Positions 1-39,983 of a DNA stretch of 39,983 nucleotides are shown here, piece by piece (positions within the stretch are counted from its first letter, which is position 1; each line of letters opens with the position of its first letter). The position numbers were made by a program, and so were the translations under genes. Location: positions 1-39,983 of the forward strand of contig JBGPNE010000001.1 in assembly GCA_041487335.1 (NCBI GenBank), given 5' to 3'. A model generated the notes under the pieces. It worked only from the letters and a program-made list of their open reading frames with translations. It did not search any database and was not told where the DNA came from. This DNA is from Pyrinomonadaceae bacterium. Its GTDB lineage: Bacteria; Acidobacteriota; Blastocatellia; Pyrinomonadales; Pyrinomonadaceae.

Positions 1-528
1 GATTAGAATGTTTTCGGGATGAATTCTAAGATGGAGAACCCCAAGTGCGTGTGCGTAGTCAAGCGCATCGGCGATCTGATGAACGATTCCTAATGCGAGT
101 CTCAGTTCAAGCCAACCCTGGCGGTCAAGCAAATTCCTTAGAGTCTCAACGTCCTCCCGGCGCTCAGCTGTTGAGAGGTGTATGCCTTGGATCTCCTCGG
201 GTGGGCCTGACCTAACAATGTTTCGATGCGATAGTTTTGCCGCCGCGAAGCCTTCGATTCGAAACAGTTCCAGTCGCCTTGAATCATCGTGCCCCCGGAA
301 AACCCTCAGCGATATTAGTCCGCCTCCTTCCGTAGCGCGCAGATCGCGTGCACGGTAGAAACCAACATCACCGCGCTCGCTTATCAGACTGAGCGAAGAG
401 AATCTGCTCGACAGAACTTCGCCAGGCTCGCAAGCGCTGCTCCCATTTGGCTTTGCTTTTGCGACGGCTGAAATTGCGAAAGGCTCCTTCGCACTTTGGG
501 CTGCTTTCTTGAGTTCAAACCCGCTCAT
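1..528 (-). CDS. Protein-kinase-like protein, 5' part only (176 codons; gene runs off the left edge); catalytic motifs degenerate
   Basis: Absent from the ORF track because the window edge truncates it. Hand translation of the minus strand from ATG 528..526 is open to position 1; an in-frame TAG lies upstream at 573..571 and AGGTAA sits 5 nt upstream of the ATG. Sequence: MSGFELKKAAQSAKEPF...SSLSLISERGDVGFYRARDLRATEGGGLISLRVF...AAKLSHRNIVR...LALGIVHQIADALDYAHALGVLHLRIHPENILI. Motif order and spacing match Hanks kinase subdomains I, II and VIb. However, the G-loop is ERGDVG, the VAIK lysine is R (SLRVF) and HRDLKPEN is HLRIHPEN. Confidence 0.7.
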   Translation of the reverse strand, partial: MSGFELKKAAQSAKEPFAISAVAKAKPNGSSACEPGEVLSSRFSSLSLISERGDVGFYRARDLRATEGGGLISLRVFRGHDDSRRLELFRIEGFAAAKLSHRNIVRSGPPEEIQGIHLSTAERREDVETLRNLLDRQGWLELRLALGIVHQIADALDYAHALGVLHLRIHPENILI

Positions 529-863
529 TTGCGTTACCTGCCGGTCGAACGAGATCGTGTCTGTAGCTTGCTAAGCGATGCTAATGCGTGGAAAGTTGCT
601 CCCTTGTGATTGACGCTGGCGGTCCACAAAGCGAAGGGGTCCGAGTCATGGCGGAATGTTGCTTTCATAATCCAGCACTACCGATTATGCAGTCCGACCC
701 TGATCTGCTCTTTTCTTATAGCCGCAATCGCCTTAAATCTACAAAAAGCATTGGAAGGCCGCAAAGGTCGCTGTCCGCGCTCGATGAATATTCGCCTATG
801 AGGCGCACCGGATTCAGTCGCTCTGAGGAGGGGATGTACGGCCACCCGCGCACGCGGCCGGGT

Positions 864-2864
864 TTAGGGCGAGCCTTGAACAGCTCGCTTCGCGGCCCTC
901 TCGACCGCTTCAAAATCAGCGCCGAGATCTCGGCCCTTTTTAGCAGCGTTCTTGTATGGGCTAGCGACCGCAAGTTGATAGTTGCCATTCGTTTTATCGA
1001 CGAAACCTACGTCGTCAATCGTGGCGGGGTAGTAATTCTTTCTGGGATATTTGGCGCTCTGGCCACCTACAATCGCATTTCTAATCAGTAGGTATGAAGG
1101 AAAGTACTGATCGAGCGTCATGATTCCGACGCTCGAACCATCACCGATGATTCCGTATTCATTGTGAGGAATAATATTGTAAGTGAATACAAAACCTTGA
1201 TTCGGTTCTCCATACGCAGTGATGATATTGCCGGTTTGAAAGGCGGTATTGTGATCCACCGTCACATCAACGGTTTCGGTGATTTGCAAAAACCTTCCAT
1301 TGGCTCCCCACTGGCTGCCCCCCACATCGTCGAAAATATTGCCTTTGATTTCCACTCTTTTTAGCTGTTCGCTCGCGTGAAGATTGTCACGTCCGAGTAA
1401 ATTGATGCCGGCGGCGGTGTGACGCACAAGATTGTTTGTAAAACTGACATCTTCGACTACAGACCACTTTGCATTGCCATCCTGATTGCGAACTGTAAAT
1501 AGAATGCCGAATCCGCTTTGAGCATCCACCCAGTTATTCTCAAAGACATTCCCATCAATTAGGACTCGCCGTGCATTTTTTAGCTCGAACAAATTCTTCA
1601 CGGACCATCGCTTGCCTGACTCAGGCGGCGCCTGGATCGGTTGTGCGCCGGCAATATCTCCAACATCGGTAAACGACGATCCATTTGAAGAATAGAAGAC
1701 CCATTTTCTCGTTGCAGCCGTTGGAGCGTCGCCTGTTCTGTAAATGCGGATTTCAGTTGCGTGGTCGATCGGGTCCCACGAAATGTTCGCGGAGGTTTGA
1801 TCTCCCGCCAGCGTTACGGCGATTTCGTCAGAGGCCGCAGAGTTAACGAGGCCGGAATACCCTGCGCGCCCCAGCGCGGCGATCCGATAGTTATATGTAG
1901 CCCCGGCGGCCAGGGCGCCCTGCGTAAATACTCCGCTAGCGGTTACTCGAATTGGTTTAGCTAAAATGCCTTCCATCCACGAAAGCGGTTTTGAGCAGTG
2001 ATTGTTTCTGAACTCGATGTCCGATGGCACGAGCTGGGGAATCGCCGGATCCGCACCGCCGAACAGGAGGTTCTCACCAGCAGCTTCGAGATAGTTGTTG
2101 ACGATTCTAAAAGGACCAGGGCCATTCCATCCGGCAATCGCCTGAGTGTCGAAGCCCAGGCCGTGACAATCGGATATATATGAATTGACAATGTCGGTTT
2201 TCGCGCTGTTTAGCGCAATGCCGCGAGAGACGTCGGCGGTTGCATGTCCATGAATGTAGCAACGATCAATAACCAGATCGTGGGGCAACAGGGAAGCATC
2301 CGCTTCCGTGCCCTCGCCGAACGTTACGATTCCATAGTTGAGCATCACGTCGGGGCCGATGGTGAACTCGATCCCTTCAAAACGATAATGGTGGGCGCAG
2401 GTTCGGGTCATCAGGGCAGGTTGAGAATTGGGACTTTCCAGTCTGGCCATCGCTGACACATCAGCTGGTGTGGCTCGTACGCCCTCTTGCAGCGCCTCGC
2501 CGACGGCTGAGGAGCGAATAGTAATCCAATCCGACAGGACGCCGGCTGTTGTCTTTTCGGGCAAGAAGAAATTTCCCCGCAGGACAACGCCAGCCTTCAA
2601 TGTGATTGTGTCACCAGGATTGGCAGCGATGAGAGACGCTTGAAACTCTTCGCTCGTCGCAACATCGGACGTCCGCAAGTACCTGCGGTGCGAGGCCGGG
2701 TGCGAGAATGGGTCTCCTATACGAGCAAGCACCGTAGAATAAGACAGCGGCTCGAGGACGAAAACAGCTAATACGACAGCCAGTGTGATCAATTTGCCGC
2801 GTTCGACATATCGTCTGCGAACGGTTCCCCCACGCAACGCCGATTTCGACATTGAAACACTCAT
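864..2864 (-). CDS. Secreted/anchored right-handed parallel beta-helix repeat protein, paralog 1 (carries a ~115-aa insertion)
   Basis: ORF 864..3059. Start trimmed to ATG 2864 (MSVSMSKSALRGG...), the first ATG after the upstream stop (TAG 2891..2893) and just before the single hydrophobic anchor LITLAVVLAVFVL. Beta-helix-type motifs: GDTITLKAGV, DRCYIHG, NSYISDCHGLGFDTQAIAGWNGPGPFRIVNNYLEAAGEN, PSDIEFRNNHCSKPLSW, WSVKNLFELKNARRVLIDGNVFENNW, NNLVRHTAAGIN, VDHNTA, PHNEYG. Clear paralog of 14873..16738 and 35551..38832. Confidence 0.85.
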   Translation of the reverse strand: MSVSMSKSALRGGTVRRRYVERGKLITLAVVLAVFVLEPLSYSTVLARIGDPFSHPASHRRYLRTSDVATSEEFQASLIAANPGDTITLKAGVVLRGNFFLPEKTTAGVLSDWITIRSSAVGEALQEGVRATPADVSAMARLESPNSQPALMTRTCAHHYRFEGIEFTIGPDVMLNYGIVTFGEGTEADASLLPHDLVIDRCYIHGHATADVSRGIALNSAKTDIVNSYISDCHGLGFDTQAIAGWNGPGPFRIVNNYLEAAGENLLFGGADPAIPQLVPSDIEFRNNHCSKPLSWMEGILAKPIRVTASGVFTQGALAAGATYNYRIAALGRAGYSGLVNSAASDEIAVTLAGDQTSANISWDPIDHATEIRIYRTGDAPTAATRKWVFYSSNGSSFTDVGDIAGAQPIQAPPESGKRWSVKNLFELKNARRVLIDGNVFENNWVDAQSGFGILFTVRNQDGNAKWSVVEDVSFTNNLVRHTAAGINLLGRDNLHASEQLKRVEIKGNIFDDVGGSQWGANGRFLQITETVDVTVDHNTAFQTGNIITAYGEPNQGFVFTYNIIPHNEYGIIGDGSSVGIMTLDQYFPSYLLIRNAIVGGQSAKYPRKNYYPATIDDVGFVDKTNGNYQLAVASPYKNAAKKGRDLGADFEAVERAAKRAVQGSP

Positions 2865-2890
2865 CGTGATAGTAGCGGCACTGTCGACGG

Positions 2891-4093
2891 CTAGCTGGCT
2901 GCTACGGCTATCTCCTCCCGGTAAGTTTGTTCCATCCCGGCGTTCATTATCGGACGCAGCCAGTAATCCCTGTACAATCCCGGATCTCCACCATGCCCTT
3001 CGACTGCTGCCATCACAATGTTGAACGCTTCTCGGGCGGTCGTAAAACGCATCGTGCATTGATCGTTTTGGTCCGCCATTTCAAGAAGCTCCCCCAGGAA
3101 ACGACGTATCGGTTCGCCGAGTAGCGTTTCTTGATCCGACGGAAAAAACCCGTGGCAATAGAGCTTGATGAACACCCATTCCGGTCTTCCTTTGACGCTT
3201 ATGTCAGCGCTGCGCCAACGGTCGAACCTTTCAACACTCGGGATGTAATTCGACGCCAGAGCGCCACCGTCAACCCGAGGGATCGGTAACCCACAAATAC
3301 GACGGCGCCAATCAAACACAAGTGGCCCGGTAAATAATATCGGCAAAACCGGCCTTTCTCCAATACATAGATCTTTGCCATTCGAATGCGGACTTCTCTC
3401 ATGTAGCGGGCGACTGCATTGGTAGATGGCGTTGATGTGACCTACCTGTGATTCGTCCGGCCACGACGGTAGCGTGAAGTCGGCATAACAACCGGTCTCG
3501 GCTAAGACCTCCATCTCTGAATCGACGCCGCAAAACCGCCCCCCGGCGGAGTTTGCCAACGCCAGATTGCCGTGGACGAACGCATACATTGGCGAGGGGT
3601 CATCCTTCCTGCGCGACAGCAATCGATGCTCTTCCGCGAGGATGTCTCGAAGATCTTGAAGCGTCTTCCTGAGATTCGCCTCGTTATCGGGCCTTTCTAC
3701 TCCGTGATGCAGATGCATTTCAACGTCGCCGAAGCCATCCATTTGTAACTCTGCCAACTTATCCAGCACGCGCGAGTGATACTGCTCGATGGGATAAAAG
3801 TAGGTGTGGCGAAATGCCTTGCCGTCGCAGTCGCGAAACGCGTCGCCAAGCGAGCGAGCCCGTTCACACCAGTTCTCGACTCGAGATAGCACCGTCTTCC
3901 AATCCAGCGTCAGCCCTCTCTCGTTCCATCCGGGTTCGAAGTGGTTGGCCACGACGAAGATGAAGTGTTTTGGACCGGTTACTTCAGTACTCCGACGGAC
4001 GGCCTCACGAAGTCGCCACATCGGATAGCGCGTAAGCCAGGGCAATGACCACCTCAGCTTCAAAATGAATCCCGGGCTATCTGTTTTTTTCAT
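2891..4093 (-). CDS. Hypothetical protein; possibly a metal-dependent carbohydrate esterase/deacetylase-like barrel (weak)
   Basis: 400-aa ORF with ATG at 4093, no signal peptide, packed in the operon. His/acidic motifs NHFEPGW, EMHLHHG, FVHGNLALAN and CHGFF recall polysaccharide-deacetylase/GH57-type (beta/alpha)7 barrels. I cannot assign a family by eye. Confidence 0.45.
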   Translation of the reverse strand: MKKTDSPGFILKLRWSLPWLTRYPMWRLREAVRRSTEVTGPKHFIFVVANHFEPGWNERGLTLDWKTVLSRVENWCERARSLGDAFRDCDGKAFRHTYFYPIEQYHSRVLDKLAELQMDGFGDVEMHLHHGVERPDNEANLRKTLQDLRDILAEEHRLLSRRKDDPSPMYAFVHGNLALANSAGGRFCGVDSEMEVLAETGCYADFTLPSWPDESQVGHINAIYQCSRPLHERSPHSNGKDLCIGERPVLPILFTGPLVFDWRRRICGLPIPRVDGGALASNYIPSVERFDRWRSADISVKGRPEWVFIKLYCHGFFPSDQETLLGEPIRRFLGELLEMADQNDQCTMRFTTAREAFNIVMAAVEGHGGDPGLYRDYWLRPIMNAGMEQTYREEIAVAAS

Positions 4094-4158
4094 ATTTTGA
4101 TAGTCCTTTCTACGAAATGACGGCGTAGATTAACGCTTTTGCTGAAGACGGCCGGCTA

Positions 4159-5361
4159 TTAGACTTCACCTATCGACAATTCGCGCTCGAATGCTGCTCG
4201 ATTTGCCGTTCGTTTACGCCCACGGCCTAACTCATAATAAAGCTTCAGCCATTCGTTCTTAACCTCGTCCCACTGGTACTTGTTGCACTCTTCTCGTGCT
4301 CTGCTCGTCATCGCCGCCCCAAGCGCTTCGTCCTCCAAAAGCCGCAACGCTAGATCAGCCATTGCCTCGTAGTCTCCGCAGCGCATCATTAATCCGGTGC
4401 TTTCGTCTTCCACGATGTACGGTATGCCCCCGGCATCAGTGGTCACCACAGGCAGCCCCGAAGCAAACGCCTCAATGACAGACCCGGGCATATTGTCAGT
4501 ATTGGGACTGTTGAGATAAACGTCGGCCGAGCTATAGAGCGCGTGCATTTCTTCGGGAGCAACACGACCTTTGAACTCCACGTTGCGAAGCTTTAGTTCG
4601 TGCGCCAGAGCCTCCAGCTCGCCGCGCTGGCTTCCATCGCCGGCGACAATCAAGCTCGCGCCGGGCGATCGCTGCTGAATGATCGCAAAGGCACGCAGCA
4701 CGCATTCGACGTTGTAGAGCGGTTCGAGATTCCGGTTTGACAAGAATATTGGCCGCAGCGGCCTTCGCTCCCGAAAAGAAAAACGATTCATATCCACGAA
4801 GTTGGAAATCGAGCGGCTCACAAGCTCAAACTGTGCGAAAACGTCGACCAGATAACCTGATGGTACTGCGATTTCATCGACCAGCCGAATCGTTGGGATC
4901 GCAGTTCGACGCCAGCGACGCAAGTGATCCGCTGCCTCGCCGCTGCGATAATTGAGCACGATCCTCTTGTTATAAAGTTTGGCAACGAGGATGGCTGGAG
5001 TTGGAGCAAGCACAAAGGAAAAATAGGAAGCAGAAAATACGTGTATGACATCGTACCGGGAAACTCGCGCGAGTAGTAATCCCCAATAGAGCAAAGAGGT
5101 CACGAATGTTCGAACGTACTTTATGTCCTGAAGCTTCCTCAGCGGACCCGGCAATTTCGGATTGACCGGCAAGAAGGACACCTCGATTGATGGTTCTTCA
5201 CGCAGCCTCGCGCGTAACCGAGCGGCTTGCACAGCTTGACCGCCAAGTATCTCAAGCGACGGTGCGACGATTAGCACTCGCAGGCGATTGGCGCCCTTCC
5301 CTGCTCTATCAGCGGCCAGGAATCTCTCCGCTTCGCCTTTATGGAAAGCTAATGAGCTCAT
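4159..5361 (-). CDS. Glycosyltransferase family 4 (GT-B, retaining type)
   Basis: 400-aa ORF with ATG at 5361, which overlaps the upstream stop as ATGA (5358..5361). N-terminal LRVLIVAPSLEILGGQAVQA. C-terminal EX7E region SVIEAFASGLPVVTTDAGGIPYIVEDESTGLMM. Confidence 0.9.
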   Translation of the reverse strand: MSSLAFHKGEAERFLAADRAGKGANRLRVLIVAPSLEILGGQAVQAARLRARLREEPSIEVSFLPVNPKLPGPLRKLQDIKYVRTFVTSLLYWGLLLARVSRYDVIHVFSASYFSFVLAPTPAILVAKLYNKRIVLNYRSGEAADHLRRWRRTAIPTIRLVDEIAVPSGYLVDVFAQFELVSRSISNFVDMNRFSFRERRPLRPIFLSNRNLEPLYNVECVLRAFAIIQQRSPGASLIVAGDGSQRGELEALAHELKLRNVEFKGRVAPEEMHALYSSADVYLNSPNTDNMPGSVIEAFASGLPVVTTDAGGIPYIVEDESTGLMMRCGDYEAMADLALRLLEDEALGAAMTSRAREECNKYQWDEVKNEWLKLYYELGRGRKRTANRAAFERELSIGEV

Positions 5362-6554
5362 TGTTGCGCCTCAATTGAAACTTGAACTCTATCCAAAACT
5401 TGCTGCGATATGGGACTCGTGCCCTCCAGCAGCCGATCATATAGGCCTTCAATTCTTTCAAGCTGCGCCTCACAAGAAAACTTCTCCTCGATGATTCTCC
5501 GGCCTCGCCTTCCCATAGCGCGTGCCGATGTGGGATCACGCAGCAAAGAAACTATCCGTTCTGCCATAGCTACATCATCATCTGACGGCACCAGATAGCC
5601 CGTCTGACCGTGAATGATTGCCTCGCGCGCCCCGCCCACGTCCGTTGCTACGACCGGGCGCGCCGCAGCCATGTATTCGAGGATCGAATTGGAAAATCCT
5701 TCCGCAGTCGACGAGAGCACGCATACATCGGACAAAGCGAGCAACTCGCCGATTCGGTCGCATCGTCCTATGAAACTCACTTTGTCTCCCAGCCCGAGCC
5801 CTTCAGCCATTGCGCGCAAAGATGTCATCAACTCGCCTTCTCCGGCAATGACAAACCTGGTCTGCGGCATCGCCTGACTTACCCGGTGCGCTGCGCGCAA
5901 GAACATCGAATGGTTTTTAACCTTGTGGCGGAGGTTGGCTACGATTGTCACCAACTGGCCATTGTTACCGCCGCGCAGATGTAACGCGGCAAGAGCATCA
6001 TCGCGTCGCATCGCCGAGCTTGAGCTGACGCGCCCGATGTCCAGACTGTTGTAAATTGTGACTGTCTTCTCCCGGCGTACGCCTTCGGCGAGCAGCTGGT
6101 CGCGAACCGCTTCGGCATTGGCAACAACCGTGTGGGCAAAACCGTACGCGCGTCGTTCTACCAGCCTCTGGACCGCAGTGCGCCAACCTTTGGTCTCGCG
6201 CCGAGATGCTATACGCCCGGGCACCCGTGCCAGCGCGGCGCCCGGCATTCCGAAAACGTTTGTGTAAAAATCGTGCGTGTGGACAACGACGATTTCGCGT
6301 TCCCGCAAGAAGCGCGCGAATCGGCGGAGCTGCTTGATGGCATTCCGATCGTAGAAGCTGGTCAGGGGAAACTCCGGAATTTCTCCAAAGCCCAGCCTCT
6401 CGACTTCATCGCGCAGCACACCGCTAGCGTCCAGACACGCGATGTGAACGCCATAACGCCCGTTCTCCTTGAGCAGGCGCGCAAGCTGCACTGCCTGGCG
6501 TTCGGAGCCGCCTTCATGAAAGCTGCCGATCAGTTGCAGAACATTTCGCTTCAT
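5358..6554 (-). CDS. Glycosyltransferase family 4
   Basis: 398-aa ORF with ATG at 6554. VLQLIGSFHEGGSERQ N-terminus and NSILEYMAAARPVVATDVGGAREAIIHGQTGYLV (EX7E-type motif). Confidence 0.9.
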   Translation of the reverse strand: MKRNVLQLIGSFHEGGSERQAVQLARLLKENGRYGVHIACLDASGVLRDEVERLGFGEIPEFPLTSFYDRNAIKQLRRFARFLREREIVVVHTHDFYTNVFGMPGAALARVPGRIASRRETKGWRTAVQRLVERRAYGFAHTVVANAEAVRDQLLAEGVRREKTVTIYNSLDIGRVSSSSAMRRDDALAALHLRGGNNGQLVTIVANLRHKVKNHSMFLRAAHRVSQAMPQTRFVIAGEGELMTSLRAMAEGLGLGDKVSFIGRCDRIGELLALSDVCVLSSTAEGFSNSILEYMAAARPVVATDVGGAREAIIHGQTGYLVPSDDDVAMAERIVSLLRDPTSARAMGRRGRRIIEEKFSCEAQLERIEGLYDRLLEGTSPISQQVLDRVQVSIEAQQ

Positions 6555-6564
6555 TGAACCGGTT

Positions 6565-8514
6565 TCACACTTCTTGAGCGGCTATTTCAGGGCCGCCTCT
6601 ATGACCTAAACCATTCGTTAACGTCAGCGCCATTCCTGCACCGCTTGCGCTCGCTCTGACAGTCTCGCCTCGCTCGCGCCTCAACCATTCCTCGAGCACG
6701 AACAGGTACCAGAGTTGATTCGGCGCGGACCCGCGCCGCTCAGCCGCTTCCAACTGTGCAATCGCAGCCGCGGAGTTTATCCATCCCTCTCTATCAAGCA
6801 ACGAATCGCCGAAGCTCTGCTTCACGCGCTCTCGCCAACGGTCGACGATCCAGCGTTGAACGGGTATTCCAAATCCGCGTTTGCGCCCAGACGCGACTCG
6901 GTCCCCGATTTTTCGTCTAGCAAGCTCGCGCAGTATCGCTTTCGAGCGACCTCCACGCAGGCGCAAACCAAACGGAAGCGAAGCGGCAAACTCCCAAAGC
7001 TTGTGATCTAGAAAAGGCGACCGCGCCTCCAGCGAGTGATGCATCGTAGCGCCGTCAACCTTTGTGAGGTACTCTCCGACAAACCGCATTCGCCGGTCAT
7101 ACTGCAAAAATTCCGTTAGCAGGTTTCGCGCTGATAGAGGCGACCAGGCCAAGGCGCGCTGGTCTATGCTGAGGTCACGGAGCCTCTCGCCAAGCATTCC
7201 GGTTCGCTGATACATCGGGAGTCCATCATGAACGGTCGTCACTCCACCAAGTCCCCCAGTAGCGAGGTCCATGAGAGTTGCGGCGCGGCGCAATGGTCCG
7301 ACCCGGGGAAAGCTGCCGCGAAGGCCTTGCCACCAGCCGCCTGCAAAATCGGGCAGAGCCCGCGCTAGTTTCTGCGCCATCCGAAAGTGACTATGCTCCG
7401 GATAACCCAGAAAGACATCGTCTCCTCCATCGCCGGTCAGCAGCACCTTGGCAGACGCTCGAACGGTGCGGGACACGCTGAGCATGCCGAGCGCGGACGC
7501 GCATGCGAATGGTTCGCCGTATGCAGAGGTGAGCTCACCAACGTCAGGGGCATCAGTCGCCGAAAGCGACAGCACTCGATGCCTCACGTTGAGTTTTTCT
7601 GCGGTCGCGCGCGCATCATTGCTCTCATCCCACGGGTCGCCGGGCGTTCCCACGGTGTAGGCGGTTAAATCAGCCCCAAGCTTTGCCACGGCCCAACAGA
7701 CCAGACTTGAATCAACGCCTCCGCTGAGCAACGCCCCGATCGGAACATCTGAACGCAATCGAATTTCTACGGCATTGAGGAATAGCCTCTCTGTTTCTTC
7801 AACCGCGTCATCGAAAGTCAATCTACATTCGTGATCAACATCCGGTGGCAACCAGTACTCTCGCGTCTTTATTGCGCCTTCGGACCATTCGACGACTGAT
7901 GCGGCCGGTACCTTAAACACATCGCGATAAATGGAGCGATCATCCGTCACAAACCCAAACTCGAGGTATTCCGCAACGGCCTTCTCATCGATATCGTCGA
8001 CGAACCCGCCAAGGCGCAATGCCCGCGCCGTCGAAGCGAACACTAAACAGCCGTCGCGCACGGCATAGACGAGCGGCTTCACACCCAGCCGATCACGAAC
8101 GAGGAAAAGCCGCCGCCGGCGGTCATCCCACAGCGCAAAGGCGAACATTCCTCTCACCTTTGACAGCAAGCCGTCCAGTCCCCATTCCTCATATCCATGA
8201 ATGAGCACTTCGGTGTCCGAGCTGCTGGTAAACCGGCGGCCGAGCCCAATCAACTCGCTTCGCAACTCGACGTAGTTGTAGACCTCCCCATTGAAAGTGA
8301 CACCAACTGATCTATCGGGCGACAACATAGGCTGGCGGCCAGTGTCGCTGAGATCGATGATTGCCAATCGCCTGTGGCCCAACACCGCTTCCGGCCACAC
8401 TTCGATCCCTTCGCCGTCAGGCCCCCGTCTTTCGAGCGAGCGCATCATTCGTATGACCGCGCTCCTCGCCTCATCGCGATCGGAAATCCCTGCTTGTCCT
8501 GCGATTCCGCACAT
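6565..8514 (-). CDS. asnB: Asparagine synthase (glutamine-hydrolysing) family amidotransferase, copy 1
   Basis: 649 aa. MCGIAG N-terminus (Cys2 nucleophile of Ntn glutaminase), HRRLAIIDLS, YNGEVYN-type FNGEVYNY, and PP-loop LLSGGVDSSLV. Confidence 0.9.
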   Translation of the reverse strand: MCGIAGQAGISDRDEARSAVIRMMRSLERRGPDGEGIEVWPEAVLGHRRLAIIDLSDTGRQPMLSPDRSVGVTFNGEVYNYVELRSELIGLGRRFTSSSDTEVLIHGYEEWGLDGLLSKVRGMFAFALWDDRRRRLFLVRDRLGVKPLVYAVRDGCLVFASTARALRLGGFVDDIDEKAVAEYLEFGFVTDDRSIYRDVFKVPAASVVEWSEGAIKTREYWLPPDVDHECRLTFDDAVEETERLFLNAVEIRLRSDVPIGALLSGGVDSSLVCWAVAKLGADLTAYTVGTPGDPWDESNDARATAEKLNVRHRVLSLSATDAPDVGELTSAYGEPFACASALGMLSVSRTVRASAKVLLTGDGGDDVFLGYPEHSHFRMAQKLARALPDFAGGWWQGLRGSFPRVGPLRRAATLMDLATGGLGGVTTVHDGLPMYQRTGMLGERLRDLSIDQRALAWSPLSARNLLTEFLQYDRRMRFVGEYLTKVDGATMHHSLEARSPFLDHKLWEFAASLPFGLRLRGGRSKAILRELARRKIGDRVASGRKRGFGIPVQRWIVDRWRERVKQSFGDSLLDREGWINSAAAIAQLEAAERRGSAPNQLWYLFVLEEWLRRERGETVRASASGAGMALTLTNGLGHRGGPEIAAQEV

Positions 8515-8533
8515 ATTGATCGTACCTTCGATC

Positions 8534-9937
8534 TTATCTAGCCTCTGGGTTTTGCGCGGCTACGCGCCATCCGGGTGGATGGATTACGTTTGTCGCGATT
8601 TCTCTCGATGCCAGTATTTCAGCCGGCTTACCTGCACCGAGGTCACCCGAAACCGTAACTTCGTCCGGCAAAAATAAAGCGATCGGCCAGCGAAACTGCG
8701 CGAACGCTTCGCGCGCGATTGGTATTCGCTGAGGCTCGTAGCCAAGCAACTGCGCTCCAATCCAATCGATAGCAGCTGCATTGTTGCCGGCAAAGATCAA
8801 CCCCATTTCCAACGGCTGCGCGCAAAGCGGCCCGTCGCCCTGACCGGCCACGACCGCATCCGCCACGTGGATGACAACACGCTGAGGAGTATCGGCTAAG
8901 CTTCCGTCTGAACATCCGTATAAGAGCGCTCGATTAAGGTCCAGCCCTGTTCGCCAAACGGTGTTATTGCCCGACCAGGAGCCTTCGACTCCCAGACGGT
9001 CTCCCGCGAGCATCGATACACGGTTCAGATTTGTAGCGACTTCGCCCCAGAGTCGAGCGCTGGCAAATGATGAAGCCATGTTCTGGCGGTCAAGCGTGTA
9101 TTCGAGCGCACGCTTTACGCGGCTACCCCCAGGATAGCAATCGCCACCGGCTTCGGAACCCCCGATCCGATGATGGGGCAGGTACTCTTTATTTCCGTTT
9201 ATGCCGATTAAATTCTTGAGCGCGCATGTGATTCCCGCCTTCTTATGCGTCTTGAGCTTCGGAAGGTTGATGACTACGTCAGCGTCGATCACGTCTCTTG
9301 CGACAAGGTATTGATGGCGGCGTGGCGAATGCGTGTTTGCCAGCAACCGCGGGTCGTAGCAAGTAACACGGAAAGAGGGCTCTTCGTCAGTAACCGGCTC
9401 GAGCAGGCTCTCGCTCCCAAGATCAAACAGCACAAAGCGATCTTCTGCTACCAGATTCTCCGATGCGACTCGGACACCGTTTAGGAACTCGCACGTAGTC
9501 CTTCGGAAGTCGCGAATCCCCCGAAAGCGGGGCTCCGCGCTCGTCAAGCGGCTCGCCCACTTATCGAGACCAGTCGATCGTAGAAGTTCATCGAAGTGAC
9601 AACCCTGAATTGGGGCGTCGCCAACTATGACTTCCGATGCGGCTGACTGAAGAACAGCCTGAACGGTCGCCCGAATGAGAGAGGGATGGGTAATCAACGG
9701 TTCAATTCCCCAGGGGCCTTGATTCTCGTGCATCACCAGATTTGGTTTGATCACCACACGCGCGCCTCGAGGGATGATCCTGCCGAATGGCCCGTGTTCT
9801 TGATCTGACCAACCAAGCGAGCTTGCAGCCCGTACCATCGCACCGCCGGCGTCTTCCTCAGCCTTGTATCCGCGCGCGGAGGTTTTCGCGATCGCCACGC
9901 GAGGATCATTCAGCATCTGCAGAAAGGTAGTGGTCAT
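8534..9937 (-). CDS. DUF362 domain-containing protein
   Basis: ORF 8534..9985. Start trimmed to ATG 9937 (MTTTFLQMLNDPRVAI), which forms an ATGA overlap with the upstream stop (9934..9937, checked in the sequence). DUF362-type motifs: ARVVIKPNLV, VIVGDAP, and ADVVINLPKLKTHKKAGITCALKNLIGING...LPHH. Confidence 0.75.
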   Translation of the reverse strand: MTTTFLQMLNDPRVAIAKTSARGYKAEEDAGGAMVRAASSLGWSDQEHGPFGRIIPRGARVVIKPNLVMHENQGPWGIEPLITHPSLIRATVQAVLQSAASEVIVGDAPIQGCHFDELLRSTGLDKWASRLTSAEPRFRGIRDFRRTTCEFLNGVRVASENLVAEDRFVLFDLGSESLLEPVTDEEPSFRVTCYDPRLLANTHSPRRHQYLVARDVIDADVVINLPKLKTHKKAGITCALKNLIGINGNKEYLPHHRIGGSEAGGDCYPGGSRVKRALEYTLDRQNMASSFASARLWGEVATNLNRVSMLAGDRLGVEGSWSGNNTVWRTGLDLNRALLYGCSDGSLADTPQRVVIHVADAVVAGQGDGPLCAQPLEMGLIFAGNNAAAIDWIGAQLLGYEPQRIPIAREAFAQFRWPIALFLPDEVTVSGDLGAGKPAEILASREIATNVIHPPGWRVAAQNPEAR

Positions 9938-11349
9938 GCTGCGCGCCCCCCAGCAATATCGACTTCGCTGACGACCGGACGCCACTTGTTCGCCTTTGTT
10001 CGCGGGATTTCATCAACCAGCAGCGTGCTGATTCTGAGGCCAGGTAGGTTCTGCCGGACTGTCTCGAGTATCTTTTCGCTGGCGTCCTCACTGAAACCGC
10101 TTTTTGGAGCGATTTTGATCTCGACCGAATAGTCGGGCCGCTGAAGAAACATATACTCACGAACCGGATAATCTTTCATCAGGTGAGGAATCTGCAGACC
10201 CGTTATCCATCGACCATCAGGCAGCCAGATCCGGTCAACGTCGCGTCCTACAACATCATTCAGGATGAAAGCCGGATGGCCCGGCTTGGTTCCGGGCAAG
10301 AAGCGCGCAACATCGCCGACGCGATAGCGAATCATCGGCATTGCATCGGCATGGAGCTTGGTGATGAGAACGCTGGCTTCAATCTCGGTCGTTTCAGGTT
10401 CGATCAGAATGTTTGCCCAATCGATCTCATAAGCAAAAACGCGGTGAGGTTGCATCTGAAAGGCCATGTAGCCAACATCGCGGCTGCCGTAGCGTTCGTG
10501 AACCTGGCGCCCAAACGCGGCTTGAATTGCTTGACGATGTTGCGGCAAGAGCTTCTCGGCGCCGGTGATCAACACCCTCGACGGATAAGTTGGGCGATGC
10601 CCGCGCTCAAGTATATGCTCGGCGAGGTGACCCAGGGCGCTCGCGTAGGCGATTATGCATTCGGGCTGCCACCGCCGAAAGTGGCGGTGATACTCTTCGA
10701 GCACACCGGGTGAGAGACGAAGACAATCAAAATAGCGCGAGTTGGTCTCAAATGCGTGAAACAGGTCGCGCAGGCTGTCGTGGGCCTTCGGGTCGAGATG
10801 GTGTCCCCAGAGCAAGGCGGTGCGCACACCGCCGGGTACTCCCATACGCCGCATGAAGTATTCCCCCGCGCTCTCCCTCCACCCTCTCTCTTCGGGCCCA
10901 AGCCAGACTTCCGTAGGCGCTCCAGTTGAACCTCCCGTCGAGTCTCTGAGGAGTTCGTTAGCCGGAATCCTCTGCGACAACAATGCAGGTCCGGCGCTTT
11001 GGATGTTCTCCCGCTCAAGAACTGGGAGCCTGGAAAACTCTTCGAATCCGAAATCTACGCTTGGATCAAATGCGATCTGGTCTAGCATCTCACGATAGTA
11101 GTCCGTCTCGGCGTATGCGCGGCGGACAACAAAGCGCAGGCGCTGAAGAATCCAATCGAGTTTTTGCTCAGCCCTCCATGCTTCCGCCTGGCTGCGAAGC
11201 CTCATCCCTTCGTAATAAGCTCGAATGACGGCGCGTCGCGAGGGTCGAACCAGTCGCTGAAATCTCGACAGTGGCAATAGAAATCTCCGAGATAGTAAAT
11301 CGTGAGTACGTATAGCAAGTCTTTGCATCTCCGCGCTCCCTGCTCGCAT
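9934..11349 (-). CDS. Phenylacetate-CoA ligase (PaaK)/CapK-like adenylate-forming enzyme
   Basis: ORF 9934..11547. Start trimmed to ATG 11349 (MRAGSAEMQ...), directly after the upstream TAA (11352..11354). ATG 11328 is an alternative and has GGGAG 7 nt upstream. Motifs: LRDSTGGSTGAPTEVW (P-loop-like SxGTTG), YGSRDVGYMAFQ, MIRYRVGDVARF. Confidence 0.8.
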   Translation of the reverse strand: MRAGSAEMQRLAIRTHDLLSRRFLLPLSRFQRLVRPSRRAVIRAYYEGMRLRSQAEAWRAEQKLDWILQRLRFVVRRAYAETDYYREMLDQIAFDPSVDFGFEEFSRLPVLERENIQSAGPALLSQRIPANELLRDSTGGSTGAPTEVWLGPEERGWRESAGEYFMRRMGVPGGVRTALLWGHHLDPKAHDSLRDLFHAFETNSRYFDCLRLSPGVLEEYHRHFRRWQPECIIAYASALGHLAEHILERGHRPTYPSRVLITGAEKLLPQHRQAIQAAFGRQVHERYGSRDVGYMAFQMQPHRVFAYEIDWANILIEPETTEIEASVLITKLHADAMPMIRYRVGDVARFLPGTKPGHPAFILNDVVGRDVDRIWLPDGRWITGLQIPHLMKDYPVREYMFLQRPDYSVEIKIAPKSGFSEDASEKILETVRQNLPGLRISTLLVDEIPRTKANKWRPVVSEVDIAGGRAA

Positions 11350-11351
11350 CC

Positions 11352-14300
11352 TTACTTCCGTTTCACGCCGATGAAGATCAGCGCCGGACTGAAGGACGAG
11401 CTTTCGGCTCCCTTCTCGCCCAGAAGCAGTCGAAAGGCGAAATTCAAGGTCACCTGAAATTTCATGCAGAGCCCAAGCAGCCACTGCGATAGCGAGTTGT
11501 CCCGGGCATTGAACAGTCCAAAATTGAATGTCCCATAGTGATTGCAAAAAAGAGGAGAAAGCCGCTGCCTGTCGAATAGCTCCTTGAATTCCTGCTTTCG
11601 CATTATGGTCAGGTTATGCATGGCTAGAACCTCTTTGTGAAACATTCGTGCCAACAGGTAGTTGAATCCGCGAAGATTCGGAATGCTGATAACAAGAACG
11701 CCGCCTTTGGCCAGAAGATTCAAGTGCTTTTCGACGATGCTTTTTGCATCGGTGAAGTGCTCAATGAAGCCGCGCGAAATGACCATGTCAAAATAACCCG
11801 CGTAGCGCTTGTGAAATTCATCCGAAAGGAAGTCGCCATGAATGACGTTGTTGGGGTTTATGTTATTTTCGGCGAATACCTGTCGGTTCAGATTTACGCC
11901 TTTGTCCGAGTACTCGATGCCGTAGGGAACGAACTCAAACGTTTCGCTCAGTCTGACGAGGAAATCTCCCGGGGCGCTTCCCACCTCCAACACCTTTGCC
12001 CCGGCTTTCTTTGGCAGATGATTTTTGTAAATAACGTTCCAGAGCAGGTGATCCTCGTAGCTGCCCATGTACTCGAGCACCCTCTTGCCCAGGAGCTTCT
12101 TGACGAAAGTCTTGAAACGTCTATTCAGAGGCTGAGTGCCGGGAGGAATGTTTCTGATCTGATTCTTTCTTTCCAGGAACGCTTCTTCACTGACGTGCGT
12201 CAAATCCCAATATTGCCTTTGCGTTAACTCTCCAACCTCAACCGCCAAACCCGGGTTTCGGGTCAGTATTGGCGGCAAAGGTGCGCTCGGACCCGCAGTC
12301 GCCGCTAACGCTTCGGCATTCCAAACGCCGTAGCCAACGTTCACGATTCCGCCGCCGGCAACAGGAACCGCCCGCCGACCCCACGACAGATCAGGAAGAC
12401 GAACAAGCCGGCGTTCAATGAACTCTCGTTCCTGAGGTGTCAGAACGCCGAGCAACAGTAGAGCTACAACGTAGAAAAAACAAAAAACCATTCCGCTAGC
12501 GATAAGCAGAATCAGCGGCGGAGCCTCCAGCCCATAAGAGCGCACAAACAGCGAAGCAATCCCCGCCGCGAAGGCAGCGATTGCAAGCTTGGTTATGTCT
12601 TTCAGCAATCCGATATCGCGACGCGTAGCGCCAAGAATTCGACACACTTTGGTGGCGATGACGCAGCGCTCGATGAGGTTGAAGATTACGACGACGGTTA
12701 TCGCTCCGATCAAACCGAAGCGGCGCGTACCGAACCAGAGGCCGACCGAAAGCGCCGCAATTACCGCAACCCTCACTCTCATCATGAAGAACCGATGCTC
12801 GGCATAGGCTCGTATCACCGGGTCGCAAGCGCTTGCTATCAGACCCAGGGGGATCATCGTCAGGTTGATCGCGAATATCGGCCAGCTGGATTCGTATTGA
12901 GCCGTGAACAGGACGGTAATGAACTCTCGACCCATAACCAGCAAAAAGAAGTAAATGGGAAGGTAGAATGCGGCGAGCTTCCGCAACATTCTTGCGATCA
13001 GCTCAACGATCTCTCGATCGCGACCGTGCTTCTGCAAGTAGCTCACGTGAGGAATCGTTACCGAGCCTGCCGATTCGCTGAGGATTCCGATGAGCGGGAG
13101 GTTGAAACAGCCGATTGCATAGACGGCAAATTCCGCGGCGCTGAATTGGTGGGACACGAAATAATTGTGCAGATCCGCCTGTACCTGAAACAGGACTGAT
13201 GCAAGTCCTATTGGAAGCGCGTAGCCTACCTGAGTACGCACCATTCTCCAGTCGATCGTTCGCCAGAAGCTCCCGAAACGCGAGCGCAGATAAAGCAAGA
13301 GAACGGCGGTCTGCAGGATGCCGTATACGATCGCGACATTGATGAGAGCCTCAACCGTGGCAAGAGAAATTGCCGCGGCGACCATCAGCCCAGTTTTAAC
13401 AAGCTGCGAGACGATGATGAAGAAGGTCGCCAGCCGGGATTCCTGATTGGCAAGGGTCACAACCTCGAGAAACGAGGAGACCACCCAAAACAGGATGATC
13501 ACTCCAATTCGCGGGGCGTATCCGGTTAGCTCATCGCTCTTGAAGATCGTTCCCAGCAAGGATGGGTTTAGAATCAAAGCAAGGCACGCCCCGCACCCCA
13601 TCAACAAATAAAACAGCAGAATGTTAAAGACGACCTGATCGCGTCGCTCGCGCTCGCGCGGCAGGAAGTAGAAAGCGCTCATTCCAAATCCGAGAGGGAG
13701 AATGTAAATCGCTGTGCCGACAACAAGGAAAACCTGTTTGTACAACCCGAACTCGTGTTGGCTCAATCGGCGCACCAGCAGCAGCGGAAGGATAAAGCTC
13801 AGTCCGAATGCAAGACACTTAGCGAAGAATAGCCATCCGGCGCGTACCGTAAACGATTCGCCTCTTTCAAAGTCTGAACTTGCGCGGTCGTTTATCAGTT
13901 GCGAGCGGAGGTTGTAGATATGCAACAGCGCGCGAGGCGAGTACCGAAGCCACCACAGCATTAACCGCAACTTCCAACTTCGATAAAACCTATTGGCATC
14001 CTTGATCTCGGCAGCCGCGGTCTCGAAATCACCGGCGGATAGCTTTTGTTTGCCGCGTTCAAGCTTCGCGGTGGCCTGGAGCCTTACTTCCAGGTCACAC
14101 AGTGCCTGCCGTTCCTGCTCTCCCAACCTGAAGTCGAGCCGGTTTTTTCCCAGCACAAGCAGGGTATGTTCGTGCAGATTTACATGGTCTGCGCTAAGGC
14201 TCGCCGAGTGGATTCTCTTACAGAGCAGAACCTTTCGCTGATAAGCCAGCCGGCCGCCATTCATGGCCAGGCGAAGCCACAAGTCGTAATCCTCGGAACA

Positions 14301-14873
14301 CCGCAGACCTTCATCAAATAAGCCTACATCCAGTATCGATTGACGGCGCACCAGAGTGCCCGAAAGCAGCACCGTGCATCGCGCCTCGAGCAATGCTTGA
14401 AGCGTCACATCGCCCCTGGAAGGGGTGGTGCGCATAAAAGTACGGCCCGCAAGCGGCGAGTCACCAACAAGCAACCCGTCCGAGTAAACAAGATCAACCG
14501 ATGGATTGCTCTCTAAGAACTTCACTTGCTCCGACAGGTATTCAGGCTCCCAGTAGTCGTCCGCGTCGAGGAACGCTACCAGGCGCCCTAGCGCCGCACG
14601 TACGGCTACGTTTCTGGCGGCGGAGCAACCACGATTGTCCTGGTTTATGTAACGGATCCTATCCCGATAAGCAGCAAGCGCGTGCTCGAGAGCAACAGTG
14701 TCGGGAGAGCCGTCGTTCACGACGATGATTTCATAGTCGGCGTAAGTCTGCGTTAGAACTGAATCAAGGGCCGCTCCAATGTATTCCGCCGCACGATACG
14801 CCGGCATCACTACGGTTACGGTTGGCGAGTCGTTGCGATCGAACGCTTTGTCTGAAAACTCCGTTGAATGCAT
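11352..14873 (-). CDS. Tripartite fusion: GT2 glycosyltransferase / multi-pass polysaccharide flippase (Wzx/MOP-like) / class I SAM-dependent methyltransferase
   Basis: Uninterrupted 1173-aa ORF with ATG at 14873 (TAATG overlap with the upstream stop). aa ~17-235 (about 14169..14825): VTVVMPAYRAAEYIGAALDSVLTQTYADYEIIVVNDGSPD, FLDADDYW, CSEDYDLWLRL. aa ~340-815 (about 12429..13856): about 12-14 hydrophobic helices. aa ~930-1110 (about 11544..12086): AKVLEVGSAPGDFLV, FDMVISRGFIEHF, GGVLVISIPN. Confidence 0.8.
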   Translation of the reverse strand: MHSTEFSDKAFDRNDSPTVTVVMPAYRAAEYIGAALDSVLTQTYADYEIIVVNDGSPDTVALEHALAAYRDRIRYINQDNRGCSAARNVAVRAALGRLVAFLDADDYWEPEYLSEQVKFLESNPSVDLVYSDGLLVGDSPLAGRTFMRTTPSRGDVTLQALLEARCTVLLSGTLVRRQSILDVGLFDEGLRCSEDYDLWLRLAMNGGRLAYQRKVLLCKRIHSASLSADHVNLHEHTLLVLGKNRLDFRLGEQERQALCDLEVRLQATAKLERGKQKLSAGDFETAAAEIKDANRFYRSWKLRLMLWWLRYSPRALLHIYNLRSQLINDRASSDFERGESFTVRAGWLFFAKCLAFGLSFILPLLLVRRLSQHEFGLYKQVFLVVGTAIYILPLGFGMSAFYFLPRERERRDQVVFNILLFYLLMGCGACLALILNPSLLGTIFKSDELTGYAPRIGVIILFWVVSSFLEVVTLANQESRLATFFIIVSQLVKTGLMVAAAISLATVEALINVAIVYGILQTAVLLLYLRSRFGSFWRTIDWRMVRTQVGYALPIGLASVLFQVQADLHNYFVSHQFSAAEFAVYAIGCFNLPLIGILSESAGSVTIPHVSYLQKHGRDREIVELIARMLRKLAAFYLPIYFFLLVMGREFITVLFTAQYESSWPIFAINLTMIPLGLIASACDPVIRAYAEHRFFMMRVRVAVIAALSVGLWFGTRRFGLIGAITVVVIFNLIERCVIATKVCRILGATRRDIGLLKDITKLAIAAFAAGIASLFVRSYGLEAPPLILLIASGMVFCFFYVVALLLLGVLTPQEREFIERRLVRLPDLSWGRRAVPVAGGGIVNVGYGVWNAEALAATAGPSAPLPPILTRNPGLAVEVGELTQRQYWDLTHVSEEAFLERKNQIRNIPPGTQPLNRRFKTFVKKLLGKRVLEYMGSYEDHLLWNVIYKNHLPKKAGAKVLEVGSAPGDFLVRLSETFEFVPYGIEYSDKGVNLNRQVFAENNINPNNVIHGDFLSDEFHKRYAGYFDMVISRGFIEHFTDAKSIVEKHLNLLAKGGVLVISIPNLRGFNYLLARMFHKEVLAMHNLTIMRKQEFKELFDRQRLSPLFCNHYGTFNFGLFNARDNSLSQWLLGLCMKFQVTLNFAFRLLLGEKGAESSSFSPALIFIGVKRK

Positions 14874-16738
14874 TAACGAGCCCTTGACCTCGTGAGATTC
14901 GCGGCCGTCGAATTGGCTGCCGCGCGAGTATCAACCTTTTCATTGAGGCGATTTGTTGCATTGACTTCGGTCTTCAACAACGTTCTGTCTGAAGACCGCG
15001 CCAGCTGAGCGGAATCGGACGCGGCCTTGAGCGTGTCAATATCAGATCCAATGTTCTTGCCGTCGGTTCCTGCGCCTTGATATGGGCTTGAAGTGCCAAG
15101 CGCATAATTGCCGCCCGTGCGATCCGCAAATCTGACTTCCTCGATCGTCGCCGGAAAGAAGTTGTCCCCCGGATATATTGAGCTCCGGCCGCCGGCGATT
15201 ACGTTCTTCTTGAAAACACGCCCGGGGAAATACCTGTCGAGCGTCGAATTGCCGACGCTCGAGCCGTCGCCCATGACTCCGTACTCGTTATGAGGAGCGA
15301 TGTTGTTTGTGAAAACGAATCCTTTACTGGCAGCCCCGTAGGCGGTGATGATATTCCCCGAGTGCAAAACGGTATTGTGATCAACCGTCACATCTTGAGT
15401 CTCGACAATCTGAAGGAATCGTCCGTTGCTTCCCCAGCGTTTGCCGCCAACATCCTCAAACAGATTGTTCCTTATCAAAACCCGTTTCACTTGCTCGCTG
15501 GGATAGTTGTCGTCTCGACCGAGGAAATTGATGCCCGCAGCAGTGTGTCGGACGATATTGTTACTGAATTTGACGTCTTCGACTACGGACCAGGGCGAAG
15601 TGCCTTCCTGGTTGCGGACCGTGAAAAGGATGGCAAAGCCACTCTGTCCGTCCACCCAGTTGTTCTCGAATAGATTTCCGTCGATGATAACGCGCCGGGC
15701 ATTTTTCAATTCGAACAGGTTTTTCACAGACCAGGGCTTCCCTGCGTAGGAAGAATGTTGTCGCATCCACGAGAGAGGCTTTGAACAATGATTCCGGCGA
15801 AATTCAATGTCGGAAGGGACCAGATTTTGGATTCTAGGATCGGCGCCTCCGAACATAACGTTCTCGCCCGCGCCTTCGAGATAGTTGTTGACAATCTTGA
15901 ACGGCCCCGGACCGTTCCATCCGCAGATCGCCTGAGAATCAGCCCCTGCTTCGTGAACTTCAGAGATGTGTGAATCAATTATTGCGGTTGAGGCGCTGTT
16001 GAGCGCAATCGCCCGCCGCAGATTAACATCGGCGTTACCGTGAATATAACAGCGGTCGATAATTAGATTGTTCGGGATTGTGTCGGGCGAGGTTTGTCCG
16101 CCATCGCCGAACAGGATGAGGCCATGATTCTGTGCCCAGCCTGGCGCGACTGTGAACTCGATGCCGATAAACCGATAGTGATGCGCCCCGGGCGCGGTCC
16201 TGATCACAGGATCGGCATTGGGCGTCAGGAGCTTTGGCATCACCGAGGCCGTACCCGGTCTCACGCGCGCGCCAGGAGCGGGTAGCTTTTCGTCGCCGAC
16301 AGACGAGCGAATCACTGTCCAGCCCGCGCCTTGTTTGTTGGGCAGCACGAAATTGCCGGTAACAATTGAGCCCGGTTCGATTGCAATCACGTCGCCGGAA
16401 CGCGCCGCATCAAGCGCCGCCTGAAATGCACGCGCCGCGGTATCGCCAATCCCGCTGACTGAAATGGTGCGGCCGATCGGGCGTACATAGTTTGTGTCGA
16501 GGAAGACGGCCGGCGGCGCAGGCTTTCTCATACCCGCGTTGGATTCAGCCAGTTGACTTACGGTAACTGGCCTTGAGGTTGCGTCGCTTGCGTCACGCGT
16601 GCAAGCCGCAATACAGAGCGCGGCACTTAACGAGATGAAAACCATCAGCACCGACACGTAAGCACGAGAATTAAGCGAGCGGATCCCAGGGCGCCCCGCT
16701 TTTTCGGTGGTTCTGAACCGGAAAATGTTCACCAGCAC
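14873..16738 (-). CDS. Secreted (possibly lipoprotein) right-handed parallel beta-helix repeat protein, paralog 2 (minimal form)
   Basis: 621 aa. The start codon at 16738 is GTG and overlaps the upstream gene end (TGA 16729..16731). A second GTG at 16732 and ATG at 16645 are alternatives. Signal-like LMVFISLSAALCIAAC. Shares the family motifs DRCYIHG, GWNGPGPFKIVNNYLEGAGEN, PSDIEFRRNHCSKPLSW, WSVKNLFELKNARRVIIDGNLFENNW and PHNEYG. Confidence 0.85.
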   Translation of the reverse strand: MLVNIFRFRTTEKAGRPGIRSLNSRAYVSVLMVFISLSAALCIAACTRDASDATSRPVTVSQLAESNAGMRKPAPPAVFLDTNYVRPIGRTISVSGIGDTAARAFQAALDAARSGDVIAIEPGSIVTGNFVLPNKQGAGWTVIRSSVGDEKLPAPGARVRPGTASVMPKLLTPNADPVIRTAPGAHHYRFIGIEFTVAPGWAQNHGLILFGDGGQTSPDTIPNNLIIDRCYIHGNADVNLRRAIALNSASTAIIDSHISEVHEAGADSQAICGWNGPGPFKIVNNYLEGAGENVMFGGADPRIQNLVPSDIEFRRNHCSKPLSWMRQHSSYAGKPWSVKNLFELKNARRVIIDGNLFENNWVDGQSGFAILFTVRNQEGTSPWSVVEDVKFSNNIVRHTAAGINFLGRDDNYPSEQVKRVLIRNNLFEDVGGKRWGSNGRFLQIVETQDVTVDHNTVLHSGNIITAYGAASKGFVFTNNIAPHNEYGVMGDGSSVGNSTLDRYFPGRVFKKNVIAGGRSSIYPGDNFFPATIEEVRFADRTGGNYALGTSSPYQGAGTDGKNIGSDIDTLKAASDSAQLARSSDRTLLKTEVNATNRLNEKVDTRAAANSTAANLTRSRAR

Positions 16739-18042
16739 ACCCCTTGATAGTTCTTCTCCCTATTCGAGACATCGAGAAGCCTGACCAGATCGATAATCAC
16801 GCGACCGTTGTTCAGCTTATGTGACAATTCGCGAAATTCATCCTGATGTTTCCCGATGATGAGCACCTCCGAGCAATTAATTACCTCGTTGAGATCCGAT
16901 TTCATCAGTGATGAAATGTGTGGGATCTCGTGATCGATGTACTGTTTATTCGCGCCGAATAACTGAGCTAATTCAACCTCGCGGTCATAAATGGTAAGCT
17001 TCAATCCTTTTCCGATCAGGGTCTCGATCAATGTCACCATCGGACTCTCGCGGAGATCATCCGTGCCAGCCTTAAAACTCATTCCGAGCACGCCGACGTT
17101 CTTTCGTCGCGTCTGAAGGACCATATCGACCGCACGCTCTACCTGCTGCCGGTTGCTGAGCATAATTGAGTTGAGGAGCGGCGTGTCGATATCAACCTCC
17201 CTGGCTTTGTAGGTAATCGCTCGCAAGTCCTTTGGGAGGCACGAGCCGCCGAACGCAAAACCCGGCTTCAGGTAATACGGCGACAGATTCAGCTTCGTGT
17301 CTTTGCAAAAGGTGTCCATAACCTTGTGGCTATCGACGCCAAGCGCTTTACAAATATTCCCGATCTCGTTCGCGAAGGTGATCTTTAGCGCGTGAAAGCA
17401 ATTCGACGCGTACTTCACCATCTCGGCTTCCTTAATGCCGAGTCTGATGATCGGCGCCTCGATTCCCGCGTAGAGGCGGCCTACCGCGCCGGCCGCGTCT
17501 TCGTCATCGGCGCCAATGATGGTAAACGGCGGGTTGTTGAAGTCATGAATCGAAGAGCCTTCGCGTAGGAATTCAGGATTGACTGCAACTCCGAAGTCGC
17601 GGCCCGCACGCTTGCCCGAGTAGACTTCGAGGGTAGGAATAAGAAACCGTTCGACCGTGCCCGGGAGCATAGTCGAGCGTGCCACGAGTACATGATAGTC
17701 GCGCTTTGCGGCTAGAGCTTCGCCGACCTGCTGGCAGGCTCGTTTGACGTGTGAGATATCCAGACTACCGTTGTGATTGCTCGGCGTGCCCACGCATATA
17801 AGCGACAGATCTGAGCCGTGAACAGCATCGCTTGCGTCGTCGGTCGCGCGAAGCCGGTTTGCTCTCACTGAAGTGCTGATCAACGTCTCAACGCCCGGCT
17901 CGATTATGGGGCTGCGCCCGTCGTTTATGATCTCTACCTTCGTTTTGTTGACGTCCACGCCTATGACTTCGTGACCTGCTTTCGCGAAGCAAGCGGCGGA
18001 AACGCAACCGACATAACCCAAACCGAAGATGCTCAGTCTCAT
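16729..18042 (-). CDS. GDP-mannose 6-dehydrogenase (AlgD-like; UDP-glucose/GDP-mannose dehydrogenase family)
   Basis: 437 aa with ATG at 18042. MRLSIFGLGYVGCVSAACFAKAGHEVIGVDV (Rossmann fold), NPEFLREG, catalytic GFAFGGSCLPKD, SFKAGTDDLRESP, and C-terminal ...GVCW. From memory this is collinear with and closest to P. aeruginosa AlgD (MRISIFGLGYVG..., ending GICW) rather than Ugd. Confidence 0.8.
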   Translation of the reverse strand: MRLSIFGLGYVGCVSAACFAKAGHEVIGVDVNKTKVEIINDGRSPIIEPGVETLISTSVRANRLRATDDASDAVHGSDLSLICVGTPSNHNGSLDISHVKRACQQVGEALAAKRDYHVLVARSTMLPGTVERFLIPTLEVYSGKRAGRDFGVAVNPEFLREGSSIHDFNNPPFTIIGADDEDAAGAVGRLYAGIEAPIIRLGIKEAEMVKYASNCFHALKITFANEIGNICKALGVDSHKVMDTFCKDTKLNLSPYYLKPGFAFGGSCLPKDLRAITYKAREVDIDTPLLNSIMLSNRQQVERAVDMVLQTRRKNVGVLGMSFKAGTDDLRESPMVTLIETLIGKGLKLTIYDREVELAQLFGANKQYIDHEIPHISSLMKSDLNEVINCSEVLIIGKHQDEFRELSHKLNNGRVIIDLVRLLDVSNREKNYQGVCW

Positions 18043-18099
18043 ATTTCTACGCTCGCGAATTCAGTTCTCGCCGGACACTTCACTCAACGCTCAAGACGA

Positions 18100-19326
18100 T
18101 CATGCCGCCTGGCGACGAGATCGTTGTCCTGCTACTCGCTCGCAGATCTCGGCAAAACAATTCGCCGCAGCCTCCCATCCGAATTTCGCGCAAACAGCCG
18201 CTCGCGCGTTTTCGCCCAGCCTGTTCGCCAGCGGCGCGTCCCGAAGCACCCGAATGATCGCCCGCGCAAACTCCTCCGGATCATCCGCAATCAACAGATC
18301 CTCCTCATTGCGAACCGGCAACCCCTCGGCGCCGACGGTTGTGGAAATCACGGCCTTTCCCATCGCCATCGCCTCATAGATCTTTAGCCGAGTGCCGCCG
18401 CCGATTCGTATAGGAACAATGTAGGCTGATGCGCGCGCGACATATGAGCGGATGTCTTCGACCCGGCCGGTCACCTTAATCCGTGGATCAGACCGTTCAA
18501 GCTGCAACAGCGCGGGCCCGGGGTTGCGGCCCACAACTGTTAGTTTGCAAGCAGGGATCGTGCGGGAGACGATGGGCAATATCTTCTCCGCAAAGTACAG
18601 AATGGCATCCTGGTTAGGAATCCAGTCCATCGAGCCGGTGAAGACGAGTTCCAAAGGATCCAATGCAGCTCTGACAGGACTGAAATATGAGGTGTCCACC
18701 CCGGTCGGCACATCGTAGACTTCTGGAAGCCCAAATTCGCCTCGCATCCGATCTCGGTCGATCTCAGAGACCGCGATGACCGCGTCGACGCCGCGGCAGG
18801 TTTCGCGCTCATATCTCAAAATCTTGCGCCATTGGCCCTTGAGGAAAGCTCTCTTCAATCCGCGGTTCTGCGTTTCGAAATGACGCTTCCAAATCATAGA
18901 TTCGACGTTATGCTGAAACAGCACCGCGGCGCACCCGAGCCGCGGCGGAAGGTTGATGCTGGTAGCTAAGAAATCGCATACGACTACGTCATAATCGCGC
19001 TCGCACAGCTCGCGTTCGATGGCATTGCGCATCTCCATCAAACCGTACTTTAGAATTGCATAGGGCAACGGCGAAGCTAGACTCAAGATCAGGTCGTAAT
19101 AAAACCGCGCGCCGAACTTTCGAGTTTCTCGCAGCAGAACGGTCACCAGGCGGTGGCAATACTCGTTCGCCTTTTCAAAAGCTTCAGGTGGATCATCCGG
19201 CCGAACAAAAGACAGATATGTTACATCGTGCTGGCGTCTTAGGTGTTTGAGCATCTGATACGTTCGAATCCGTCCGCCCTTGTCCAACGGATGTAACAGT
19301 TCACTTTTAAGCCAGAGTATTCGCAT
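18100..19326 (-). CDS. Glycosyltransferase family 4 (resembles PEP-CTERM/EpsH1-system-associated sugar transferases)
   Basis: ORF 18100..19395. Start trimmed to ATG 19326 (MRILWLKSELLHPLDKGGRIRTYQMLKHL), 5 nt after the upstream TGA (19332..19334). EX7E-type IYEAMAMGKAVISTTVGAEGLPVRNEEDLLIAD. Confidence 0.85.
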   Translation of the reverse strand: MRILWLKSELLHPLDKGGRIRTYQMLKHLRRQHDVTYLSFVRPDDPPEAFEKANEYCHRLVTVLLRETRKFGARFYYDLILSLASPLPYAILKYGLMEMRNAIERELCERDYDVVVCDFLATSINLPPRLGCAAVLFQHNVESMIWKRHFETQNRGLKRAFLKGQWRKILRYERETCRGVDAVIAVSEIDRDRMRGEFGLPEVYDVPTGVDTSYFSPVRAALDPLELVFTGSMDWIPNQDAILYFAEKILPIVSRTIPACKLTVVGRNPGPALLQLERSDPRIKVTGRVEDIRSYVARASAYIVPIRIGGGTRLKIYEAMAMGKAVISTTVGAEGLPVRNEEDLLIADDPEEFARAIIRVLRDAPLANRLGENARAAVCAKFGWEAAANCFAEICERVAGQRSRRQAA

Positions 19327-19331
19327 TTTAT

Positions 19332-20126
19332 TCACCGGGTTGCGACACGGGCCCTGGCCAGAGCCACTCGCGATTTGCGAGGCGCTAACCGGCACCGCAC
19401 AATCGCCGTGAACAACTCTCTCGTCAGGGGATTTGAAAGCAGACGCGCTCGCCTGATCGGCACGGCTTCGAAGGTTTTGAAATCAAACTCGCTTTCCCGA
19501 ACGAGCGTTTTGAATCGGCGAATTGTCATCTGGTTGAGTCCGCCGTCGATTTCCGAAAAGCGAGTCGCGCCGTCGGATTTGAAATCGGAGCGCCAGCGAA
19601 GCAGGCAATGCTCGGTAAACAGGAGATGCGCCCATGGGAAGACCGAAAACAAGTGACCGCCAAGTGGGTGATACCACGTCGGACCAAACCCAATAATTAC
19701 AACTCCGTCATCTTTCAGGAGCCCGCGCATAGTTCGCAGAATGTTCGCCGGATCGTCAAAGTGTTCGAACGCGTCTATCGACAGGATTACATCGGCTTTT
19801 TCGGCCGTTTCAGCCGCGAAGTGGCAGCGATCTGAAACACCTGATTGCTCTGCTCGGTTTCTCGCATCGTTTAGCAGACTCGTCCGCATTTCGAGTCCAA
19901 TGACTCTTTGCGCGCCGTGCTCGGCTATCTCCACGGCTTCAACCCCCGATCCGCACCCAAAATCGATCACGACTTTACCTTCAAACCCCTTCCAGATCTG
20001 CGGACCTAATAGCACTTCAAGCTTGCTGCGGCCTTTGTACGCGCTCCCATCGCAATAGCCGGTCTCGCCGTCCGCGCTTACGGATTTCAGTAGCCTGTAT
20101 CCTATTGTCCCGCCTATTATTCCCAT
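19332..20126 (-). CDS. Class I SAM-dependent methyltransferase
   Basis: 264 aa with ATG at 20126. Motif I KVVIDFGCGSGVEAVEIAEHG, plus VIGLEM and ADVILSIDAFEHF. Confidence 0.85.
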   Translation of the reverse strand: MGIIGGTIGYRLLKSVSADGETGYCDGSAYKGRSKLEVLLGPQIWKGFEGKVVIDFGCGSGVEAVEIAEHGAQRVIGLEMRTSLLNDARNRAEQSGVSDRCHFAAETAEKADVILSIDAFEHFDDPANILRTMRGLLKDDGVVIIGFGPTWYHPLGGHLFSVFPWAHLLFTEHCLLRWRSDFKSDGATRFSEIDGGLNQMTIRRFKTLVRESEFDFKTFEAVPIRRARLLSNPLTRELFTAIVRCRLAPRKSRVALARARVATR

Positions 20127-20128
20127 CG

Positions 20129-22090
20129 CTATGCCGCCGCGACTCCATTTTCGCTAATCGCGTAACGAAGAGTTCCTGTGTCAAAGCTTGCCGGTTCCGA
20201 ATCGAAGAAGCGGCGTTGCCAGATTTCAAAATTGATCAGCGCCCACAATCGCTCTGAATGGTCCTCGCCCGCACGATGTCGCGCCGCCAGCTCGCCAACA
20301 AACTCCCCATCGAAAATCTCCCGCGCTCTCGCTCGCTCACTCAACACGTATTCGTCTACTATGTGGCTGAATGCACCGCGGAGCCACCGGCCTATCGGCA
20401 CAGGAAATCCCATCTTCTTCCGTGTGACGATCTCGTTGGGCAGAACTCCTTCGGTTGCGCGGCGCAGGATGTACTTGGTAGTAATCCCGCGCAGCTTCAT
20501 CGAGACCGGAAGCGCGGCGGCAAACTCTACGAGCTTGTGATCCAGGAAAGGCACGCGGCTTTCAATCGAGGCGGCCATGCTCATCTGGTCCTGCTTCATC
20601 AATAGCTCGTGAAGGTACGTCTTCAAATCGACGGCGAGCAGCTGATCAAGCAAGGCTTCGGAGTCGCATTGGCCCATGTGATCGAGCTCGCTGCGATAGG
20701 GATTCTGGGTACCCATTCTTTCCCTCGTCCGGGCCGTGAATAAACGCTGCTGCATCGAACGGGAAAAGACCGAGAAATTGTCAAAGTAGATATCTTCAAT
20801 TCCAGGCTCCAAACACAGGAATGTTCGGCTGAGCTTTCGCCTTACGCCGGATGTGCCCTTCATATTGTCGACTGCCTTTTTTATCTTGCCGCGAATGGCC
20901 GCGGGCACTCCGCAGTTGTAAGCCCGTCCAAGAGCTACGTTAAAAACAGTCCGTCGATACTTATCGTAGCCGCCAAGCATCTCGTCGCTGCCTTCGCCTG
21001 TCAGCACTACTTTGACGTGTTCCGCGGCTAGCTCGGACACGAAATAGAGCGGGACGCTTGAAGGATGCGCTATGGGTTCGTCCTCCTGATAGACGAGTTT
21101 CGGGAGCGCGTCGAAGAACTGAGTCGGGCTCACGATGATTTCATAATGTCGGGTCGCAAATGCTTGCGAGACCGCGCGCGCGTAGAGCAATTCGTTTGCT
21201 TCGCGTTCGGCAAAGGCTACCGAGAATGTCTTTATCGGCTCCGACACCATCTCGCTCATCGCTGCCGCGATGGCGCTGGAATCGATGCCGCCCGACAAGA
21301 ACATTCCAAGCGGAACGTCAGCCATCAAACGGAGTCTTACTGATTCGTAAAACAGTTCTTTGAACCGCTCGACGTACGGCGCTTCGCCTAGAGGCTGATC
21401 AGATTTGGCAAAGCTGACGTCCCAGTAGCGCTTAATCTCGACCCGTCCGTCTTGCCAGGTCAACGTGTGCCCTGGCAGCAATCGCTTCACATGCCGAAAC
21501 AGTGTTTCTTCGCCGGAGGTCGAACGATTCGCGGCGTAATCGGCCAGAGCGGCGTAGTTGAGCTCAGTGCTAATTGCGCCGCATTCGATGATCGCCTTAA
21601 TTTCGGACGCGAAGTAGATGTCTCCGTCGGGTTTGATCGCGTAGTAAAGCGGCTTGATTCCCAGCCGGTCCCTAGCCAGGAGAAGGCGGCGCCGGCTTGA
21701 ATCCCAAATCGCGAATGCGAACATGCCGCGAAGATGCTCGACCGCGCCGGCGCCGTGCTCTTCGTACAGGTGAATGATGGTCTCCGTGTCGCACGCGCTT
21801 CGATAGATATGGCCGCGCTGCTCGAGCCCCGGGCGAAGATCGCGATGGTTATAGACTTCGCCGTTGTAGCTGATCCAGATCGTTCGGTCCTCGTTGGGCA
21901 TCGGTTGATGGCCGCCTCCAAGGTCGACGATGGATAGCCGCCGATGTCCCAGGCCTGCTTGAGAATCCATGAATAGGCCCGCGTCATCCGGCCCGCGATG
22001 CACCAGGGTATCGCGCATACGGATAAGCACCGATTCATCAATGCTGTGGCTGGAATTGGTTGGGACGGCAAAGCCGCATATCCCGCACAT
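20129..22090 (-). CDS. asnB: Asparagine synthase (glutamine-hydrolysing) family amidotransferase, copy 2
   Basis: 653 aa. MCGICGF N-terminus, HRRLSIVDL, YNGEVYNH, and PP-loop FLSGGIDSSAI. ATG at 22090 overlaps the upstream TGA (TGATG). Confidence 0.9.
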   Translation of the reverse strand: MCGICGFAVPTNSSHSIDESVLIRMRDTLVHRGPDDAGLFMDSQAGLGHRRLSIVDLGGGHQPMPNEDRTIWISYNGEVYNHRDLRPGLEQRGHIYRSACDTETIIHLYEEHGAGAVEHLRGMFAFAIWDSSRRRLLLARDRLGIKPLYYAIKPDGDIYFASEIKAIIECGAISTELNYAALADYAANRSTSGEETLFRHVKRLLPGHTLTWQDGRVEIKRYWDVSFAKSDQPLGEAPYVERFKELFYESVRLRLMADVPLGMFLSGGIDSSAIAAAMSEMVSEPIKTFSVAFAEREANELLYARAVSQAFATRHYEIIVSPTQFFDALPKLVYQEDEPIAHPSSVPLYFVSELAAEHVKVVLTGEGSDEMLGGYDKYRRTVFNVALGRAYNCGVPAAIRGKIKKAVDNMKGTSGVRRKLSRTFLCLEPGIEDIYFDNFSVFSRSMQQRLFTARTRERMGTQNPYRSELDHMGQCDSEALLDQLLAVDLKTYLHELLMKQDQMSMAASIESRVPFLDHKLVEFAAALPVSMKLRGITTKYILRRATEGVLPNEIVTRKKMGFPVPIGRWLRGAFSHIVDEYVLSERARAREIFDGEFVGELAARHRAGEDHSERLWALINFEIWQRRFFDSEPASFDTGTLRYAISENGVAAA

Positions 22091-24645
22091 CAGTTGATCG
22101 CCTCGCTGGAGTTATTGCTCAAATCCCATCCGGAATCGTCTCCGGCAAACAGCGCAACCGCCTGGGATACTTCGAAGGCCGTCCCGTTGATAACGGTCTT
22201 CCGAGTGTGTTCGCCTATGGCAAGGTCAAACAGATTTCCTCCGTTGAGCGTGCCTTCGATTCCATCCTCGGTCCGTCGAAGTGTGCAGTGATGGACAGGA
22301 GCTGCAGAGCGGAAGGCGAATCCATCGATGGTTTCGAATCTGTGCCCGCGAATCAAGAATCCGATTGCGAATGTATCACTCTCGAATCTCGCCCACGCGA
22401 ATCGACAGGCAGCAGTGAGCGCCCCGCATTCCACTGGCCTCCCATCATCACTGAACAACACAACGTCGCGTACAACATCTGAAATAACCTGAAAGCCGTG
22501 AGCGCCGGCGCAATCTAGTGACTGGCGATCCACTGCGATTGATTGGCCGTCGTAAGCAGGGATGATGAGTGTCGTAAATTCCTGCGTCCCTTTCTCACGT
22601 CCTTCAAAGACAACGACCAGCGACTGCTCGCGTTGGCCGTACGCACGCGACGACCAGCACCTCCTTATTTGCGCTCTAATCATTGATCGCCCGAAGACAG
22701 CAATGTTCAACCTTCGCCCTCCAGGTTGGGTCACAGTCACCTGGTTCTCGATTGCAAAGGCCGAACATCCCGGCGCGAGGTGATAACTGATCGCGTAATC
22801 GTGAATGCCCGAAGAAATGAATGTATCCCGCACGATCAAGTACGAAGGCAGCAAGGCGGTGTCGCGGCGCGCGCCTGCTTTTGGGCTTATGACTGTCCGC
22901 GTGTGCTTGACGGGATCAGCTAATCTCCCATAACCGTCGTGGGAAGCTTCCAGGTAGTCGAATGAATCTTCGAGGATGAAATCATCCAGTTTCGTTTTCG
23001 CAACGTGCTTCCACGAAAAAGGCCCTCCGGTAACCGATTGAGACTGTCCATCAACGGTAACGGTATTGTGTGCTTGAGTGGAACGGAACCAGTCGCGCAA
23101 TTCAGAATCTGCGGTATAGGTGAACGTGCCGGGATCAACGATCCAGGGTTTCCCGAGCGCGGCGAATTCAATGGAAAGAGCGTCCGCGTGTGAATGAGCA
23201 AACGCGAGCGAGCCGTGAGGTCCGCAATCCATCATTACGTAGCTTGAATGGTCCGACCAGCCATCGCGCATGACGGCGTAGCCGCTCTCCGCAAAGACGC
23301 GCGATGAAGTGCGCGGCTCGGCGATTTGAAGCTCAGCAAAACGGTCCAATCCGGCAGGACCGAGAAGCCACAGCGTTTCAACGGCGCCCTGACCTGCTGC
23401 TCGCTTCCAATCCCCGCGGCCGTATAGAGCCGCGGCGGTTGCGATGGAATCGCGGAAATCGTCCAGCTCGCGACCGCCCAGAACTATCAACCGCCCGCCG
23501 TCGTCATCGCCTATCAACGGCGAGGAGCCATCCGGCCGGCCTATCCACATCAAGTGAGTAATCATTTTCGCGAGTTTTTCTTCCACTTCTTCAGGAAGAG
23601 CGGTGTTGCTCGCGCGAGCCAGGATCAGCAGATGCGTGTAAAAATCCGCCGTGTAGCGATGATAGTAAGTCGCCTGCTCGAAGTAGACCCCATCGCTGCG
23701 GACCTGTCGAGGTAACTCGTCGAGCATTATTCCCAGACCGAGAGTTCTCCAGGTCTCGGCACATTGCAGTTCAGGCAGCGCTGTCCCCAGATAGAACAAT
23801 CCAAGAGCCTCGCCCGTCAGGTGAGTGTTTGGGCTGAAGTAGTGCGATAGATATGACTGAAGATGCAGTCCGTGAGTTAGAAGATTCTTGAACAGACGCA
23901 ACTCAAATTGGGAAGTCAGCCGAGAAGATCCGGCAAACAAGTGCAGAGCCCATAGCCATGCGATTGATCGAAGCGCAAGCTCGAGACTGCTCACCCAATT
24001 TATGCCACGCTTGGGTGGGTTCGCATCCATCCACGATGTAGCTTGAGCAATGAACGCTTCGGCATATATTTCATCGTTAGTCATCCAGTAGGCCTGGCCG
24101 AGCGTTACGAAATGCTGATGCCGGTTTAACTCCCAGGTTATCTTTTTGTCGCCGGCCACCATCGGATCGAGATACTGGATCTTGCTCCAATGATCGAGCG
24201 ACGTACGCTTACTGGAAATCGGCTCCAGGAGCCAGTCTGGAGGGTCTCCGAAGCTGAGGTCTTTGAAGCCCAGGAGATCGAAGCGACCCCGGCTCGCGCG
24301 CGCCGCGCGCTCGATTATCTTCTGTCGCTCTGGCTGGAATTCCCGGCTCATTCTGGCCACGATTTCCTCTCGGTGGCTAAGCGAAGGGAAAAACGAGTGA
24401 CCTTGATGAGGATTCGAGAAGATCGAATCATGAACCCGGTTTGCGATACGGTTGGCGGCCGCTTCGGCAGAATCGCCGACGTGGGCGGGTTTGATGTAAC
24501 TAAGAAACGCCCGATCGCTCATCTCGCCTTCCGACAACCTGAGGACACGTTCGCCGAGCTTCGCGAGTTCTTGCCAGCCACGAACACGTAGCTCCCGCCC
24601 GCTCTTTCCGCGAATTCTCTTCAGTTGTGCGAGTCGTGCGAGCAT
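22090..24645 (-). CDS. Heparinase II/III family (alginate-lyase-like N-domain plus heparinase II/III C-domain) protein, no signal peptide
   Basis: 851 aa with ATG at 24645. FGDPPDWLLEP, KITWELNRHQHFVTLGQAYWMT and NWVSSLELALRSIAWLWA indicate an alpha/alpha-toroid N-domain. AHSHADALSIEFAALGKPWIVDPGTFTYT is the Hepar_II_III signature. The N-terminus MLARLAQLKRIRGKSGREL is hydrophilic with no leader. Confidence 0.8.
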   Translation of the reverse strand: MLARLAQLKRIRGKSGRELRVRGWQELAKLGERVLRLSEGEMSDRAFLSYIKPAHVGDSAEAAANRIANRVHDSIFSNPHQGHSFFPSLSHREEIVARMSREFQPERQKIIERAARASRGRFDLLGFKDLSFGDPPDWLLEPISSKRTSLDHWSKIQYLDPMVAGDKKITWELNRHQHFVTLGQAYWMTNDEIYAEAFIAQATSWMDANPPKRGINWVSSLELALRSIAWLWALHLFAGSSRLTSQFELRLFKNLLTHGLHLQSYLSHYFSPNTHLTGEALGLFYLGTALPELQCAETWRTLGLGIMLDELPRQVRSDGVYFEQATYYHRYTADFYTHLLILARASNTALPEEVEEKLAKMITHLMWIGRPDGSSPLIGDDDGGRLIVLGGRELDDFRDSIATAAALYGRGDWKRAAGQGAVETLWLLGPAGLDRFAELQIAEPRTSSRVFAESGYAVMRDGWSDHSSYVMMDCGPHGSLAFAHSHADALSIEFAALGKPWIVDPGTFTYTADSELRDWFRSTQAHNTVTVDGQSQSVTGGPFSWKHVAKTKLDDFILEDSFDYLEASHDGYGRLADPVKHTRTVISPKAGARRDTALLPSYLIVRDTFISSGIHDYAISYHLAPGCSAFAIENQVTVTQPGGRRLNIAVFGRSMIRAQIRRCWSSRAYGQREQSLVVVFEGREKGTQEFTTLIIPAYDGQSIAVDRQSLDCAGAHGFQVISDVVRDVVLFSDDGRPVECGALTAACRFAWARFESDTFAIGFLIRGHRFETIDGFAFRSAAPVHHCTLRRTEDGIEGTLNGGNLFDLAIGEHTRKTVINGTAFEVSQAVALFAGDDSGWDLSNNSSEAIN

Positions 24646-24670
24646 ATATCTTATTGTCCTTCGTTGGCTG

Positions 24671-25906
24671 TTATCCCGCGTTTCCGGTCCCTGCCCTGGC
24701 CGCTGACATGTTTGTGTTCGATTGATTGGTTTCGCGCAACGGTTCCCATACGACGTGGGCTTCGCCGCGGATGTGCTTCACAAAAGCTACAATGATCGCG
24801 GCGTTGGCAAGCACGAAGTAATAGGGGAGCGCCAGGAGCCCGACCCGTACACCGAAGCGCGCCAGAATCCAACCGGGCAGCGCCGATAGGTAGAATGCGA
24901 GCTGCAACGCCATGGTGGCTTGATAAACTTCGGATCTGTTGGCGATCACCAGATTTGAAATCAAGGCAACGAGGAGAAGCGCCGGGACGGCATACCTCAG
25001 AACCTTGTGCGAGATCATTTGAAAAGCAAAGATTCCGTGACGACGAATGCTGAGCACTTCGCGATACCGGCTCAGAGCGTTCATGGTCTGTTCCATTATT
25101 CTGACCCGCATGCGAAATTCGTCGCGGCTCCGATTGTTTGTATCTTCTATGGAGATCGCTTCAGGCTCGTCGACCGTTCTTAGACCCTTCATATGGATCT
25201 CTGACGCAATCACGAAATCGCTGCACATATCGTGTTCGAGCGGGGTGTAACTCGTGCGGCGGACGGCGTACAAGCACCCGGTGACTCCTATCATCGAGCC
25301 CAGCCGGCTCTCCGATTCCCGAATGAATTGTTCATAACTCCAATAAGAGCGACACCCGCGGCCGATCGATGTCTTCGACCGATCAACATACGTCAGTTGA
25401 CTGCTCACGCAGCCCACTTCCGCATCTGCGAAGCAGCGAACTATCTTGCGCAGGGCGTCGCGGTGATAACCGGTCGTTGCATCGGTGAAGACCAGGATCT
25501 CGCCTGTCGAAACCTCCACCGCGCTGTTTTGAGCCATCGTCTTTCCGAGCCGATCCGGCTGGCGATGCAGAACGACCCCGCGATGCGCAAACCCGCGAAC
25601 GATGTCATCCATGCCGTCGGTGGAACAGTCGCTTGCAACAATGATTTCGAAGGACTCCTCGGGGTATTCCAGCGCGAGGGTGTTTTCAATCTTCATCGCG
25701 ATGTCCCGCTCCTCGTTGTAGGCAGCGATGATGACCGAAACGCGGGGCCATATGGCGGCCTTGCGAACGGGGCGCTCGCGTAGACGACTCAAAACAAAGA
25801 TGAGCGCCGGGTACCCAAGGCAAGAATAAGTAATAAGCCCGAGCGACAACACAAAGACTATTTCGACCTGGATCACTCTCGTCTCCCAACCTATCGATGA
25901 ACCCAC
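24671..25906 (-). CDS. Membrane-embedded glycosyltransferase family 2 (synthase-like architecture)
   Basis: 411 aa with a GTG start at 25906. N-terminal TM region VEIVFVLSLGLITYSCLGYPALIFVL, then VSVIIAAYNEERDI, VASDCSTDG and LVFTDATT. Three to four C-terminal TM helices follow (FAFQMISHKVLRYAVPALLLVALISNLVI...). Confidence 0.8.
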   Translation of the reverse strand: MGSSIGWETRVIQVEIVFVLSLGLITYSCLGYPALIFVLSRLRERPVRKAAIWPRVSVIIAAYNEERDIAMKIENTLALEYPEESFEIIVASDCSTDGMDDIVRGFAHRGVVLHRQPDRLGKTMAQNSAVEVSTGEILVFTDATTGYHRDALRKIVRCFADAEVGCVSSQLTYVDRSKTSIGRGCRSYWSYEQFIRESESRLGSMIGVTGCLYAVRRTSYTPLEHDMCSDFVIASEIHMKGLRTVDEPEAISIEDTNNRSRDEFRMRVRIMEQTMNALSRYREVLSIRRHGIFAFQMISHKVLRYAVPALLLVALISNLVIANRSEVYQATMALQLAFYLSALPGWILARFGVRVGLLALPYYFVLANAAIIVAFVKHIRGEAHVVWEPLRETNQSNTNMSAARAGTGNAG

Positions 25907-25924
25907 AAGACAGTGTATGAATGC

Positions 25925-27424
25925 CTACGATCTCGCACGGGCCGCCAGGGATCTCGCGGCGACCGATGCTTTATCCCTCCAGATAACTCCGACCGGCCTG
26001 GCACCGTTGTGCGGCGGTTCGATTGCGCGATTGCCTGCGATAACAGAAGTAACTTGCTCGGACGCGTGAATGCGGCGGAGCACGATCGCATATGCCACGG
26101 GGTAGTAGAGAAACCACTGATACTGTATTGACCCGAAAAAACTGCAAACTATGTAGGCAAAAAGCGCCGCTTGCATCGCAATGCTCAGGCAATGACTCTC
26201 GTGTCTGCGGGTTCCGCCGGGATCTTTGACCACAAGACTTGAATCCTGAACATCAGTTTCGCGCTCAATTCTTCGCAAGGACCGCAACGGCGCCAGGATT
26301 AGCAGCAAGTAGGCCACCAGTCCCGCCAGTCCAAGCTCAGCCGCTATTTCCAGATATGAGTTATGAGCAACTTGCTCGTGAATCGAATAGATGTGGAAAT
26401 TGCCAATACCGATACCAACGATTGGATGATGGGCCGCGACGCTGACGGAGCGATCAAGCAGATCGCGACGCGCCTGAGATGAGCCGGTCGGATCTTCTCC
26501 TATGTTGAACATAGATGTTATCCGGCCTGCGTAACCGCTCGGCAACGCGAGCACAAAGACGCCGAACATCACAGCAAATGCCAGGGCAGTGCTGGCGCGA
26601 TTCTGACGCCCCGCCTTCCACAACAGCACGCCGCCCATCGCTAACAGACCCAGAAAGCCGCCGCGCGAGAACGTAACAATCACGCCGGCGGTGAGCACCG
26701 CGGCGCAAGCGAAGTAGAGCATGCGTTTCAATCCGTCGCTTATCAGCGCAAGCGCGACCGCGAGCGGCAACAGCAAATCGAGGCTGGTCGCCAGATCATT
26801 CGGATTTCCGAAGAAGCCTCCGACGGCCCCGGTTATCCTGAGTCCAACGACCCCCACATCCTTCTTCTCGACTATCGTGAAATCGCCTACTAAATAGCTC
26901 TTGATCGCCAGGACGGCGAAAATGCTCCCGCACACCACTACCAGATTCATCATCGAAAGAAGCCGGTCGCGCGTAGTAATCACATTCACCATCAGCACGA
27001 AGATAATTATCACCTTGATGAACATGTCCATCAGGACGTCAACGCTATCCATAGGCGCAGCGGCCAGCGGCGCAAACAACACCCCGAGCACCGCGATGAC
27101 GCTCAACAGCTTTAGTTCGATCGGCAGAATAGTCAGGGGCTCTCCGCTCCCGGGTTTAGACGCCAGATACGCGACTATCGCGACGGCTGCGATTATTCTG
27201 GAAATCGGGAAGGTGCCCAGCACCTCCGGGAACATCTCATTTGGGCGGATATAAAGAAGAAGCGTAAACAGATAGAGGCCAGCGAAAGCAATTCGATGCG
27301 CACCGCGCGATTTGCCGATATTGAGCGATTTCGCGTGCCGTGCCCCAAGTGAACTGCTGTTAGCATCACCGGCGACCTGCTCGTTTGCCAATTGCGGATT
27401 GATAGTCTTGCTTATTTGGCTCAT
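25925..27424 (-). CDS. O-antigen ligase / Wzy-like polymerase family membrane protein
   Basis: 499 aa with ATG at 27424 and about 10-12 hydrophobic helices. Wzy_C-type loop: FSRGGFLGLLAMGGV ... HEQVAHNSYLEIAAELGLAGLVAYLLL. Confidence 0.8.
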   Translation of the reverse strand: MSQISKTINPQLANEQVAGDANSSSLGARHAKSLNIGKSRGAHRIAFAGLYLFTLLLYIRPNEMFPEVLGTFPISRIIAAVAIVAYLASKPGSGEPLTILPIELKLLSVIAVLGVLFAPLAAAPMDSVDVLMDMFIKVIIIFVLMVNVITTRDRLLSMMNLVVVCGSIFAVLAIKSYLVGDFTIVEKKDVGVVGLRITGAVGGFFGNPNDLATSLDLLLPLAVALALISDGLKRMLYFACAAVLTAGVIVTFSRGGFLGLLAMGGVLLWKAGRQNRASTALAFAVMFGVFVLALPSGYAGRITSMFNIGEDPTGSSQARRDLLDRSVSVAAHHPIVGIGIGNFHIYSIHEQVAHNSYLEIAAELGLAGLVAYLLLILAPLRSLRRIERETDVQDSSLVVKDPGGTRRHESHCLSIAMQAALFAYIVCSFFGSIQYQWFLYYPVAYAIVLRRIHASEQVTSVIAGNRAIEPPHNGARPVGVIWRDKASVAARSLAARARS

Positions 27425-27430
27425 AACCGC

Positions 27431-28447
27431 TTAATGAGTTTGCCCTGCCACTGCTCCTCTGCGAGCGTAGACAAGGCGATTCTTGATTTCTTCGAATCCA
27501 CTGGTGCATTGAATGAAGCGCGCGAGATTGTTGTCTGTGTGAACTCGCCGAAGCCGGAACATGTCGCTGGCAATTTCATTAAGACCTGCATCGACAGTCA
27601 CTGCGGATCTGTACCCGGCGGCGCGAACGGCCCGCGAGACCCGCTCGTCGTAATCGCCGTTGGGATAGCAGAATAGATCGACCTTGCGTCCGAGCATCGC
27701 TTCAAGCCGCGAGCGCGAATCACATAACTCCCTGCGCAAACGCTCGTCGGTAACATTGGTGAGTATGGGATGAGTGGTGGTGTGCGAACCGATTTGAAAG
27801 CCGGCGGCGTCCATTTCGCGCGCCTGCTCCCAGGTGATTGGGCCATACTCGTCGGGCGGTCCATCAGGTAATTCGACGCCGAGCGACGACGCAATTCGGA
27901 GGATCACCCCTTCCTTTACGTCATCAGGTAACTGCTTGAGCGCGGAGTTGATTTGCGAGGCCGCCTCGATGCGGGACTTGTGGTCGTCAAGCCCTGTATG
28001 CAGCGAGGGATTGTTTATCGTTATATTGAAGTTCTCAGATCCAGCGTGCGTTGCCAGAAAGCGCATTTTGTCAGTCCAGAGCCATATCCTCCGATCAAGG
28101 AATTCCGTGACAACGAAGAGCGTCGCCGGGGCGTTGTATTCGCGGAGGATGGGAAACGCAATTTCATAAGCATCCCGGTAGCCATCATCAATCGCGATTG
28201 AGGCGGTGCCCGCCGGCAGACGCGCGCCACGCGACAGATACTCGGCCAGCGTAGATAGGGGAACAATCCGGTAATGAGTTGTCAGGTAATGGAGTTGCTC
28301 GGCAAATGCGCGGGCTGAAGTTGTGCCACCATCGCCCGTATGACTAAACCGATGGTAAGTGAGAATAAGCGCCTTGTCCCGATTAGCCATTCTAAACGGG
28401 GCGAATGCGCCGGTAGCGCGCAGCAGATTGAGGACTGTCTGTTTCAT
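27431..28447 (-). CDS. Polysaccharide deacetylase (NodB/CE4) family protein
   Basis: 338 aa. ATG at 28447 overlaps the upstream TAA (TAATG). NodB motifs IAIDDGYRDAYEIAFPILREYNAPATLFVV, GSHTTTHP and FCYPNGDYD. Confidence 0.85.
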   Translation of the reverse strand: MKQTVLNLLRATGAFAPFRMANRDKALILTYHRFSHTGDGGTTSARAFAEQLHYLTTHYRIVPLSTLAEYLSRGARLPAGTASIAIDDGYRDAYEIAFPILREYNAPATLFVVTEFLDRRIWLWTDKMRFLATHAGSENFNITINNPSLHTGLDDHKSRIEAASQINSALKQLPDDVKEGVILRIASSLGVELPDGPPDEYGPITWEQAREMDAAGFQIGSHTTTHPILTNVTDERLRRELCDSRSRLEAMLGRKVDLFCYPNGDYDERVSRAVRAAGYRSAVTVDAGLNEIASDMFRLRRVHTDNNLARFIQCTSGFEEIKNRLVYARRGAVAGQTH

Positions 28448-29307
28448 TAGTCTCCGCTGTTCATTTTCTGGGCGAGCGCGTAACCGGCATCAACACGACG
28501 TCGCGCGCGCAGGCTTCTCCGCAGTTCGTCCTTTTCTTTCTTCGTCGGCAGCCGGTACCGCTTGCCCACGGTTGTTTCCTGCGGGCGCGGCGCAGCGGTG
28601 CCTTCGGCGATCATTCGTACCGCCTCGGCCACGAGGTTGCCGCAAGGCACCCTGAGCTTCTGACGGTAGTCGTCGATGAATGCTTCGTAATCGAGTTGAT
28701 ACGAATAGTCGTATTCAAGCGGAACAGTCCGCTGCACGATGATGTCGCCGGTATCGACTTTTGATGCAACGAAGTGAACCGTCAGCCCTACTTCGCGCTC
28801 GCCATTTCGCAATTCCCAGAAAATCGACGGGCCGCCGCGATAGTAAGGCGCAAGACCCTGGTGCAAGTTGATTGATCCCAGCCTTGGTATTTTGAACACC
28901 GATTCCTTGAGGATGTTTGTTCCGAGCACTATTCCCAGATCAGAATCTGCTCCCTTCATCAGGGCCATTGAATGTTTATTGTGATAGTTGTCAACAAAAT
29001 GCACGGGTATGCCGTTCTCGTCCGCCAACTCTCGTAAATGATCGCGGCTGACTGCAATTGACTTTATGCCGTCATCATAGAGGCCGCCCTTTCCCAGCAT
29101 TTTGCGCCCGACCTTTCTGAAGGTGGCGGCATAGCCGTCATACCGGATTGATCGAGCAATCTTTTCTCGAAGGCTCCGATGGCGCAGGATATCTGTTTCG
29201 ACAAATATGCCTGCAACTTCAGCGCATTCAAGTTTCAGCAGCCTTTTGATCGCGAGTTCGCATCCTCCCTGAGTCAACACGATCACCCGCAGCTTTTGCT
29301 CATTCAT
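28447..29307 (-). CDS. Formyltransferase family protein (Fmt/ArnA-N-like)
   Basis: ORF 28447..29433. Start trimmed to ATG 29307 (MNEQKLRVIVLTQGG), which forms an ATGA overlap with the upstream stop (29304..29307). Catalytic-type motifs SINLHQGLAPYYRGGPSIFWELRNGE (N..H) and KVDTGDIIVQ (Asp). Confidence 0.8.
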   Translation of the reverse strand: MNEQKLRVIVLTQGGCELAIKRLLKLECAEVAGIFVETDILRHRSLREKIARSIRYDGYAATFRKVGRKMLGKGGLYDDGIKSIAVSRDHLRELADENGIPVHFVDNYHNKHSMALMKGADSDLGIVLGTNILKESVFKIPRLGSINLHQGLAPYYRGGPSIFWELRNGEREVGLTVHFVASKVDTGDIIVQRTVPLEYDYSYQLDYEAFIDDYRQKLRVPCGNLVAEAVRMIAEGTAAPRPQETTVGKRYRLPTKKEKDELRRSLRARRRVDAGYALAQKMNSGD

Positions 29308-29783
29308 AAGCCGTAAGCCTCCGCTATTTGCGCGCTCGGTTCTTGTTTCTCCCTCGAGCCACGTCGAACAGCAGTCAGGTAAGACAAGATCGAGTAAACA
29401 GGAGCAAGGCTTCGGCCCATCGCGTAAGCACAAAACGCCATGCTTGCTATCTCGAACACGGAACCGGGAACCTCGACGCCGTTCATCTTGCTCAGCTCTG
29501 GGAAGAATTCCAACGCGTAGGCCTTCATGACCAGATCCTGCAGATCAGTTCGATCGGTGAGGCCGAATATCACCCTGGGTGAGACACTAAGTCCGAGGGC
29601 GAGTCTAAGCGTGCTCTCAAGGCTCAAACTGGTGATGATGGAGTTCTGTATCTTAGACAGCAGTCCTTGATCGAAGCCGGTCAACCTGCAAAAGTCTGAC
29701 TGTTTGAGCTCTAGTTCTTCGAGCCGGCGGCGTACAAAAACTGCAAGCGGCGTTGGCCTGCCCGCATTTCTGTCTTTTCTCAT
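29304..29783 (-). CDS. XRE-family helix-turn-helix transcriptional regulator with an uncharacterised C-terminal domain
   Basis: ORF 29304..29999. Start placed at ATG 29783 (MRKDRNAGRPTP...), preceded by TGGAGGG 4 nt upstream. ATG 29882 is a longer alternative. HTH: FVRRRLEELELKQSDFCRLTGFDQGLLSKIQNSIITSLSLESTLRLALGLSVSP. Confidence 0.7.
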   Translation of the reverse strand: MRKDRNAGRPTPLAVFVRRRLEELELKQSDFCRLTGFDQGLLSKIQNSIITSLSLESTLRLALGLSVSPRVIFGLTDRTDLQDLVMKAYALEFFPELSKMNGVEVPGSVFEIASMAFCAYAMGRSLAPVYSILSYLTAVRRGSREKQEPSAQIAEAYGL

Positions 29784-29883
29784 GGGCCCTCCAGCACTCA
29801 GCGCTGCGTTGAGGTGCGCCGCCCAAGGCGAGAAATGCGATTCGCCCGAGGCTCCGGTTTGACGATTATTTCTGATGAGCATT

Positions 29884-30666
29884 TCAAAAGCCCCGAACAA
29901 ACCCGAGGAAATTCCCGAAGCCCAGCATTGCCGTAATGGTAGATAACTTTTTTCTTGTGTTGCCGTGCACGATGATCGTATCGCCGGCTTCAAGCGCAAG
30001 GTTTTCTTCCGGTTCGGCTTTGCCTTCGAGTATCCGTTTAAGGTTGACCTTCCTTATTAGCGATCGCCCCCCACCAATCTGGCGCAGCACAGTTACATCG
30101 GACTTACTGCCGGTATCGGAGATTCCGCCCGAAGCTGAGATTGCGTCGAGGACGGTCATCGGCCTTGCCATCACCACGACGCCGGGATGGGTGACATCGC
30201 CAAGCACGCCTATCTTCGCGCTGTTGGCGGAAAGGAGGGATAGGCTTACCTTCGGCTCGATTATGTATTGGCTCAACTCAATCGTTAATTTCTCCGTGAG
30301 TTTTGGAACGGTCATACCGGCGACGTCGATGTCGCCAAGCAGCGGGTGATAGATCCGGCCGACTGGCGAGATCGTCAACTGTTCGATGGAGTAGTCCGGC
30401 TGCCCTTTAACCCGCAACGCTAGCTGATCCTCCGGACCAAGCTTGTAGCTGTTATAGAAGTCGCGATAGATCGCTCGGAAGTAATCGTCGCCGGGATCGG
30501 GAGGTAATACGGACCGAGGAGGCGTCGCCGGCCCAAAATGTGAAGCGCCGGCCGGCGACGCTGTTTGCGATTGACCCGCTCTTAGCGAAGAAGGGCCTGC
30601 CACGAACACGAATATGGCAATCATCGCAAGGCTGGCTGTTCTCAATGCAAATGTGTTGGTTCTCAT
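29884..30666 (-). CDS. Polysaccharide export protein (Wza-like; Poly_export + SLBB domains)
   Basis: 260 aa with ATG at 30666, preceded by GGAGGA. Signal peptide MRTNTFALRTASLAMIAIFVFVAGPSSLRA. YKLGPEDQLALRV...ISPVGRIYHPLLGDIDVAGMTVPKLTEKL...PKVSLSL, then IGVLGDVTHPGVV...LDAISASGG...LEAGDTIIV. Confidence 0.85.
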   Translation of the reverse strand: MRTNTFALRTASLAMIAIFVFVAGPSSLRAGQSQTASPAGASHFGPATPPRSVLPPDPGDDYFRAIYRDFYNSYKLGPEDQLALRVKGQPDYSIEQLTISPVGRIYHPLLGDIDVAGMTVPKLTEKLTIELSQYIIEPKVSLSLLSANSAKIGVLGDVTHPGVVVMARPMTVLDAISASGGISDTGSKSDVTVLRQIGGGRSLIRKVNLKRILEGKAEPEENLALEAGDTIIVHGNTRKKLSTITAMLGFGNFLGFVRGF

Positions 30667-30735
30667 GATTCCTCCAGTTGAAAGGATTGAGGTCCGATCG
30701 ATGTTGTCCCCGTTCGGCGCAATTTCATCGCCTTT

Positions 30736-32118
30736 TTAGCGAGCTCCCCTTCCGAAAAGGACTATCCTGACTGTCTCAAACAAAGTAATCACATCGAGCA
30801 ACAGCGACTGATTTTTAATGTAATAGAGGTCGTACTGAAGCTTTTGAATAGCGTCATCGACCGATGCGCAATAGGGATAACGAATCTGTGCCCATCCGGT
30901 TAGACCGGGTTTAACCAAATGTCGCTGAGAGTAATATGGGATCTCGCGCTCGAGTTGGGCTACGAACTCCGGACGCTCTGGCCTTGGACCGACGAAGGCC
31001 ATATCGCCGCGAATGATGTTAATGAACTGAGGCAGTTCATCGATCCGGAGCTTGCGAGTGACGCGCCCAACCCTCGTGATGCGCGGGTCGTCCTCTTCAG
31101 CCCACACAGCTCCTTCGGGCTCCGCGTCGACTCGCATCGAACGAAACTTCATGATTGTGAAGGTTCGACTCCGTTGGCCCACCCGCGTCTGTCGATAAAG
31201 AATAGGCCCGCGCGAATCGAGCTTGATCGCGATAGCCGTGAGCACCATTATCGGCATCGACAGAAGAAGCCCCACTACCGACAGTGAGACGTCCAGAAGC
31301 CTTCGCAGCTGGCTGTAAAACATCACTCTCCGCGAGGGCCCTGAGAAAATCAGCCAGCTGGGCCGTAGCGTTCCGGTGCTGACTTTTCCGGTCAGTCGCT
31401 CGTAAAACGAATCCGATTCTTCGATCGCCAGCCCATCGCGCAGTTTCATCTCAATCAACGAACCGAGAGGCATTCGGCCGCGCCGCTCGTTAATTGCAAG
31501 CACGATGCGATTGATGTGATAACGATTCACTATCTGCTGAAGGTCATCGGTCAGTCCCAGCACTCGCGGATTGATAAGGCTTTGCCCTACTAACTTCGGG
31601 TCATCGCCCACGAATCCGATTATTTTGTATCCTTGCTCGGGGCGATCAAGTGCCTCGCGCGCTACGTCTATTGCATTGCTTTCGGTACCCAGGATGAGTA
31701 CTCGCTCGGCAAGTCTTGGATGGCCTAGAAGCCACATGACGAAGATTCGCCACAAGATCATTGTGCTCAGCATGAACATCAAGCTGATCAGAAACACGCC
31801 TCGCCCAAACAGCATCTCCGGGAAGGCGTAAAAGATAACCGCCAGAACAATCGAGGTGAGTCCGAGTGCCTGAAGTGTGCGTATGTACAGGACTCCGGGC
31901 TTCCGTATCTCTCGAAAATCGTAGAGATCGAACAGATAAAAGGAAGCTTGTGTAACTACAATCATCAACAGGATTTTCAGCACTCCCCTTCCGCCGACAA
32001 GTACGTTCGGCGCGTCCGAGTCGAATCGAATGTAAACCGCCACGATGCCGCAACAGCACGTTAGTATGCTTTCAAGGATCAAGAGCGAAAGCGTTCGTGA
32101 GTGATTCCTCGACAACAT
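30736..32118 (-). CDS. Exopolysaccharide biosynthesis polyprenyl glycosylphosphotransferase (initiating sugar transferase, WbaP/EpsB type)
   Basis: ORF 30736..32124 begins with TTG, so the start is moved to ATG 32118 (MLSRNHSRT...). Four to five N-terminal TM helices, then a Rossmann-like RVLILGTESNAIDVA. C-terminal Bac_transf motifs: FTIMKFRSMRVDAE, DELPQFINIIRGDMAFVGPRPERPEF, KPGLTGWAQI. Confidence 0.9.
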   Translation of the reverse strand: MLSRNHSRTLSLLILESILTCCCGIVAVYIRFDSDAPNVLVGGRGVLKILLMIVVTQASFYLFDLYDFREIRKPGVLYIRTLQALGLTSIVLAVIFYAFPEMLFGRGVFLISLMFMLSTMILWRIFVMWLLGHPRLAERVLILGTESNAIDVAREALDRPEQGYKIIGFVGDDPKLVGQSLINPRVLGLTDDLQQIVNRYHINRIVLAINERRGRMPLGSLIEMKLRDGLAIEESDSFYERLTGKVSTGTLRPSWLIFSGPSRRVMFYSQLRRLLDVSLSVVGLLLSMPIMVLTAIAIKLDSRGPILYRQTRVGQRSRTFTIMKFRSMRVDAEPEGAVWAEEDDPRITRVGRVTRKLRIDELPQFINIIRGDMAFVGPRPERPEFVAQLEREIPYYSQRHLVKPGLTGWAQIRYPYCASVDDAIQKLQYDLYYIKNQSLLLDVITLFETVRIVLFGRGAR

Positions 32119-32215
32119 GGACAAAACCTCTTCGCTTAGTGGCGATTCGAGCCTGGTCGAACAACGCAGACGAACCGCGCCTTGACCACCACGCGAACGA
32201 GAACGGGAAACGCAC

Positions 32216-33001
32216 TTAAGCAGCGCGGTTGAGTACTACTCCCAGGATCTTTTCCTGCGCGAGCGGCGCAACCGCCCTGCCGATCTGTCCCGACGTCGTC
32301 TTGCCCGCGCGGATCACCAGCACCGCCGCGTCTGTGTGGCGGATCAGCAGGCTGGAATCGGCTACCGTCAAAAGCGGGGGGGAGTCGAACAAGATGAAGT
32401 CATAATTAGGTTCGACAAGCTCTAGCATTTCTCCAAAGGAGTGCGACGATAATAGCTCTGCGGGATTCTTAACCTGTTCACGGGTAGGCAACACATCAAA
32501 GCCAAACGGCTGAATGCTAATAACCGCCGAGCCAGCCGGTAGCTCTTTCTTGAGTGCATCTGTCAAACCAATGTCTGCGCTCAATCCGAGGAAACGGAGA
32601 AGCGATGGGCGGTGCAAGTCCGTATCCACAACCAGCACCGCGCGTTGCGCACGCGCGAGCGAGCACGCTAGATTCAATGTGATCGATGTGCGCCCTTCGC
32701 CGTGCTGTGCCGATGCCACAAGCACTCGTTTAATGGGCCTTTCGCCTGCCGTTCTAATGAGCGCGATCGCAAGCCTGTTGTATTCCTCGACCGCAGGAGT
32801 GTTGACATTGTGGAACGCGGTCAACGTCGGAGCGATGCGCGTCATATCGATTGTGACTTCGCGCGACGGCTGGGTGACTATCCTGCGGGCAGCGTGCGCA
32901 GCGGCTACGTCTCGGTTTCGCTCTTCAATCTCAACGGCATCAAGCGCGTTGAGCGAATAGTCTATGAAGTCACCTTTGGGGTGCTCCGTTCTTTTTGCCA
33001 T
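32216..33001 (-). CDS. BY-kinase/CpsD-like P-loop ATPase homolog (Walker A Lys replaced by Arg; no C-terminal Tyr cluster)
   Basis: ORF 32216..33067 begins with TTG, so the start is placed at ATG 33001 (MAKRTEHPKGDF); this is uncertain. EEYNRLAIALI. Walker A VLVASAQHGEGRTSITLNLA, with the CGC codon at 32690..32692 verified by hand. Walker A' VLVVDTDLHRPSL and Walker B YDFILFDSPPLL. Ends ...EKILGVVLNRAA. Confidence 0.75.
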   Translation of the reverse strand: MAKRTEHPKGDFIDYSLNALDAVEIEERNRDVAAAHAARRIVTQPSREVTIDMTRIAPTLTAFHNVNTPAVEEYNRLAIALIRTAGERPIKRVLVASAQHGEGRTSITLNLACSLARAQRAVLVVDTDLHRPSLLRFLGLSADIGLTDALKKELPAGSAVISIQPFGFDVLPTREQVKNPAELLSSHSFGEMLELVEPNYDFILFDSPPLLTVADSSLLIRHTDAAVLVIRAGKTTSGQIGRAVAPLAQEKILGVVLNRAA

Positions 33002-33162
33002 TCGTTGTCGCTCGTGCCGGAGAATCCTCAACGGCAATGGAGGACCATCCTGCCGGGTGACCTTCAATCTCAGCTTTCTTTAGAGCGTCGTATATTTTCC
33101 CCATAACTCCTCTAATCCTTTTCGGCAATCCGTCTCTTTAGAACAGGGCTGCAAGAAACTCC

Positions 33163-34734
33163 TCAGCGCAGCAAGGCGGCAAGATGCGTAAACACCTGCA
33201 GATATGTCATGAGAAAGATGACAACCGACACCAACACCACAATGAGTACCGCGCCGACTGCACGGCCAAGCAGAAGTTGACGTGAGCGGCCTTCGACCGG
33301 AGTTACCGTTTCGGGAATTAAAGCTATGACAGGCACTCCCAGGTAATACTCGACGTCACGATCGTCGGTGATGGCGTAGAGTTTTGGTATCTCGAGCGCA
33401 AACGCGACAAGCAGTGCAACTCCGAGAGCCAGCGCCAGACTAAACATTCTGTACTTGAATCGGTTCGGTCCGATGGGGATTCGCGGTTGGGTAGGAGCAT
33501 CTACGAGCTGAAAGACTCCCGGGTCGAGCCCCGCCGTGGAAATCTGCGCTCTCTCTGACTGGGCCTGCTTTGTCAGAAGCGCGTCGTAGCGTTTGCGCAG
33601 CGTTTCATAATCAGTCTGCATTTCCCCTGCCGCTTCGCCGCCGCTGCCGGCGGCCGCCGCCGGAATTGATGCGGAGATCGCCGTCTCGCCTGTCGAGTTG
33701 GGAGCACCTTGTTTCTTACGGTCGAGTTCACGCTGAGTGATAGCAAGCTCGGTCTGCATTCGAGCAAGTTCGCGCTGCATAGAGCGAAGCTCGCGGGCTT
33801 CCGCCGAACTCACGGGCGCTGAATCCTGATCGCCGCCTGCGCTGAGCTGTGCGATCTGGCGGTTGATTTCGTTAAGCTGATTGCGCGCCTGCATGGTCTT
33901 AGGATTCTTATCGGTGTATTGAGTCCCGTAATCCTTGATCTGCGCTTCAAGCTCTGCTTTTCGCACAAGCAGGACGCCGTAGGAGCTACTCGCCTTAGCA
34001 TCACTCGGAGCAAGCTTGACGATCTTCTGCTGTTCCTGAATCTGCCGATTCTGCTCGGCGATTTGCTGCTCCAGAGCGAATCGTTTATCGGTGAGCGTCT
34101 CGATTGAAGAGGTCGCCGCAATGCGCTGGGCCCGGTCGGTGTTCATCGCTCCCGCAGCGCGCCCGGCGGCTCCCCTTCGCGCGGCGGTTGCGGCCCGTAG
34201 CTTACCCATCTCGCGCAACCGGTTCTCGACATCCGCTATCGCGGAGGCAATATTGTTCGCGTTATCCGCGGCCTGTTTCTCAACAGCCTCGTTCATTTTG
34301 TCAAAAACCGAGATCAGGTCGACGGTCACCTCTTTGGCAATCGCGGGATCCGTATGGCGATAAGCAATGGTGAGGCGCTCCGGAAAGTCAGAGCGATACG
34401 TCGTATCGAGTTTTAGATCCTCGCGCAGTTGTGCTACAGCAGCGTCGATATTCCCGCCGCTGTTGTAGGGATCGTATCGGTTGATGACCGGCTCCAGAAA
34501 CGCCCGGCTTGTGAGCCGTTCCGTAGTTGCCACCACACGGGCGTTAACCGCTTGCCTGTCGGTCAACGCACCGGAAGTAACGACGGTCGCGCGTGACTCG
34601 TAGACACTCGGGAGCCGCTGGATCACAAAAAATGTTGAGATCAACATTCCGGTCGCCAACAAAAAAATGAGCAGCTTCCTGCGCCAAATGATCTGAAGGC
34701 ATTCTGTAAAAGTTCGCGATCTGAAGCTTGTCAT
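33163..34734 (-). CDS. Chain-length determinant / polysaccharide co-polymerase (Wzz/GumC family)
   Basis: 523 aa with ATG at 34734, preceded by GAGGAGG. N-terminal TM region LLIFLLATGMLISTFFVI, Wzz motif LPSVYESRATVV, a long coiled-coil/low-complexity periplasmic region, and C-terminal TMs (MFSLALALGVALLVAFAL; AVGAVLIVVLVSVVIFLM). Confidence 0.85.
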   Translation of the reverse strand: MTSFRSRTFTECLQIIWRRKLLIFLLATGMLISTFFVIQRLPSVYESRATVVTSGALTDRQAVNARVVATTERLTSRAFLEPVINRYDPYNSGGNIDAAVAQLREDLKLDTTYRSDFPERLTIAYRHTDPAIAKEVTVDLISVFDKMNEAVEKQAADNANNIASAIADVENRLREMGKLRAATAARRGAAGRAAGAMNTDRAQRIAATSSIETLTDKRFALEQQIAEQNRQIQEQQKIVKLAPSDAKASSSYGVLLVRKAELEAQIKDYGTQYTDKNPKTMQARNQLNEINRQIAQLSAGGDQDSAPVSSAEARELRSMQRELARMQTELAITQRELDRKKQGAPNSTGETAISASIPAAAAGSGGEAAGEMQTDYETLRKRYDALLTKQAQSERAQISTAGLDPGVFQLVDAPTQPRIPIGPNRFKYRMFSLALALGVALLVAFALEIPKLYAITDDRDVEYYLGVPVIALIPETVTPVEGRSRQLLLGRAVGAVLIVVLVSVVIFLMTYLQVFTHLAALLR

Positions 34735-34765
34735 TGATCATTACCTCCTCGGGAACCGCCGCATT

Positions 34766-35095
34766 TCAGCATTGCGGGGTAGGCGGTTTTCTTGTCGCCG
34801 CCCCTAAGGACCTGGGGTTGAGTTTTCGCGAAAGAAAGAGCTGGATCGTAGTGCCTATCGAAAAGAGAGCTGATCCCAGGAGCAACAGCAACAGGGGCTC
34901 GAGATGAAAAGATGCGCCAGATGAATGGTTATCTTGCGAGGGCGCGAGACCGGGTCCACTTTGCGCACTCAATGTTGCTCGCTCGACGATATCGTTGGAC
35001 TTGTCGCTTCCCTGGATGCTCGCTTTTCGCAATTCAGTGAACGCAGCACACACGAACAGGAATGTGATGAGAATGAAAGCGCTTCTGAATTTCAT
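34766..35095 (-). CDS. Small secreted/bitopic protein with PEP-CTERM-like C-terminal segment (first gene of the operon)
   Basis: ORF 34766..35197. Start trimmed to ATG 35095 (MKFRSAFILITFLFVCAAFTELRKA, signal-peptide-like). Polar S/G/P/Q-rich middle, then HLEP-LLLLLLGSALFSIGTTIQLFL-SRK plus an 18-aa tail. Coding status rests on ORF position and signal/TM features only. Confidence 0.55.
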   Translation of the reverse strand: MKFRSAFILITFLFVCAAFTELRKASIQGSDKSNDIVERATLSAQSGPGLAPSQDNHSSGASFHLEPLLLLLLGSALFSIGTTIQLFLSRKLNPRSLGAATRKPPTPQC

Positions 35096-35119
35096 TTGGG
35101 TGAGACTTTCCTCATTCGT

Positions 35120-35133
35120 GCCAATCAATTGGC
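35120..35133. promoter_or_regulatory. Perfect 6-2-6 palindrome GCCAAT-CA-ATTGGC, candidate operator 25-38 nt upstream of the first operon ATG
   Basis: Read directly from the sequence: gccaatcaattggc at 35120..35133. The binding protein is unknown. Confidence 0.3.
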
Positions 35134-35351
35134 TGGTTAGGTTTTTTAGCGTCCGGTGACTCGGTTCAGATTCGCGGCAGAACCCCAACAGGGCCACTCC
35201 TCTGAGGATGGTGGAAACGCCGCCCTAGAGGTTGGCTTGCAACAGGAGTTCACCGTTGCCCGCTGGTAAGAGGCAGCCACAATTTTGCTCCCTCATGGTT
35301 CTACTACAATCGCAACCGCCTAACGCTTGCAAAAAAGCTGTGATGAAGCCT

Positions 35352-35385
35352 GGATCAAAACACTCTTCGGGAACGAAGGAGTGTT
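35352..35385 (-). terminator. Possible second terminator / attenuator hairpin in the operon leader
   Basis: Minus-strand RNA: AACACUCCUUCG-UUCC-CGAAGAGUGUU followed by UUGAUCC. The stem is 11 bp with one bulged C and the U run is only 4 nt. Confidence 0.35.
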
Positions 35386-35472
35386 AGCGCTGACCGCTAA
35401 GACACCTGATTAGCGGGTTCGGAGTGGTTACCCCCCAAGGCAGTGTGAAAGGGAGGGCAGTTGAAGTGGTTT

Positions 35473-35519
35473 GAAAAAACATTGTGCCGATCCTGGAAGC
35501 GTTTACAGGATCGGCACAA
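35473..35519 (-). terminator. Rho-independent terminator of the 35551..38832 gene
   Basis: Perfect 14-bp inverted repeat ttgtgccgatcctg (35482..35495) / caggatcggcacaa (35506..35519) with a 10-nt loop. On the minus strand it is followed by UGUUUUUUC (35473..35481). It starts 31 nt after the TAG at 35551..35553. Confidence 0.9.
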
Positions 35520-35550
35520 GATCAGTCGAGAGGTTCATCCGGCTGGAGCT

Positions 35551-38500
35551 CTATTTCCGTTTTCTTTGAATCGCAAAGGCCTGGTCGCTAGTGTCTTCGA
35601 CATATGCCCCGCTGGCATCCCAGAGACGGACTCTAATTCGTGCAGAGGTCGTTGCAGTTCTTGGAACCCTCCAACTAAAGCTGGTGACAATACCTGGTGG
35701 CCCGGATGCCAGAACGGTCCAGGTCGAGCCGCCGTTGAGAGTCAAATGAATATCACGGCGAGTGGGAATGAAGCCGGTAGCCGACCATGCGATATTGCAT
35801 GTGGAGTCAAATAGAAGGATCTCGCCGCCGTTCGGGTTGAGCACTCTAACCGCCGGCGCTGGAGCAGCGTTCGTGATTGAGACTGAGGCGCTAGCAGTCG
35901 CTCCCAGATTGTCGGTCACGGTCACTCGAGCGGTGAACATGCCTGGCACCTGGTATAGATGAGATACGGCGGATAGCGTAGATGTCTCTCCATCGCCAAA
36001 GGCCCAGCGATATGCAGCAATCACGCCGTCCGGATCCAGCGCATTTGCGGTTAGGTCGACGGTCAATGGAGTTACTCCAGATGTTGTCGGGGCGGTAATA
36101 CTCACCCGCGGTGGTTGGTTAACGGCTAAGTAGGTGAAGCCACCTAAAAGACCGGCGCTCTGCCCGTCTGCGTTGGTCACGACGATGTCGACCGCTCCCT
36201 CGGTATGATTCGGAGTGACCGCAACAATTGACGTTGAGCCCTCCACATGAACTGAAGTGGCAGGGACGCCACCAATGGTCACCGTTGCTCCTGAAGCAAA
36301 TCCGCCGCCGCTGATTACAAGGTTGGTTCCCCCGCCAAACGGTCCAAAGGGGGGAGTAACCGCCGAGATATTGGTAACGGATAGTCCACTCGACTCCGGG
36401 AGAATAGTGGTGTCATTCTTCAACGCGCCGGGCGACGCGTTCAGAAATGCCTGTGGAGATAGTACTATTTGGTCAACAATCAATCCGTCTTCACGAGCTT
36501 GCACACGAACAGTCTGGGGTCCAGTGCTAGAGAAATAGACCAGGGGGCCCATCACCCCAACGCCCCAGCCGTTGTCCTGCCATCCCCATCCCTGTAGCCC
36601 GCATCCAGCGCAGTCCTCCAGATTCAGCGTAGTTGCATCGGTAGTGCCGATGCGAAACACTGGCGCTCCTGCTCTGTCCACGCTTCGCGAGAATTGTAAG
36701 AACACAGAGTCATTATATGGAGAGTCGTCCTGAGCTTTGGCGCGCATCCACAGCCGATACGCGCGACCCGCCACCGCATAAAATGACATCTCAAAATAAT
36801 CGGCAGGGTTGGCTAGAGGCATCGTCAACTTGGGCGCACCGGCATCGGGGTTCCACAAGCATTTCGTTCCGGCCGCCGTTAAGTCCGTCAACTGATTCCA
36901 TCCTCCCGATCGCACCGGCGCCGCCGATGCGTACATCACAATCTCGCTGCCCGGTGGCAATGGTTGATTGCTCACCGTGATCACCACTGTAGCGCTGGTT
37001 CTTGCGCCCAGGTTATCGGTCACTGTTACGCGAGCGGTAAATGTCCCCAGCGTCTGGTATACGTGGGACAACGAAGAGGCCGCAGATACCTGCCCATCTC
37101 CGAAGTCCCAGTTGTAAGAAACGATAGTGCCGTCTGGATCGGATGCGTTTGCGGTAAGGTCGACAACAAACGGCGCAGTACCCACCGTAGCAGATGATGA
37201 AATGTTCACTTGAGGCGGTTGATTGGACTGCGGCGGTGGTTGTAGATCTCCAATTGCAGCCTCGATGGCATCCTGATCCGCGCCGATATCGAAACCATCT
37301 GTTCCGGCATTCTTGTACGGACTGCTGGTTGTCAGTCGATAGTTATCACTCAATACGTCTACGAAGTGTACCTCATTGATAGAAGATGGAAAAAAGTTGC
37401 CGGACGGATACACACTGGCTGGGCCCGCGATGAGGACGTTTTTGCTGAAGTAGCAGCCTGGGAAGTAATAACTCAGTGAATCATTACCGATGCTGTGCCC
37501 CGAACCCATAATTCCGTAATCATTATGAGGTGTGATGTTGTTGGTAAAAACAAATCCGGTATCCGGCGTTCCATCGGCACTCACAATATTGGATGTCTGT
37601 ATTGCGGTGTTGTGATCGATGTGAACATCTGCCGTCCCATCTACCAGTTGGAATAGTCTTCCATTTCCGCCCCAAACTGTTCCGCCTATATCGTGGAACA
37701 GATTGTTCTTGATTTTGATGCGCTGTTCTTGCTGGCTCGGATGGAGGTTGTCGTGACCGAGAAACTGGACACCCGCAGCCGCGTGGCGGGCGATGTTGTT
37801 AGTAAACGTCACGTCCTGGACTACCGACCATGGAGCGGTTCCGTCCTGGTTGCGCGGCGTAAGAACAATAATGAACCCCGTTTGCCCATCTACCCAACAA
37901 TGCTCGAACACATTGCCATCAACGAGAACGCGTTGAGCATTCTTCAACTCGAAGAGGTTCTTGACCGACCAATGAATGCCCGCATAGCTCAAATCGGCTG
38001 GATTCCATGAGAGAGGTTTAGAGCAATGGTTACGTCGAAACTCAATATCGGATGGGACGAGATTAGGGACGTGAGGATCAGCGCCCCCGAACATTACGTT
38101 TTCGCCTGCCGCTTCAAGAAAGTTATTGACGATCTTGAACGGGCCAGGACCGTTCCATCCGGCTATGGCCTGGGTATCGAAGCCCAAGCCATGACAGCTG
38201 GATATGTTGGAATCGATCACCGCCGAGGAAGCGCTGTTTAGCGCAACGCCACGAGAAACGTCGCCCGTAGCATTGCCGTGGATGAAACATCGATCGATCA
38301 CGATGTCGTGTGGCACCAGCGCCAGGCTATTTTGACTGCTATCACCGAGACACACTATTCCGTAATTGGTTGCGACTCCGGCAGCGATTCCTATTTCAAG
38401 CCCGACAAGCCGGTAGTGGTGTGCGCCAGCTGCGGTCGCAAGCGCCGGCGCCGCGTTGGCCGTAACTATCTTGGGCATTGCCCCCGCTTGACTTGCAAAG

Positions 38501-38832
38501 ACGCGAGTACCTTCGGTCGAAATGCCTGCGAGGTTCGATGTGCGGATGATGTTCCAGTCGCCTCCGGTCTTGGTCGGCAGAATAAAGTTTCCGGTAAATA
38601 TGGCTCCAGCTTGAAGGACTATAGTGTCGCCGGACCGGGCGCTATCCAGGGCAGCTTGAAGGTTACCGCCCGCGGGCACGTTAAGGATCACACCGTTCGT
38701 TGCCGGAAATGAAGTTGATAGAAGGACTCTGGGTAACTCTGGTTCGCCTGGGGTCTGGGATAGTACGGTGTAAGAGCCTGCCCCAAAAAAGGTCGCGCCA
38801 ATCATTGCGTAGGCTATAAGGAGCTTATTCAT
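35551..38832 (-). CDS. Secreted multidomain right-handed beta-helix protein, paralog 3: beta-helix + PKD + CBM-like beta-sandwich + IPT/TIG + PKD + C-terminal Ig-like domain
   Basis: 1093 aa with ATG at 38832, preceded by AAGGTGAT. Signal peptide MNKLLIAYAMIGATFFGAGSYTVLSQ. aa ~30-525 carry the family motifs (DRCFIHG, GWNGPGPFKIVNNFLEAAGEN, PSDIEFRRNHCSKPLSW, WSVKNLFELKNAQRV). PKD1 is aa ~538-620 (YNWDFGDG). IPT/TIG is aa ~815-902. PKD2 is aa ~905-988 (YRWAFGDG). The Ig-like tail is aa ~993-1088. Confidence 0.9.
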   Translation of the reverse strand: MNKLLIAYAMIGATFFGAGSYTVLSQTPGEPELPRVLLSTSFPATNGVILNVPAGGNLQAALDSARSGDTIVLQAGAIFTGNFILPTKTGGDWNIIRTSNLAGISTEGTRVFASQAGAMPKIVTANAAPALATAAGAHHYRLVGLEIGIAAGVATNYGIVCLGDSSQNSLALVPHDIVIDRCFIHGNATGDVSRGVALNSASSAVIDSNISSCHGLGFDTQAIAGWNGPGPFKIVNNFLEAAGENVMFGGADPHVPNLVPSDIEFRRNHCSKPLSWNPADLSYAGIHWSVKNLFELKNAQRVLVDGNVFEHCWVDGQTGFIIVLTPRNQDGTAPWSVVQDVTFTNNIARHAAAGVQFLGHDNLHPSQQEQRIKIKNNLFHDIGGTVWGGNGRLFQLVDGTADVHIDHNTAIQTSNIVSADGTPDTGFVFTNNITPHNDYGIMGSGHSIGNDSLSYYFPGCYFSKNVLIAGPASVYPSGNFFPSSINEVHFVDVLSDNYRLTTSSPYKNAGTDGFDIGADQDAIEAAIGDLQPPPQSNQPPQVNISSSATVGTAPFVVDLTANASDPDGTIVSYNWDFGDGQVSAASSLSHVYQTLGTFTARVTVTDNLGARTSATVVITVSNQPLPPGSEIVMYASAAPVRSGGWNQLTDLTAAGTKCLWNPDAGAPKLTMPLANPADYFEMSFYAVAGRAYRLWMRAKAQDDSPYNDSVFLQFSRSVDRAGAPVFRIGTTDATTLNLEDCAGCGLQGWGWQDNGWGVGVMGPLVYFSSTGPQTVRVQAREDGLIVDQIVLSPQAFLNASPGALKNDTTILPESSGLSVTNISAVTPPFGPFGGGTNLVISGGGFASGATVTIGGVPATSVHVEGSTSIVAVTPNHTEGAVDIVVTNADGQSAGLLGGFTYLAVNQPPRVSITAPTTSGVTPLTVDLTANALDPDGVIAAYRWAFGDGETSTLSAVSHLYQVPGMFTARVTVTDNLGATASASVSITNAAPAPAVRVLNPNGGEILLFDSTCNIAWSATGFIPTRRDIHLTLNGGSTWTVLASGPPGIVTSFSWRVPRTATTSARIRVRLWDASGAYVEDTSDQAFAIQRKRK

Positions 38833-39389
38833 ATATATATCACCTTTTGTTCGTAGCTAGCTTCAACTAAGATTGCGGGGACTCTTAGGGGGGACAGGAT
38901 GTCCGCTCACTCAAAGGGGCGCGTAACTTGTAAAGGTGCCGCTTGGAGGGCTTTTGCGGCGATCACAGTTATGGATGAGCTATGTCGTTAGGGGCCTAGC
39001 GGCTTGGAAGAACCGGTGAGCTTTGAACACAACCTGCACTTGCAACGGGCTTACGCTACAAGCACAAATCGAACCATTTCGTTAACTATTGGAGGCGAAC
39101 CTCAATATGACGCCACCCTAACATGGGCACTAATTGATGTCAATAATCTTCCCTGGAGGCTCCCGACGAGGAGGGTCAAGGGTGTGATCATGAGTTGGAC
39201 ACCCGCTTAAAGAGCGTCTTGAACCAGTCCCATTTACATTACAGAGATGGATGGAATTGGCGCCACTTCCGGCAGCCAAACGGGCATTGTCACGCGCAAT
39301 GAGCTAGGTGTGCCGGCGTTTGTGTATGAGGTTGAATCGTATCCCGAACGAGGCGGTCCTGGAAGCTGTGCGGCATAACGTCACTGGGG

Positions 39390-39418
39390 TTGACAGTAAG
39401 TTGACGCGAGGCTAGACT
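39390..39418 (+). promoter_or_regulatory. Sigma70-like promoter: TTGACA - 17 nt - TAGACT
   Basis: ttgaca at 39390..39395, a 17-nt spacer, then tagact at 39413..39418, all in an ORF-poor region about 78 nt upstream of the 39496 ATG. A second TTGACG lies at 39401..39406. Confidence 0.4.
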
Positions 39419-39495
39419 CGACGATCGCCAAACTCCTCCAGCCCCCAAGCTCGTAACCAAGTTCACCTGGAAAACTCGGGCGATGGCCACGTGAC

Positions 39496-39714
39496 ATGAA
39501 CATTACTGATGCTAAGCTTAAAAAGATAGCTAGCCTCGTCCATTCTTTGGAAAATGAACTGGACGTCTTGGAGTCTGCGCACCACTTGCAGTTTGAGTCG
39601 ACGGCCAGCCTGCAAGATAAGCTTTCCGCATCCAAAAGAGCGGGGTCAGCGTTAGCCAAAGCACGCCGTCTCAGTAACCTTATTGCGCAAATGCTAGTCG
39701 AGCCGAACCAGTAG
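39496..39714 (+). CDS. Hypothetical small helical protein (72 aa)
   Basis: ATG-initiated ORF MNITDAKLKKIASLVHSLENELDVLESAHHLQFESTASLQDKLSASKRAGSALAKARRLSNLIAQMLVEPNQ. Heptad-like amphipathic composition, downstream of the promoter-like element. No obvious Shine-Dalgarno sequence, and an antisense ORF (39381..39659) competes. Confidence 0.35.
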   Translation: MNITDAKLKKIASLVHSLENELDVLESAHHLQFESTASLQDKLSASKRAGSALAKARRLSNLIAQMLVEPNQ

Positions 39715-39983
39715 GTTCACCGAACTGGCAAGTTTGCTATCGGCCACGCTCGAAAAATCAATAAAACTTTGCAAGGTGAAGCTGATTCGCATTGTCGGAA
39801 GGCAAGAAGTTGTTTCTTCCATGACACCTCTGAAGGCGGTGCGGCAATGTCCGACGGTATCGGAACCGCGAACGAGCGACCTGGTCCCATTGACCGTAGG
39901 GGAGCGCGAAGATACAAGCTGAATTGGGCGGTCAGAGTGGTGGGCAGAGGTTTTGCTGCCGAGCGTTTTGATGAACTCGCGAC

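Follow-up and report, generated by a model that had tools for sequence, protein, structure and literature searches.

The window, the whole 39,983-nt stretch analysed here, derives from a member of the Blastocatellia (Acidobacteriota), a soil acidobacterium. On its minus strand, positions 11352..14873 form one ORF that runs without interruption through 1173 codons to its stop (ORF list and translation); the plus-strand frame of the same interval is riddled with stops. A sequence-only reading had already recognized this 3,522-nt frame and its 1173-aa product, leaving the strand unstated. From N to C terminus, the protein joins a GT2 glycosyltransferase (aa 15-328), a MOP/Wzx-type flippase (aa 343-826), and a SAM-dependent methyltransferase (aa 880-1173), the order proposed in that reading, whose boundaries (17-235, 340-815, and 930-1110) lie near ours. 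All Pfam matches exceed the gathering cut-offs: Glycos_transf_2 at aa 20-125 (107.7 bits, E 8e-31), Glyco_tranf_2_3 at aa 17-220, Polysacc_synt_3 at aa 365-663 (66.3 bits, E 3.5e-18), Polysacc_synt at aa 346-608, and Methyltransf_23 at aa 955-1101 (45.7 bits, E 8e-12). The earlier assignment of the central region to the flippase families is thus upheld by profile, as are those of both flanking domains. A homologue search returns the protein itself (P0001, 100%) and 20 full-length homologues.

By its predicted gene content, the surrounding region is a Wzx/Wzy-type, XrtA/PEP-CTERM-like exopolysaccharide locus. Immediately upstream, a 621-aa beta-helix protein (14873..16738, minus strand) is encoded by a gene whose stop codon runs into the start of the fused gene (TAA and ATG overlap as TAATG), and it has the same position in L001, L002, L004, L018, and L087-L089. 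Downstream follow a CoA-ligase-like protein of about 470 aa (9934..11349, minus strand), with a probable ATG at 11349, 2 nt past the stop of the fused gene, and a DUF362 protein (8534-9985); this CoA-ligase-like/DUF362 synteny is conserved in related loci. The same operon-like array contains the remaining Wzx/Wzy machinery, also minus-strand (25925..34734; Pfam and NCBIfam), which comprises Wzy_C (25925-27424), a deacetylase, a formyltransferase-like protein, a Wza-like exporter (Poly_export, 29884-30666), an initiating phosphoglycosyltransferase (30736-32124; TIGR03013, 497.9 bits, above the cut-off of 393), a tyrosine kinase (32216-33067), and a Wzz-like chain-length determinant (33163-34734). 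No second MOP protein was found within the window, leaving the fused gene as its sole MOP flippase. Further, a stand-alone methyltransferase of 264 aa (19332..20126, minus strand; Pfam) belongs to a different family than the fused one, with 23% identity across 105 aa only, but co-occurs with it (five of five tri-domain loci vs one of six loci with GT2-flippase proteins).

The GT2 catalytic domain adopts a GT-A fold (14169..14831, minus strand, aa 15-235; PF00535/PF13641; AF2 pLDDT about 90) and carries the motifs NDGSPD (aa 53-58), D103-A-D-D106 (DXD; nt 14556-14567), and SEDYDLW (aa 193-199), which are kept in 40+ homologues. Among PDB profiles, K4CP (1.6e-45), 6p61 (3.5e-34; TMt 0.87 by Foldseek), and PglI (9.6e-27) cover the whole GT-A domain; the fold also matches WrtF, and the NCBIfam matches are TuaG and EpsD. 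The adjoining segment (13890..14168, minus strand, aa 236-328), described earlier as a helical linker, belongs to the ancestral GT2 protein as its C-terminal, helical part: AF2 places helices at aa 230-332, and GT2 orthologues that stand alone (310-350 aa) align across aa 11-327. Neither a TM segment within aa 236-328 nor a QxxRW motif was found, and cellulose synthases match weakly (PDB profiles, E 2.9e-4 and weaker). Linker 1 (13848..13889, minus strand, aa 329-342), the former GT2/flippase gene junction, is predicted with pLDDT <50 at aa 328-340 and has 30% mean pairwise identity.

The MOP/PST (Wzx-like) flippase (12396..13847, minus strand, aa 343-826; PF13440/PF01943) contains 14 TM helices within aa 343-808, followed by a short C-terminal helix (hydrophobicity and AlphaFold2), consistent with the 12-14 helices first estimated. 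Its AF2 domain model (pLDDT 88, pTM 0.86) superimposes on MurJ with TM 0.73-0.79 and on WzxE with TMt 0.79 (Foldseek), and R368 and R532 are invariant. Loops on the side of the termini hold 23 K/R residues vs 5 on the other side. Because of this positive-inside pattern and the even helix count, the flippase core is predicted to be N-in/C-in with both enzyme domains on the cytoplasmic face, as the sequence-only reading had supposed subject to the number of helices.

Linker 2 (12237..12395, minus strand, aa 827-879) is a variable-length tether of about 53 aa, with pLDDT 24-49, a mean pairwise identity of 16%, and different lengths among homologues. It leads into the class I SAM-dependent methyltransferase unit (11355..12236, minus strand, aa 880-1173; PF13489/PF13847), which consists of an N-terminal helical extension (aa 886-952) and a Rossmann core (aa 955-1115) with motif I, L962-EVGSAPG-969 (nt 11967-11990), which is invariant. 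Stand-alone orthologues of 280-340 aa align across aa 874-1172 (representative library); one of 293 aa occurs in L038/L046. PDB matches are weak and generic, the best being UbiG (1e-5), and include phosphoethanolamine N-methyltransferases. Since AF2 assigns the whole protein a pTM of only 0.49, no inter-domain interface is predicted.

This domain composition bears on a reading in which the GT2, like GtrB or ArnC, makes a polyprenyl-phosphate monosaccharide and the fused transporter flips this donor for periplasmic decoration. Three-component glycosylation systems do couple a GT2 with a flippase (10.1101/2019.12.12.873851), a synthase-flippase fusion exists in MprF (10.1101/2022.03.11.483950), and DPMS (5.8e-11) and ArnC (5e-7) are detectable relatives of the GT2. 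However, the latter matches are limited to the N-terminal half (aa 16-135), whereas the best whole-domain matches (K4CP, 6p61, PglI; TuaG, EpsD) act on oligosaccharide or polymer acceptors, and aa 236-328 lack the C-terminal TM hairpins of the GtrB type. Moreover, the transporter is of the 14-TM PST/Wzx type rather than GtrA or ArnEF, is the only candidate for flipping repeat units in a locus with Wzy, and the methyltransferase would be left without a role. We therefore consider this reading very improbable.

The tri-domain architecture recurs in about 20 other full-length protein clusters (90%-identity clustering; 53-79% identity, 1150-1213 aa) drawn from metagenomes of independent origin and from genome assemblies of Blastocatellia (JGI, ENA, Logan, and NCBI MAGs). 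The frame lies on contigs as long as 7.9 Mb and 559 kb, was re-found in the DNA of L002, L004, L087, and L088, and is embedded in a gene order common to tri-domain loci of independent samples. The linkers diverge in sequence across these homologues yet hold the reading frame. Because the full-length architecture recurs across independent samples, different projects, and different assemblers, we regard the merging of three genes in this contig by an assembly or gene-calling error as effectively refuted and, for practical purposes, excluded. All three domains are under purifying selection and retain their catalytic or binding motifs, with dN/dS values against L004 of 0.11 (GT2), 0.07 (flippase), 0.07 (methyltransferase), and 0.32 (linker 2). 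The gene is a genuine, conserved, lineage-specific fusion of ordinary parts and not a new kind of machine. Full-text literature searches returned no description of the tri-domain architecture.

As the sequence-only reading stated, each of the three parts normally has a gene of its own, and split orthologues of each occur in related loci. The flippase stands alone in 71 of 80 related species-level loci, and in 17 of 64 loci the orthologous GT2 is the gene directly upstream of it. Stand-alone orthologues in other Acidobacteriota exopolysaccharide loci belong to the same three families (45-60% identity) but are separate genes, and their loci share the neighbourhood GT4, UDP-glucose dehydrogenase, beta-helix protein, [GT2, flippase], CoA-ligase-like, DUF362, and AsnB-like. 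In the split locus L018, of identical synteny, a 328-aa GT2 is followed by a 540-aa flippase with overlapping stop and start codons (TGATG), and this junction corresponds to linker 1. Bi-domain GT2-flippases of Blastocatellia (P0017, P0022-P0048; about 830-880 aa; annotated at JGI as 'O-antigen/teichoic acid export membrane protein / GT2 family glycosyltransferase') share synteny and the N-terminal two-thirds (55-75% identity) with the tri-domain protein but stop about 20-40 residues past TM14, without the methyltransferase domain. Their loci usually lack the stand-alone locus methyltransferase as well (one of six loci has it). In a simple NJ tree of the flippase, without support values, bi-domain and tri-domain forms are interleaved in the same clade. 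P0049, P0050, and L065 carry a different GT2 type on the same flippase family, which shows that GT2-flippase fusion took place more than once.

These relatives suggest a route by which the fusion may have formed. Read-through of the overlapping stop and start codons between adjacent genes would have joined GT2 and flippase, and the locus methyltransferase would have been captured later onto the GT2-flippase. In its plainest form, this history would be neutral: loss of a stop codon joined overlapping neighbours, the domains work independently, and nothing is gained kinetically or in regulation. A TGATG-type overlap makes such a fusion a one-step event, and the flexible linkers with no predicted interface agree with it. 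As split forms dominate and the methyltransferase domain is patchily distributed, missing in several nested lineages, the fusion may indeed give no advantage. Nevertheless, tri-domain proteins have been maintained down to about 53% identity, with every domain under purifying selection, and GT2-flippase fusions arose more than once, with different GT2 families. In the split loci seen, the methyltransferase gene is not adjacent downstream (in L038/L046 it lies ~4 kb upstream of the flippase); therefore, its capture took more than read-through. On balance, a purely neutral fusion seems unlikely.

The account that we favour, and consider probably correct, is that three genes from a single exopolysaccharide locus of a Blastocatellia host became fused in the service of late tailoring. 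The flippase would carry a repeat unit linked to undecaprenyl diphosphate through the inner membrane, and the tethered enzymes would act on this lipid-linked intermediate at the cytoplasmic face before flipping, the GT2 by adding one sugar and the methyltransferase by methylating it. The benefit could lie in a fixed 1:1:1 stoichiometry and a high local concentration of the late tailoring enzymes at the flippase.

A stricter coupling had been suggested by the sequence-only reading, in which the final sugar comes from the GT2, the methyl group serves as a terminal cap, and the two reactions gate flipping mechanically as a completion checkpoint. The enzyme domains do lie on the face where the inward-open cavity of the flippase loads substrate, GT2-flippase fusion recurs in this flippase family, and MOP flippases can tell decorated from undecorated substrate, as TacF does by monitoring phosphocholine (PMC13385700). 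Such cavity selectivity, however, would gatekeep without any fusion, and a last-acting role of the GT2 lacks support in a locus with at least four other glycosyltransferases. The linkers, poorly conserved, variable in length, and predicted with low confidence, together with the prevalence of stand-alone orthologous flippases, leave the checkpoint unsupported. Moreover, nested relatives without the methyltransferase domain keep a flippase of 55-75% identity, and thus the flippase needs no methylation in cis. We judge an obligatory mechanical checkpoint improbable. The same features (mostly stand-alone flippases, many nested relatives missing the methyltransferase, and poorly conserved linkers) show that the pathway clearly does not need covalent coupling. 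The fusion is best read as co-localizing late tailoring steps in the cytoplasm with the flippase.

In concept, the fusion resembles MprF, in which a cytoplasmic biosynthetic domain is joined to a membrane domain translocating the lipid-linked product, and whose synthase and flippase domains also function when expressed apart (10.1101/2022.03.11.483950). The folds and substrates are unrelated (PplT/DUF2156 vs MOP and GT2), and in MprF, the synthase produces the very lipid that is flipped, whereas GT2 and methyltransferase here presumably tailor a carrier-bound oligosaccharide. BcsA, hyaluronan synthase, and PgaC likewise join a GT2 to a glycan-translocating inner-membrane domain. In contrast to these synthases, the fused GT2 is without QxxRW, its membrane part is a MOP transporter rather than a synthase channel, and its locus is Wzy-dependent.

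The idea of a methyl group as an export-ready mark is shared with WbdD, a terminating methyltransferase from O-antigen assembly that depends on an ABC transporter. WbdD combines a kinase with a methyltransferase, has a coiled-coil ruler, and is not fused to the transporter, and in its pathway, the polymer is finished in the cytoplasm and exported by an ABC transporter, which differs from the Wzx/Wzy-type locus here; PDB searches found no sequence relationship between WbdD and the fused methyltransferase.

The closest counterparts of the membrane part are the Wzx/PST flippases and MurJ, which share its MOP fold (TM-score 0.73-0.79), although its sequence is only 13-15% identical to those of solved structures. 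WzxE (PDB 9g9p), TacF, and MurJ (PDB 5t77/6nc8) match the same Pfam families, Polysacc_synt_3 and Polysacc_synt; the 14 helices are those of MurJ, compared with 12 in WzxE, and the N-in/C-in topology is that of Wzx/PST flippases. The usual partners of a Wzx-type locus are also present here, namely initiating phosphoglycosyltransferase, Wzy, chain-length determinant with kinase, and Wza-like exporter. While characterized Wzx proteins are stand-alone and about 410-510 aa long, the fused protein adds an N-terminal GT2 of 330 aa and a C-terminal methyltransferase of 294 aa.

The fused gene is a 1173-codon ORF that runs without interruption on the minus strand (11352..14873); a plus-strand reading of the same interval is rejected, as its translation is full of stops. 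In the encoded protein, Pfam detects GT2 glycosyltransferase families (Glycos_transf_2, PF00535, at aa 20-125 with 107.7 bits against a cut-off of 23.3; PF13641 at aa 17-220), flippase families (Polysacc_synt_3, PF13440, at aa 365-663 with 66.3 bits, cut-off 23; Polysacc_synt, PF01943, at aa 346-608 with 36.9 bits, cut-off 28.2), and methyltransferase (MT) families (class I PF13489 at aa 955-1101 with 45.7 bits, cut-off 27; PF13847 with 43 bits), all above their gathering scores. The sequence-only reading had described these three domains on one ORF, and this HMM check bears it out. NCBIfam gives no equivalog for any part of the protein: the best named families, TuaG, EpsD, and UbiG, remain far below their cut-offs, with TuaG on the GT2 reaching 96 bits versus a cut-off of 400. 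Names in public databases are automatic only, such as “glycosyltransferase” or a triple COG label.

An assembly artefact is rejected because the full-length architecture recurs across samples. A search of 5.8 billion clustered proteins yields about 20 other clusters with the tri-domain order GT2-flippase-MT (1150-1213 aa, 53-79% identity, 98-100% query coverage), which stem from JGI, ENA, Logan, and NCBI assemblies, among them two Blastocatellia-annotated contigs of 7.9 Mb and 559 kb. Moreover, the tri-domain gene is found again in the DNA of the related loci L002/L003, L004, L087, and L088, each time in the same neighbourhood. Both linkers, linker 1 (aa 329-342) and linker 2 (aa 827-879), vary in sequence and length among homologues while the reading frame is kept. 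As judged from sequence comparison, an assembly-induced fusion is effectively excluded.

The ancestral units are defined by the stand-alone orthologues: GT2s of 310-350 aa align to aa 11-327 of the fused protein, flippases of ~510 aa to aa 336-830, and methyltransferases of 280-340 aa to aa 874-1172. According to these alignments, a helical N-terminal extension opens the MT unit near aa 880, and aa 236-328 are the helical C-terminus of the GT2 protein. Thus, the region behind the GT2 core is indeed helical, as had been proposed, but belongs to the GT2 itself and is not a separate linker. In a whole-protein AlphaFold2 model built with a 45-sequence alignment, the domains are confident (pLDDT roughly 85-93), while pLDDT drops below 50 in two segments, aa 328-340 and aa 825-885. 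The whole-protein pTM is 0.49, and consequently no fixed inter-domain arrangement is predicted.

Among 20 tri-domain proteins, mean pairwise identity is 0.68 for the GT2 core, 0.65 for the flippase, and 0.70 for the MT core, versus 0.30 for linker 1 and 0.16 for linker 2. Measured against L004, dN/dS is 0.11 for the GT2, 0.07 for both flippase and MT, and 0.32 for linker 2. By these evolutionary criteria, all three domains are functional. Within linker 2, a VGYGVWN motif (aa 840-852, nt ~12318-12356) is common only to the P0001-P0009 subclade, in which P0001 is the self-match of the fused protein, and is absent from the P0010-P0021 subclade.

The flippase domain was modelled separately, since Foldseek on the whole 1173-aa model returned GT2 matches only. 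The MOP fold consists of two 6-helix bundles (12 TM), optionally followed by TM13-14 as in MurJ. The domain model (pLDDT 88, pTM 0.86) has 14 TM helices and superposes on MurJ (7wax/6nc8, TM 0.73-0.79) and on the lipid III flippase WzxE (9g9p, TMt 0.79) with E-values of 2e-7 to 5e-7, with MATE transporters ranking lower in the list. Searched by sequence against the PDB, the flippase domain has no match at E<=1. R368 and R532 are invariant. The even helix count places both ends on the same side of the membrane, and the loops on this side carry 23 K/R versus 5 on the opposite side. Topology is thereby predicted to be N-in/C-in with both enzyme domains in the cytoplasm, the compartment that supplies nucleotide sugars and SAM; the cytoplasmic tethering suggested earlier agrees with this prediction, and neither soluble domain is placed in the periplasm. 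The assignment of the central region to the MOP/PST/Wzx group, likewise made in the sequence-only reading, is borne out by Pfam score, MurJ/WzxE-like MOP fold, predicted orientation, and association with a Wzy locus.

The GT2 domain retains its characteristic motifs (NDGSPD, D103-A-D-D106, and S-E-D-Y-D-L-W). Conservation covers the DXD metal/nucleotide-sugar motif and the acidic catalytic region behind it: among 45 homologues, D103 is invariant, and at least 90% retain D105, D106, E194, and D195. Foldseek assigns a GT-A fold (6p61, TMt 0.87; WrtF, 0.72; SpsA, 0.72), and the best PDB matches cover aa 5-245 (K4CP, E 1.6e-45; 6p61, E 3.5e-34; PglI, E 9.6e-27). Hence 6p61, the chondroitin polymerase K4CP, PglI, and WrtF, GT-A enzymes acting on oligosaccharide or polymer acceptors, match the GT2 over its whole length, whereas the polyprenyl-phosphate GT2s DPMS (E 5.8e-11) and ArnC (E 5e-7) match only aa 16-135. 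Further, aa 236-342 contain no TM segment and thus lack the C-terminal membrane-anchoring helices of the GtrB/ArnC type. A GtrB-type enzyme is rejected on both grounds. A processive synthase of the BcsA/HAS/PgaC type, in which a GT2 is likewise joined to a membrane domain, is rejected as well: the Q/RxxRW synthase motif is absent anywhere in the fused protein, BcsA matches with E 2.9e-4 and weaker, and the membrane domain is MOP.

The glycine-rich motif I of the MT domain (E-x-G-S-A-P-G, aa 963-969) does not vary among 17 orthologues, whether fused or stand-alone, and V964 is conserved in at least 90%. AlphaFold2 predicts a Rossmann-like core whose strands (960-964, 982-987, 1010-1012, 1028-1034, 1054-1065, 1105-1113, and 1164-1171) are interleaved with helices at pLDDT of about 80-90. 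In single-sequence and profile searches, the closest PDB entries are UbiG (1.1e-5) and phosphoethanolamine N-methyltransferases (1.6e-5); this similarity is only generic and points to no particular methyl acceptor (sugar O-, N-, or carboxyl-methylation). A separate 264-aa methyltransferase of the locus, 19332-20126 (-), shares 23% identity over 105 aa with the fused MT and belongs to a different family, and a duplication of one from the other is rejected. The separate enzyme is present in all five tri-domain loci with enough flank (the window, L002, L004, L087, and L088) and in one of six bi-domain loci, that is GT2-flippase loci without MT (present in L014; absent from L001, L011, L027, L030, and L089), in a sample that is small and phylogenetically non-independent. 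Together, the fused MT and the 264-aa methyltransferase resemble a single, optional methylation module.

Between about 860 and 38800, every gene is on the minus strand, and the packing is tight. The upstream beta-helix gene ends in a TAA that overlaps the fused gene's ATG as TAATG, and the next ATG follows 2 nt after the stop of the fused gene. The array encodes a Wzz-like chain-length determinant with a tyrosine kinase, an initiating phosphoglycosyltransferase (Bac_transf), a Wza-like exporter (Poly_export), a formyltransferase-like protein and a polysaccharide deacetylase, Wzy (Wzy_C), a second GT2 and three GT4s, a heparinase II/III-like protein, two AsnB-like amidotransferases, the separate methyltransferase, a UDP-glucose dehydrogenase, two beta-helix proteins, and a CoA-ligase-like protein with DUF362. 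The adjacent UDP-glucose dehydrogenase makes UDP-GlcA a candidate donor for the fused GT2. There is no second MOP transporter in the window, and the fused protein is the only MOP protein of the locus. The ORFs 2891-4093 and 864-3059, considered as a second transporter or an exosortase, are rejected with 0-1 hydrophobic segments and no Pfam match. The fused flippase is most naturally assigned as Wzx in an exopolysaccharide pathway of the Wzx/Wzy-dependent type. The best-named relatives are families of XrtA/PEP-CTERM loci. Among them, TIGR03013, matched by the phosphoglycosyltransferase, alone passes its cut-off (497.9 versus 393.35), and TIGR03108, TIGR03087, TIGR03088, TIGR03007, TIGR03027, TIGR03018, and TIGR03097 stay below theirs. 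Within the window, no exosortase is matched by Pfam among the scanned ORFs of at least 150 aa, and no PEP-CTERM tail occurs at the C-termini inspected.

Several neighbours deserve mention in their own right. Directly downstream of the flippase, the gene pair 8534-11349 (-) is conserved in many related loci; it encodes a ~470-aa protein with a weak match to DVU_1553-family AMP-dependent CoA ligases and no Pfam match, followed by DUF362 and then by an AsnB-like amidotransferase. These genes possibly serve acylation or amidation of the polysaccharide. The block 22090-27424 (-), with the heparinase II/III-like gene (851 aa), the second GT2, and Wzy between the deacetylase and the upstream AsnB-like gene, is missing at this position in L001 and L002, and the heparinase-like gene is found there in L087. 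The beta-helix paralogues, 14873-16738 (-) with 621 aa and 864-3059 (-) with 731 aa, have no family assignment and occupy conserved positions in related loci; the 621-aa protein, translationally coupled to the fused gene by the TAATG overlap, carries a lipobox-like sequence at its N-terminus (…LCIAAC). A 1093-aa secreted PKD/TIG-repeat protein, 35551-38832 (-), adjoins the locus, as it does in L001, L002, and L089, and has no PEP-CTERM tail at its C-terminus.

The fused gene originated by fusion of genes of the locus. A flippase-only profile scan over one genome per species (GTDB) gave 515 relatives, the best 80 of which are almost all from Acidobacteriota (Blastocatellia, Pyrinomonadaceae, and a few Bryobacteraceae), with one assembly labelled Binatia. 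Profiling these 80 loci with domain HMMs built from the family revealed 71 stand-alone flippases, six GT2-flippase fusions, two complete tri-domain genes, and one flippase-MT gene that is 5'-truncated. Of the 64 stand-alone cases for which upstream sequence exists, 17 have an orthologous GT2 (HMM score >=350) as the gene immediately upstream, and 12 more have it elsewhere within 10 kb. In L018 and L067, the synteny of the window is exact and GT2 and flippase are two genes, which in L018 overlap by TGATG. L038 and L046 have stand-alone MT orthologues (293 aa, score 415-425), located ~4 kb upstream of the flippase gene. The same domain order and split orthologues of all three parts both occur among related loci.

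In a neighbour-joining tree of 128 flippase domains, which carries no support values and is indicative only, all tri-domain and most bi-domain proteins form one clade without a stand-alone flippase, and the bi-domain members are interleaved with the tri-domain ones. This pattern suggests a single GT2-flippase fusion, an early gain of the MT, and several later MT losses. Other GT2-flippase fusions adjoin stand-alone flippases elsewhere in the tree. P0049, P0050, and L065:8612-11518 join the same flippase family to a GT2 in which SDATT replaces DADD, which scores only 237 with the family GT2 HMM and is labelled cellulose synthase/PNAG-synthase-like by JGI. As this is a different GT2 type, the GT2-flippase fusion arose at least twice. 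Among the best 150 matches in 1.84 billion 50%-identity representatives, the tri-domain protein is found full-length in one representative (P0018) and otherwise as fragments, and the architecture appears confined to this family.

Related proteins show further arrangements. P0017, the closest bi-domain relative (75% identity, without MT), is encoded in L084:4924-8493 with a stand-alone GT2 (333 aa) directly upstream of its GT2-flippase gene. P0181 (917 aa; Polysacc_synt_3 at aa 38-337, Wzy_C at aa 670-801) joins the same flippase family to a C-terminal Wzy_C and would be a Wzx-Wzy fusion. P0051 and P0052 (832 and 811 aa), flippases of this family, carry a ~330-aa N-terminal extension that has no precomputed Pfam domain and is unalignable with GT2. 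The ORF of P0222 (672 aa), a flippase of this family, continues into a transposase domain (HTH_Tnp_1, aa 547-616), probably a read-through into an insertion sequence.

Probably, the flippase moves an Und-PP-linked repeat unit that GT2 and MT modify at the cytoplasmic face before flipping, and tethering provides fixed stoichiometry and proximity. The sequence-only reading went further and proposed that GT2 adds the last sugar, that MT adds a methyl cap, and that the fusion acts as a built-in completion checkpoint. We find no support for these claims, and three observations weaken them: the linkers are flexible, split orthologues predominate, and close relatives repeatedly lack the MT. Nothing in the data requires more than co-localisation. 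It is conceivable, though in our estimate improbable, that the fusion records, in Rosetta-stone fashion, a physical complex for late assembly: GT2 and MT would dock on the flippase in its inward-open state and work on a repeat unit whose lipid-diphosphate head already sits in the cavity, coupling finishing and flipping kinetically, and the co-occurring stand-alone methyltransferase would belong to the same optional methylation module. Such docking, if real, would amount to substrate channelling or an intrinsic quality gate. To our knowledge, little is established about how cytoplasmic glycosyltransferases and tailoring enzymes of Wzx/Wzy pathways are organised around Wzx, or about what makes Wzx prefer complete repeat units.

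Conservation of the tri-domain fusion down to ~53% identity, together with recurrent GT2-Wzx fusion involving different GT2 types, provides genomic (Rosetta-stone) evidence that the enzymes work beside the flippase, and hence a hint that late tailoring takes place there. Structural studies of a GT-flippase assembly could use the fused protein as a single-chain target, and the natural split, bi-domain, and tri-domain variants allow testing whether tethering matters, within the serious practical limits set by hosts that are uncultured soil Blastocatellia. We regard the finding as useful, not transformative.

The sequence-only reading knew of no description of the tri-domain architecture; likewise, our full-text literature search turned up no paper on a fusion of the MOP-GT2 or MOP-GT2-methyltransferase kind. 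One candidate report (PMC11340318) is rejected, as its many occurrences of “fused” refer to cloning constructs. The parts are well-known families, the pathway type is standard, and the history of the fusion is conventional; it is not a new mechanism. The MOP flippase TacF performs gatekeeping from the specificity of its cavity alone (PMC13385700), and thus a fusion is not needed for gatekeeping. A conceptual precedent for joining a synthase to a flippase is MprF, a synthase-flippase fusion whose two domains also work apart (10.1101/2022.03.11.483950).

Follow-up and report, generated by a model that had tools for sequence, protein, structure and literature searches.

Three genes of an exopolysaccharide (EPS) locus from a Pyrinomonadaceae bacterium, an uncultured soil acidobacterium, found in a window of 39,983 nucleotides (contig JBGPNE010000001.1), code for paralogous proteins with a predicted beta-helix fold. 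On balance, these proteins are probably catalytically competent beta-helix CAZymes that act outside the cytoplasm on the uronic-acid EPS of the locus. They are best read as a sequence family that is new but of a familiar type (cf. WceF, VexL, RbmB and AlgG). Since a beta-helix glycanase is to be expected in an EPS locus, the finding adds to an established theme without overturning it. The original prediction had proposed extracytoplasmic steps that tailor or trim the polymer, and such a role appears to be the best reading; the fold, the lack of a family, the age of the copies and the EPS setting likewise held up, while the operon polarity, the GDP-mannuronate label and the use of some motifs as signatures did not.

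Open reading frames were found on the minus strand at all three predicted places (Table 1), and a tblastn search gave exactly three copies in the window. Because all large genes of the window lie on the minus strand, para3 is the 5' gene, a separate upstream unit with a gap of 816 bp between it and the chain-length-determinant gene, and para2 is the last gene, which reverses the polarity first proposed. The first 10 nt of para1 lie within the upstream dehydrogenase gene, and a single base, the last of para1, also opens the downstream GT2-flippase-methyltransferase ORF. Para2 starts 26 nt past the end of the preceding gene, within an ORF that is open to position 3059 (864-3059, 731 aa) and in which translation probably begins at M66 (2864). 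Around para3 and para2, no Rfam match to a regulatory RNA was obtained, and consensus scans for promoters and terminators remained at or below shuffle expectation. The locus surrounding the paralogs is, as anticipated, an EPS locus, and its type is Wzx/Wzy. Models of the amidotransferase, chain-length determinant and O-ligase-like genes that accompany XrtA/PEP-CTERM systems match, all of them below cut-off (TIGR03108, 589 vs 817; TIGR03007, 142 vs 279; TIGR03097, 106 vs 188), and no exosortase model matched among the scanned ORFs of at least 150 aa.

Table 1. Positions in the window of the three paralogs, their domains and the adjoining dehydrogenase gene.
Feature	Position	Strand	Description and basis
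para1	14873..16738	-	621 aa, minimal paralog, lipoprotein-type beta-helix protein; ORF and translation
para1 signal helix ending in lipobox I-A-A-C (Cys46)	16601..16669	-	AF2 helix 24-50
para1 residues 265-365, most conserved stretch (coils 3-6)	15644..15946	-	Conservation, DSSP register
Nucleotide-sugar 6-dehydrogenase (UDP-glucose dehydrogenase-like)	16729..18042	-	Immediately upstream of para1
para2	864..2864	-	Membrane-anchored paralog, last gene of the array
para2-specific insertion of ~120 aa	1608..1973	-	Alignment gap; within the long T3 loop that directly precedes the WSVKNLFELK strand
para3	35551..38832	-	1093 aa, secreted multidomain paralog, upstream-most gene
para3 beta-helix catalytic-type domain, residues ~58-519	37276..38661	-	Alignment; tblastn, 56% identity to para1
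para3 C-terminal accessory modules	35554..37224	-	Pfam PKD_4 3e-34 (2 stretches), TIG 1e-12
para3 first PKD	36973-37224	-	
para3 Trp-rich module of ~190 aa	36385-36945	-	Pfam: only GH115_C at E=0.078
para3 IPT/TIG	36130-36369	-	
para3 second PKD	35872-36120	-	
para3 terminal domain of ~100 aa	35554-35850	-	Without family assignment

The three proteins have a common core of about 480 aa (para1 residues 90-565), over which their pairwise amino-acid identity ranges from 56% to 60%. The nucleotide sequences of the beta-helix core are 59-61% identical pairwise, slightly lower than the rough two-thirds first estimated, and third codon positions are about 35% identical over all aligned codons. From these values, the three copies are judged to be ancient paralogs, in agreement with the age first proposed. 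The conserved blocks quoted earlier are all present in the three-way alignment, namely DRC[YF]IHG, QAI[AC]GWNGPGPF[KR]IVNN[YF]LE[AG]AGEN, GGADP, LVPSDIEFR[RN]NHCSKPLSW, WSVKNLFELKNA[RQ]RV, DHNT and PHN[ED]YG.

Each paralog carries the predicted N-terminal signal or anchor: a lipobox in para1, a hydrophobic anchor following M66 in para2 and a classical signal peptide in para3. A lipobox-like motif occurs in 62 of the 114 closest homologues, against 15 of 150 family-wide representatives. The insertion specific to para2 probably folds as an Fn3/Ig-like beta-sandwich next to the putative groove, and its Pfam matches are sub-threshold (Pur_ac_phosph_N, E=0.008; fn3, E=0.22). In some other members of the family (e.g., P0172, P0231 and P0240), the matched stretches exceed the usual length by about 100 residues, compatible with a similar insertion. 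Among the accessory modules of para3, the Trp-rich one may bind carbohydrate. Across the family, the domain is fused to PKD, TIG, Big_7, DUF4082, CE2_N and Glucodextran_B domains, and such fusions are typical of secreted CAZymes.

With regard to the fold, the AF2 model of para1 is a right-handed parallel beta-helix (pLDDT 82.9, pTM 0.80, 374 residues at pLDDT of at least 90), to which DSSP assigns about 10 coils of three strands each and a cap helix at residues 98-111. An Asn ladder (N285, N316, N355, N394, N425, N455, N479 and N512) is at least 0.95 conserved, and Pfam Beta_helix matches para1 at 25.9 bits, exactly at its cut-off, as well as 15 of 25 relatives. The model and this borderline match bear out the predicted fold and place the proteins in the right-handed parallel beta-helix (pectin-lyase-like) superfamily. 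Attempts to assign them to a described family gave results at superfamily level only, whether by Pfam and NCBIfam scans to E=1, by searching PDB sequences with one query sequence and with a 25-sequence profile, or by Foldseek against PDB and BFVD. As the original prediction had it, the family is unassigned, with neither a specific model in Pfam or NCBIfam nor a sequence relative in PDB, and within the helix domain the Pfam scans to E=1 returned Beta_helix and Disaggr_assoc, and nothing else. Foldseek similarity is generic (TM 0.3-0.46, 9-15% identity), with the lowest E-values for the hydrolases GH136 and GH120. The PDB neighbours (best 50 of 78, E<=0.001) are, with few exceptions, beta-helix proteins that cleave glycans, comprising PL6, PL31 and PL9 lyases, RbmB, GH136, GH120, GH87, GH28, GH110 and phage tailspikes, and the viral neighbours in BFVD are tailspike or pectate-lyase-superfamily proteins. 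A prophage tailspike origin was rejected, because tblastn gave no match in 50,697 phage and 72,556 plasmid records.

Individual families of this superfamily were also considered. The AlgG/AlgE motif DPH[DE] is absent from all three paralogs in a regex search, in line with the earlier remark that their motifs differ from the AlgG signature. The GH28 motifs NTD, [GQ]DD, [GS]HG and RIK were not found on successive coils either, and there was no Glyco_hydro_28 match in Pfam; stray matches occur in para3, with [GQ]DD at 701 outside the helix domain and an isolated RIK at 371 inside it. No Pfam or NCBIfam match to PL1, PL3 or PL9 was obtained at E<=1, and the PL9 structure 1ru4 is a generic Foldseek neighbour only (TMq 0.32). 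As for PL6, no PL6-type Pfam model matched to E=1, the catalytic coils gave E>1 against PDB, and Foldseek TMq values were at most 0.43. The NosD/CASH model TIGR04247 reached 16.7 bits over 80 residues, against a cut-off of 300, with no full-length match to it or to PF05048. A literature search returned no relevant description of the family, or of the locus in Acidobacteria.

Conservation was evaluated over 152 diverse domains that are 37-60% identical to para1. Several of the motifs first quoted (VNN, SNN, DHN and TNN) belong to the structural Asn ladder at T2 turns and are not catalytic signatures. In the most conserved stretch, the candidate groove residues D267, Q269, E288, E292, N293, D310, K320, W324, W336, K339, N340, E343, K345, R349, E358, W361 and Q365 are all invariant among the three paralogs in the alignment, and K339, N340, E343, K345 and Q365 are at least 0.99 conserved over the 152 domains. 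As assigned from the DSSP strand order of the AF2 model rather than from measured distances, the invariants outside the ladder (D267, Q269, E292, K320, W324, W336, K339, N340, E343, K345, W361 and Q365) lie mainly on T3/PB1 of coils 2-6, the canonical active-site face of beta-helix enzymes. Since they cluster on one face, the conserved blocks do not appear to be only structural.

A polymer strand would then lie in a groove formed by the PB1 sheet and the T3 loops of coils 2-6, where W324, W336 and W361 may stack on sugar rings and K339, N340, E343, K345, R349, Q365 and Q269, together with D267, E292 and D310, may bring about cleavage. The favoured chemistry would be a beta-elimination at a uronate or uronamide residue, resembling that of RbmB, PL6 and PL9, in which K345 or K339 would be the Lys base, E343 would position it, and R349, Q365 or N340 would neutralise the charge. 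The preference for a lyase over acid/base hydrolysis, in which two of the conserved carboxylates would act, is slight, and the generic Foldseek similarity, with its lowest E-values for hydrolases, tempers it. The lyase of the locus could be another of its products, the heparinase II/III-like protein encoded at 22090-24645, a point against the present proposal.

Judging from the N-termini and domains, the three proteins may divide their labour by location. The lipoprotein para1, co-translated with biosynthetic enzymes, would act in the periplasm or at the membrane, trimming nascent chains or controlling their quality; para2 would act from the membrane, with its Ig-like insert adjoining the groove; and para3, secreted and held in the matrix through its PKD, TIG and CBM-like modules, would have mature polymer as its target, remodelling or releasing it. 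Such anchors and multiple Ig-like or PKD modules would also suit non-catalytic matrix or adhesin proteins, which bind EPS in a lectin-like manner, tether it to the cell or, in the case of para3, cross-link the matrix. Some proteins of the family carry two domains in tandem and gene arrays reach 5 copies, in keeping with such a role, and WceF agglutinates like a lectin, with slow turnover (PMC7949094). We nevertheless hold a purely binding function to be quite unlikely, as the near-invariant K339, N340, E343, K345 and Q365 exceed what binding usually needs, and nearly all structural neighbours listed (best 50 of 78) are enzymes. The fold, these enzyme-rich neighbours, the conservation on one face, the CAZyme-like fusions, the EPS context and the signal peptide or lipobox all argue for glycanases.

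The dehydrogenase encoded next to para1 bears on the nature of the polymer. It had been labelled GDP-mannuronate-forming, but the only model that it passes is the generic nucleotide-sugar dehydrogenase model TIGR03026 (427.8 bits, above cut-off), its nearest equivalogs are the UDP-glucose 6-dehydrogenases AglM and TuaD, and the model scan gave no match to the GDP-mannose dehydrogenase model; the label and the alginate analogy are therefore baseless. An alginate-like pathway was rejected on these grounds and for want of alginate genes in the locus, which encodes an AsnB-type amidotransferase in addition to uronate-forming genes.

The tight coupling of para1, mid-operon among biosynthetic genes, to a uronic-acid-forming dehydrogenase could instead suggest a polymer-level C5-epimerase or another non-cleaving modifier analogous to AlgG/AlgE, abstracting the C5 proton of a glucuronate-type residue and reprotonating it from the other face with the chain left intact. 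AlgG is likewise a periplasmic beta-helix protein, epimerases and lyases have their first chemical step in common, and the very high conservation across phyla suits a biosynthetic enzyme better than a depolymerase. We regard this alternative as unlikely: the DPH[DE] motif is absent, AlgG/AlgE structures do not appear among the Foldseek matches listed (best 50 of 78), and an enzyme strictly coupled to assembly is hard to square with three copies, with the PKD, TIG and CBM-like modules of para3 and with orphan copies elsewhere. A narrower version, in which only the operon-embedded lipoprotein form is a polymer-level modifier, e.g., a novel type of GlcA C5-epimerase, and not a depolymerase, is also less likely. 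EPS-specific depolymerases normally diverge fast, and an identity of 50-60% across phyla is unusually high for them, which tells against the glycanase proposal.

Known systems offer several parallels to EPS-processing glycanases. WceF, AmsF and WcaM, from the Pantoea stewartan, Erwinia amylovoran and E. coli colanic acid clusters, follow the same gene-in-cluster logic, being beta-helix proteins with a signal sequence encoded in a Wzx/Wzy-dependent EPS cluster. WceF binds its own EPS as well as cutting it into repeat units (PMC7949094). It has no detectable sequence relationship with the present family, is absent from the PDB sequence matches and from the Foldseek matches listed (best 50 of 78), and is a tailspike-like trimeric hydrolase, whereas the present locus encodes three paralogs, one of them in lipoprotein form. 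VexL, from the Vi-antigen locus, is a periplasmic, non-catabolic beta-helix depolymerase acting on a polyuronic acid (PMC6003464), and its gene likewise lies inside a polysaccharide assembly locus; however, it is a recognisable PL1 that uses an Arg as base and is part of an ABC-transporter system, whereas our family is not recognisable as PL1 and belongs to a Wzx/Wzy system. AlgG and AlgE, the mannuronan C5-epimerases, are periplasmic or secreted beta-helix proteins of a uronic-acid EPS pathway too, but here neither DPH[DE] nor alginate machinery is present, and the dehydrogenase is not demonstrably a GDP-mannose dehydrogenase.

The PL6, PL31 and PL9 lyases have the fold in common with the family, and the PL6 structure 8bwk is among those of lowest rmsd in the Foldseek matches listed (5.3 A over 480 columns). 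PL6 enzymes use a catalytic set of Ca-binding Asn/Glu/Glu, a Lys base and an Arg acid. Sequence similarity to these lyases is confined to the N-cap, where the motif LQxALxxAxPGDxIxLxxGxY gives the only significant profile matches to PDB sequences, the alginate lyases 6kfn (5e-5) and PL6 7dmk (2e-4), and no lyase-family Pfam model matched to E=1. A possible mechanistic parallel in type and spacing of residues concerns the VPS lyase RbmB of Vibrio cholerae, a beta-helix protein encoded with matrix genes that cleaves an EPS with amide-modified uronic acid (PMC12993940). Its proposed mechanism involves the Lys base K227, a Glu, Arg R231 four residues on and Trp stacking (PMC12993940); the family has invariant K345, E343, R349 (i+4) and three Trp, and the uronate-forming and AsnB-type amidotransferase genes of the locus parallel the RbmB substrate. 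The Foldseek match to RbmB itself is weak (E 7.6e-5, TMq 0.31, 13% identity), with no match at the sequence level.

The family comprises 10,746 clusters at 50% identity, and the best 76 genome loci are all from MAGs of Acidobacteriota, Rokubacteria/Methylomirabilota, Chloroflexi and others. The pair of dehydrogenase and para1-type gene recurs in related loci of several phyla (26 beta-helix copies), including those of Rokubacteria and Thermoanaerobaculia; EPS synteny beyond this pair is also conserved, and other genomes have their para1-type and para3-type copies at the corresponding positions. Such a wide spread across unrelated soil phyla, the multiple copies and the many long secreted members in unrelated contexts outside EPS loci, themselves an observation against an EPS role, could also point to foraging enzymes for an abundant environmental glycan of plants, fungi or other bacteria, hitch-hiking in the EPS locus. 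This too seems improbable, given that no transporter, catabolic or PUL-like neighbours occur in the contexts examined and that para1-type genes overlap or abut biosynthetic genes across phyla, accompanied by homologous EPS genes. The gene at 2891-4093, a neighbour considered as a partner that might reveal function, proved to occur generally in related polysaccharide loci, with a homologue also in an ABC-transporter-type locus lacking a beta-helix gene (17 kb fetched); its product is uninformative on mechanism, since the fold match, to CE4 deacetylase or a GH57-like protein, is weak.

Among soil bacteria, Acidobacteriota and Rokubacteria rank with the most abundant and the least cultured, and their exopolysaccharides are thought to be relevant to soil aggregation and desiccation survival; to our knowledge, almost nothing is known of the enzymes behind them. 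In this family the putative active site shows an unusual degree of conservation, and the genes occupy a fixed position in an EPS operon that is itself conserved. We would tentatively suggest, as a bolder possibility, that it founds a new CAZy family of lyases or hydrolases with a Lys/Glu/Arg and tri-Trp groove, and that it marks a widely shared, uncharacterised pathway for a uronic-acid, possibly amidated, EPS in uncultured soil phyla (Acidobacteriota, Rokubacteria/Methylomirabilota, Chloroflexi and others), stationed as periplasmic lipoprotein, membrane-anchored and matrix-tethered forms. The characterisation of a single member would give thousands of genes an annotation, would probably establish a new CAZy family and would provide a specific tool to dissect or degrade the EPS of such loci. 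Family members are usually annotated as 'hypothetical protein'.

The window holds exactly three copies of the beta-helix family, as judged by tblastn, namely para1 (the minimal one, used for residue numbering), para2 and para3. All large ORFs lie on the minus strand, and the three named in the original prediction are present, its start coordinate for para2 corresponding to M66, 26 nt past the stop of the preceding gene. Every motif block that it had quoted was reproduced by three-way alignment. Identities in the helix core (para1 residues 90–565) reach 56–60% between proteins and 59–61% between DNA sequences, and third codon positions are about 35% identical over all aligned codons, near saturation, in agreement with the proposal of old paralogs rather than recent duplicates. 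The para2 protein carries an insertion of about 120 residues between LSWM and WSVKNLFELK, with Fn3-like matches that are all sub-threshold. The C-terminal tail of para1 (residues ~576–621; window 14873–15010, minus strand) is of low complexity, rich in Ser, Thr, Ala and Arg, with pLDDT below 50; it is missing in nearly all homologues (at least 95% gaps at positions 588–597), and its end coincides exactly with the start of the next gene. A lipobox is mostly present in close para1 orthologues (62 out of 114) and rarely in family-wide representatives (15 out of 150).

Coordinates of the three paralogs and of neighbouring genes in the window
Feature	Position	Strand	Description
para1	14873-16738	-	ORF, 621 aa
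para2	864-3059	-	ORF, 731 aa; likely start M66 at 2864
para3	35551-38832	-	ORF, 1093 aa; C-terminal PKD, unassigned Trp-rich module, IPT/TIG, second PKD, unassigned terminal domain
Dehydrogenase beside para1	16729-18042	-	Passes generic NDP-sugar dehydrogenase model only
GT2-flippase-methyltransferase fusion	11352-14873	-	1173 aa; GT2, Wzx-type flippase (Polysacc_synt), class I methyltransferase
Heparinase II/III-like protein	22090-24645	-	851 aa; within biosynthetic operon, conserved in related loci
AsnB-type glutamine amidotransferase	6565-8514	-	Best against XrtA/PEP-CTERM amidotransferase model
AsnB-type glutamine amidotransferase	20129-22090	-	Best against XrtA/PEP-CTERM amidotransferase model
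Adenylate-forming protein	9934-11547	-	GGSTGAP motif; orthologue with weak CapK_C match
DUF362 protein	8534-9985	-	Pairs with adenylate-forming gene
400-aa protein	2891-4093	-	No Pfam match

With regard to family assignment, para1 scores 25.9 bits with Pfam Beta_helix, exactly the cut-off, the para2 core has no Pfam match, and NCBIfam yields a 16.7-bit NosD fragment and nothing else. A single-sequence query matched no PDB sequence, and a 25-sequence profile reached two alginate lyases, 6kfn (5e-5) and the PL6 enzyme 7dmk (2e-4), through the N-terminal cap motif only. The AlphaFold2 model of para1, built on the same alignment, is confident (mean pLDDT 82.9, pTM 0.80), and comprises a signal helix (24–50), a cap helix (98–111), a right-handed parallel beta-helix of about ten three-stranded coils (about 117–547) and a disordered tail. 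Foldseek retrieved 78 PDB matches at E<=0.001, the best 50 of which are nearly all beta-helix glycan-cleaving proteins (GH136 LnbX, GH120 XylC, PL6 alginate lyases and chondroitinase B, 6kfn, PL9 Pel9A, GH87, GH28, GH110, RbmB, and the HK620 and Det7 tailspikes). With TM of 0.3–0.46 and identities of 9–15%, the PDB matches are at superfamily level only, as are the phage tailspike or pectate-lyase-superfamily models found in BFVD. Chain cleavage is the favoured reaction type over a non-cleaving action, the rival being an epimerase or other modifier. The paralogs lack both the DPH[DE] motif of AlgG and the set of motifs typical of GH28. Membership in PL6, PL1/3/9, GH28, AlgG or NosD failed in every test run. 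The paralogs are most aptly classed as a new family by sequence, of a kind already known.

Conservation was examined over 152 diverse domains, 37–60% identical to para1, in which the residues conserved at >=95% split into two classes. The first is an asparagine ladder in the two-residue T2 turns between strands (N285, N316, N355, N394, N425, N455, N479 and N512), D228/R229 taking the equivalent position in the first coil. This class is structural and accounts for VNN, SNN, DHN(T) and TNN, which had been listed as motifs. We assigned strands from the model's DSSP string, according to how they follow one another about the T2 turn. Of the 25 polar or aromatic residues outside the ladder that are conserved at >=0.88, this assignment places 14 in T3 loops or PB1 strands within coils 2–6 (R242, D267, Q269, E292, N293, K320, W324, W336, K339, N340, E343, K345, W361 and Q365), the others being mostly in flanking PB3, T1 and PB2 positions (H233, E288, D310, R349 and E358). 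In beta-helix lyases and hydrolases (PL1, PL6, PL9, GH28), substrate is canonically bound in the groove that PB1 forms with the T3 and T1 loops. From the DSSP register, we infer that the non-ladder residues would cluster in three dimensions. Since E343 and K345 alternate with the hydrophobic F342 and L344, their side chains should face outward from PB1. The conserved blocks, which the original prediction had allowed might be only structural, thus include more than a scaffold, with non-ladder residues mainly on T3/PB1. As all three paralogs share the same residue at each of these positions, none looks, from its sequence, like a dead copy. Both the para2 insertion and the longest para1 loop (320–341) lie in the T3 loop entering the E343/K345 strand, and could shape specificity.

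A beta-helix glycanase inside an exopolysaccharide (EPS) locus would be expected by a specialist, and the novelty is in this respect moderate; what is new is a very large, highly conserved, unnamed family, so far confined to uncultured soil lineages. A word-indexed search gave at least 7,909 matches, the best being "hypothetical protein" entries of Blastocatellia and other Acidobacteriota MAGs, from which a Blastocatellia origin of the window is most likely. When 1.84 billion representatives were searched exhaustively with a profile, 10,746 clusters (50% identity) passed E<=1e-3, and 5,359 passed E<=1e-30. Family architectures span 530 to 1,450 aa, and some members, about 1050 aa long, consist of two entire beta-helix domains fused in tandem (P0002–P0006, P0121, P0134, P0160). 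Relatives are encoded at no fewer than 590 loci of the species-representative genome set, and none was found in phage or plasmid records. The best 76 distinct loci are without exception from MAGs, belonging to Blastocatellia, other Acidobacteriota, Thermoanaerobaculia, Rokubacteria/Methylomirabilota, Chloroflexi, Polyangiaceae and one CPR Uhrbacteria bin; their 49–77% identity to para1, held across phyla, is striking. One Rokubacteria contig (L047 1–11500) carries five domain copies, four within three neighbouring genes, one of which encodes a protein of 1538 aa that joins two domains to Big_7 and Glucodextran_B modules.

The window is a single long co-directional polysaccharide locus. Minus-strand orientation makes para3 the upstream-most gene and para2 the last of the array, the reverse of the polarity first proposed. 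para3 is isolated: a gap of 816 bp follows it, and no sizeable ORF lies in the more than 1 kb before it. A convincing gene is absent from 34735–35550 (the gap to the chain-length determinant) and 38833–39983 (more than 1.1 kb), neither has an Rfam match, and promoter and terminator scans around them gave no signal above background. In order of transcription, para3 is followed by a chain-length determinant, a ParA/BY-kinase-like ATPase, the initiating sugar transferase (Bac_transf), Poly_export/SLBB, a formyltransferase-like gene, a polysaccharide deacetylase, a Wzy_C-type polymerase or ligase, a GT2, the heparinase II/III-like protein, an AsnB-type amidotransferase, a methyltransferase, a GT4, the nucleotide-sugar dehydrogenase, para1, the GT2-flippase-methyltransferase fusion, the adenylate-forming CapK-like protein, DUF362, the second AsnB-type amidotransferase, two GT4, the 400-aa protein and para2. 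Several XrtA/PEP-CTERM-associated models were matched, every one below its cut-off (450 and 589 bits for the AsnB-type enzymes at 6565–8514 and 20129–22090, respectively, against 817 for the amidotransferase model), and no window ORF scanned matched an exosortase model. The dehydrogenase, whose 3' end runs 10 nt into para1, has the UDP-glucose 6-dehydrogenases AglM and TuaD as closest equivalogs and matched no GDP-mannose dehydrogenase model; the label "GDP-mannuronate-forming" and the alginate analogy attached to it are therefore unsupported. In related genomes, the functions of the fusion protein are spread over two or three genes (L004, L005), or a GT2-flippase alone is present (L003). The listed start of the adenylate-forming ORF is probably too far upstream, its overlap with the preceding gene being about 200 nt; the adenylate-forming and DUF362 pair is conserved, and every related locus examined has it after the flippase.

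Four orthologue look-ups share the order dehydrogenase, beta-helix, (GT2) flippase, CapK-like and DUF362. When the window's proteins were compared by tblastn with 81 fetched loci, EPS-gene homologues turned up in the majority of those 15 kb or longer, and single loci had up to five copies of the family. In this comparison, 26 para1-type copies adjoin a dehydrogenase, including in Rokubacteria and Thermoanaerobaculia, and para3-type copies, with a long C-terminus, adjoin the chain-length determinant or the formyltransferase/deacetylase pair. Both types thus keep their place in other genomes, as positional orthologues, and this suggests that they subfunctionalised long ago. Only two loci showed the para2-type position, because the insertion breaks up its matches. 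Elsewhere, long members with several domains lie among unrelated genes (kinases, integrase, regulators; one adjoins a flippase and an acyltransferase), a setting relevant to the rival of a foraging enzyme unrelated to the locus; no catabolic or transporter genes lie beside them in the neighbourhoods examined.

The best-supported reading is that the paralogs act as extracytoplasmic glycan-processing enzymes on the locus's own polymer. The original prediction was partly right: a tailoring or trimming role is the likeliest, the polarity was reversed, and the GDP-mannuronate label lacks support. This polymer would contain uronic acid, given the dehydrogenase, possibly amidated in view of the adenylating enzyme and the two AsnB-type amidotransferases, which may target uronic acids. 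The three localisations suggest a division of labour, in which para1 and para2 would trim during export, in the periplasm or membrane, and para3 would serve matrix remodelling or polymer release. The placement of these genes inside a polysaccharide locus mirrors AlgG and AlgL of alginate synthesis, VexL, a non-catabolic periplasmic PL1 lyase of the Vi locus (PMC6003464), the beta-helix glycosidases WceF/AmsF/WcaM within Wzy-dependent clusters (PMC7949094), and the VPS lyase RbmB, for which K227 is proposed as the base, with assistance from E253 and stacking by W138 (PMC12993940). Within cleavage, beta-elimination is slightly favoured over hydrolysis because the pairing of para1-type copies with a uronate-forming dehydrogenase is conserved, the K345...R349 spacing (i+4) recalls K227...R231 of RbmB (PMC12993940), the cap resembles that of alginate lyases, and a Lys/Glu/Arg/Gln/Asn and three-Trp constellation is invariant; a lectin-like matrix protein is the rival to be weighed against this last feature. 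Hydrolysis is nearly as likely, with six conserved carboxylates and the lowest Foldseek E-values, among the best 50 of 78, held by GH136 and GH120. Giving the lyase role to the beta-helix proteins is complicated by the heparinase II/III-like protein, which is another candidate for lyase or uronyl epimerase action on this polymer.

The 400-aa protein preceding para2 represents a second large unassigned family, with at least 4,719 homologues at about 60% identity in Acidobacteriota, and one record labelled Gemmataceae. Its AF2 model (pLDDT 76.5) has an alpha/beta barrel-like fold, with weak Foldseek matches only, to CE4 chitin deacetylases and GH57, and invariant His/Asp/Glu clusters comprise N50, H51 and E53; H127, H129 and H130; H174; and D205. 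The family recurs in related polysaccharide loci, including those of the ABC-transporter (Wzm/Wzt) type.
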